Source: Scenedesmus sp. PABB004 (taxonomy: Eukaryota). From it: a stretch of 64,000 bases of DNA. Shown piece after piece: positions 1 to 64,000 of this stretch (position 1 is the stretch's first letter; every line of letters starts with the position of its first letter). The position numbers and the translations under genes are program-made. The notes under the pieces are model-generated. The model saw nothing but the letters and a program-made list of their open reading frames with translations, did no database searches and had not been told where the DNA came from. The DNA lies in NCBI GenBank assembly GCA_014905635.1, contig JABVCE010000021.1:62001-126000 (forward strand), given 5' to 3'.

Positions 1-537
1 CGGGTCGGGCCACCTGCCGCGCGCGCCGCGGGGCGCTGTGCTGCGCCGCCCGACCGCGCCGCCGCACCAGTCAACGTCGGCCAGGCCGTCCGGCCCGCCC
101 GCGCCAGGCCTGCGCGCCGCCGCCACGACGCGCGCGCTCTGGGACGCCAGCGAGCGCACCTGCTCGAACGACCCCGCATTGCCGGGCACCAGCAGCGCCG
201 GCCGGCCCGCCGGCGGCAGCGCTGTGCGCGGCGGCGGCGGGTGGGGGTTGATCCCCCGCGCCGCGCGCCCGCCGCGCGCCGCCCGCACGCGCCGCGGCCC
301 GCGGCGGCCCGCCGCGGCCCGCCGGCGCGCACCCTGGCGCGCGAAGCTGGTCTCCCTGTACAGCAGCAGCCGGTAGCGGTGCCCCGCCCAGGCGGGGTCG
401 GCCAGCGGGACGGGCGTGTAGCTGGAGTACATGTAGGTCTGCTCGCACGCGCAGCGCTGCGCCCGCTGCAGCAGGCCACCGAGCGCGCCGAGCAGCACCA
501 CGCCCGCCAGCGCGGCAGCGGCGGCCAGCGCGCGCAT
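1..537 (-). CDS. PGAP1: GPI inositol-deacylase (PGAP1/Bst1 family), 5' part; runs off the window start
   Basis: Manual translation from ATG at 537 gives a hydrophobic N-terminus then CEQTYMYSSY...YRLLLYRE; the next exon gives PALLVPGNAGSFEQVRSLAS, matching the PGAP1 motif P-V-L-F-I-P-G-N-A-G-S-x-x-Q-V-R-S. Confidence 0.88.
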   Translation of the reverse strand, partial: MRALAAAAALAGVVLLGALGGLLQRAQRCACEQTYMYSSYTPVPLADPAWAGHRYRLLLYRETSFARQGARRRAAAGRRGPRRVRAARGGRAARGINPHPPPPRTALPPAGRPALLVPGNAGSFEQVRSLASQSARVVAAARRPGAGGPDGLADVDWCGGAVGRRSTAPRGARGRWPDP

Positions 538-955
538 GGCTGCAGCCGCAGGGCGTCCGGGGCATGTCGGGGAGCGGCCGCCCGCGGTGCCTGGCGGCCG
601 GCGCGCGCGCGCCGCGTTTGCGCGCGACGCCGAGAGCCCACCGGCGGCGGTCGCGGCGGCGCGCGTGGCTGCTGCGCCTGCGGCGCTGTGACGCGGTGAC
701 CGCGGGCGCTGTGGCTGTGGCGAGGCCAGCTGCGGTGGTCGTTCGCTGGGGCGCAGGAGCAGCGGGCGGCGGCGGCGCCGCCCGCTCAGCTCCCCTGCGC
801 CCACCCCGCCGCGCCGCGCCCACGCCCGCAGTCCCGCCACAGTCTCCGCACCACTCCCGCTGCGCCCAGGCCCGCGCCGGCGCACGCACGCCGGCAGCGG
901 CCCGCAGCCACCGCAGCGCGAGCGCAGCGCCGACCCCAGGCGGCGAGCCGACACG

Positions 956-3095
956 ATGCGGCGGGCGGGAGCTCTGGCAGCGGCCGTCGCGGCGCGGCGC
1001 GCAGGTGGGGCGGGGAGCGGCCGCGCAGGCGCAACGAGATCACGCCCGGCGCTGCGCGGCGTCCCGGCCACCCCAGGCCCCGCCCGCGCGTGGCGCGACA
1101 GACGCGGCGGCCAGGCGTCGGAGACCGCAGCCCCGCGCGCCGCCGGCCGCCGCGCGCCGCTGGCGGCCAACCCCTGCCGCTGCTGCTGCCGCGCCCGCCG
1201 CCGCGCGATCGATCCGCAGGCGCTGTCGCCGCGGCCGAGGGCGCCGCAGCAGGGTGAGGCGGCGGCGGCGCAGGCGCCGCTCCGGCGGTTCGGCGGCGCG
1301 CGCAGGCGGTGGGGGCCGCGCCGACGCCGAATCGCCGCCGCCGCCGCCGCAGGTGGCCCGCCGCGTCGGCGCCGGCGCAGCAGGCGCTGCGCGGGCTGGC
1401 TGGCGGCCCCGGCCCCGCGATCGTGCCCAACCCGCTGCAGCAGATCGTGCCGCCCATCCTCAAGGGCATCGGCGGGGGTTTGTCGGGCGCCAAGGCCGGC
1501 GCCGCGGCGGCGTGGGAGCAGGTGACGTCGGGCCCCGCCACGCGCGGCGCGATCGCCTACTTTGCTGACAAGCTGCTGCTCAGCGGCACGTTTGTGTCGC
1601 CGGAGGACCTCGACCTCGCCAAGTGGGCGGCCTGGCTGGCGGGCAACGGCTACACGAGCAAGGCGGGCTGGGACGTGCTCGTGGCCGGCATTAAGGTGCG
1701 GGGGGGTGTGGGTGTGCGGGTGCTGTGGGTGTGGGTGTGGGTGGGTGTGTGTGTGTGTGTGTGTGGGGGGGGGGGGGTTGCGTACGCGCCTGCTGCCGCA
1801 CGGCAGCAGCAGCGGCCCGGCGGGGCGGCGGCGGCCGCGCGGCGCCCCGAGCGCGCGTCGCCGCTGCGTGGGCGGCCCGCGCAGGCCAAGGCGTCCAGTC
1901 TGGGCCCCGCCGAGATTGAGACGCTCGGCCCCGCGCTGCACGCGGTCGGGCGGTACGACAAGGAGCTCTTTGCGACCTTTGCGGAGACCATCAAGGTGCG
2001 CGCGCTGCCGCCGCGGCTGGCCCCCGCGGGGCGGGGCGGGCGCGCAGGGGCGGGGCGCGCAGGGGCATATGGGCCGGAGAGCTCGCGCCCGCGCCTGACC
2101 CCGACCCCGGCCGCCGCCGGCCGCGCGCCAGGCGCGCTTCACCGAGTGCGAGACCGCGGGGCTCGCGCGGCTGCTGCCGGTGTACGCGGCGCACGACTAC
2201 TTTGATGCGGCGCTGTGGGACGACGTGGCGGACGCGATCACGTACGCCAACCACTACCTGGCCCCGGGCGCGGTGCCGCTGCCGGACATCGCCGCGCTCT
2301 TCGCTGCGTACGCCAAGTACGAGGTGAGCCCGCCACGCCACCACACACCCCACACCGCCACCACGCCCGCGCGGCAGAGGGGCGACGAGGGGCGGGCGCG
2401 CGGCGGCGCGGCGGCGGCGCGGGCGGCCTGCCTCCTCGCGCGCCGCGGCCCCGGCCCCCGCGCTAACACAGGCGCCGCCGCCGCGTGCCCGCGCGCGGCC
2501 GCCGCCCAGGTTGACCGGGGCGACCTGTTTGTCGCGCTCGCGCGCTCCATCCACGAGGACCGCCTCCGCGCGCTGGACGACGAGGGCCTGAAGGCCGTCG
2601 TGGGCAGCCTGCTGGGCAGCTTCAAGGCGCTCGGCTTCTACCCCGACTGCACCGAGGCGCTGCTGCTCGCGGGCCGGCTGCGCCCGGGCGCGATGGGCCC
2701 CGCGGAGAACGCGCTCGCGGCAGAGGTGGAAGCCGAGGTGCGCGCCGCTGCCGCCCGCCGCCGCCCGCGCCCGCGCCCGCCGCCCGGCCGCGCTCGCGCT
2801 CGCGCTTGCCGCGCCCGCGCCGCCCGCCGACACGCCCGCCGACGCGCCCGCGCCCGTGTGCGTCGCGCGCGCGCAGCTGCGCGGCCACGCCGCGGACAGC
2901 AAGCTGCCCTGGCTGGACGGCGGGTTCAAGGACCCGGAGCACTTCCACGGCAAGGCGTTTGGCGCCTACAACCTGTGGGTCACGCGCGACGAGCTCTTCC
3001 CCACCTACTACCGCCCCAGCGACGTGAGCCCCCGCCCCGCGAGCATGGCGCCGCCGCCCGAGCCGCCCGCGGCCGCGCCGCCGGCCTCGAGCTGA
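956..3095 (+). CDS. Multi-exon hypothetical protein, helical, probably organelle-targeted
   Basis: ATG 956 with Arg/Ala-rich transit-peptide-like start. Exons joined at GT-AG sites give continuous protein-like sequence (GAIAYFADKLLLSG, LWDDVADAITYANHYL, WLDGGFKDPEHFHG). Stop TGA at 3095. Family not recognised. Confidence 0.7.
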
Positions 3096-3253
3096 GCGAC
3101 GCGCGCCGTGCGCGGCGAGGCGCGGAGGGCGGGCGGGCGGGAGGGGGCGGGCAGCTTAGAAACCTGGCCCAGCGCGTGTGGATGGGGGGCGCAGAGGCCG
3201 GCGGGGTGTGTTAACCGCTCCGATGCCAACGGCGCTGTGCGTGGCCGCCGCCG

Positions 3254-4599
3254 TCACCGCGCGCGTGCGCCCGCGGCGGCCGCGGCCGCCTCCAGCGCCG
3301 CGTGGCGGTGCCCGATGCCTGCCAGCGCCGCCGCCGCGCGCTGCACCGCGGCGTCGCCGACCGCGCCCCGGCCCGCGCGGTCCACGACCTCGGCGGCCAG
3401 CGCGTTGAGCAGGCGGTTGTCAAAAAAGTATCGCCCCATGGACGCAAAGCTGGACAGCAGGCCCACGAGCTCGCCCTCGCTCAGCTCGGCCGTGCGCTCC
3501 ATGGCCGCCTCTGGGAGGGCGGGCCGGCGGTCAGCGGGGCGCCCCGACGCGACACGACGCCCCGCCCGCGCGCGTGCGGCGCGCCCCGCCCGCACCCGCG
3601 AGCGCCGTGAGCAGGAACGGGTCCCGTGTCTCCAGCGCGGCCAGCGCCGCCGCCACGACCGCCAGCTCCTCGCTCGGCAGCTCGTCGGCGTCGGCTGCGG
3701 CCGGCACGCGCGGGCGTGGGCCGCGCCGCCCCCCGCGCTGGCGCCACGCTGCGGCGGCGCTCCGCGGCATGCGCGCTTGCGCGCTGGCGCGCGCGCGCAC
3801 GTTCGCTCGGCGGCGCTGCACAGCGCCTCTGCGCACCTGTGAGCACCTGGGCGGCGCCGAGAAGGAAGTCCAGCAGACCCGGGTGCCCGCCAAGGCGCGC
3901 GCTCGCGACGCTGCCCGCCACGCCATCGTTGCTCGGCACCCGCACGGTGCGACGGCCGTCATCGTGGCTGCTGCTTGCGCTGCTGCCGGTGACGCTGCTG
4001 CGGTCGTCGTCCGCGAGCTGCGCCGCCGCCCAGAGGAGGCTCGGCAGCTCGTCGAGCGGCAGCGAGGCCGCCGCCGGCGCGAGGCGCTGCAGCATGACCG
4101 CAAACACGCCGCGGTGCGTGTGGCCGACCTGCCGGCACGCCTCGGCAAACGCGGCCAGCTCGGTGCTGCTGAAGCCGCCGCCTGCGCTGGACAGCTCGGC
4201 CTCGAGCTGCGCGCACAGCGCATCGAGCTTCGCAGCGAGCTCGCCCGGCGGCAGCGACTCCGCCGAGAGCATCAGGGCAATGGCCTGCGAGTGCGGTGTT
4301 CGCGCCACCTTGGCTGGGCCCTCCGCCCCCGCTGGCCCGGCGCCGCCGGCCGCCGACGACCACCACCGCGCCACGGCTGTGGCGCCGCCGCACGGCCACT
4401 GACGGCAGCGACCGACCACGCCGGCACCGACGGCAGCGGTCGACCAGCCCTGTGCCACCGCCACCGTGGCGCCGCCGCACCGCGGCGGGGCTGCGCCGAC
4501 GGCCGCGGCCGCGGCAGCAGCGGCGGCGGCACGGGCCGCGCCCGCGCCAAGCCGCGCGCTGCCCGCTGCCCGCAGCGCCAGCACCACGAGCGTCTGCAT
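3254..4599 (-). CDS. Helical-repeat (OPR/FASTK-like) organellar RNA-binding protein, putative
   Basis: Transit-like N-terminus, then repeated motifs FSSTELAAFAEA, LPLDELPSLLWAAAQL, LPSEELAVVAAALAAL, LSEGELVGLLSSFASM, typical of degenerate ~38-aa repeats. Confidence 0.6.
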
Positions 4600-5221
4600 G
4601 CCACTGATCACACGAGCGCCGCCTGGACGGCCCGGTCCCAGCTGCGGAGCCGCAGGGCGCGCGGCAGCAGCGAGGCCGTTCGAGCGGTGGCGGCGTGGCG
4701 ATGCGAGACGCGAGGCCCGGGGGCGCGGTGCGTGAGCAAGGGGCTGCGGCGGTGCGTGAGCGGGCGGGCTGCCGGTGGCGCGTCGCGGCCGCAGCACCGG
4801 GGACCGTTGCACTTGGAGAGCAGCGCTGCGTTCTCAGCAGCGCACGGGCCGCCGTGCTCCTTGCTCGGCCCACGATCGGCAGTGCTGCGTGCGCGCGCGG
4901 CACCTCGGCCGCGCGCGCCGCCGTTTCTTGGTCAAAACGGGTCAAAAGTCGAATCAAATCACAGCGCCTAGTACGGTCAGGCGCCGAGCGTCACAGCTCG
5001 GCGCGGTGCGCGCACACCGCACGCCTCGGCGGCCTGGGCGGCCCGCCCTCACACGACGAAGCCACAGTGTGGTCCTGCTCAAGGTTGGGTTGGGTTGGGA
5101 TCGGGCAGGCAGCCCGATCCCCGTCTGCCAGTCATTTGATTGATGCGTGTGCCGCTTATCGTGCTCCCACGTCCCGTCACGCCGCCGCGTCGTCGCCCCC
5201 CACCGCCGCGCCGCCGCTGCC

Positions 5222-8200
5222 TCACTCCAGCGCGATGGAGGCGGCGGGGCGCAGCAGGTTGGGCGCCAGCGCGGCCATGTCGGCCACCACGGTCGCCAGG
5301 TCGGTGCTCATCGCCAGCGCCTGGCTCACCAGGCAGCGCCCGAAGCCAGCGCTCAGCCCAGACGCAAAGCCGCCGGGCTCCGGCACCGCGGGCAGGCGCT
5401 CGTCCCAGGCGTCGTCGCGGCCGCCCAGCTGCATCGCGGCGCTCGCAAAGGCGCCGGCCTCGGCCTCGTCGCCGCCGCGCCCGGCCTTGTCCAGGCCGGG
5501 CGCGGCGCCGCAGTCCCCGCCCGCGCCGGCGCGCGCCGGCGCCGTGGCGCCGGTCGTGAGCGCGGTGGCGGTCGAGCCACAGGGCTCGCCGCCGCTGGCC
5601 GCGCCTGCAGCGGCCAGCCCCCGGCTGGCGTCGGCGCATGCTGCAGCGCCGGGCGCCGTCGCCGTCGTCGTGCCCGCGTCCAGGCTGAGCCCCGCCGTCA
5701 CGCGGCACAGGCGCTCGCCCGACGCCCAGGCGGCCGCGCGGCTGCATTTGACACACCTCGCCCCGTCGGGGCCGCCCGCGTCGCCGGCGGCGGCGCGCTT
5801 GCCCCGCCGCGCCGCGCCGACCCTCGCCCCCGCGCCCGCCTGTGCGGGCGCCGGCGCGTCGCCGCGCCCGCCCGCTGCGGCCAGCGCGTCGAAGCGCGCC
5901 ATGATGGCCAGCGCCTCGCCCGGCAGCGAGGTCAGCAGCCCGCGCGCCTGCACCGCTGCCCACACGCGCCGCAGGCGCTCAAACCTCGCCGACCCCGGCT
6001 GCGGCAGGCGCCGCACGCCCCGCAGCTTGGCGCGCAGCGCCTCGTACGTCGCCTGGTCGCGCGGCGAGAGGCCCGCCGGCGCCGTCGCCTGGCTGCTGCC
6101 GCTGCTGGTCGCCCCGCCAGCCGCCGCCGCGGGCGCTCGCGGCGCGTCGCGCTGGTGGAACGACAGCTCGCTTGCGACGGTGGCCGTGGGGCTGCAGCCG
6201 CCGTCGCTGCCGCCGCGCGCGGCGGCGCGGGGGCTGCCGTCGCCGGCGCCACACGCGCGGGGGCTGGCCGGCACCGACGCCTGGCGCGGCAGCATCGGCG
6301 TGCTGCACGAGCTGGGCGTGGGGCCGTGCACGTGCGGCGCCAGCTCCACCGGCGCGCCGGGCGCCTCGCTGCCGCGCTCCTCGCTCGGCCGGCCGGCGTC
6401 GCCCGGCGCCTTGCTGGCGCGCAGCCGGCTCTCCACCGCCTCCGCCAGCCACGCGGGCAGCTGGCAGCGCGGCGCATCTGGCGCGCCACCGCTGACGCTG
6501 CAAGCGGCCGCGGGCGCGCGCGGCGCCTCCGCCGCCAGCGGCGCAGCGCCGTCCGTGCGCGCCGCCTGGCCCGCCGCCAGGGCGGCGTCCTCCTGCGCCG
6601 CGGCGCGCTCCGCCTCTGCGCGCTGCTGGAGGAGCCAGCGCAGCTTGAGCAGCTGCGTGTTGCCGCGCGGTGCGGTCAGACCACTGGCGTGGTCCGGCGG
6701 CTGCTCGCACGGGCTGGGGAGCGACTGGTGCCCCGGCAGCGGCAGCGGCAGCGGCAGCTGCACCCTGGGCTGCTCTGACGGGCCGGCCTGCTCGCCCACT
6801 GCCAGCCGCTCCAGGCTGCGCGTGAAGGGCGACGGCGCCGCAGCGGGGCAGCCCTCGGCAGGCTCGCCGCCCGCCGCCGCCGCGGGCGGGCTGCCGCCCG
6901 CGACGCGCGCGCGCTTGGACGCCGCGGCGCGCAGCGCCTCGGCCAAGCCTGGGATGTCTGCCGCGCGCCGCACGCCAGAGCCGCGCAGCCCCGGCCGCTG
7001 CGCCTCGGCGCCCGCGCCGCCGCCCCCGGGCGGCGCGCCTGCTGCGGCCTGCTGCGGCGGCGTCGCGGCGAGCGCGCCCAGGGAGCGCATGCCCTCCAGC
7101 AGCGTGTCCACCTCACCAAAGGGGTCGCCCCGCCCCGCCAGGCAGCCAGGCGCCGGGGGCGGGGTGCCGGGCGGGCACGCGGCGCCCGGGCTCGCCGGGG
7201 CGGCCGCGGCGGCCGCGCCGCCGCCCGCCGCGCGCGCCGCGCTCGCGAGCGCCTCGCAGGCGGCGCTGCTGCTCAGGCGGCTGCTCACGTTGCCCAGAAG
7301 CGCCGGCGGCGCGCCGCCGCTTGCCGCGCCTGCGGCGGTCTGTGCCAGGAGCTCGTGGGGTATGATGGGCGCAAGGCCCGCGAGCGCGTCGCGGTGCCAG
7401 CCGGGGGGGATGTCGCTCGGGGCGAGGCCCCCGTAGCTGCCCCACACGGCGAGCGGGTCGGCCGGCGCGCGGCGCGGCGCCGCGGCGCGCGGCGCGGGCT
7501 GGGCGCCGCGCGCCGCAGCGAGCCCGGGCGCCGCCTCGGGGTCCGCGCGCCCGGGCCGGCGCAGCTCGGCCGCGAGCTGCGCGCGCGCGCTGAGGCTGCG
7601 GGCCAGCGCGGCGACCGTCTCCACGCTCGGCGGCGCGTGCGCGGCGGCCGCCTCGGCCAGGCGCGCCTGGCACGCGGTGACCTTGCGCTCTGTGAGTGCC
7701 AGCAGCGCAGCGAGCGCGGCGCGCGGCCCGCCCGCGAGGTCGGCGGGCGGGGGCTGCGCGGCGACGTGCTGCGCGACGCGCCGTCGCTGCTGGCGCTCGG
7801 CGAGGCGCTGCTGGCGGGGCGGGGGCTCCCGCCTCGCGGCGCCGCGGCCTCGTCCGGGCGCGGCAGCGCGCGCCCGCCTGCCGCCCGGGGCGGCGCCGGG
7901 CTGCTGCTCACCGAGCGGTGGCGCAGCGCTGCGGGCGGAGCGGACGGGGGCGGACGGGGAGTCAGCGACATGGTCGGCGGCCCTGCCCGAGGAGGTGGCC
8001 CTGTCCGAGGCGCGGCGCAGCGCGGCGCGGCGCGGCGCGGCGCGGCGCAGGCGGCGCTCACCCAGCGGGCCGGCGTCCTCCGTCGCCGTCGCGGCGCTGG
8101 CGCCGGGGCGGCTGGGCGCGCCGGCGCTGCCGGCCGCCGCCGCCCAGGCGGCCCACAGGCGCGGCGGCAGCGCGGTGGCGGCGCTGCTGGCGGCGCCGCC

Positions 8201-8307
8201 CGCGGTCGCGACGCTGCCGGCGGCCGTGCGCGCGCGCTTGAGCGGCGCCGAGCCGTCGTCGCAGGCGGCCCCCTCGTCGACCATGGCGTCCACGTTCATC
8301 ACCATGG
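5222..8307 (-). CDS. Large low-complexity hypothetical protein
   Basis: Long open frame with protein-like islands (LKRAR, DIPPGWHRDALAGL, LLKLRWLLQQR, FERLRRVWAAVQARGLL). Start codon and introns uncertain. Confidence 0.5.
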
Positions 8308-10129
8308 TGGCGTGTCGCGGTGCATGCGGCGCCTGGTGCATCGGGGCTGCCCGCATGCACGCGCGCGCACGCCGACGCCTGCGGGCAGCGGGCGGGCGGC
8401 GGTGAGACGGCGCGCGGGGGAGGGCGCGTCGGCAGGACTGGGGCCGGGAACGAGCGCGAGTCGGCGCGCCGGCCGGCGGCGCTGCTCGGAGGCCCAGCGC
8501 GGCGCGGCGGCGGGTTGCCGGCTGGGCGGACCAACGCCGGCGCCGCCGCGCCGGGCCGCCGGCGGCGGCAGAGTACACCTCCATGGCCCCGCGGCGAGGG
8601 TGGGATCGCCCGGCCACGCGCGCGCGCCGGCGCGGCCCCCGGCGCGCGTGCTTCCGTGCTGCTGGGCGCAGGTCATCGCAAGCCGGAAAGGCCCCCGGCG
8701 CGGCCACGCACCGCGCTGCCTAGGTCGTGTCCACACTCCACCGGTCACCGCGCCCGGCAAGTGATGCGCAGCGTGTCGTGCCGCGGCAGCCGACCAGCGA
8801 CCGGCCCGCCTCTGTCGTGTATGCGGCCTCCGGCGTGTGCGTTGGTGCCGTCTGTCCAGGGCGACCCGGCGTCGGCGAGGAGCACGCGGCGCGGCCGGCC
8901 GCGCACCGGCGGTCCCGCTGAACCCGCGAACCCGCCTCCGGCCACGCGCACTCTTCCCGCGGCAGCCCGTCGCAGCACCGGTTACGCCACTGCGGCCGCG
9001 CGCACACGCTGCGCAGCCACTCACCGGTTCTCGTGCAGCGCGCACGCGCGCTGCTCGCCTGGCCGTTTTGATCGTGCGTTCATGCACGTGCGTTCAGGCA
9101 GCATGCTTTCAAGCATCATGCGTTCGTGCCCCATGCGTTCGTTGCTCAGCTCAGCAAGCAGCGGTAATGTGGTGGCGCGCGCGCGCGCGCTCAGGCCTCC
9201 GCACCCCCCCCCCCCTCCTCCCGTGTTGTTGTGCATCTTAAGGTGCAGCTCACATCGCAGCTCACATCGCTCACGGTGCACAACCACGTTGACACCCACG
9301 CTCCGGCACCGCGACCCCCAGGTTCGCCGCACTCATCAACGAACGCCCCGCTCACACAACGGGCGCCTTCAGCAGCACGCCCCGCGCAGCTAGCAGCAAC
9401 GTTCAACGTGCAACGTGCATCATCGGCACACCACACCACACCACACGCACCACTGCAACCCGCGCGTCACACGCCGAGCCACACGTCAGTCATACGACGA
9501 CAGCCAGGTCCCTCCGTGCACGTGGGAAACCTGGAAGGGAGCCCGCCGCGACCAGTCTGGCACTCGTTCGTTCTCCCTGCAGCGGGAGAGCTGCTTGCCC
9601 TGGCGTGCATTGCACAACGCCGCCCGCGCCGGCCAGCCAGCCCAGGCCAGCCCGCACCTCAGCCCAGACCAGCCAAAACAGCCTCAGCAGTCTAGTGTCC
9701 GGCCAAGCGGCCCGCTCAAGAGACCGCGCCCGCCCGCCCTCTGACGGATTGACCATCATCACCCGCGCAAGCGCGCCAGGCGTCCGCGATCAAGGCGGGC
9801 CCGGCAATCAACGGAAGAGTGCACGACAGCGAGGGCGCCCGGCGGCCCTTGCGGCGCGCCGGCTGCGCCCCAGCACGCCTGCGTCGGGCAGCGCCGTGCA
9901 ACCAAAATGTCTAGTGCCGTGCGCGCTGTGCGACACGCGCTATATATAGATCAAACAGGCCCCAGGCAGGTCAATAGGGCGCGCGGCGCTCAGCCGCGTG
10001 CAGTCGCTTTCATCAGCCCCCCGACGGGATTGGGGTCCAAGCCGAGCGGCTGGTGGGAAAAGGGATGTGTGTGGTGGACCAGCCGCGCCGCAGCACACGC
10101 AGTCGCTCACCGTGCCGCGAGCTCGCGCC

Positions 10130-11681
10130 TCACAGCGCCCAGCCGGGCGCCTGCTGCAGCAGCACGAGGCTGTCCGCCCCCAGCTCCCAGGGCGTGGCCA
10201 TGCCGGGCAGGCTGCACCCGTCGTCGTACGCGAGCGGCGCGGACAGGGCCTGTGGGGCCACGTGCGCGCACAGCTGCGCGCCGCAGCCGCCCAGGCCTGG
10301 GCCCGCCAGCGGCCCGGTCAAGGCGCCGCCGGCGGGCAGCGCCGCCAGCCCGAGCACGCCGCCGGGCGCCGGCAGCGCCGCGATGGGGCCGGTGCAGCCG
10401 TAGGCGCCGAGCCCGCCCGGCAGCGCGGCCTGGGCGCACGCGAGGCCGGCGTCGGGCGCGCCGCTCACGCCCAGGCCCGCGTAGATGGCCTGCAGCTGGC
10501 TGGCTGCCGCGTCGGCGGCCGCCTGCGCGATGGCGGCGTGGCCGTGGCTGGCCACCGCCTGGTCCTGCAGCGCCGTCAGCAGGCCGCCCAGGTGCGGGGC
10601 GGCGCCGGGGGCAGAGCCCGGCGCCGCGCCGCGCAGCGGGCTGCCGCCGCCGGCGTCGCCGGCGAGCGGCAGGCGCGCGTGCGCCTCGGGGCGGCCCGCC
10701 CAGGCTGCGGCGAGCATGCTGGTGTCAAGGCTGAAGCGCCGGACGCCCGGCCGCGACGGCGCCCCGACGCACGAGGCGCGCCGCCTGCGCGGCGCGCTGC
10801 CGGCGGCGGCGGCCGCAGGCTCCAGGCTGCTGCGCCGCGCGAGCCCCGGCTCGCCGCCGGCCGCGCCCTGGCCGCGGCCCGCCTGCGCCCGCCGCGCGCC
10901 GCGCGCCGCGAGCGCCTCCAGGCTGGCGCTGGGCAGCGCCACCAGGCTGAACTTGGCGACGCCCCCCGCCGCGCCGCCGGGCGACGCCGCGCCGCCGGGC
11001 GGCGCGCGCAGTTGGGCCGGGCCGTGCGCGAAGAAGCAGACTTGGCGGGCGCAGTCGTCGCCGTCGCGGCAGAGCGACGTCCGGCAGCGGTCGGGGTGCA
11101 GCCAGAACTCAAACACGCTGTGCGCGGCGGTGCACACGGCGCCCCGAGGGCAGCGCCCCGTCGCGAGCGCGTCGGCGCACGGCGTCGCGCTGTAGCGCAC
11201 GGGGCCGCGCGGGTCGCGCCGCGCCGCCTTCTCGCCGGGGTGGGCGAAGGGGCAGCTGCTCCACTCGTGCGCGCCGCGCTGCGGGCAGGAGGCAGTGGGC
11301 GGGCGGCGGCGGGTGGGTGGTGGCGGGTGGGCGGCGGCGGCACCCGGCGCAGCGCCCGCCGGAGCGTCTGGCGCTGTCTCAGCATGCCGGGCCGGCCGCG
11401 AGGACTGCTTTGGGGCCGCCGGGCGTGCGTAACGGGCCCACCGTCGCGCGCTTAGGCCCGGCCAGCGGCGCCCATCTCACCTCGGGGCAGGGCACCACCT
11501 TGAACGAGAACCTGGGGGACGGCCGGCGTTGCAAACGGGCGCGGTTTGGCGCGAGTGTCGGGGCGCGAACATTCAGCCCCCGCCCCGCCCCGGCCTGGCC
11601 ACGGGCGCGCGGCGCCACTCACATCCGGAAGTCATCAGAGTCGTGCGTCTCCTCCCGGGGCGACGCGGCCTCGGAGCACAT
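10130..11681 (-). CDS. Plant-type RR-TZF tandem CCCH zinc-finger RNA-binding protein
   Basis: Spliced translation gives SDDFRM-FSFKVVPC...HEWSSCPFAHPGEKAARRDPR...C-x8-C-x5-C-x3-H SVFEFWLHP...C-x5-C-x4-CFFAH, the RR-TZF signature. Confidence 0.92.
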
Positions 11682-11866
11682 CGCGCAGGCTCCCGGCGCG
11701 GCCCCCTCTTGCCCGAGTGTCCGGGGCGTCGCTAGCTGAGATGCGGATTTCGAGACTGCGACCACGGCAGCTGTCGGGCGCCTCGGGGCGGGGTCGGCGC
11801 GGCCTTTGGGTCACATCGCGCTGGGCCCTGAGACCTGGGCGCTGACTGCGGACGGCGCCGCACGGC

Positions 11867-14800
11867 TCACCGCTCCACCACCACCGCGTCAGCCTCCACC
11901 ACCACCACCCCGCCGCCACCGCCCTGCTCGGAGGGCGGCGGCGTGTAGGGCAGCAGCCGCTGCGCCGGCCGGCCCGCCTGGCGCGCGCGCCCGGGCGCGC
12001 CGCCGCCGCTCTCGAGCGGCTGCTTTGGTGGCGGCAGCACCGCCCGCGCCGCCGCCGCCGCCGCTGGCGTCGGCGCTCCACGCGCCGCCGCGCCCCCCAC
12101 CGCCGGGGCCGCGGCCCCCCGCGCCGTGGGCAGCGCGCCCGGGCCGATCACGGCGCGCAGCAGGCGCGCCGCGCCGCGGCTCGCGGCCTTCAGGACCACG
12201 TTGGCCGGGATCGCCAGCGCCTCGCGCCGCGCCTCGGCGCTCAGCAGCGACAGCTCGCGCAGCAGCCACTCGAGCACCCTCGCCGCGTCCGCCGCGCGCT
12301 CGAGCGCCGCGGCCTGGCCTGGCGGCAGCGCCGCGCCGGGCGCCGCCTGCGCGCCGGGCGCCGTGCGCGCGCCGCACGCCGCGCTGCTGAACGCCGCGAG
12401 CTGGCTGGCGAGGCGCGCGAGGCCCTCGACCTGCTCCACGTCCTCCGCGCCCGCCAGGCGCGGCACGTCGCGCAGCGCGTCAAGCACCGAGCCGCCGCCG
12501 CCGCCCCCGGCGGCGCCGCGAGGCCGGGCAGCGCCGACGCGGCGCCGCGCAGGCGCGCCGCCGCGCCCTGCAGGCCGTCGTCGGCCGCGAGGCGCGTCGC
12601 CGCGTCGAGGCCCTTGGCCAGCTCGTCCTCCAGCAGCCCCTCACGAAGCGGCCCTCAGGCGACAGCAGCAGCGCGAGCGGCCCGCCGCCCGCCGCGGCGG
12701 CGCTGCCGCGGCCGCCGGGCGTGGACCCGGGCCCGAGCAGCAGCGCGTTCGCGGCGCTGGCCAGGCCGGGTGCGATTTCGCCCAGCAGCTGCCCCGCGGG
12801 GCCGGCCGCCGCCGCCGACGCCGCCGCCGCCGCCGACGCCGCCGCGGCGACCGGCCCCGGCGTCGCGCGCCCGCCGGCCAGCGGCGCCGGCGCCGGCGGG
12901 GCCGGCAGCGCCGGCGGCGGCGGCGGCGGCGGCGGGGGCACGGCTGCGGCGGCTGCGTTTTCGAGGAGCGACTCGAGTCGGTCAAATTGGAACCGCCCGT
13001 CCGAGGCGTACAGCAGGTTGGCCAGCGCCGCGTGCAGCTCGGGGCTGGACTGCGTCAGCAGCCGCCGCGCGACCCAGGGGTAGGCCGCGCCCAGCACCTG
13101 GCGGGCGCGGTGCGCGGCGCGGTGCGAGGCTCGCCGCGCGGCGCGCCTGTACGTGCCCCACGCGCGCGCAGCGCCCCACGCGCGCGCGCGAGGTGCCGGC
13201 CGGCTGGCGGCGCACCTTGTAGTTGGGGTCTGCCGCGAGGGCGATGCCTTCGAGCATGCTCAGGCTGCGCACCTGTGTGTGTGTGTGTGGGGGGGGGGGG
13301 GGGCAGGGCACAGCGGTCAGGGCGCTGCAGGGCGCTGCAGGGCGCGCGGGGCTCACGGCCGCGCCCCGCCGCACGTGCCCCGCCGCGCGCGCGCCGCCGC
13401 GCGCGCCGCACCAGCAGCGTGTAGTAGGGGGGCAGGCGAAAGGCGTAGCGGTACATGGTCCGCCCCAGGTCGGCGCTCAGGCGGCCAAAGCTGAGCTGCG
13501 CGACGCCGCCGGAGAGCGCAGACTGGAACACGCCTGCGCGGGGCGGCGCGGGGGCGGGCGGCGCGGCACGCGTCGCGCGCGTTGCGCGCGCGTGGAAGGG
13601 CGCGCGGCGGGGCGGCGCGGGCGGGCGCGCGGCGATGCGGCGGCGCGGCGCCAGCGCCAGCGCACCCGTGAGCGCCGGCAGCACCTCGGCGGTGGAGGTG
13701 CCGGGCGGCAGGAAGCCGAGGGCCACAAAGTCGTCCGCCAGGTCGGCGTACCTTCGGTTAACGATATGCAGCGTCGCGCGCATAAGCGCCGACCGCACGC
13801 CCGGCTCGAGCGTGCCGCAGTTGCCAAAGTCCAGGAACGCCAGGCGCCCGTCCGGCGTGCGCAGGAGGTTGCCGCTGCGCGGCAACGCGGCGGCAGCGAC
13901 GCGGGCGCGGCGGCGGCGGCGGCGGGCGGGGTGGCGTCGGCCGGGCGCGGCGGCGGCGCGGAGCGGAGCGCCCCCCTCTGCCGCCCCACCCACCACACGC
14001 ACGCCCACACACGCACCACACGCCCGCACACGCACACGCGCGTCCCGTGCCGCGCCGCCACGCGCCGCGCGCGCCGCGCCTGTGGGGGTCAGCGTGGTAA
14101 AACCCCTCCTCCAGGATCTGCTCCAGGCTGCACCGCACGCCCACCTCCACCAGGCGCAGGTCCTCCGCCGCGCCCGCGGCTGAGCCGCCGCCCGCCGGCG
14201 CGTCCGCCGCCGCCTCGGCCGCGCTGCGCAGGCGCGTGCCGTCGATCCACTGCGCCGCGGCAGCAGCGCCGCGGCGCGTGGGCACCGGCCGCGCCCGCGC
14301 CCGCGCCCGCGGCGCGGCGCGGCGCCGGCGCGCTGCTGCCGTGGCCTGCGGCGGCGGCGCCGCACCTCCATGACCAGCACGCGGCGCGTCGTCAGCTCTG
14401 TGGGCGCGCGGGCGCGGGTGCGGGTGCGGGGCCGGCGGCCGGCGGCAGCGCGCCGCGGCGCTGCGCGGCGCCCGCCCGGCGCGGCGCGCGCGCGGGGGCG
14501 CGGGGGCGCGGGGGCGTGGGGGCGTGGGGGCGTGGGGGCGTGGGGGCGTGGGGGCGGCGCACCTGTGTGCATCGCAGGCACGACCACCTCTGGCATGAAG
14601 GCGTAGAGGGAGGCGAAGCGCTGGGCGTTGGCCGCCTCGGTGCGGTAGTCGAGCTCGCGGTGCAGCGACTCGGCCCACTCGTCCACGAGCGCGGGCAGGT
14701 CGGTGTTGAGCCGCAGCCGCGCCCGCGCCGCGCCCGCGAGGCGGCGCAGGATGAAGGTGTCGCGCCCGATCGCCTCGACGACGCCCGGGCGCTGCACCTG

Positions 14801-15741
14801 CGCGCCGCGGCGCCGCGGCGGCGGCGGCGGCGCGGCTCTCGGGCGCGGGGCTGGCGCGGGGGCGGGGCTCGCGGGGGCGCGGGTGGCCCGCGGGGGTGCG
14901 GGTGGCTCGCGCGGGGGGGGGGTGGCCCGCGGGGGCGAGGGTGGCCCGCGGGGGTGGTGGTGGTGGTGGGGCGCGGGGGGGGGGGGGCGCGGGTGGGTGG
15001 TGGGTGGTGGTGGTGGGGGCGCGCGGGGGCGCGCGGGGTGGTGGTGGGTGTGGGGGCGCACCTTGACCGCGACCTCTTCCCCCGTGACCAGGCGGGCGCG
15101 GTAGACCTGGCCCAGGCTCGCCGCCGCGACGGGCCGCGCCGAGAGCGAGGCGAAGACGGACCGCCACGGCCGGCCGAGCTCCTCCTCGATCACCTGCGGC
15201 AGGGGGGGGGGGGGGGTGCAGGGGGGGGGGGGTGCAGGGGCGGCGCGCGGGGTGCGCGGCTTGCTCGCGCGGCGGCGCGCCGGCACCGGCCGGGGCGCCG
15301 CCGCGGCGCGGCCGGGGCCTCGCGCACCCGGCGCGCCTCGTCGTCGCTGAACGGCGGGATGCGGTCCTGCAGCAGCTCCAGCTGCTGCAGGTACAGCGGC
15401 GGCAGCACGTCGGGCCGCGCCGACAGCGCCTGGCCGATCTTCACGAGCGCCGGCCCGAGGCGGACGAGCACCGCGCGCAGCTCCGCCGCCGCGCGCGCCT
15501 CGTCGCGGTGCAGCGCTGCGCGCAGCCACCACCCGCCAAAGGCGGCGCCGATCTCCAGCGCCCGCGCGACTACGGGCACCGGCCGCCGCTCCCACTCGGC
15601 CGCCACCGCCGCGGCGTCGTAGCGCACCGGCGCCGCCGCCGCTGCGGCGCCTGCTGCGCGGCAGCGCGGCGCCGCCTGCCTGCTGCGCAGCCGCGCGCCC
15701 GGCGCCCTGAGCGGCCGTAGCGGGGGGCGCTGCGACAGCAT
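11867..15741 (-). CDS. ABC1/UbiB atypical kinase (ABC1K), likely plastid-targeted
   Basis: Motifs LGPALVKIGQALSARPD, AAASLGQVY, VAVKVQRP, FYHADPH-GN, LDFG, FRLPPYYTLLVRSL..LEG across about 10 exons; one homopolymer frameshift near 12637. Confidence 0.93.
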
Positions 15742-17516
15742 GGCGCGCCCTGGGCAACGTCCGCCGCGCCGCCGCGTGTGGCCGCACCGCTGCCGCTCGC
15801 GCCGCCGCTCGCGCCGCGCGGCTCCTCCTGCTCTGCGCGGCTCCTCGTGCACGCTCGTGAGTCCCCGCGCACGCTTGTGAGTCCCGGGGAGCACCGAGCG
15901 CGCCGCGCGCGGCGCGGCGGGGGCCGCAGCGCTGCCGCTGCTGACGACCGGCCGCCGGCGGAGCGCGCGGGCGCCGCAGCTCTCTTGCTGAGGTGTGGGG
16001 CAGCGGCGCCCGGCGGGGTGTGCGCGGCGGGGTTCGTGCCGCAGCCGGGGTTCATAGCGCTTTTACTCAGCAGAGCTCAGCTGCTGGTGCCGCCAAATGC
16101 GTCCGTTGCGCTCCGCCTCACTCGTGGCTGCACCCTCCCCGCATATTAATGCATAACGCGTGCTGCGTTCGTGTGTGGTGGCCCCTCGTCGCGCACACAC
16201 ACGCACCGATGACAGCGTCCGTCGCCCGCGACCCACGCCTCCCCGCGCCCCGCACAAGCGTTTCTTACCTCGGCCCCACAATGAGCCTGCCCCCCCCCCC
16301 CCAAACCGCGCCCGTCGCACCGACTCCCACCAACATCACTTGCGGCGTGAGTGCAGCGCTGCGATCGACGCCAACTCGCCCAACAACGATGACAACAACA
16401 ACAACAACAACAACGGCGGCGGCAATGCAGCGGCGGCAACGGAGTCCCCTCACCATGGTGGGCGTGCGTATGCGAGAACTCGAGCCAGTCCAGACCTGCG
16501 CGGAGTCGGCCCCGCACGACCGCAGTCTGCTGACCGGCGGCCAGCCCACCAGCCCACCAGCAACCAGCCCCGCCAGCGCACCCTTGGGCGTGGTCGTCCG
16601 ACCAGACACACACAGAGCCACTTGCCGGCAGAACGCCGGCAGAACGCGCGCACGGAGACACAGATGCAGCTCAAGGCAGTGCACGCGCGAGGCGCTACAG
16701 AGGCGCCACAGCGCCGCACGGGTCGCATGATGAAGCGCTCCCACAACGCGCGGCTGGCTCGAACGAGCGAGCATCGCCGGCCGGGGAGGCGCACGCAAGT
16801 GTGTAGCGGAGAGGCTGAACAGCCACAGCCGTCGATCAATCCGTCGCAGCGCCGGCGAGCCGCCGTCGGCGAGCCGGCACCGGTGAGCTGAGCAGCAGCA
16901 CAACACGGGACAGTGCAAGCCGCGCATCTGCCGCGACAAAGGGAGGGGGCTCACGCGCCGCGCCGCGCCAGCCAGCGACGACGATGCAGGCGCGCGAGTG
17001 CGGGCCTGGTGCAGGCAGCTGCTAGCCAGCAGGCTGCCAACGAATGCCAAGAAGGGATGCCAAGAAGGAATGCCAAGAAATGACAGCGCTCCAGCGCCGC
17101 CCGAGCGTACGCTCCGGCGGCGCCGCCGCCGGAGCACTTCGCGTCCGGGCCAGCTGCACTCTGCATTGCCGCACTGAAGCGCCTAAATCCAAAAGGAAGG
17201 CTGAAAGAGAAGCGCGCAACGTACGCTCATGGCGTGCGCGCTTGGAATGCAGTGCATCCTTTCTCTCCAGTGCCTCGGGCGTGATGTGTTGAATGCCTAA
17301 CAGCAAGCAAGAAGTGGCCGTCTCAGCGTGGCCGTCTCAGACGTCGCAAGGTGCAGAGCGGGGCGCTCGGGGCAGCACGCAGCGCGGCCATCGGGCGCCG
17401 GCAAAGCGTCAGTGGCGCAAGGCGCGCTAGCAGAGCGCAAAGCACATCCCAAAGCGCGCTGCGCAGCTCGGCAGCGGCCGCCGGGCTCGGACCGGACCGC
17501 GCACGCGCGCGCGCGC

Positions 17517-18452
17517 TCAGCGCTCAGCACGCCGCCCCGCAGCTCGACATGCAGCTGCTGCATGTGTCGGCCAGGTCCTCATCCTCCTCCTCCTCCGCAG
17601 CGCGCGCCGCGAGCACAGCGCGCAGCTGCGCCAGCGCCAGGCGCCTGGCCGCCGAGAGGGCCGCGATGGTCGCGGCGAGGCCGGCCTCCGCCTCGGCCAG
17701 CGCGCCGTCGACGGCGGCGGGGGGTCGCCGCGGGCGAGCGCCTCGCCCGCCTCGCCGAGCGCCGCCAGCCCGCCTGCCAGCGCGGCGCCGGTGCCGTCCA
17801 GCGCCACCGCCAGCGCACCGTGGGGCTGCTCGTGCGCGGCCACGGCCGCGGCCGCGGCCGCCGCGCGCGCGCGGCGCGCCCGCAGCTCGATCAGCAGCGC
17901 CAGCATCTGCGCGCGCTTGGCCTCACCGCCGCCGTCGTCGCCGCGGCGGGCCGCCTTGCTGCTGGGGCGCTCGCCAACATCGGCGGGGCTGGCGTCGCTG
18001 CAGCGCGGTCGCTTCTTGTCGAGCGGCCGCGTCACCTGCGAGGTGGGGCGGCAGCAGCGGCGGCGGTGACCGGCCCGCCCTCCGGCCCGCCCGGGCCCTG
18101 GCGGCGCGCTGGGTCTCGGCGCGGGGCCGCGGGCCCTCTCGCAGCCGCGCGGGCGCGCACCTGGGGCGTGCTGCAGTCGAGCGCGAGCCCCGCCGCCAGG
18201 AAGCCGCCGGCGGGCGTGCCTGGCCAACCAGGGTGGAGCGGACGCGCGGGGCGGTCGGGGGCGGGTCCGGCAGGCGGAGCGGGCGCGTTGAGAGGCGCGA
18301 CGATGGCTCAGCACCCGCCCCCCACCCCCCCCGCGGCCCCGGGCGGCCGGCGCCGCGCGCCGTGCGGCGCCGAGGGCAACGTTCAAAGCTGATCAGCACG
18401 TCGAGCGAGGGCGCGCGCCCCCGGGGCCGGCGGGCGCCTCACCTCGGCACAT
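17517..18452 (-). CDS. Hypothetical protein with coiled-coil and basic KKRPR motif
   Basis: Protein-like segments VTRPLDKKRPRCSD, EAKRAQMLALLIELRARR and (after a G-run frameshift at ~17720) LAEAEAGLAATIAAL...EEEEDEDLADTCSSC. The 5' exon structure is uncertain. Confidence 0.45.
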
Positions 18453-19521
18453 CTTTGGTCGTTTCGCTACGTGCGGCCGCTTCCGTGCTCAGCAGACGCT
18501 GTGCTGCGCCTCTCTTTGCGGTAGTTAGTTCCTAGCGCGCGACTGGCCGGCGGACGGGGCCGCGGCGCGCGGCATGGCGTTGCCGGTCGCGGTCCGCCTC
18601 CTCACTCGCCCCCCTGCCTTCCCTTCTCTCTTCGTGGTGAATCACCTATCAAACGGCGCGCGCCGCGCTGTGTTTCCGCGCTCGCCCCCCTCGCGCGCGC
18701 TCGCGGTGGGCTGCGGGACGCGCTGCCGGCGGCGGCGGCTGCGCGAGACGGCGCAGCGCTGGTTACGCGGCGCGCACTTCCCCGGTCCCAGCTCCCAGTG
18801 CCGGCCTTTCCGTGTGCAAGTGCGGGGGCGCCGGCGTCAGCGCTCAGACCGACCGACAGTGGTGGGCGGTCGCGGGCGCGGCGGGCACGCGCGCAAAGGA
18901 ATGAAGTCGGTGCCTCAACACAAAAAGCGCATGCATGCCCGCGGGGTTTGTTTTCGCGCCCGCACACAGCGCCAGGGGGGTTTGCGGCGCCGTACTCACA
19001 CTCTCGCGCCACGGCGCGGCGCGCCGTTCTCAGGCAGGCACGCTTGGGGTTGGTTGAGCCCCCCGCGGCGATGGGATGTCGCATGCCCCCAGCAGCACGC
19101 AGCCTAACCACGCAGAGTCGTGACGACGCGCAGCGCGCGCCGGGTCACAAAGCGAGCCGGCCGCCGCACACGCTGCCTGCGGCCGGCGCCGCTGCGCCAC
19201 AGAGGAGCGCACACAGATCACGCGGCTGGCGGCGAGCCCGTTGGGTTTGGTCGGGCGCAAGGCCGGGGGGAGGGCCCGCCGCCGGGCGTCCGCCGTGCTA
19301 TCATCAGGGCTCAGCGCAAGAAAGAATGATGGCCAGTGCGTATAGCAGTCAGTCGCTGCCGCCCTGCCAGCCCAAGGCCTGCGCCGCACCCGCCGCGCGG
19401 GGGCGCGCGCGCGCAATCCCCCGCCCCACCGCAGTGCTGTGGCCGCGGGCCGCGGGCCGCGGGCCGACCGCGCCAGCCCGCGCCAACCATCGTGCGTCCC
19501 CGCCGCGGGCGCCCCGCCTCA

Positions 19522-22500
19522 TCAGCCGCTGCTGGGCGGCGCGGCGCTGCTGTACGCCGCCGCCGCCGCCTGCGCCGCCGCCTGCAGGCGCTGCTGCGCC
19601 GCCGCGCCGGCGTACGTAGAGGCATTCCCGTAGCCGCCGCCGCCGTTGAGCGGCGCGAGACCAAAGTGGTGCTGCTGCTGCTGGTGGAACTGCTGCTGAG
19701 CCGCCGCCGCCGCGGCCGCGGCGGCGCGCTGCTGGCCGGCGAGCAGCCCCGCGGCCGCCGAGTAGCCGCCGTACTGCAGCAGGTGGCGCTGGTGCGCCGC
19801 GAGCAGCGCCTGCTGCTGTGCCAGCGACAGCTGGCCGGCCTCGCCGCCGTAGCTGCCGAACGAAGGGCTGCGCGCGTGGCCGCTGCCGCCCGCGTCGCCG
19901 CCGCCGCCGCCCGCCGCGTGCGCCGCGGCCGCGGCCGCCGCCGCCTGCGCCTGCGCGACGGCCATGTCGTACTGCGCCGCGGCGCTGCTGGCGCAGCCGG
20001 CGGCGGTGAACGTCTTGCTGCGCGCCGGCGCGCGCCGCGCCGCGCCGCCGCCGTAGCCCGCCGCCGCGGCGGCGGCCTGCAGCAGCGCCGCCTGCTGCGC
20101 AGCGCTGGCGGCGAGGCCGGCGCCGGCGCCGGCGCCGAAGTGCGCGCTGCCGACCGTGCCGGTGCCGACCACCGACTCGCCGCCAAAGCCGACCTGCTGG
20201 AACTCGTACACCGACCCCGACGCCGCGGCGGCCTGCAGCTGCTGCTGGTACGCGGCCGCCTGGTCCGCCGCCGCCGCCGCGGCCTGCGCCTGCTGCGCCT
20301 GCGCCGCGTGCGCCGCGGCCATGGCCTGCGCCGCGTGCGCGGCGATGTCCTCCGACGTGGAGCGCCTGCGCGCGCTGCCCTGCGGGTGCTGCCGCGCCGC
20401 CTGCTGCTGCAGCAGCTGCGCCTGCTGCTGCTGCCACTGCAGCACCTGCGCCGCCTGGAGCTGCTGCTGCACCTGCTGCTGCGTCCCGCCGGGCGTGCAG
20501 CGGCCGCTGTCGGAGCCGCCGGCGCTGCTCGCGCGGCCCGACGGCGGCGCGCCGTGCGCCTTCCACGCCGCCGCCGCCTGGGCGATGGCCGCCGCCGCCG
20601 CGGCGGCCGCGTCGCTGGTCGCCACGCGGGGGCCGGCCGCGGGGGGCAGGCCCGACCGCGCGCCGCCGCCGCGCGCGCCGCCGAGCTGCTGGCCCGCGCC
20701 GAGGCCGTCCGCGCGGCCGCCCCAGGCCTCCGAGCCGGTCAGGCTGCAGCTCGCCGCCGCCGCCACCTCGCTCTCCTCCGCCTGGTGCAGCATGGCCTGC
20801 GCGTGGCGGCGCGTCGGCGCGTCAGCGCGGGCGGGCGCGGGCGCGCCGTCGGCGTCGCCGGCGGCGGCGGCCGCGCGCGCGCGCGCGCTCGTGCGGTCGC
20901 GTCGGCGGGCGCGGCGCGGGCGGGCGGGCGCACCTGCAGGCGCGCGATCGCCTCCTGGAACGTCGGCCGCGCGCCCGCGGTCGCGTGCCAGCAGCTCGCG
21001 GCGAGCTGCGCGTAGCCGGGGGGCGTGCCGACGGGGAAGCTCGGGCGCAGGCCGCGCAGCACGACCTCCTCGACCACCTTTTGCTGGCTCATGTTGCCGT
21101 AGGGGCGCTGCCCGACAAAGAGCTCCCACATCATCACGCCAAACGCGTACACGTCGACGCTCGCGTTCACCTAGAGGGCGCGGCGCGCGGCGCGCGGGGG
21201 AGGGAGGCCGTGGGCGCGCAGCCGCGCGCAGCGGGGCGGGCGGGGCGGGCGGCGCGCGAGTGCCGCCGCGGTGGCGCCAGCGCGCCCGTGCGCGGCGGGG
21301 GGTCCCTCCACCTTCTTGGTCGTGATGAGCGCCTCGGGCGCGACGTACGCGGCGGTGCCGCAGCTGTTGAACGGGAACGTCGCGCACGTGTCGTCGTCCT
21401 CCACGCGGCTCAGCCCAAAGTCGCTCACCTGCGCGCCCGCGTCGGCGGCGGTGAGCGGCGCGGCCGCGGCGGGCGCGGGCGCGGGCGCGGGCGCGCGGCC
21501 GCGGGCGGGCGCCGGCCGGCCGGCCGGCCAGCAGTGGGCGTGGTCACCTTTGCGCTGAAGCCGCGCACGTCGGCGTTGCTCGACTTGAGCAGCACGTTTG
21601 CGGGCTTGAGGTCGCAGTGCACCACGCCCATGCGGTGCAGGTAGGCCATGCCCTCCGCGACCTCGAGCAGCGTCAGCAGCAGCCAGCGCATGTTGACGCG
21701 CAGCCGCCCGCCGCCGACGCTGCCGCCCGACGCGGCCGGCACGGCCACGCCGCCGGGCGCGCCCGGCAGCGGCGGCGACACCGCGTGCGCGGTGCTGCAG
21801 GAGATGACGCTGCTGCCGCCGTCGGTCGTGCACGAGCCGTCGTCGGCGCTGTCGTACGAGCCGCCGCCGGCGCCGCCGCTGCTCGCGCGGCTCGCCGCGC
21901 TGCGCCGGCTGCGCGGCGCCGCGGGCGGGGGCAGGCTGAAGATCTGGCTGCGGATCGCCGAGGTGAGGTTGCCCAGGTCGCAGTACTCGACGACCTCGAT
22001 GTGGCACGTCGCGTCGTCAGCGGGCGGGCCGCCGCCGTGCTGCCCGCCGCCGCCGCCGCCGCGCGACGACCCGAGCCCGCACGCCGCGAGCGCCGTGACG
22101 AGCTCGCCGCGCTGCTGCCGCGGCGCTTGCCTGCGCGACGGCGGGGGCGGCCGCGCGCGCGCGCGCGCGCGTGAGCGCGCGCCCTGTGTGCTGCGCGCCG
22201 CGCGCCTCCCTGCCTCCCTGCCCCTGGCCCCCCACACCCCCAGCCGCGCACGCGGCGCCGCACCGCGTGCAGAGCGCGATGACGTCGCGTATGGCGACGT
22301 CGGTCATGCAGAGGTAGGCCTGTATGATGTTGGGGTGGCTGCTGCTGCGCAGGATGGCGATCTCGTGCGCGTTCTTCATCACCGCGCGCTCGTTGCTCGG
22401 GTCGCCCACGCCCACGACCTTGACCGCGACGACGAGGCCCCGGAAGAGCCCCCGGAAGACCTTGGCAAACCCGCCCTCCCCGATCTGCGCGACGAGCTGC

Positions 22501-25374
22501 AGCGCGCCGAGCGCGCCGTCCTCGGGCTCGGCCATGCTCGCGTCGATGCGCTTCTGGTTGAGCTTCTCGGTGATGCCCGTCGCGACGGCGTTGGTGCTGC
22601 TCGCGACCTGCCGCGTCGTGAAGCTGCGCGCGCCGCCGAGGCCCGCCGCGCCCGACATGCTCCCGCCCGCGCTGCACATGCTGCCGCCGAGGCTGCCCGC
22701 CCAGCTCGCGTGCGTGCCGATCGTGCTCCCAAACTCGAGCGCGCCGCCCGCCGCCGCGGCGGCCATGAAGCTGCTGTCGCCCCGCGTCGCGACGGGGCCC
22801 GCCGCGGTGAGGCTGCTGCTCGCGGTCGTCGTCGACAGCGCGTACGGCCCCGTCGGCAGGCTGCCCGCGGTCGTCGCGGGCGTGACGCTCACGGGCGTCA
22901 CGCCGTAGATGCCGCTCGAGTGCCCCGCCGCGCCGCCGCCGTGGCTGCCGCCGCTCTCGCCCGCGCCGTCGCGCGACAGCAGCGCCTCGTGGTTGAGCTG
23001 CTGGATCGCCTGCGCGGCGCGGCGGCGCGCGGCGCGGCGCGCCGGCGTGTCAGCGTGTCGGCGCGTCGGCGCGGGCGCGTCGGCGCCGGCCTCCTGAGCC
23101 CGGGCGGCGCCGGCGGCGCCCCCCGCAGCGGCGGCGGCGGTGGCGGCGGCGCACCATGTACTCAGCGGCGAGGGGCCCCGAGAGCGCGCGGTTGAGGCCG
23201 CCGCCGAGCAGCTCCGCGACCTCCTTGAGCTGCTTCGCGACCTCGCTGAACTCGGTGTGGCTGTCGGCGAGGCAGTAGAGCGCGCCGTAGATGCCTGGGC
23301 AGGGCGGGAGAGGGGGGGGGGGGGCATGGCGCGGGTCGGCGCGGCGCAGGAGCGGCGGCGCGCGCAGGCGCGGCGCGGGGCCCGCCCCGCGCGCGGCGCG
23401 GCGCGGCGCGCACCGACGCCGCTCGCGCGCAGGGGGAGCAGCAGCACGCTGCTCGGCGGGCGCAGGAGGCGCGAGGCGAAGAGGTCTGTGTTGACGTTGC
23501 CGAGCTGGTTGATGAGCTTCTGCACGTCGGGGATGAGGACCTGCTTCTTGTTGGTGAGCGCGATGCGGAGGATGGTGTTCTTCATGGGGATGTTGGTCCG
23601 CACCAGCCCGCCCGCGGCCTGGATGCTCGCGACCCACTGCGCGCTGCCGCCGCTGTGCCCGCTCGCGCTGCGCTTGCTCGCGCGCGCCACGCCCGCCTGC
23701 GCGCGCGCGGGAGGGCGGGGGCGGGCGGGCGGGTGAGTCACGGGCTGACTCGTCACCACCGGCGCGGCCCGCGCCGCGCGCCGCGTGCCGCGCGCGCGCC
23801 GCCCTGGCGCCGCGCGCGACGCGCGCGCGCCCCTCAGCCGCGCCCTGCCCCTCCCCCGCGGCCCCTCCCCGCCCGCCCCGCGCCGCGCCGCAGCCCGCGC
23901 CGCGCGCGCGCGCCTGGCCAAGGTCGTCGAAGAGCGCAGCCGCGCTCTTGTCGCCGCTGATGAGCGCGAGGCGCAGCCACGTGTGGCTCCCGCCGCCGCC
24001 GGGCGCGCCGCCGAGGCCGGCGAGGCGCGTGAGCGCCGCGCGCGACCCCGACAGCGCGGCGCTCATGATGGCGTCGACGCTGCCCGCGGCCGCGAGGTCG
24101 CGCGCGAGCAGCACGTACGCGTTGAGCCCGGGGTCCCGCACGACCGCGGTCAGCGTCGCGCTCACGAGGCTGAGGTAGGTGCCAAACAGGTGCGGCCCGA
24201 CCGCGCCGACGTCGAGGCAGGGCGCGCGCTTGAAGCCCAGGTTCAGCACGCCCAGCAGCGACTCGGGGCCGCCCCGGATGGGCATGCCGTGCATGTGCCG
24301 GATGCCCGCGCCCGCGAGCCCCGCCCAGTCGGCCGGCGGCGGGCCGCCGTCGTCGGCCGACCAGCTGAGCGCCGCGCCCGCGCCGGAGCTGCCGCTGTCG
24401 GCGCTGCTGCCCGGCAGCGGGCGCAGCAGGCGCTCGACGCTGCTGCCGCTGCCGCCGACCGGCGTGACGACGTTTGGCAGCGTCAGCGCCTCGTGGCTGC
24501 TGCCCACGCAGCCCATCACCAGGAACGACGCCTGGTCGGCCGACACCACAGACATGCTGCGGCGGCGGCGGCGGCGGCAGCGCGTGGGCGCGGGGGCGCG
24601 GGGCCGCGTGGTGTGTGCGCGCGCGCGCGCACCGCCGCCGCAGCCGCCCCGGCAGGCCCGGCACCGCCGGCGCCGCCGCGGCGCGCCACGCCGGGCCCCG
24701 CCGCGCCCTGCAGCGGCCGCCGCGCGCCCGCGCCCGGGGGCGCGCCGCACCTGGCGTAACTCGCGTGGCAGTCGGTGGCCACAAGCTGCAGCGCCTTCTT
24801 CAGCGCGTGCACCGGCGCCTCCCGCTCCGCGCTGCCCTCGGCGAAGCGCTCGATGAGCTCGCTGACCTGCGCGCGCAGCGGCGGCGGCGGCGCGGCCGCG
24901 TGGGCGGCGGCGGGGCGGCGCGGGCGCGCGCGCGCGAGCAGCGGCCGCGCTCCGGGCGCCGCCGCGGGTGCCGGCGCGCCCCGCCCGCGCTGCGGCGCCG
25001 CGGGGCGTCGCTCGGGGCCCGAGGCCGCCATCGTGGCCGCCGGACGACCCCGGGACCGGCGCACGGCGCGGCGGGGGGCCGCGAGGCGCGGGGGCTCCCC
25101 CGGCGCTGCCCCCCACCTTGAGCAGCGTCTGCTGCACCGCGTTGGTCTCCGACTGGTTGAGCTTGCTCCAGCTCTTGCTCAGGTTGTCCCGCAGCGCCGG
25201 CGGCTCCGCCGGGGGCGCCGGCGCGGGGCGGGCATCGCTCGGGACCACCTGCGCCTTGGCCGCCAGGCCGCCGGGCTCGGCCTTGGCCGCGGGAGGGGCC
25301 TCCGCCGGCGCCGGCACGTCCCGGACGACCGCGTCAGCCGGCGCGGGCGCGAAGCAGCAGGAGAACAGGCCCAT
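19522..25374 (-). CDS. Ser/Thr protein kinase (TKL/Raf-like, chlorophyte type) with N-terminal acylation motif and putative GAF-like region
   Basis: Starts MGLFSCCF. Kinase motifs IGEGGFAKV, VAVK, HCDLKPANVLL, SDFG, GTAAYVAPE, DVYAFG, ARPTF all present; Q/A-rich C-tail. Confidence 0.9.
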
Positions 25375-25533
25375 CGCGCCGGCCGGGCGATGCGGCGGTG
25401 TGGGCTCCGCCGGCGCCGCTAGGCCATGACGCGAGAATGCTCTCGCCGGGCGCGCTCGACACCGCAGCCGCGGCGCGCCGGGGGGCTGGGCGCTCGCGGG
25501 GCCGCGCGCTGCTCGCGGGGGCTCCGCGCTGCG

Positions 25534-26022
25534 GGTGCGGCGCGGCGCTGCCGTGCACGCGGGGTGTGTGTGTGCTGCGGTCGCGCCGCCGGTGGCGGGC
25601 GGGCTGGGCGGCGCGGGGACCGGGGCGTCACGCGCGCGGGCACTGGCTGCTAAACTCCGGGCGCCCATTGTCCGCGACCGCCGCCGGCCGCCGGCGCAGC
25701 CAGTCCCGGTGGCGCAGCCGCCGCCGCGGGCGCGACGTGGCGGCGGCCGGCCGGGCGCGGCCGCGCAGGCGGGTGTCAGCAGCCGGGCGGCGCCGCGCCT
25801 GCCCGCCGGGCGCCGCCGCCGGCTCGCCCGGCGCGCCGCTGACGGGCCGCGCCGCGCCTGGCCTGTCCCGGCAGCGCCCCGTGCGCGTGGAGGCAGGCCC
25901 GCGGGCGGCGCGGGAGCGGCGGCCGAGGGCGCAGGGCGGCCGGCCGCAGCGCGCTCGGCGCCGGCGCGGCGGCGGCGGCGCCCGGCGGGCAGGCGCGCGG
26001 CGCATCCGCGCCGCGTGCGAGC
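25534..26022 (+). repeat. Inverted repeat, left arm (~490 bp)
   Basis: CGGCGCTGCCGTGCACGCGGGGTGTGTGTGTGCTGCGGTC...CTGGCTGCTAAACTCCGGGCGCCCATTGTCCGCGACC recurs as its reverse complement at ~28450-28956. Confidence 0.92.
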
Positions 26023-26317
26023 GGGGTTCGGCAGCTGCACCAGCGGGGGCGCACCGCCGTGCGTTGCCGTGGGCGGCACTCGCGCTCCGCCGCAGCGACC
26101 CGGTACGCCGCGCGCAGCGCGCCGCGCCCCCCCCCCCCCCCGCCAGCCCTGCTGCGACCGTACAACGCGGGCGCGCCGCAAGAATAGTAGTAGTACACCG
26201 CGCCAGCCGTCCGTACCGGGGCCGGGCTGCAGACTAGTCGTACACGCGGGCCCTGGGCAACACAGGTCCAGCCGCGCCGCGGGGCCATGCGGCCCCGCGG
26301 GCGGGCACTGCCCCCGC

Positions 26318-28187
26318 TCAGTCGGTGAGCGCCGCCTTCTGCGCCGCCGCCACGCGGCTGTACTGCCGCCAGCGCCGCATCGCGCGGCTCGCGGCGCCGG
26401 CGAGCTCTGCGACGCGCCGGCGCGCGGGGTCGCGGCCCGCGGCGTCGCCGTCGTCGGCGCCGCCCGCCCCGCCGGGCGCCGCGCCGGGGCGCCGCATCTC
26501 GACGTGCTGCCCAAAGAGCGAGGCCCACCCGCCCGCGCCGCCGCCGGCCACGCTGAACTCTGCCTGCTCGCGCAGCGCCGCGGCGCGCGCCTGGCGCTTG
26601 AGCCACGCCCTGCGCCGGTTGGCGGCGCGTGCGCGCGCGTCGGCGCAGGTCGGGGCGAGCCGCGCCGGCCCCGTCGCGCGCCGGCCCCGGCGCCGGCCCC
26701 ACCTGTTGGCCTCCTCAAACACGTTGCCCGCCGCACTGTGGCAGCGCATCATGACAAACGCGTCCACGCGCGCCATGCCCGCCAGCGCCGCCTCCAGCAG
26801 CGCGAGCTGCGGGCTCGTCACCTGGACGCGGCCGCGGCGGCGGCGCCCCGCGCGGCGGTCGGCGGCAGCCGCGGGCGGCCGTGGCAGCCGGGCCGCGGCC
26901 GCGCGCCTGGTGGATGCAGTCCACGGGGCAGGTGAGTATGGCGACCTCGACGTCCTCCGCCAGCGCGGCCACGTCCGCGCCGGGCACCACGCGCGCGCGG
27001 CCGTACTTGGACGCCTGCGCGCCGCGGCGGCCGCGGCGGCGGCGGGCCGGCGCGCCGCGTCGGCGCGTCAGCGCCCCTGGCGCGGCCGCTGGCGCGGCCG
27101 CTGGCGCGGCCGCTGGCGCGGCGGCGCCCTCCTGGCAGCGCGCGGCGCCGGGCGGCGCGCGCGCGGGCGCTGCGCCGCGCCTCAATGAAGAAGGCCTGCG
27201 GGCAGGCGCGCACGCACTTGCCGCACCCGATGCACGACACCTGCGGCGCCGCGTGGCGGCCACGCGCAGCGCACGTCGCGGGCGCGCCCTGGCCGCGCGC
27301 GCCGCCGCCGCTGCTGCGGCTGCCCCTGCCCTGCCGTCGCCGGCCCAGCGCCCCGGCGGCCCACCTCGTCCACAAACACCTGGCGCGGCGACCGGGCGCG
27401 GCGACCGGCGGGGGAGGGAGAGGTGCGTGGGGCGGTCGGGTCGGCGCGCCGCGGGCGCGGGCGCGCTGGCCGCCCGCGCTGGCCGCCCGCGCGCCGCGCT
27501 CTGGCGCTGGCCGTGCCGCCCGCGGCGCGCCTGGTCGACGGGGAAGCCGTCGTCCTCAAACGGGTTAACCGCGTCGGCGCTGAAGCCGGCGACCGCGTCG
27601 TACAGCGCGCGCGCCTCGGGGTCGGACAGCGCCTGCGCCACCCCCGGGGCAGCGCGGCGCGCGCGTGGGCGCGCGCGGCGGGCGGTGCGACGCGGGCGCT
27701 GTGGCCTCGCACCGTGTAGATCTGGTTGAGCAGCGCCGCGAACTCGTTGGTGTCCTCGGCGTGCGTGTCGGGGTGGTACTGGCGCATGAGGGCGTAGTAG
27801 GCGGCCTTGATCGCGCGCGGCGCCGCGCCCGGGTGCTGCGGCGGCGGCGGCGGTTAGCGCGCGCGGGCCCGCGCGCGCCCCCGCGTCGACGGCGCCCCGG
27901 GGAGGCTCCGCGCCGGGAGGGAGGCTCCGCGCCCGGCCCCTCACCACGCCCAGGATGCTGTAAAAGTCGTCGCCGCCGTCGCTGGCCCACGCCTCGTCGC
28001 CGCCCGGCCCGCCGCTGCTGTCGCGGCCCGCGGCGCGACGCACGCCCGCGCGCCGCGACGGCCGTTCCGGCAGCGCCGAGAGGCCGCGGGGGCGCAGCCC
28101 CGGGAGCGCAGCCCCGGAGCCGCGGGCGCCGCGGCTCGCCGCCAGGCCTCCTGGCGGCGATCGCGCCGCTGCTGCCCTCGTCAGCAT
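26318..28187 (-). CDS. Chloroplast DnaJ protein with 4Fe-4S ferredoxin domain (CDJ3/4-like, DJC76 family)
   Basis: Transit peptide; J-domain DFYSILGV...IKAAYYALMRQYHPD; ferredoxin motifs VFVDEVSCIGCGKC...CP and CPVDCIH. Confidence 0.92.
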
Positions 28188-28449
28188 CTCGCGCCGCCGC
28201 GGCAGGCCCGCGCGGGACCCGGCGAGGGCGCGGGGCGGGCCACGGCGGCAGGCGGCGGAGCTGCTGCGGCGCGCTGCTAGCGTGTCGGCAGCAGCGGCGG
28301 CGAGCTGGCAGCGGGCTCGGCGCCGCGCTGGCTGCGGGCTGCGGGCGGGTGAGGGGCTGAGCAGCACTGCCTGAGCACCACTGCGCGCGCCGCGTCACTG
28401 CCGGGATGCGCCGCCGGGTTCTGGCCGGCCGGCGGTCGGTGCGAGGCGC

Positions 28450-28956
28450 GCTCGCGCGCGGCGCGGATGCGCCGCCGCACATCGCGCGGCACTGCCGCGC
28501 GGCGCCGCCGGGCGCGCCGCCGCCGGCGCCGAGCGCGCTGCCGGCCGCCGGGCCGCCCTGCGCCCTCAGCGGCCCCCTGCGCCGCCCGCGGACCTGCCTC
28601 CACGCGCATGGGGCGCTGCCGGGACAGGCCAGGCGCGGCGCGGCCGCGTCACCAGCGCGCCGGGCGCGGCGGCGGCGGCGCCCGGCGGGCAGGCGCGGCG
28701 CCGCCCGGCTGCTGACACCCGCCTGCGCGGCCGCGCCCGGCCGGCCGCCGCCACGTCGCGCCGCGGCGGCCCGGCGCCACCGGGACTGGCTGCGCCGGCG
28801 GCCGGCGGCGGTCGCGGACAATGGGCGCCCGGAGTTTAGCAGCCAGTGCCCGCGCCCGTGACGCCCCGGTCCCCGCGCCGCCCAGCCCGCCCGCCACCGG
28901 CGGCGCGACCGCAGCACACACACACCCCGCGTGCACGGCAGCGCCGCGCCGTCACC
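28450..28956 (-). repeat. Inverted repeat, right arm
   Basis: Reverse complement of 25534-26022; near-identical in the outer part, with substitutions and indels toward the inner end. Confidence 0.92.
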
Positions 28957-29499
28957 GGCCGACCGGCCGCTGCGGCGCGCGCGCGCGCGCGCGGCGCGGC
29001 AGCGCTGCCGGCCGCGCGGCCGGCGTCGCGGCGGCCGCCGCCCGAAGGGCAGTGCCGAGCGAGCCCGGGCGGTCGATCGGCGGGGCCGTCGATAGCCCGG
29101 GCCGCCAGGCGCCTGGGCGGGGCCGGAGCGCCACGCGCGGCGGTCGTCACGCGCGGTTGAGCGGGGATTTTGCGGTTGACCGCCGCCGCGCCGCACGTCT
29201 CCCCCGCGCCGGCCGCCGGCCCGCCACAACCAGCGACGCGAACGGCGCGCCACCGCCCACCAGGAGCCCACGCACGCAGCCCGCGACCAGCCCGCGGACG
29301 CACTTTAGCCCGCGGCGCGCGCTCGATCACGGCAGCAGCGCGGGGGTCGCAGGCACGCCCCGGCAGCGCCCCGCAGCGCGCCAGCGGACGGGGGAGGCCC
29401 GCCGCGCCGCGCCCATCCAGGACCCGCGGCGCCGCGCCGGCCCGCGGGCGGCCAGGGCGGAGGAGGTGGGCTTGACGCGATGCCCCAGGAGTTTGGCTG

Positions 29500-32284
29500 A
29501 TGCAGGAGCTGGAGGCGCGGGGCGCGGAGCAGGACGACTCGAGCCAGGTGGGCGCGCGCCCGGCGCGATGCGGCGCCCGCGCCGCGCCGCGGCTGGCCCC
29601 GACAGCTCAGAGCGCCCGTGCGGGCGCGCACGGCAGCTGCGCGGCGCCAGACCGGGGGCGGCGCGCTTTGCAGCTGCCGGGCATCGCGCGCGCGCCGGCA
29701 CTTTATGGCGCCCGGGCCGCCAACCCTGGCGAGCGTGGCCTCCGCGCGCTGAGAACGTCCCGCCTTACATTCCTGCGGCGCGCCTGCCCCGCCCGGCGCC
29801 CGCAGCCGGCGCTCTATGGCCCCGGAGCCAGCCCCGCCGACGGTGAGCGCGCGGGGGCCCGGGAGCGCCCGGCGCGCGCGTGGTGGGCGCAGGCGGCGTC
29901 GCCCACGCGCCCTGCGGCGCGGATCGGGCCGCCCGCGGCCGCCCGGCGCGGGGGGCGGTCGGTCAGGCGCCGCGCCTGGCGGGCACGGGGCGCGCCCCCG
30001 GGAGCGCGCAGGCTTGGCGCGCTGCCCAGGGCACGCACGGTGGCTCGCCGCCAAAGCGGCCGCGCCGCCGCCGACGCCGCCGCGCCGCTGCTCGCGCGCG
30101 CGCGCCGCGCAGTCCGCGTCACGGGCGTGCGCGACTGGCGCTTCAACCAGCGCGCGGAGGACATCGAGTGGCTGCTCCGCCTGAGCGCGGCGGACGGGAG
30201 CGCGAGCACCGTGAGCTGGCAGATCCTCTACAACATCGCGCACGCGCAGCAATGGAGCGAGCTGCAGCGCTTCCTGCTGCCCAAGCTCAACCAGCTGCGC
30301 GCGTTCTGCCAGAGCCAGTGCATCCAGAAGCCCGGCGCCGACGCGGGCGCGCTGTTCCGGCCGCAGCCGCACGCGTTCAAGCCGTGGCGGCGCGACTTCA
30401 TCGTTGACTGGCGCCACAGCCGCGCACGCGACCAGGTGCGCGGCAGCGAGGGCGGCGGCGGCGGGGCGGCGGGGCGGGCGGCGGGGTGGCGACGGCAGCA
30501 GCAGCAGCGCGGCGGCAGCGGCGGCGGCAGCGGCGGCGGCAGCGGCGGCGGCAGCGGCGGCGGCAGCGGCGCGCCGCGCCTCGCCTCGCGCCGCGCCGCG
30601 CCTCGCACCCGCGCCGCGCCTCACCCGCGCCCGCCGCGCCCCCCGCGCCCGCGCCGCAGCTGCTCTTCCTGGTGCGCCGCTGCGACGGCGACGGCGACGG
30701 CGACGGCGCCGGCGCCGGCGCTGGGCTGCCGTGCGAGGAGTGGTGCGAGGTGGGGCCGGGGCAGCTGCCGATGTGGCTGATGGTCAAGAACTACCTGCTG
30801 CAGTACATCCTGCTCGAGGCGACCTACCTGCGCTCCGCCGCGTGCGTGCCGGGCGGCCCCGCCGACCAGGAGGCGGCCACCGCCGCGCCGGCGCGGCCGG
30901 GCGCGGCCGTGTGCTGCAGCAACGCGGCGGCCGGCGGGCCGGCAGCCGGCGGGCCGGCCGAGGCGGAGGCGTCGTGGGACCCGGAGGCCGCGGCGGCGCC
31001 GCTGCGCGGCGGCTGCAGCAGCGGCGCGGCGGCGCAGCCGAGCGCGTCGGCCGTCGCCGCGGGCGGCAGCCCCCGCGCCGCGCCGCGCGCGCACGCGCAC
31101 GCGCCGCCGGCGGGCGCGCCGCCGCCCCGGCAGCAGCAGCAGCAGCAGCAGCAGGGCGGCGGCGGCCCCGGCGAGGCCGCGGCGCAGGCGCACTGGGAGG
31201 CGGCGTGCCAGCAGTACCGGCAGTACCAGACGCAGTACAACCACTACTACGCCCAGTACCAGGCCAACCACGCGGCCGACGCGCCGCGCGGCGCGCCGCC
31301 CCCGCCCGGCCCTGCCGACGGGCGGCCGCGGCGGCCGCGGCGGCCGCGGCGACGGGCGGCATGTTTGCGGCGCCGCAGGCGCTCGCGGGCCTGGACCCGG
31401 CGGCGCTCGTCGCCGCGGCGGCGGCGCTGGCCGCCGCGGCGGCGGCCGCGGCCGCGGCCGCGACGGCCGCCGCGCCGTGCGGCCGCGGCGCGGCGTCGCC
31501 GCCCACGGGCACTGCCAACGGCGGCGAGGGCCAGACCGGCTTTGCCGGCCTGCTGCGCAGCAGCAGCGCCGCCGCCACGGGCGGCAGCAGCGCGAGCGCG
31601 TCTGCGTCGGCGGCGGCGGGCGAGGCGGACGACGCCGCGTGCGGCGGCGCGGCCGCCATGGACGCGGCGGGGCCGCAGCCGGCCGAGACGGCGGCGCTGC
31701 TGGGCGCGGGCGAGCAGGACTTCACAGAGGCGGGCGCCGACGGAGACGACGCCGGCGACGGCGCCGACTCTGGTGGCGGGCGGCAGGGGGCCGGGGCAGA
31801 GGCCATGGCCGTCGCGTCCGCGCCCGGCGCGCGCGCGCCTGCGTGGCGCGGCGAGCAGCAGCAGCAGGCGCGGCCCGCCGCCGGCGGCGCCACGAGCGCG
31901 CTGGGCAGCGGCGGCAGCGCCGCCGCCGCCGCGCCCAGCAGCAGCTACCGCGTGCCGTCGGCCAACCCGCCGCTCACGTCGGCCGGCGGCGGCTGCGGCG
32001 CGCCGGAGCCCGACTGCGGCGCGCAGGGCGCGACGAGCCTGCAGCGCTTCGTCGCGGGCGTCGGCCTCGGCGCCGGCGGCGCGCCGCGCTTCAGCGCCGA
32101 CGCCGGCCTGCGCCGCGGCGCGAGCAGCCTGGCGCGCGGCCACTCCGGCTGGCACGGCACGCCGCCCGCCGCGGCGCCGGCGCGCGGCGGCGGCGGCCTC
32201 GCGGTTGCGGGCGGCGCGCTGCCGCAGGGCCCCGGCCCGCCGGACGACAGCGGCCGCAGCAGCAGCGCGACGACCGGCGTGTAG
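29500..32284 (+). CDS. Hypothetical protein with two possible chromodomain-like segments and a low-complexity tail
   Basis: Exons give VTGVRDWRFNQRAEDIEWLLRL and DFIVDWRHSRARDQ-LLFLVRR...EEW...LMVKNYL; Q/Y-rich patch; frame change near 31300. Confidence 0.55.
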
Positions 32285-33386
32285 CGCAGAGACTCAGCGG
32301 CCGCCGGCGGCGCGCGCGCGGCGGGCGGCGCCTCCCAGTGCGCGCCCGCCGCGGCGCCCGCCGCGCGCGCCGCCCGCACTTGCTGCCAACGCATTGTTGC
32401 AGGCTCGCCACATAACGTACTTGCGCCGTGCAGGCCTAGGCCCCGCCGCCGCGGGCGGGCGGCCGCACGAGACTATTGCCCGCGTCCCGCCGCGGGCGGG
32501 GCTCTTGCTTTGTCCGCTTGCCACTTGCAGCCGCAGTAGTCGAGGGCTCAGCAGCATTGGCCGGGCCGCGGTCCGCGCGACCCGGCTCCTGGCCGGCATC
32601 TGCGCGCGCGCGGCGGTTGCACCCGCGCCGCCCGCGCGCGCGCCCTGGGCGGGGATCCCGCGGCGGCACTGCATTTGGGCGCACCAGCGGCCCCTTGGCG
32701 CGCCCAGCGCCACTTCCTTTCACAAGCGGCCGGCGGGCGCCCCACCCCCTGAGCAGCCGTGCGGCCAGCGCGGCGAGCCAGGTGGGGCGCCTGCACCAGG
32801 GGCCTCGCACGGATGGATGAATGCAATGCATGGATCGGTGCATGGATGGGCTGGGCCGGCCCGCCGCCGCCCGACGGCGATGATGATGCCACGCAAGCAG
32901 GCGCCTGGTGAGGAGCGACGGCGCGCGGCCGGCGCGCGGGCGCGGCGGGCGGCATTGCCCGCCGCGCCCGCGCGCCGGCCGCGCGCGCGGGGGCCACCCA
33001 GAGAGCGGCGCGCCCCCCCGCGGGGCTGCCGCGGCCCCCGAGGAGAGCGAGAGCACGCGGCGGCTGCCGCGCGCAGCGAGGCCCCGCGCCCAATCGGGCC
33101 GGGGCGCGCGCGGCAGGCGCACACCAAGGGATCGGGGACCCGAGCGGCTGGACGAGACGCGGGGGCGCCCCGCGACACCACGAGCGAGGCGGGGGCCCCC
33201 GAACGATGGAGTGTGTGTGCGTGCGGCAACGAGGCGCCCAGCGCAGCGCGGGCGCGCGCCGCGCGGGCCCGGCGGCGCCGACCACCGGCGCCGCCGGGCC
33301 GCGGCGCCGCCCGCCGGCGGCGGCGCGCGCCCCCCGCGCTGCCGCACCGGCCACCGCGCCGGCGCGGCGCGAGCGGGGGGCGGCCG

Positions 33387-33419
<33 letters not shown>

Positions 33420-34034
33420 ACCGGCAGGGAGCAGTGGAGACGAGGAGGAGGTCCACGGGGACGCCATGAGCGCGAGGCGGCGACGAGACGAGAGGGGCGC
33501 AGAGCGAGCGCGCGCGCGCGCGCGGAAGGCACCTTGCCCCGCGCGCGCGCGCGGCGGACGGCGGCGCGTGGCGGCGGCGGCGGGCTGGGCGGGCGGGCGG
33601 GCGGTGGATTTTGGCGCGGAGCACTGCTGGCCAGCGTGCGCGCGCCCGCTCCCAGGCGGGCGGCGCGCGCCCCACCCCATCAATCGAGGCCCTTCTGAGC
33701 CTCCCTTCTGTTGCGTAACGAATGTTTTTTTCTGCCGGCGCGGTGCGTGGCAGGCAGCGCAATCGTCAGCTGCGTCGCCGGAGCGGCCCGGGGCGGCGGC
33801 GCAGCGGCGCGGTTTGCTCTGCTTGACGCGCTCGCCGCAGCAGCCGCCCCGCGATCGCTGCGGTTGCGAAACAGCGGGCCCCCGGTGCTGCGCGGACGAC
33901 GAAAGCGCGGACGACAAGAGCAGCAGCGCGCCATCTGCTGCTCCCTGTGCTCCCTCTGCCCGCCGCGACGCCCGGCCGCCAGCCCACGCGATCGCCCGGG
34001 CGGTGATCCTGCCGGGGGCAGAGGCTCCGCGGCC

Positions 34035-35040
34035 ATGGGCCCCGAGCACGACAGGCGCGGCGGCGGCTACGGCGGGCCCGGCGGCGGGCACCGGGGCGGC
34101 TACGGCGGCTACGGCGGGCGCGGCGGGCGCGGCGGCTACGGCGGCGGTGGCCCGGGTGGCTACGGCGGCCGCGGCGGCGGCCGCGGCGGCGGCTACGGCG
34201 GCCCGCCGGGCGGTGCGGCGCGGCGGGAGCAGCAGCGCAGCTCGCGCCGCGCGCCCCTGCCCCGCGCCGAGCAGCAGCGCGCGCCGGCGCGCGCCCCGAC
34301 GCTCGCCGCGGCCGCGCCCGCGCCCGCGCCCGCGCGCAGGCGTGGCGCAGCAGGCGCTGCCGCCGCCGATCAGCGTCGACCGTGAGAAGGTCTGCCCGCT
34401 GCTGCTGCGCGTTTTCGCCAAGCGCGGCGCGCACCACAGGCGCGGCCGCGGCGGCGCCCGCGGCGGCCCCGCGCGCCGGCGGCGGCGGCCCCCGCGCGGC
34501 CCGCCCCGCGGCGACCGCGCCCGACCGCCCCCGCGGCCCGCCGCCGGCGGCCCGCCCACGCCCCACAGGCTTGAGGACTATGCCAAGCGCGGGTGTGAGC
34601 CGTCGGACGAGCTCCAGGTGTACACCTGGCCCGACGCGACGCTGCGGGAGCTGGCAGACCTGGTCAAGGAAGTGCGGCCCGACGCGCGCGGCCGGTGCGG
34701 CGGCGGGCCGCGGCGGCGGCGCGGCCGGGCGCGGCCGGCCGGGCGCGAGCGCTGGCGGCGCGGCCCGCGCCGCGCTGCCCCCGCCGCGCTGCCCGCGCCG
34801 ACCCGCCCTGGCCGACGCCTCCGCGCCCCCGCGTGTGCTGTGTGTGTGCGTGCGCGCGTGCCACGCAGGGGGGCGCGGCTGTCGTTTGCGTTTGTGTACC
34901 CCGACCGGCGCGGCGCAAACGTGATGAAGGTCGTGGGCGAGGTCTGGGGCGACGGCGCCCGCCGCTCGCCCGACGACGCCAAGTCGCTGCACCAGCTCTC
35001 CTTCCAGACCGGCGACTTCCTCGACGTCGCGGTCTTCTGA
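34035..35040 (+). CDS. SAP18: SAP18 (Sin3-associated polypeptide 18, ASAP complex) with RGG/GYGG N-terminus
   Basis: VDREKVCPLLLRVF, ELQVYTWPDATLRELADLVKEV, LSFAFVYPD, FQTGDFLDVAV; stop TGA at 35040. Confidence 0.95.
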
Positions 35041-35570
35041 GGCGCGCGACCGGAGCGCGCCCGCGCGGCGCGGCAGCGGGCGCGCGGCGCGGCGCGGCCG
35101 GAGCGCGTCGGCGCGGCCGGAGCAGCACGCGGCAACCGCGCCCCGACGGGACGGGGGTGTCGCTGGAGTGCTCGCAGGCCTGCTCGCACAGGCGCAGCAG
35201 CGTTTGCGCGCGACGCTGCGAGCCCAGCGCGCGGCGGCGGCGGCGCGCCCGGGCGCGTGGCCCGCTGCGCCGGCGGCGCTGAGACGGGGTGACGACGGGC
35301 GATGCGCCTGTGGGGAGGCCGCGGGTGCACGTGGTCATTCTTCGCCGGCGTGCACAGCAGCGGCGGCACCGCGCTGGCCGCTGGCCTCCCCCTGTCCCTG
35401 CGCCCTGCCCCGCCCCGCCGCGCAGCTCGACGCACCGCAGCCACATAGACTCACTCCCGAGCCCGCTGCACTCGCCGGCAGCTCTGCGCGCGCTGCGCCG
35501 AGCGCGAAGCGCGGCCGCGGCAGCAGCGCGGCAGCGACCGCTGGCCAGCTCTCGGGCGATCGCGGGCAGC

Positions 35571-37990
35571 ATGAGCAGCCGGGCGGCGGGCGCGGCGGCA
35601 CGCGGGCCGGCCTTGGCTCCCCCCGGCCGCCCCCGCGCGCCGTCGCGGGGCCTCCGCACGGTGAGGCACCGGTCCCGGGCGGCTCAGGGGGGTCCGTTTA
35701 GCACGTGGCCGCGCGCGCCGGGCCTGGATCGCGGCGCTAGGGCTGGCCGCGGCGCGCGGCGGCGCCGCTGCTCACGCCGCCGCGCCCGCGCCGCGCGCAG
35801 GCGGCCCTGCGGCCGGCGGCGAGCGCGGGCCCGGCTCGCAGCGGCGTCCAGGGGCCGCTGGCGAGCGGCGGCTGCGCGGCGGCGCCGCGCCGCGCGGCCC
35901 CCGCGCCGCAGCAGCACGCCCCGCGCGGCGCGGCGCGGCAGCGGTGCTGGCGCGCCGCCGCGCTGCCGGAGCCGGCCGCCGGCGGCGGCGACGGTAGCGG
36001 CGGCAGTGGCAGCGGCGGCTCGGGCGGCGGCGGCGGCGGCTCGGGCGGCGGCGGCGGCGGCGAGGACGACGAGGAGGTGCTGGGCCTGGCCCAGGTCGAG
36101 GCGGCCGCGGCGGCGGCCAAGGTGCAGCTGCCCGCGGACGTGCTCGAGACGGCGCGCACCGTCGGCGTGCGGTCGACCGCGCTGGCCAAGCTCATCAGCC
36201 TGCAGGCGCGCGGCGCGCATCGCCGCCGCCGCACCGCCGCGCGCCGCGCGCCGCGCCGCGCCCGTGCTCTCCCCCAAGCACTCGCACGCGCACGCGCACG
36301 CCCACGCCCGCGCACGCGCACCCGCGCAGGGGCTCACGTTTGTGGGCGGGCTCGTGTCGCGCTTCCCCTGGGTGCGGTCGCGCATGCTCGCGGACGATCG
36401 CTTCCTCTTCAAGGTCGCGGCGGAGGTGGTCATCGACTCGGGTGCGGCGCGGCGGCGCAGCAGCGGGCGCGCGGCGGGGGCGCGTGTGGGTGTGGCGGCG
36501 CGCGTGGGTGCGCGCGTGGGTGTTGTGTGGGCGCGCGTGCGTGGCGCGGGCCCAGCACGCACCGCACGCACCGCACGCCGCCGCCGCCGCTGCCGCGGCG
36601 CGCAGGGTGCGCGACGGTCGCCGAGTTGCGCAAGCGGGGCGACGAGTTCTGGGCCGAGTTTGAGTTCTACCTCAGCGACCTCCTCGTCGGTGCGGCGGGG
36701 GGCGCAGGGGGAGAAGAGGGGGAGGCGGCGGCGCGGGCCAGCGAGCGCGGCGGGGCCGGTGCGCTGACGCGGCCACACCCGCGCCCGCACCCCCCACCCA
36801 CCCACACACCCACACCCACACGCACGCACGCACCCCCTCCCCACCACCCGCCAGGCATCGTGCTGGACGTCGTGCTGGTGTCCCTCATGGCGCCGCGCGC
36901 CGTCATCGGCGGCGCCGCCGCCGCGGCGGCGGGCCAGAGCGCGCTGCAGCGCTGGCTCGCCAAGGTCCCCTCCGCCGCGCTCGAGGCGAGCGTCAAGGGT
37001 GCGGCGCGCGCCCCGCCGCGACCGCCGCGCGACCGCCGCGCGCACGCCGCGACCGCCGCCGCCCACACCGTCACGCCGCCGCCGTCGCGACCCGACCCCC
37101 CGATTCGGACCCCCCCCCCCCCCCCCCACCCACCCACCCACCCACCCACCCACCCACCCACCCCCCCCAGGCGTGCGCGTGTACACGCCCGGGCTGCGCC
37201 TCGCGTGCCTGGGCGTCAAGTTCCTGGAGTACAGCCTCGCGGGCATCGTGTGCGGCTTCATCGGCCAGGGCGCGGCAAACAGCCTCATGCTGCTCAAGTG
37301 AGACGCCGCGGGCTCAGGCCCGCGCGGAGGGCTTAGGGTTCAGGCTTTAGGCCGGCGCCCGCGCCGGCGCCCGGCAGCCAGCAGCGCTGACCCCCCCCCC
37401 TCCCTCCCTCCCCCTCCTGTGCCGCCGCCCTCCCCCGCAGGCGCCAGATCCACGGCGAGCGCGAGGGCGACGTCGCGGTGCCGCCGCTCTTCCGCACCGC
37501 GCTCGTGTGGGGGCTCTTCATGGGCGTGTCGTCAAACCTGCGCTACCAGGCGCGCACGTGGTCGCGCGCACGCGCACGCACACACGCACACATGCCGCCA
37601 GCCGCCGCAGCCGCGCGGCGCAAAGAAAAGCCCGGCCGCGCGGCTCAGCGCCCCCGCCGCCGCCGCCGGCCGCGCGCGCGCGCGGCGCAGGCGGTGTTTG
37701 GCCTGGAGCGCGCGGTCGACCTCACGCTCGCGCGCGCGGTGCCGGCGATTGCCTACCCACGACCGTGGCGATCCGCTTCGCCAACAACATCATCGGCGGC
37801 GGTGCGGCGCACGCGGCGGCGCGGCGGCGGCACGGCGGCGGCGCGGCGCTGCGGGGCGGCCGCTGCGGGGGCGGCGGGGGGCGGCCGCTGCGCGGCAGCG
37901 GGCACGGCTCCGCTGACCCCCTCGCCGCCGCGGTGGCGCTGCCCCGCAGAGAACTTCATCGACATGGCGCGCTGGGCGGGCGTGCAGTGA
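35571..37990 (+). CDS. RETICULATA-related chloroplast envelope protein (DUF3411)
   Basis: Transit peptide plus Gly-rich linker; RSRMLADDRFLFKVAAEVVID, AELRKRGDEFWAEFEFYLSD, FMGVSSNLRYQ, RFANNIIG, FIDMARWAGVQ. Confidence 0.93.
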
Positions 37991-38396
37991 GGCGCGGGGC
38001 GCGGGCGGCGGGCGGGCGGACAGCGGCAGCGGTGGCGGCCGCGCGCGGCGGCACGCTGCGGCGCGCGCGGGACGGGCGGACGCGCTTGGGAGCTGGTCTG
38101 GGCGGCGGCCACGGCGGCGGCGTGGGCGGCGGCGGGCGCATGGACGCGAGGCAGCGCGCGCAGGGGGCGCGGCGCCCGGGAAGAACCACGAGCCTGTCAC
38201 TTCCCCGCGCAGCTGCGCCCCCTCGCGCCGATAAAGGTGGCACGCGCGCAGCCGGCCGCACGCTCGAACGCTGCGACACACGCGCACGTACCCGCTGCAC
38301 GCGCTCCGGAGCCCGCCGCCCTCGCTGCTCTCAGCTCGCGCCAGCGCCCGCGCGCCCGCTCTCGCCTCGTGCCTGTCGTTCCCCGCGCACCGCGCC

Positions 38397-40137
38397 ATGG
38401 CGCTGGCGATGCACGCGCGCGGCGTCGGCCCCGCCGCCGGCGCGCGCCGCTCGACCGCTCGCCCCGGGGTGAGCCGCGCGCCCGCCTGCGCGCCGCGTCG
38501 GCACGGGGCCGGGCTGGGGGACCGACGTGGCGCGCGTCCCGCGTGCATGCACGCGCCCTCGCGCCGCGCAGCTGCCCGCACGCTCATCGCTGCCCCGCCG
38601 CCGCGCCGCCCGCCCGCAGGCCAGCTCGGCCTTCCACGGCAAGCCCCTGACCCACGTCGCGCCGGCACCGGCGCCGCGCCGCGCCGCCGCACCGGCCCGC
38701 GCGGCGCCGCCGCGCGCGGCGCGCCGCCCCGCGGTCGTGGAGGCCAACCTGTTCAGCCGCCTCGTGCGCATCGTCAAGGCCTACGTCAGCAACTTCACCG
38801 CGCAGTTCGAGGACCCCGAGCTGCTGGTGCGCGGCGCGCGCGCCGCGGCCGGCGCTCGGCGCGCCGCGCGCGTGCCGCGCGCCCGCCCGCCCGCTGACTT
38901 GCCACCCTCTGACTTGCCGCCCGCCGCCCGCTGCCCCGCACGCCCGCCCGCCGTCACAGCTGGACCGCGTGACTGACGAGATGAATGAGGACCTCATCCG
39001 CATGCGCCAGGCCACCGCCAAGGCGCGCCCGCCGCCGCGCCCGCCCCCGCCCCCGCGCCCCGCGCTGCGCCCGCGAGCCGCCGCGGCCGCCGCGAGGGCC
39101 CGCCCCTGCGCGCGCGCCGCCGCCGCGCGCTCACGCCCCGGCCGCCCCCGCCGCGCCCGCCGCGCGCGTGCGCAGGTGATGGCGTCCGAGAGGCAGATGG
39201 CCGCGAAGCACGCCGCGGCGCAGGGCACCGCGGACGAGTGGCTGCGCCGCGCGGAGCTCGCCGTGTCCAAGGGCAAGGACGAGCTCGCGCGCGAGGCGCT
39301 GCTGCGCCGCAAGACCCACGACGCCGCGGCGGGCAGCCTCAAGACGCAGCTCGACGCGCAGCGCAAGGCGCTCGAGACGCTGCAGGCGCGCCGCCGCCGC
39401 CTGCCGCTGCGCATGCATGCGCGCGCGCGCGCGCGCGCCGCCGCCGGCGCCGCCGGCGCCCCCGCCGCCGCCGCGCCGCCGCGCCGGCGCGCCCTGACAC
39501 TGCGGCCGCTGCACCCGCCGCCGCCGCGAACCCCAGGCCAACGTGCGCATGCTCGAGGGCCGCCTGGCCGAGGCGCGCAACAAGCGCGAGACGCTCAAGG
39601 CGCGCGCCGCGAGCGCCAAGAGCAGCAAGCAGGTCCAGGAGGTGCGTGCGCGGCGGCGGCGGCGCGCCCGCCCGCGCGCGCCCGCGTTTGCTCCGTGTGC
39701 CGCGTGCCGCCACCGCCCACGCTGCGCTCGCCGCGCTCGCCGCCCTCGCGCCGCCGCGCCGCGCCGCCGCGCCGCAGATGGTCGCGGGCCTGCGCCTGAA
39801 CAGCAGCACCGCGTGGGCGGCGTTTGACGTGATGGAGGAGAAGGTCATCGCGCTCGAGGCGGAGGCAGAGTCGGCCAGCCTGCTCGCGACGCCCGACGGC
39901 CTGGAGCGCCAGTTCGCGGCACTCGAGGGCGGCAGCGTGGAGGACGAGCTCGCCGCGCTCAAGCGCGGCGCGCTGGCGGCGCCGCGCGGCGCCGGCGCGG
40001 CGCCCGCCGCGGCGGCGGCGGCGCTCGGGCGGCCGGTGAGCGAGGTGCTGGTGCGCGAGCCGCGCCGCGCGCCCGCGCCGCTGTCGGGCGTTGACGCGGA
40101 GCTGGAGCAGCTGCGCAAGCGCGCGCGCGCGCAGTGA
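38397..40137 (+). CDS. VIPP: VIPP/PspA/IM30 family plastid protein
   Basis: EANLFSRLVRIVKAYV...EDPE-LL, RRAELAVSKGKDELAREAL, KRETLKARAASAK, AFDVMEEKV, ALEGGSVEDELAALK, plus C-terminal extra helix VDAELEQLRKRAR. Confidence 0.95.
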
Positions 40138-40386
40138 GCGCGGCGCGGCGCGCGGGGCGAGTGCGGGGCGACTGCGCGGGCGTCCGCGCACCGTGCAGCG
40201 GCGGCAGCGCCCTCTGCGTTGACGTTGCGTGCGTGCCGCGTGGGTGCCGTGTGAGCCATGCATGCGCGGAACGGAGGGGCGGGCGTGGTGCCACGCAGCG
40301 CTGGGCGACGAAGAACCAACGGCGGCGGCGCGGCTGCCGCTGCATCCTCATGCTGTCCGGCTGCCTAGTACGACAACATGGTGTGA

Positions 40387-41664
<1,278 letters not shown>

Positions 41665-41730
41665 TGAGGGGGTGGCGCCGGCGGCGCGCGCGTGCCGGGT
41701 GCTGGCGCGCGCGTCGACCGCTCGGTTGCG

Positions 41731-41735
41731 TTACA
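41731..41735 (-). promoter_or_regulatory. TGTAA chlorophyte polyadenylation signal for the LRR-RING gene
   Basis: TTACA on the + strand (TGTAA on -), 190 nt downstream of the stop at 41925, in otherwise AT-poor DNA. Confidence 0.55.
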
Positions 41736-41924
41736 GGGCCCCGCAGTTGCAATCCTGCCGCAAGCTCCCTCCCTCTGTCCGCGATCGTAGCGGGTGGGTG
41801 TTGGGTTTGAGCCGCCCGATGCAGCAGGCGAGTGCAGCGAGTCCAGCTCACGCCCCAGGCCTCCACGCGTCGGCCGTGCGCGGCGGGCGCGACAGGCGCT
41901 GCGCCGCCGCGCCGCCCGCGCCGC

Positions 41925-44348
41925 CTAGGCCGCATCCCCCGCGTCCCGGCCCGCCCAGGCGGCGTAGGTGAAGCCGCTGATCGGGGCGCGGCAGAAGGGG
42001 CACGCGGGGCAGCCGGCGCCGCCGGCGTCGGCGCCGCCCGCGTGCTGCGCGCGCGCGCCCGCGGCGCGCACGAGCTGCTTGTAGCAGTCGACGCAGAGCC
42101 GGTGGCTGCAGCTGCGGATGTGCAGCGCGTTGGGCGCGTCGAGGCAGACGCCGCACAGGTCGTCGCTGCCCGTCGACGACGCGCTGCTGCCGCCGCCGCT
42201 GCTGACGCCGGCGGCGCTGCCGCCGTCGCCGCGGGCGCTGCCGCTGCCGCTGCCGGCGCGGCGCACGGCGTCCTGTGGCGTGCGGCACCAGGTCGACGGC
42301 GCGCCGAGCTCCACGCGCAGGCCCGGCTGCAGCGCGGGCAGGCGCTGCAGCGAGAGCACGACGCCCCAGTCAAAGGGGAATCGGTTGTCCTCGAGCGACA
42401 GCCGCACCAGCGCCGGCGCGGCGCGTGCCGCGATCGCCGCCGCAAGCGCCGACGCGCCGGCGTCGCAGACGGTGTTGGCGCTCAGGTCCAGCACCTCCAG
42501 CCGGCACGCGCCCGGCGCGGCGCGGCGCGCGGGCGGGCAGGGCCCGGGCGCCGGCGCGGCGGCAACGCCCGCGGCGGCGGCGGCAGCGGCGGCGGCGGCG
42601 GCGGCGGCGGCGGCCGAGCCGCTGCTCGTGCTGCTCGCGCCGCTGCTGCTGCGCGGCTCGCGCCGCCGCGCGTCGCGCGCGCTCGCGGCGCTGCTGTCGC
42701 TCGTGCGCTCGGCGCTGGCGCGGTGCGGCCGCGCCGCACTGGCGCGCTGCCGCATGAGCGCCGCCGCGAGCGACGCCGCGCCGTCGTCCAGCACGCCCGC
42801 GCCGCGCAGGTGCAGCTTGCGCAGGCCGGCCGCGTCGGGCAGCGCCGCGGCGACCGCCTTGACGCCCTGCGTGCCCGGCGGCGGGCGCGGGGTGGGCGGC
42901 GCGGGGCTGCGCCCCTTCCCGCTGCACGCTGCTGCTGCTGCTGTCGCGCGCGCGCCCCCGCCCCCGCCCCCGCCCACAGCGCCGGCGCACCTTGTTGCCG
43001 AGGGGCAGCCCCCCAAGGTCCACCACCTCCAGGCCGTCGACCGCCCGCAGCGCCGCCGCTACGCTGTCGCAGGGGTCGCTCTGGCTCACCAGGACCAGCC
43101 GCGGGCAGCAGCAGCACCCCGCGCACTCGGCGTCGTCCGCGGCCGCGGCGTCGCCGGCGGCGGCCGCCGCCTCCACGCAGGCGAGGGCGACGCACTCTGC
43201 GTCGCTGCCGGCGGGCGAGGGCCCATTGGCGCGCTGCGAGGCCGCCGCCTCAAGGCGGCAGAGCGCGGCCGGCGCGTCCGCCGCGGCGCCGAGCGCTGCG
43301 AGGCCGCTGCTGCTGGCGCTGCTGCTGAGCGAGCCGCCGCTGCTGGCGCTGCGCTGCATGTCGCCCGGGCTGCTCGCGCCGCTGCTGCTGCCCGCGCCGC
43401 TGCTGCTGCCCGCGCCGTCGCCGCGCGCCGCGCCGGCCGCCGGCTTGGCGCGGCCCGGCCGCGCCTCGCCGCCGGCCGCGCCGCCGAGCAGCGTGAAGGC
43501 CGCGGCCTCGGCGCCGCCGGCGCAGCACCGGCGCGCACCGCCGCCGCCGCTGCAGGCGAAGCGCGGCAGCGCGGCCAGCCAGGCCTCGCCTAGCAACACC
43601 TCCTGGTCCTCGTGCACCACAAACGACACCGGCAGCTCCACCAGCTGCAGCACGCACGGCGCGCCGCCGGCGCCGCCCGGGGGCGCCGCGACGCGCAGCG
43701 TGAGCGGGCCCGCCCAGCCGCAGCGCGCGCGCAGCGCGCCCACCAGGGCCGCCAGGCCGGGGAGCCCGACCTCCTTGCGCTGCAGCACGAGCGTGCGCAG
43801 CGCGCCGCGGGCCCCGCAGCCGGGGCAGGGCGCGGCGCCGCCGCCGCCGCAGCCCGGCGGGCGCGGCGCGAGCGCGGCGGCGAGCGCCGCGCCGCCGTGC
43901 GGGCCGAGGCGGTTGTACGCGAGGTTGAGGTGCGCCAGGCTGCCGTTGGAGCGCAGCGCCGCCGCAAACGCGGCGCCGGCGGCCTTGCCGCCGCCGTTGC
44001 CGCTGTGCTGGAGGCTCGTGAGGGACGTGTTGGCGGCCAGCCCCGCCGCGACGGCCTGGCTGGTCGCCGCGGAACAGTGGCACTTGACCAGCGACAGGCT
44101 GGTCAGCGGGCAGCCGGGGCTGGCCAGCAGCGCGCGCAGCATCGCGCCGGCGCCGTCCGAGATCTCGCACCGGCTCAGGCTGAGCGCCGTGAGGCGCCGC
44201 GCGTGCAGCAGCGCCGGCGGCAGCCCCCGCGCGCCGACCGCGCACCAGCTGAGCCGCAGCGCGGCCAGCTCGGGCAGCTGCTCCAGCGCGCCCGCCAGCA
44301 GCACGCCCGTGTCGCTCGACGACGCGTGCTCCAGCTCCACCACGCGCA

Positions 44349-44419
<71 letters not shown>

Positions 44420-46501
44420 AGCGAGTCGTACGCCAGCGCTGCGAGGTGGCACATCTGCCCTGGCACCAGCCAGCCGCCGTCGGGGGGGAACAGGTAGCGC
44501 GGCACGAGCGGCAGCTTGCCGCCGGCGCCGTCGGGGCCGTCGGGCGCCCAGTAGAAGACGTTTGACAGGTGCAGCGCGCGCCCGCCGTCGCGCACCATGT
44601 GCGTCAGCGCCTCGGCCGCGACAAAGTCGGGCAGGCGCAGCCCGCCGCGCAGGCGCAGCACGAGGCCGAGCTGGCGCCCCGGGCCCACGCGCGCCGCGGC
44701 GCAGCCGAGCAGCAGCGCGAGCAGCACGACCGCAACGTCGGCGAGGCCGACCACGGCGCCCGCGACGAGCAGCGGCAGCGGCAGCGCGCCCGCGCCCGCG
44801 CACACGTCCGCCCAGCGCGGCGCCGGGACCTGCAGCGCGCCGGCGCCGGCGCCGGCGCCGGCGCCGGACGCGGCGCTCGCGCGCGCGCTGGGCGCGCCGC
44901 CGCGGTGCGCCGCGCGGCGCGGGCCGCCGCCGCCCGCGGCGCCGGGCGCGCCGCTGAACGCCACGCCCTCCGCGCCGCCGTCGCCCTCGAGCGCCGGCGG
45001 CATGACGAGCGTGAGCTGCACGCCGCCGCCCTCGCCCTCGCTCGCGATGAGCTGCACCGGCGGCGGCAGCGACGAGCGCCCGCCGCTGCGGCCGCTGCCG
45101 CTCGCGCCGGTCGCGTCGCTGGAGGCGGCCGCGGCGCCGCCGCCGCCGATCGCTGCGACCACCGCCGCGGCCGCCTCGCTGGTGCGGTTGAGCGCGGCCG
45201 CGAGGGCCTTGGTCAGCGCCTCGGGGCTCCAGATCAGCGGGCTGGCGCCCGCCGGCGCGGGGGCCGGCGCGGGGGCCGGGGCCGGGGCCGGGGCCGGGGC
45301 CGGGGCCGGCGCGGGGGCGGCCTCGACGGCCAGGCGCCGGTCGGCCGCCGCGCGCTGCGCCGACTGCAGCGCCCACTGCTGCCGCTGCGCGCGCGCCGGC
45401 TGCGGGCGCGGCGGCACCGGCTCCCAGTGCAGCAGCCGCCGCGCGCCCACCTTGCCGCCGGCCGGCGCCGGCTCGGCGGCCACCGCGACCGTGCCGTTGC
45501 CGCCGCTGCTGCTGCTGCTGCTGCTGCTGACGCTGAGGCCGGGGCCCACGTGCGCGAGCGCAGCGCCGCGCGGCCCCGCGACGCCTGCAGGCGCCGCCGC
45601 CCCGCCCAGCGCCGCCGCGAGCAGCAGGGTCGACACCACCGCCAGCGGGAGCGCCTGCAGCGCGGCCGCCACGACCGCACGCGCCTGCGAGGCGGCGCAG
45701 GGCGGCGCTCGCCGCCGCGCCGCACGCACCGCCGCCACGCGCGGCGCGCCGCGCCGCGCTGCCCCCGCCCCGCGTGTGCGCGCCGCCGCACCGGCTTGTA
45801 CGACTCCAAAAACACGAGGTCTTGACTGATGAACCGCCGGCGCAGGCGCGGCACGAGCGACACCGCGAGCGCGCAGTCGAGCAGCGGCACCGACAGCACC
45901 GCCGTCACCTGGCGGGGTGGTGCGGGGCGGCGGCACGGGCGCGGCGCGCGGCGGGGGGGGGGGGGGGGGGGCGTTGGGCGGCGCGGGGGCGCGCGGGCGC
46001 GCCGGCGGGCCGCGCGGCGGCGCGGCTCACCACGTAGCAGGCGGAGAGGTAAGCCGCGACGAGCGCGCCCACGAGCGTGAGCAGCGCGCCCGCGGCGCCG
46101 CTCAGCAGCGCGCGCAGCGGCGGCGACGCGACGCCGCCAAAGCCGAGCCCGCTGTCGCGCTGCAGCGCCGCGACGGAGAGGCAGTAGCGCAGCGCGACGA
46201 GCAGCCAGTGGTTGCGCGCGAGGATGAGGCCCCCGACCACGACCGGCACCGACACGAGGCAGCACAGCAGCACCACGCCCAGCGCGCCCAGCCCGGGCGT
46301 GCCCAGGCACAGCGCGCACAGCGCCGCGCACAGGCCGAGGCTGGCCAGGCTGGCGGCGAGCGCGAGCGCGGCGAGCGCGTCGTGCGCGCGCTGCCGCGCC
46401 GCGAGCGGCGGCCGCCGCTTGCCGCGGCGCAGCGGCCGCTCGGGCGCCGCCGGCGCCTGCGCCGCCGGCGCCGCCGACGCCGCGGCGAGCTGCAGGTCCA
46501 T
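41925..46501 (-). CDS. Membrane protein with RI-like leucine-rich repeats and C-terminal C3HC4 RING finger (putative E3 ligase)
   Basis: N-terminal hydrophobic helices; LRRs LAALRLSWCAVG, LTALSLSRCEIS, LAHLNLAYNRLG, LEVLDLSANTV; RING CGVCLD...CSHRLCVDC...CPFCR. Could be two adjacent genes. Confidence 0.75.
44351..44419. repeat. (GCC)n trinucleotide repeat encoding poly-Gly in the LRR-RING gene
   Basis: Uninterrupted ccgccgccg run. Confidence 0.9.
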
Positions 46502-47304
46502 GGCACGCCGCCTAGCACGCCGCCCGGGGCGCCCGGCGCGCGCCCATGCGGCCGGGCGCGGCAGCTGCGAGGCGCGTCGACGCGGCGCTGCCCGGCGCGG
46601 CCTGCGCGGCGGCGGCGCTCAGCGCGCGCGTGCGGCGCGGCCGCGCTGCGCCAACGGCCGGGCCGCGGCCGACGCGGCGCGCCAGGCAGCGGGCGCGGCG
46701 GGCGGGGGTGCTGCTGCCACGGCCTGCTGCCGCGCGCCCGAGGCGCCCGAGGCGCGCCCGCACGCGCGCGGCGGGCCTGATGCTTTAAGCACGCCCACCT
46801 GCAGCGGCGGCAGGGCCTGGGCTGGCGCTTTCTGGCAGCACCGGTGGTGGTGGGCGAGGGCGGGCGCGGGCGGTCGCCCGGCGCCTCCTCCCGGGCGATC
46901 AGTCGCGACCACCAGAGAGTCCAGCCGACACGGAGCGGGGCCGCTGGCGGCGGTCTGCCTCTGCCGCGCCAGGGCGTGGTGCAACCCTGCCTCGTCCCAA
47001 ACTCGGCGATTTTGGCCGAGTTTCACGTTCGCGAATCACGGCGCGCGCCGCCGTGTTTCCCTGAATCTCGGCAATCCCCGCCGCGTTTCGTGGCCTGCCG
47101 GCGCGCCTGCAGCGCCGGCCGCGGCCCCGAATCGGCGCCCCGCGCGACCCCCGCGCTGCACAGCGTCAGCGGCGGGCCCTCCCGACGCAAATCCCCGTGC
47201 GTGTGTCGGGGGGCGCGCGGGGCCCCGGGGGGCGCCCCGGCGCCGCGGGCGCGCGGCGCGCGTGCGCGGCGCTGCCACCGCCGCGCGCGCGCGCCGCCGC
47301 CGCC

Positions 47305-47549
47305 AACACCGACCATGGGCATCCTCTGATCGCCGGCCGCCTGAAACAGGCCACAGCGGCGCGAGGCATGACGGTTTGGGACCGGCCCGCAGGTCGGTGC
47401 CCCGCGAGGGGTCCGCCCCACCCGGAACGGGTGACAAGGCGAGAAACGCACGCGCACACGCCTGACCTAACCTGGCAACACAACACAACAGCAAGAGGCC
47501 TTTTAACGTCCTGCCCAGGACGGAGAGCGCAGCGCACCGCACACGCCGC
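47305..47549 (-). ncRNA. Candidate Fanzor omegaRNA scaffold / element right end
   Basis: Lies immediately 3' of the Fanzor CDS, is less GC-biased than its flanks, and holds several perfect stems: CACCGACC/GGTCGGTG (47307-47314 with 47392-47399), GCCTG-AAA-CAGGC, CCCC-GCGA-GGGG, CACCCG-GAA-CGGGTG. Confidence 0.5.
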
Positions 47550-49398
47550 TCACGCCGGGGGTCCACCGCGGCGGCGGCCGCCTGCCGGAACGCGCCGGCG
47601 AGGCGCGCGCCGCCCGCCGTGCCGCGGCCGCCGCGCAGCAACTCGTGCAGCGTGAGCGCGCAGATGTTGCGCGCCGCGTTGTCGTCGCGCGGCGCGACGA
47701 CCGTGCACCCGGGGCACTGCACCAGACCATAGATGCCCCGCAGCTTCTCCACGCGCGCCCCGCAAACAGAGCAGGTGATGCTGGTCCGGTGCTCGTCCAT
47801 GAGCACCGCGGCGACGCGCCGGCGCGCGTAGTACGTGCGCAGCAGCGCCAGCAGCGCCTGCCGCGGCGGCCCCGGCCCCGAGATGCAGCCCCCATGCCCA
47901 GGCTGGCGTCCCCGATGCCCAGCACCACCGCGGGCAGGTCGGCGGGCAGGCGCGCGTGCTGCCGGACGCGCCCGCGCACAAAGACCCGGCCGTATGCAGT
48001 CAACTGAATCGCCGCATGCAGCGCGCGCTGCTTCAGCCCGTGCTTCCGCAGCCGCCACGCACACTCTGCACGGCACGCAAGCAAGCTATATGCGAATGCA
48101 TTGTCCAACACATGATGCACCCGGCCGTTGCGCCACGCCCCGGCGGCGGCGACGCTCGTGCCCGAGTAGGCAGGGACGCGGTTCAGGCAGGCATGCACGC
48201 AGTCGCCGCCGCCGGGCGGGCGGCGTTCATACCGCCCCGGCCGCCCCGGCCGCCCCTGCTGCCACAGGCGGTGCCGCTCGATCCCGCGCGAGTCGCGGTG
48301 CGCGGCGGTCTTTATTCTAATGATGCGCTCCGCCTCGTAGCGGCGGCCGTGGTCGCCGCGGTGGCGCGGCGCGTTGGGGCAGCGCCGCTGCGCGATGCGG
48401 CGGTGCGCGACGCGCGTGCAGCCCGGGCCCTGCCGCCAAGTCGCGGCGCATATCATGCGCGCCCGGCCCGGGTCGATTCCGACTATGCGCACGCCCGCGT
48501 GCACGGCCGCGGCCGCGCCGTGCAGCGCGTGCCCCGGCGGCAGGCCATCCACGCCGCGCAGCTCGCACGGGTCGAGCGGCAGCGCGTCGAGCGCCGCCTC
48601 GTCGGCCACGCCGTGCGGCGCCAGCGCGTCGCAGAGCAGCCGCCGCGCTGCCGCCGCGCCCGCGCGGTGCTCTGCCGCGCGCTGCGCCGCCTTGGCGGCG
48701 CGCGACTGCTGGCCGCGGCGCGGGGCGGGGTCGGCGGCGCCCTCGACCCGCACGCGCACGTGCAGCGCCGCCAGATCAAACGTCACAGAGCCCGCGAAGC
48801 GCGTGTTGGCGTGCAGCACGCCGCGCGCGCGCCCGGGGTGCCGGCCAAAATCAAAATATGAGTCCCAGATGGGATCATAATCCCCATGGGGCGGCGGCGG
48901 CGCGGGCGGCGGGGCGCCTCCGCCCGGCGGGGCGGTGTTGGGCGGCGGCGGCTGGCCTGCCGGCTGGCCCCCGCGAGCGCCTTGGCCTGACGCGCGCGCA
49001 GCGCAGCATCCAGCGCCTGCATGCCCGAGGTGGACAGGTGCAGGTGCTGGGTGCCGTACTTGGGCACCGGCGCCAGCGTGAAGGCGCGCCGCTTGGGCAG
49101 CGCCACGCGCGCGGCGTGCCGCGAGCGCAGGGCGCGCAGCACCTTGCACGCGCCCGCGACCGCGATGAGCGCGTCGGGGTGCTGCCCCGCGCCGCCGGCG
49201 CGCTGCGGCGGCTGCGCGCCGCCGCTGCGGCCGCCGGGCGGCGCCGGCGCCGCCGGCGGCGGCCCCGCGCCGGCGGCGGTCGCCGCAGCCAGCACCGCCT
49301 CGAGCGTCGCGCACACCGCGCGGCGCCAGCCGGCCGGGACATCGCGACGCAGCGCCGCGACAGCCGCCGCCGCCTCCTCGAGCGTGCGCGGCGCGGGC

Positions 49399-49431
<33 letters not shown>

Positions 49432-51926
49432 GCCGGCGGCGCCGGCGCAGCGCGACCCTGCGCGGCCGCTGCGGCCGCCAGGTAGCCGCGCGCGGCCGCC
49501 AGGTAGCCGCGCGCGGCCGCCAGGTAGCCGCGCGCGGCCGCCAGTCGGGCGCCGCAGTCGCCCAGCAGACGCGCGCCCTGGTCGCGCGCGGCGCGCGCGG
49601 CGTCCGCCGCGCGGCGGGCCGCGTCCGCGTCAGGCGCCGCCGCCGCGCCGTGCGGTCGCGCGAGCCGCCGCTGGTGCTGCACGAGCGCCGCGTCGCGCTC
49701 GTGGTGCTGCACCACGGCAGCCTGCCACTCCGCCTCCACGGCTGCGAGGTCGGCCTCCACCGTCGCGTCGCCGGCGGCGGTCAGCGCGGCCAGCGCCAGC
49801 CGCAGCCGCTCCGCGGCCGCGGCCGGCAGCGCCGCGCCCGGCCCCTGGCCCGGTGCCGCGCCCGGGCCCTGGCCCGGCGCCGCGCCCGGCGCGGCGCCTT
49901 GCCCCCGGGCGCGGAGCAGCCGCGCCTCCGCGACGGCCAGCCGGCGCCGGAGCGCCGCCGCGTGCGCGTCCTTGCGCTGCAGGCGGCGCAGCCGGTTGCG
50001 CGCGTGGTCGGGCGGGCCCGTCATACCTCCCTGGACCGCAGCGCGGCTGGCGACCTCCCGCTGCAGGTCCTTGAGGGGTTCCTTGCGCAGACGCACGGCC
50101 GCCTCGCTGGCATCCACGGCGGCGCGCAGGCGCTGCACCGCCGCCTCGAGCTTGCCCAGCTCGCGCGCCCGCTGCAGCTCGCGCAGGCGCGGCTCCTGGG
50201 CGCTGGCGTCCAGCAGCTTGGGGGGCGCCGGCGGACGCTGGCCGCGGCTGCGGCTGCTGCTGCTGCCGCTGCCGCTGCCGCTGCGCCCGCTGCTGCCGTC
50301 CAGCGCCTCTGCCAGCGACTCGACGGCCGCCGCGAGCGCGCCGGCCGACGCGGGCTCCGGGGCCGCCCCGAGCGACGCGGCGCGGCGCAGCATCGCCTCC
50401 AGCGCCGGCCGCGCCGCCGCGCCCTGCTGGGCTGCCAGCGAGTCCGCGAGCCGCGGCGCGCAGGCAGCAAACATGTGCTGTTGGCCGAGCATGACGACAA
50501 AGTCGCGCGCGACGCGGCGCGCCATGGCGTCGGCGTCGCCCTCCCGGTACGCCAGGCCCTCGAGCTGCCGGGCCAGCGCCGCGCGCCAGGCGTCGTAGGC
50601 CGCGTCGTGCTGCTGCCGCGCCGCCGCGCCCGCGCCGTGCGCCAGCGGCTCCGGCGGCTGCGGCACGAGCGGCGCGCCCCCTGCCTGCGCGCCCGCGTCC
50701 GGCGCGCGCGGCATGCCGCTCCGCGCCCAGTCGAGCACGCGGCCGTGCTTGCCGGCCGCCTCGTCCGACTCCCAGCGCTGCAGGCCGGGCGTCGCCTGCG
50801 CCCCTGCCGCCTGGCGCGTGCGCGCCGCGCCGGCCGCGGGCGCGCGCGCCTCGCCGTCCGCCGCCGCCGGGAAGGGCTGCTCCAGGTGCAGGCGCATCCG
50901 CGCGAGCATGTCGCGCATCATCGCCATGGCCAGCCGCAGCCGGCCGGCGTCCTGGCCGTCGCCCGCCGCTGCGGGCACCACGCCCTCGCCCGGCTGCAGC
51001 ACGCCCTGGCGCTCCCAGAGCAGCGGCGACGCGCTGTACAGCAGCGCCGCGCCGCCGGCGATGAGGCAGTCGCGCGCGGCGCGGCTGGGCGTGCCGGCGC
51101 AGCCCGCGGCAAACCACGCCTGCAGGGCGGCGGCGTCGAGCGCCTTCTCCAGGCGCTCGCCGTCGGCGAGGTGGAGCTGCAGGTTGGTGTTGTACAGCTC
51201 CGCGAGAGGGTTGACGAGGTCGTGGTGCAGGCGGCCTGTGACCCAGGCCGGCAGGGGCACGCGCTGCAGCTCGTTGACGCCGCAGGCCTGCTCCAGCGCG
51301 TGGCGCAGGTCACTGGACAGGCCGCCGCCAACGCGCCGCCAGTTGCCCTGGCTAAAAAAGTTCATCAGGTCGTACACGAGCGGCGCGCCGCCGCACGCGG
51401 CCTGCAGGTAGCAGGCGCACGCGGGCGGCGGCGGCGCCGGCTGCTGGGCCTGCTGCGCTGCAGGCGGGGGCTGGGGCTGCTGCGGGCCCTGCTCCTGCGC
51501 CGCCGGCTGCGGCGGCGGCTGGCGCGTGTCCAGCCCGTACAGCCGGCTGCGCAGCGGGCGGGCGGGCGGGCGGGCGGCGCGACTCGGCGGGCGGCGCGGA
51601 GGAGGGGGCGCAAAGCGCGCGGGCGCGCCCCACCCGCGCGCGCGCGCACCTCGCCCCATACACGAGCGCCACGTGGTGCGCGTCGCGGCCGAGGATGCCC
51701 AGCCGGCTGTAGGCGCACACGAGCGCCTCGAGGTAGGGGACCACCTCTGGCTTGCGCACGGCGCCGCGCAGCGCGCAGACGCGCACGCCTGAGGCGGGCG
51801 GGCGGGCGGGCGGGCGAGGGCAGGTGAGGGGGGCGCGGGCAGGGCGCGGGGCGGCGGCGGCGCAGGGTGCCGAGAGAGCGGCCCGGCGGCCCGGCAGCGC
51901 GCCGCGCGGCGGGCACACTCACGCAT
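47550..51926 (-). CDS. Fanzor: Fanzor (Fanzor1-like) eukaryotic TnpB/Cas12-family RNA-guided endonuclease, ~1380 aa, 2 introns
   Basis: FTLAPVPK...HLHLST; WDSYFDF...FAGSVTFD; RuvC-I IVGIDPG; LGIGDAS...GPGPP; RuvC-II LMDEHRTSITCSVC; VQCPGC; RuvC-III RDDNAARNI. Exons 51923-51926, 51650-51788 and 47550-51546, with three 1-nt homopolymer losses restored. Confidence 0.92.
49471..49542. repeat. 21-bp tandem repeat (~3 copies) encoding LAAARGY inside Fanzor
   Basis: gcggccgccaggtagccgcgc repeated in tandem. Confidence 0.9.
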
Positions 51927-52169
51927 GCCAGAGCCGGCCGCTGCCTTTTTGGCCTGCTCGGTCTGTTGTTTCCTGCGCTTGGCGAAGTGCCGCGGCAGCG
52001 CCTGCTGCTGCCGCCGCCCTGCCTTGTCGCCTGCCTCGGCCGCCGCTGCACCGCGCGCGGGCGAGCCGCGCCCCGACGCCTCGTCGGCGCCGCGCGAGCG
52101 CGCGCGGCGGCCGCGCGGCGCCGCCGCCGCGCCGCCGCGCGAGCGCGCGCGGCCGCCGCCGCGGCCGCG

Positions 52170-52686
52170 TCACATGTCTGGGATGGCGTCGAGGCTGTAG
52201 CCCGGCACGCCCTTCCAGGCCAGGACCGCGATGCGGGTGTGGTACGCGCCCGGCACAAAGCAGATGCTCCCCAGCACCAGCAGCGCCGTGGCTGACCGAG
52301 CGGCAGCGCGGGGGGCGGGGGGCGGGTGCGGCCAGGTGAGCGGAGCGTGCCGCAGCTGCCCCCGCAGCCGCTGCCGCTGCCGCTGCCACGCCTCGCGCCA
52401 CACGGCCGGCGGCGGTGGAGCGGCGGCCGCGCTCCGCGGCCGCGCCGGGCGGCGCGGGCCGCCGCCAGCGCACGGCAGGCCGCCGCGCCGCACCTGCGCC
52501 GCCCTCGGGCCCTCCCGTGTACCAGAGGCTGATGCCCGTGATCAGCATGACCGTGCCCAGCGCGCACAGCCCGACGGCGAGCGCGACCTTGCGCCACGGC
52601 CGCGCGCGCTCAAACAGCGCCGCATCCTCGCTCCAGCTCGTCGGTGCGCGGTAATCTAGCAGCCGGCCCGCGCCAGGGGCGGCCAT
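52170..52686 (-). CDS. TMEM230: TMEM230/TMEM134-like (DUF872) small membrane protein
   Basis: PWRKVALAVGLCALGTVMLITG...LLVLGSICFVPGAYHTRIAVLAWKGVPGYSLDAIPDM; one GT-AG intron. Confidence 0.9.
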
Positions 52687-53272
52687 GCGCGCCCCGGGAG
52701 CACCGACAGGGCGGGGCCGGGGCGCCACGGCGGCGGCGGAGGGCGGCGAGCAGCAGCGGCGCGGCGGACGAGGCGCCCGGGGCTGGACGGCGGGCGCTGC
52801 AGCGCTGGAGCTGTTCTCTGGACCCGAGAGAGCGCGAGGACGACGGGGCCCTGCGGCCCGCTGCTCGAGCCAGCGGCGGCGGCGCGTGCGACCTCCGTTG
52901 CTGGGCGGCGGTGCTGCTCGCTCCGGGCTGGTTTGTTCCGGGGGGCTGCGACTGCGGCCGTGCGTGGTCGGCGGTCCAGGAACGTAACACGGCAGCACCG
53001 TCGCCGCCCAAACCGCGAAGCGCGGCGCTCGCCCCGCCACCTCGGCGGCGCCGCCGCCGTGCCCACACTCCCCAGCCGCCCCACCCGGCCACCCCCTGAG
53101 CCCGACCCGCCAAGGTGCGCGCGGCGGCGCTCGCGCGCGGCGGCAGCTTCCCCGCGCCGGCGGCGCGCGCGCGGGCGCCCCAGCAGCAGGCCCTTGCGTG
53201 GGCGCGCATGCCCTGACGCTCGCTCGCCCGCGCGCCCGGGCCGCCGCCGCAGGCGCCATCCCGCAGCGCAGC

Positions 53273-53712
53273 ATGGCCCCCACCACCCGCGCCCTGGCGG
53301 CGCTGCTGCTGGCCTCCATGCTCGCCGCCGCCGCGAGCGCCGCGCCGCTCACCTGCTCGTCCGCCAAGGCCCTCGGCGGCGGCGGCTGCGACGCCCTTTG
53401 TTCGTGCGTTTCGAAGTCGCCAGAGGTGAGGCGCGACTCTCTCAGCGGCCCCCCGCAGCGGACGCCGGCGCGGCCGAGGCGCCCGTCGAGCGCGGCCGCA
53501 AACGGCGCGCCGCCGCCGCCGCCACGCAGTACGCCAACTCGGGGCGCGCGCTGTCCGAGTGCACAGACCCGTGCGCCGCCTGCGCCGCGGCGACCGCGTC
53601 CTGCCCGGCCGACGACTCGCTGCCCGAGGCCTGCGCCAAGTACGCCGGCGACGCGGCTGTGCAGACGTGCGTCAGCGGCGCCCCGGGCGCGGGCCGGCGC
53701 CGCCTGGCGTGA
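53273..53712 (+). CDS. Small secreted cysteine-rich protein (111 aa, 10 Cys)
   Basis: Signal peptide MAPTTRALAALLLASMLAAAASA; exons 53273-53425 and 53530-53712 join in frame. Confidence 0.75.
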
Positions 53713-54100
53713 GCAGCGACGGCAGCCGCGGTCTGAGCGCGGGTGGCTGCCCACAAGGAGTCGCCGGCGCCTGCGCCGCGCGGCCGCGCGCGCGCGCGCC
53801 GGATCCTTTGTAGTGCGCCGGCGGCCGCCCGCCGTGTGCTGAAGTTGAACTTCGCAAGTTGCGGTGCACGCGCCAGGGCTCAGCAGCGGCTGGATCGCCA
53901 GTTGCTGCCACCGCCGGTGACGCGCACGGCCGGAGCCCCGCAGCGCACCGCGCTCAGCCCGCCAGCCGCGCAAGTGGCGAGAGCGCGCGCACTGCCGCCG
54001 GCCAGCCGCCAGCCGCCGCGCTGCCGCCGCCGCCGCAACATCGCACTCGCGCCGGTCGCGCTGGCGCTCGGCGCGGGCCCGGCCCGCGCGGCGCTCGCAG

Positions 54101-60377
<6,277 letters not shown>

Positions 60378-60880
60378 CGGCCACGGCAGTGCCTGGGCCC
60401 TGGGTAGAAAGGGTACAGGGTTCAGGACGGCACCCCGCGCCGTCGCAGCGCGGCGCGCTGCAACGACCGCAGCGGCCGCCCGCGGGCGCGGCGGCGGCGC
60501 GCTGCGTCAACGCACGCGCCGGCCCGGGGCGGCGTCGGGCAAGGGGTGATCCAACGAGCGCACGTCCATGGCGGTGGGAGGGGGGGGGGAACATAACGCC
60601 GGCGGCCGGCAACGCGCCGGGGTCGCCCAGGCTTTTGTGCGACGCGCGCTGTGGGGGCATCACTTCTCGGTCGGCTGCACGCCGTCGCCACGCGCCGTGC
60701 GTGCGCCGCCGGGCCTGTATTAGAGATCAGGGGCTTTCGTCAGGTGATGGAACGGACGGCGACGGAAACGGACGGTCGCGCGGGGCTCTCTGCGGCCCGA
60801 ACCACACGCTGCGCTGGTGCCGGTGGCCCTGCCGCGCCGCCGCCGCCGCCCGCCCACACACCGTCTCCACGCCCGGCGCG

Positions 60881-63826
60881 ATGGCGGACCTCGGCGCCGC
60901 CCAGGGCGGCGGCGCGCGCCGCTTCCTCGTGCGCAGCAACGCGGCGGCGCCGCCGGCGCAGCTCACGCTCAGCGGGCACGAGCGCCTGGAGGCGCTGCTG
61001 GGTGAGACTGTGACCGCGCGAGTCCGGACCGCGCCGACGGACCGCCGCGCTGGGCGGGCGAGCGCCCGGGGCGGCCCCGGCGGCGGCGCGGCCGCCATCC
61101 AGCAGCCGCCGTCTCGCAGCGCCGACGGCTGCGCCCCGCCGCGCCGCACGCAGATGGCGTCAAGGGCGTGGTCGCGCACGGGCTGGGCCGCGGCGCCAAG
61201 CTGGCGCGGCTGCTGACGTGCGAGCGGCTGTGGCTGCTCCTGCCCGGCGGCCCGGTGCTGCTGCCGATGCAGCAGAGCGCCACGCTCGCGGGTGCGCGCC
61301 CGCGGCCGCGGTCGCCGCCGCCGCTGCCGCCCCCACCGCCGCTGCCGCCGCTGCCGCCGCCGGCGCAGCGACGGCAGCCGCGCGCGCTCTGCCGCTGTGC
61401 GCCGGCCGACGCCGCCGCCGACGCACGCGGCGCCGCAGACCTCTTCCCCGCCGCGCCCTACCACGAGCTGCTGGCCGAGGTGTCCTCCGCGGTGCGCAAG
61501 GGCCTCACGCCCAGCGCCGCGGCGCCACGCGCCCCCGAGGCCGCACCGCTGCTCTCGCCGGCCGCCGGCAGCGTCGCGGGCGTGCTCACGCCCGTCGCCA
61601 TCAGCAGCCAGGCGGCCGCGGCGGCGGCCGGCCTGCCAGCGGCCGCGCTGCCGGCGCCGGGCGGCCGGCGCAAGGCGCGGCGCCGTGCGCGCCGCTGCGA
61701 GGGCTCGAGCGACGACGAGGCGCCGGGGCTGGGGCTGCAGGACCAGCCGGGCGCCGACAGGAAGCGCCAGCGCGAGGGCAGCAACGACGTGGTGCCCCAG
61801 GACGGCGCCGACACGGGCGTCGGCGGCGCCGACGCGGCGGCCGAGGCGCATGGGCAGCAGCGCAAGCGGCGGAGGAAGCAGGCAGGGAGCGAGCCGGGCG
61901 GCGCGGCGGAGGGCGCCCAGCCCGAGCGCGCGGGGCCGCGCCCGAGCCGGAGCAGCTGCCGCAGGCGCCGGAGGCGGCATCGCCCGGCGGCGAGCGGCGG
62001 CTCAAGAAGCAGCGCAAGCGCCTGGCGCAGGCCGGCCAGGACGAGGGCCCCGAGCCGCAGGAGCCGGCGGCGGCGCAGGACGCCGAGCCGCCCCCGGCGT
62101 CGCCGCAGCAGCTCACCAAGGCGCAGCGACGGCGGCTGGCAGCCTCGCAGCAGGCGCAGGACGAGGCCGCGGCGGTGGGCGAGCAGCCGCCGGCCGCGCA
62201 GCCCGGTGCGGCGGCTGCGGGCGGGCACGAGGACGAGCCGGCCGGGCAGCAGCAGGGCCAGCTGAGCAAGAAGCAGCGCAGAGCGCTCGAGCGCGAGCTG
62301 GGGGCGTCGCAGCAGCAGCCCGACGAGGCCGCGGTGGGCATGGAGCCGCCCGCCGCGCAGCAGCCGGCCGCGGACGCGCCGCCCAGCGAGCAGCCAGAGC
62401 AGCAGCTCACCAGGCGGCAGCGCGCGCAGCAGGCGGCGTCGCAGGCGGCGGAGGCCGACGAGCTGGTGCCGGCGCAGCAGGTGGAAGAGGCGGACGCGCG
62501 TGAGGCAATGGCGGCCGCCGACGAGCTGGTGCGGCAGCTCACGCAAGCGACGTCGTCGGGGACCACGAGCGGCACGGCGGGCGACGGTGCCACGCCGGCG
62601 TCCAACGCGGCGCCGCCCGAGGCCGCCGCTGAGCGCGCGGCGGCCGCGCTGGCGGGGCAGGGGGCCATGGCCAACCTGCTGGCAGCGGCCGCGGCGGACG
62701 GCGATGAGGCGCCCCCGCTGGAGCGGGCGCTGGAGCCGGAGCTCGGCGCGGCAGTGGGCACGCCGGCCGGCAGCGACGCAGCGGCCGCGGCTGGCACGGC
62801 GCAGCAGGCCAGCGAGGAGCAGCCGGCCAGCGCAGGCGGCTCGCCTGGGGGCATTCGGGGCAGCGGCAGCGGCCGCGATGGCAGCGGCGGCAGCAAGAGC
62901 GTTAGGAGCAGCGACGACAGCAGCAGCAGCAGCAGCAGCAGCAGTGACAGCAACAGCAGTGGCCGCACCAGCAGCAGCAGCGATGACGACGCCAGCAGCA
63001 GCCCCCACAGCGGCAGCGGCGGCGGCGACGCGGCCGACGGCGCTGCCGACTCGGCGGCTGCTGCGGCCGACGCCACCAGCCCCAGCGGCGCAGACGACGC
63101 CGCGGCGGGCGACGCAGCTGCCGCGCAGGAGGGCGGCGCGGATGCCACGCCTGCCGCAGAGGGCGGCGACGGCGCGGCGGGCAGGGGCAGCCAGAAGAGC
63201 AGCAGCGGCGACGACACCACTGACAGCAGCAGCGACGACGACAGCAGCAGCAGCAGCAGGAGCAGCAGCAGCAGCGACGACAGCAGCGAGGGCGGCGGGG
63301 GGTCCGGCGGCGCCGGCAGCGCCGGCGGTCGCAGCGGCGGCGGTGCAGAGGATGGTGCCGCATCCGGTGGATCCGGCAGCGACGCCTCCGGCAGCGACGC
63401 CTCTGGCGGCGACGGCTCCAGCAGCGACGGCTCCGGCAGCGACGGCTCGAGCGGCGCCGACTCTGACGCAAACGCATCTGACTCCGAGCCGGGCTCGGGC
63501 AGCGGCGGCGGCGACGAGCCACCCAGCAGCCCCAAGGACCTGCATACGCTGCTCGGCAGCCTGTGGCAGGCGCGGAAGGACGAGTGGACGGCCAAGAGCG
63601 GCCTCCGCCCCGGCCGCGCCGTGTCTGGTGGCCGCCGCGACGACGACGACGACGACGACGAGGCGGAGGCCGAGGCCGGGGGGGAGGCGGAGACGGGGGC
63701 GGGGGCGGATGCGGGGGCGGGGGCGGAGGAGCGCGGCGCCGGCGGCGACGGGCGCGAGGCGCGCAAGGCCGGTGGCGGCTTTGGCCCGCTCGGGCTGAGC
63801 CGCGAGGACGACGCCGCGATCAACGG
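60881..63826 (+). CDS. Hypothetical acidic/Ser-rich nuclear-type protein; continues beyond the window
   Basis: ATG 60881; globular-looking N-terminus (RRFLVRS, LTCERLWLLLPGG); basic clusters RKRQRE and RKRRRKQ; long S/D-rich tract; RG-rich segment; GTGAG donor near 63826. Confidence 0.55.
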
Positions 63827-63897
63827 TGAGCCAGCGGCGCTGCGCGGGTGCGCGGCGGCACACGGCACGCGCGCGCCCCCGCTCCCCCCCCCCTCCC

Positions 63898-64000
<103 letters not shown>

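Follow-up and report, generated by a model that had tools for sequence, protein, structure and literature searches.

Does the minus strand at positions 47550 to 51926 of the 64-kb stretch of DNA analysed here (the window) hold one gene and, if so, is its product a Fanzor? To our knowledge eukaryotes have no native RNA-guided DNA nucleases other than Fanzors, which are under development as compact genome editors. A preliminary description had read the locus as a large spliced Fanzor nuclease spread over four open reading frame fragments. Our analysis suggests that it is probably a single nuclear, intron-bearing gene with a Fanzor-type core, in which the breaks of the reading frame are assembly errors. 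Specifically, the locus would be one spliced gene from a green-lineage eukaryote of very high G+C, with a product of ~1380 amino acids; the C-terminal ~510 residues would comprise WED-like strands, a RuvC domain that is split and has its glutamate rearranged, and the TNB zinc ribbon, and the N-terminal ~870 residues would form a helical, partly coiled-coil and low-complexity part without relatives. The features are listed in Table 1.

Table 1. Features of the putative Fanzor locus, in window coordinates
Feature	Position	Strand	Basis
Putative Fanzor gene, whole locus	47550..51926	minus	within 64-kb window
Proposed start codon ATG plus 1 base (exon 1)	51923..51926	minus	read from sequence
Proposed intron 1, 134 nt, GTGAGT...CAG	51789..51922	minus	GC3 periodicity lost here; inferred
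Exon 2, frame B, RVRVCALRG...VALVYGA	51650..51788	minus	GC3/GC2 plot
Proposed intron 2, 103 nt, GTGCGC...GCAG	51547..51649	minus	splice-site resemblance; inferred
Exon 3, frame A, N-terminal extension and first core strand KRRAFTLAP...HLHLSTSG	48973..51546	minus	GC3, P0001 alignment
5-nt G run, frame A to B, probably one base short	48968-48972	minus	third-position letters; inferred
WED-like strands WDSYFDF and RFAGSVTFD, RuvC-I VGIDPG, Pro/Gly linker, helical insert, VVLGIGDAS	47890..48967	minus	frame B
RuvC-I GIDPG, catalytic Asp	48474-48472	minus	motif reading
5-nt G run (6 nt in public contigs), frame B to C	47889-47893	minus	public contigs, P0001
Frame C: RuvC-II Glu, TNB zinc ribbon, RuvC-III	47562..47888	minus	PF07282, P0001
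RuvC-II DEHRTS, alternative catalytic Glu	47794-47792	minus	motif reading, L79 alignment
Zinc-ribbon CSVC (Cys codons 47773-47771, 47764-47762)	47773-47762	minus	motif reading
Zinc-ribbon CPGC (Cys codons 47716-47714, 47707-47705)	47716-47705	minus	motif reading
RuvC-III RDDNAARNI, first Asp	47686-47684	minus	motif reading
5-nt C run 47557-47561 (one base longer in public contigs) and stop	47550..47561	minus	public contigs
3' flank: 3' UTR, expected Fanzor guide-RNA site	47300..47549	minus	G+C 58-74%, below surroundings

Since the G+C content of the window is ~80% and the antisense strand of the locus has an open frame of 1167 amino acids, open frames by themselves are uninformative here. A GC3/GC2 frame plot places the coding signal in frame B (51830-51650), A (51590-49020), B (48890-47930) and C (47900-47570), and the switches coincide with the breaks that had been proposed in the preliminary description. 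Exon 2 shows this signal in frame B alone (GC3 0.93-0.97 vs GC2 0.45-0.62) and, as frame B has no ATG past its stop at 51921-51919, a splice upstream of exon 2 is required, while in exon 3 GC3 is at least 0.9 in frame A throughout. The ATG at 51926 is the first one past the stop of the upstream TMEM230/134-like gene; two ATGs are present within 52172-51926, i.e., the last Met codon of that gene and the proposed start. Both the donor and the acceptor of intron 2 are similar to those of introns in two nearby genes, PspA/IM30 and TMEM230, and the two predicted introns are consistent with codon periodicity and local splice sites. The intron boundaries as well as the three 5-nt runs are present where they had been placed before. 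Joining the exons and adding one base to each run gives 4143 nt, that is 1380 amino acids plus stop, which upon recomputation agrees with the length originally given; in this corrected frame TGA (47552-47550) is the terminal codon and there are no internal stops.

With respect to the breaks, the listed contigs of public freshwater-metagenome runs reach 47889-47893 and 47557-47561, not 48968-48972. An extra C is present behind 47888 in the contigs of 4/4 runs (two studies). At 47557-47561 the frame is restored in three of the four runs: X2 and X3 have one more G after 47556, and X5 has one more C after 47562, with equal frame effect; the contig of the fourth (X1) stops at 47561. Lengthening this run by one base brings the TGA at 47552-47550 into frame. 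The only runs of at least 5 nt covered by the X2 contig (896 nt, spanning 47371-48264) are these two, and both are short in the window. One-base-short homopolymers are the usual signature of long-read under-calling. At the remaining break, third-codon-position letters place the change from frame A to B between ~48975 and 48942, and 48968-48972 is the sole run of at least 4 nt within 48935-48985. We also considered whether a short intron might explain this change and rejected it on inspection by eye: the lone GT of the interval (48991) and the closest AGs checked are under 45 nt apart, compared to 103-134 nt for the proposed introns. Most of the breaks are hence 5-nt G/C runs that the assembly reads one base short; of the base corrections in the preliminary description, those at 47889-47893 and 47557-47561 are borne out by the contigs, and the one at 48968-48972 is probable. 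Under-calls of this kind in 5-nt runs, at 80% G+C and with error-prone reads, split real genes into pieces that automatic annotation would miss.

The contigs show ~1% other differences relative to the window. The listed coding differences number 33, and another 18 differences fall outside this list. Third codon positions account for 19 of the 33 (binomial P 0.0036) and 17 are synonymous, which suggests coding constraint; the constraint would be moderate given that the other 16 change a residue. In one contig of X5 the sequence jumps between 47586 and 47689, with nine other letters at the joint; as we read it, the RuvC-III motif would thereby be lost in frame. This joint is present in a single contig with 30 letters on its short side and is of a type that is often false.

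Turning to the identity of the product, the WED-like strands, RuvC-I, -II and -III and the zinc finger were all found on the minus strand at the coordinates and in the order originally described, with FTLAP and FAGSVTFD upstream of RuvC-I. The C-terminal piece matches Pfam PF07282, the TNB domain of TnpB/Cas12f (E 4.9e-10, 39.9 bits; cut-off 26.3), the PHROG transposase family phrog_506 (1.1e-8) and the NCBIfam TnpB models (IS607_TnpB 5.9e-6, guided_TnpB 1.6e-5; range up to 2.5e-5), the last of these far below the whole-protein cut-offs because the query was the C-terminal piece alone. Among solved structures its best match is PDB 9b0l_P, the mimivirus TnpB-like L79 (E 2.7e-4), and here the Glu of DEHRTS, E1300 in the numbering of the corrected model, aligns with E467 of L79 (ApmFNuc). 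According to excerpts of PMC10530073, E467 is the alternative glutamate typical of Fanzors and was probed by an E467A mutant. The same excerpts give as Fanzor traits an alternative RuvC-II Glu beside the zinc finger and the loss of the canonical Glu ~45 residues upstream; the strand VVLGIGDAS, 40-42 residues upstream of E1300, has no Glu as judged by eye rather than from an alignment with canonical TnpB. The predicted RuvC site would consist of D1073, E1300 and D1336. Moreover, the Fanzor motif of Bao and Jurka, D-X(125,275)-[TS][TS]-X-X-C4-X(5,50)-RD (excerpts of PMC3627910), is present as D1073, TS 1303-1304, I, T, CSVC-X15-CPGC, X5 and RD, where the spacing from D to TS (228 in the corrected model) depends on the extra base at 47889-47893 found in 4/4 runs.

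Searches with the 333-aa WED/RuvC-I piece against Pfam, NCBIfam, PHROG and PDB sequences gave no match, so that the TnpB/Fanzor profile search proposed in the preliminary description succeeded for the C-terminal piece only (PF07282, NCBIfam, phrog_506). An Atlas lead from this piece points to fungal clusters with DUF8286, and its VGIDPG is conserved in P0001, a metagenome protein of 627 amino acids that JGI/IMG lists as 'hypothetical protein'; these two observations support the assignment of the piece. Together, the sequence data support the part of the earlier assignment that places the gene in the TnpB/Fanzor superfamily, with all four zinc-binding Cys as well as the catalytic D, E and D present. 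The best NCBIfam and structure matches, IS607_TnpB and the Fanzor2 L79, do not decide between the Fanzor1 and Fanzor2 clades.

P0001 is also the sole true relative that we found. In a phmmer search with the frame-B piece against 1.84 billion representatives it was the single true relative (E 3.6e-8), and in BLASTP the last 59 residues of exon 3 align with P0001 29-87 (E 9e-6), the frame-B piece with 99-144 and 275-484 (E 6e-17) and the frame-C piece with 485-591 (E 3e-9). The identity across the core is 29-32%, and P0001 is continuous across residues 484/485 (GHG-GCIS), matching the junction between frames B and C. The three frames are thus collinear with a single protein, and their order on P0001 together with the GC3 periodicity in the same frames indicates that they form one gene. 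P0001 has its own GVDPG, DEWRTS and RDLNAGRNI motifs; in contrast to the present gene, the called protein lacks the long N-terminal part and has a longer zinc-ribbon insert. It was called on a 5285-nt metagenome contig and its first residue is V. Searches with whole P0001 and with P0001 440-600 returned nothing except P0001, and we detected no related locus for the WED/RuvC-I piece among metagenome contigs and no match for the C-terminal piece among viral contigs. Two metagenome loci that match P0001 (L001 and L002) were discarded; only 41 amino acids matched and by tblastn they are not relatives. A four-row alignment profile gave no match among solved structures, and P0001 alone gave no meaningful one.

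The N-terminal extension of ~800-870 amino acids is helical and partly coiled-coil with low-complexity linkers. It has no Pfam, NCBIfam or PHROG match and no usable Atlas match, and a homologue search returned no relatives. An AlphaFold single-sequence model of the N-terminal 857 residues has a mean pLDDT of 47.2 and shows, at this low confidence, long helices at 451-502, 512-548, 569-632 and 640-697. The AlphaFold model of P0001 with the four-row alignment reached a pLDDT of 36.5. Both models are too poor for a fold search, and the fold match that the preliminary description had envisaged was not obtained.

Fanzor1 genes of Chlamydomonas, Volvox and Chlorella were already listed in 2013 (excerpts of PMC3627910), and a Chlamydomonas Fanzor with introns was studied in 2023 (excerpts of PMC10530073); the present gene is a divergent newcomer of a known type. 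Like other Fanzors it has the D...[TS][TS]xxC4...RD motif, the TNB zinc ribbon and the alternative Glu; its host is a eukaryote, introns are probable and the N-terminal part is of the variable kind. It differs from them in that the corrected model of ~1380 amino acids is uncommonly long, 2.2x the mean of 620 (excerpts of PMC10530073), in that the solved Fanzor1 structures gave no sequence match at E up to 1, and in that a transposon partner, a repeat copy and a guide RNA were not found in the window. The C. reinhardtii Fanzor1c (CrFNuc / CRe-1..3) likewise has a green-lineage host and an intron-containing gene. Going by its description in excerpts of PMC10530073, CrFNuc has six copies with Helitron2 ends, whereas the present gene occurs once in the 64 kb and its ends are not recognisable. 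With L79 (Fanzor2, PDB 9b0l) the gene shares, in the alignment, E467, the CxxC pairs and RD-NAA-NI. L79 has 520 amino acids and is encoded by an intronless gene in an IS607-type element with TnpA (excerpts of PMC10530073), whereas at the present locus neither TnpA nor HTH_OrfB was matched in the gene and the 23 neighbouring open frames. A very divergent lineage, whose core has one relative among 1.84 billion representatives, would be added to the Fanzors from an extremely GC-rich green-lineage organism, with an N-terminal extension that more than doubles the usual Fanzor size.

Other explanations for the locus have to be weighed. If the frameshifts were real in the organism of the window, the gene would be a decaying pseudogene and the contigs would come from related strains with an intact gene. 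The contigs, being ~1% different, may indeed represent other strains and they support two of the three corrections; we nevertheless regard decay as very unlikely, since every break is in a homopolymer of exactly five, both such runs within the 896 nt verified lack one base, GC3/GC2 periodicity does not drop on either side of any break, and the corrected frame is free of stops over 4143 nt. It is also quite unlikely that the gene model is wrong in that the N-terminal ~800 amino acids are part of a different gene or have unseen introns, leaving a Fanzor of ~550-600 amino acids. Such a size would agree with the average of 620 (excerpts of PMC10530073) and with P0001, which has 627 residues and begins 28 residues ahead of the first aligned core residue; also, the N-terminal region is without relatives. 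Frame A, however, is open with GC3 of at least 0.9 unbroken from 51590 to 49020, into the conserved core strand, and no in-frame ATG is present shortly upstream of the core: the frame-A Met residues are all at least ~260 codons upstream of the KRRAFTLAP strand, except one just downstream of it. P0001, starting with V and called, as we assume, by an intron-blind gene caller, may itself be truncated. A bacterial TnpB from contaminating or mis-binned DNA would fit IS607_TnpB as the best NCBIfam match and the many unrelated GC-rich contigs of metagenome runs that touch the region; it is extremely improbable, and we treat it as excluded by the eukaryotic context in the window. The neighbours on both sides include TMEM230/134, intron-split PspA/IM30 and kinase genes, an XBAT31-type RING and a RETICULATA-like domain, which supports, from gene content, a eukaryotic, plant-like host genome in keeping with the algal setting proposed earlier; in addition the start codon is reached by splicing only, the Fanzor-type glutamate is present and no OrfB_IS605 or HTH_OrfB_IS605 Pfam domain was matched in the gene.

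The gene could, finally, be a host-domesticated Fanzor that has left its mobile element, kept its nuclease site and gained a new role, for example in recruitment or assembly, through its long coiled-coil N-terminus, which we consider unlikely. Consistent with domestication, there is no second copy and no repeated flank within the 64-kb window, and neither a transposase domain nor a TnpA serine recombinase (Pfam) was detected in the 23 neighbouring open frames; a repeat search around the locus gave low-complexity GC-rich matches alone, and no terminal inverted repeats. GC3 is 0.9-1.0 as in host genes, the stop of the adjacent TMEM230/134-like host gene is 244 nt away, the listed differences between populations are biased towards third positions, and the length is 2.2x the Fanzor mean. 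On the other hand, the copy count refers to 64 kb of the genome and a single copy is insufficient for recognising transposon ends, while non-autonomous Fanzor elements have no transposase anyway (excerpts of PMC10530073) and long variable N-terminal parts are usual among Fanzors (excerpts of PMC3627910). It is doubtful that this is a Fanzor taken over by the host, with one spliced copy, the codon usage of host genes, and an intact nuclease core joined to ~870 helical, coiled-coil amino acids that lack relatives, the whole being constrained across freshwater populations. Were it one, it would serve host chromosome biology and not transposon spread, and, provided that both the long N-terminus and the single copy are confirmed, it would become a test case for eukaryotic co-option of a Fanzor. 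We know of no catalytically intact domesticated Fanzor. Among the literature matches listed on Fanzor domestication, titles and the beginnings of abstracts mention no domesticated Fanzor, and the domesticated TnpBs in these partial records are nuclease-dead bacterial transcription factors.

Returning to a single Fanzor-type gene interrupted by assembly errors, its protein would, as judged from family membership alone, most likely bind a guide RNA from its own 3' region and cut double-stranded DNA beside a short target-adjacent motif by means of RuvC D1073/E1300/D1336. The guide RNA of CrFNuc has been mapped within the 3' UTR of its mRNA (excerpts of PMC10530073), and the 3' flank of the present gene, with its lower G+C, is at the equivalent position. 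This flank has no Rfam match and no excess structure when its folding is compared with shuffles (z -0.43). It is also more variable between runs than the coding part is; in the X1 contig it carries six changes and two indels over 262 nt, compared to five changes and one indel over 602 nt of coding sequence.

As read from its sequence, the minus-strand candidate at 47550-51926 is a real gene, probably intact, for a predicted very divergent and unusually long Fanzor-type nuclease of a green-lineage eukaryote. Open frames provide no evidence here because the window has ~80% G+C throughout and all six frames are open over hundreds of codons, including a 1167-aa open frame on the plus strand across the same place. 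The coding frame was therefore traced by codon periodicity, using the values that mark real coding frames in the window (GC3 ~0.95-1.0 together with GC2 ~0.3-0.7). When the proposed exons are joined and three 5-nt G/C runs are each lengthened by one base, the resulting 4143 nt comprise 1380 codons, free of internal stops, and a closing TGA (47552-47550). The preliminary description had given the same length; all its motifs were found at the positions it assigned to them and its frame changes match the minus-strand periodicity, and as an observation on the sequence it is confirmed.

Coding segments and introns of the candidate gene, and neighbouring genes, in window positions
Feature	Position or length	Strand	Remark
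Frame B segment	51830-51650	-	codon periodicity
Frame A segment	51590-49020	-	codon periodicity
Frame B segment	48890-47930	-	codon periodicity
Frame C segment	47900-47570	-	codon periodicity
Intron 1 (proposed)	134 nt	-	ATGC/GTGAGT...CAG/G
Intron 2 (proposed)	103 nt	-	GAG/GTGCGC...GCAG/C
RETICULATA-like domain	37391-37987	+	plant-like neighbour
PspA/IM30, intron-split, at least 2 exons	39137-40029	+	plant-like neighbour
Histone-fold exon, H4-like by eye	41077-41349	+	plant-like neighbour
XBAT31-type RING	41970-42221	-	plant-like neighbour
TMEM230/134-family gene, at least 1 intron	52170-52700	-	PF05915, E 2.4e-10

The frame breaks could be assembly errors or lesions in the gene. Parts of the stretch are carried by 12 public metagenome runs, most of them from freshwater, and contigs from four of these (X1, X2, X3 and X5, from two studies) were compared with the window. 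At the second break (47889-47893) contigs of all four runs have one extra base. At the third (47557-47561) the X2 and X3 contigs have one extra base within the run, the X5 contig has it two places away with the same resulting frame and stop, and the X1 contig stops at this run and is uninformative for it. Over 47371-48264, an 896-nt X2 contig differs from the window by seven substitutions and exactly two insertions, which are located in these two runs, the only homopolymer runs of five or more in that interval. The second and third breaks bear the hallmark of an assembly in which homopolymers were under-called. The first break is bounded by third-position letters to ~48975-48942, where 48968-48972 is the only run of at least four; placing it there, as proposed in the preliminary description, is our best guess, and the model length is unaffected by its exact position. 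Hence, two of the three proposed one-base corrections are borne out by contigs while the first is a predicted one.

With respect to integrity, one X5 contig (depth 31) joins 47586 to 47689, replacing 102 nt by 9 other letters, which would read as an in-frame loss taking out the RuvC-III motif. This counts against uniform integrity of the gene; only one contig carries the joint, its short side spans 30 letters, and joints of this kind are frequently artefacts; it may be spurious or may represent a naturally occurring nuclease-dead variant. Among the 40 listed of the 58 window-contig differences, 33 are within coding frames; 19 of these 33 affect the third base of a codon (binomial P 0.0036), and 17 are synonymous and 16 nonsynonymous. 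The test is crude and the contigs are of mixed origin, and the data speak for moderate purifying selection.

That the frame pieces belong to one gene was addressed by pairwise BLASTP against P0001, an unnamed 627-aa protein encoded on a 5285-nt metagenome contig. The end of frame A matches P0001 residues 29-87 (E 9e-6), frame B residues 99-144 and 275-484 (E 6e-17) and frame C residues 485-591 (E 3e-9), i.e. the pieces fall in order along P0001. The second break coincides precisely with the junction of residues 484 and 485 in P0001, which is itself unbroken (GDASAGHG-GCIS vs GDASLGMG / GCIS in the window). In a phmmer search of 1.84 billion representatives P0001 was the sole true relative of the 333-aa frame-B piece (E 3.6e-8); a second match was to a repeat protein and judged unrelated. 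Two loci on large metagenome contigs of 59-60% G+C returned for P0001 (L001 and L002, both at 6001-6123) align to P0001 over 41 aa only (37% identity) and were rejected as chance matches.

At the sequence level, the predicted Fanzor family assignment and catalytic motifs are established. The profile search suggested in the preliminary description was positive for the 110-aa frame-C piece, which matches Pfam PF07282 (Cas12f1-like TNB domain; E 4.9e-10, over the curated cut-off), the NCBIfam models IS607_TnpB, guided_TnpB, IS200_TnpB and Cas12f2 (E 5.9e-6 to 2.5e-5) and PHROG 506 'transposase' (E 1.1e-8), whereas the frame-B piece, with the WED-like strands and RuvC-I, gave no sequence match in Pfam, NCBIfam, PHROG or solved structures. 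Among solved structures the best match to the frame-C piece is the mimivirus TnpB-like protein L79 (9b0l; E 2.7e-4), followed by LaTranC, Cas12m and TnpB/Cas12f chains. L79 E467 aligns with the Glu of DEHRTS in the window, and the RD of its RDENAAKNI with that of RDDNAARNI. According to PMC10530073, every Fanzor and some TnpBs lack the canonical RuvC-II glutamate and rely instead on an alternative one ~45 residues away (E467 in ApmFNuc, probed by an E467A mutant). The strand 40-42 residues upstream of the DEHRTS Glu reads VVLGIGDAS, with no Glu. The family-defining motif of Bao and Jurka (PMC3627910) is present with a D-to-TS spacing of 228. By language-model features, the nearest ESM Atlas clusters to the WED/RuvC-I piece (47890-48888, minus strand) are fungal hypothetical proteins (Mucoromycota, Zoopagomycota), 11-21% of which carry Pfam DUF8286 (score 0.96; recognition under the reliability mark); DUF8286 as a Fanzor core domain may be a lead.

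The upstream TMEM230/134-family gene ends at a TGA (52172-52170), and the next ATG, at 51926, is the proposed Fanzor start, 244 nt further on. Exon 2 in frame B has no ATG downstream of a stop at 51921-51919, and a splice is therefore needed. We infer two introns; introns in two neighbours, PspA/IM30 and TMEM230, are similar (GAG/GTGCGT...CGCAG and CAG/GTGCGG). Upstream of the first conserved strand lies an extension of approximately 870 aa, with frame A open and GC3 high throughout, and this region and the core would constitute one protein. The extension gave no family in Pfam, NCBIfam or PHROG, no homologue and no Atlas neighbour. Its single-sequence AlphaFold model (mean pLDDT 47) has mostly helices and disordered linkers, with long helices predicted at 451-502, 512-548, 569-632 and 640-697 and blocks between ~451 and ~550 at pLDDT 74-90. 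The DNA encoding the extension includes three perfect tandem copies of a 21-nt repeat (49471-49544, family D17; AARGYLA x3 on the minus strand). The literature gives a mean Fanzor length of 620 aa (PMC10530073) and greatly varying N-terminal halves (PMC3627910).

Fanzors have already been described in green algae (PMC3627910; PMC10530073), and the kind is therefore not new; the points of interest are the divergence, the size and the absence of transposon marks in the 64-kb window. Within it we detected no second copy of the gene and no repeated flanks, the repeat search gave no convincing terminal repeats around the locus, and no transposase domain was present among 23 neighbouring open frames scanned. 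Protein kinase exons also belong to the eukaryotic, plant-like gene content of the window. The 3' flank has lower G+C, with no Rfam match and no excess structure (fold z -0.43); in Chlamydomonas, guide-RNA reads accumulate over the 3' UTR (PMC10530073).

By eye, a short palindrome at 47002-47020 on the minus strand resembles a hairpin with a 6-bp stem and a 7-nt loop. It lies ~530 nt 3' of the stop codon, where the local G+C is 62-66%; hairpins occur at Helitron-type ends, and nothing else favours an element end there. Every 2-kb bin of the window has 71-84% G+C, though its genes are eukaryotic and intron-split, which is extreme for a nuclear genome. A (GCC)n microsatellite of ~70 nt is present at 44350-44420, and a run of ~19 G residues at 45953-45971 (family D13), the true length of which is doubtful because 5-nt runs are under-called in the assembly. 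Finally, a tRNA-Gly(GCC) gene was called at 31853-31951 (minus strand); its 99 nt exceed the usual tRNA length, and it may contain an intron.
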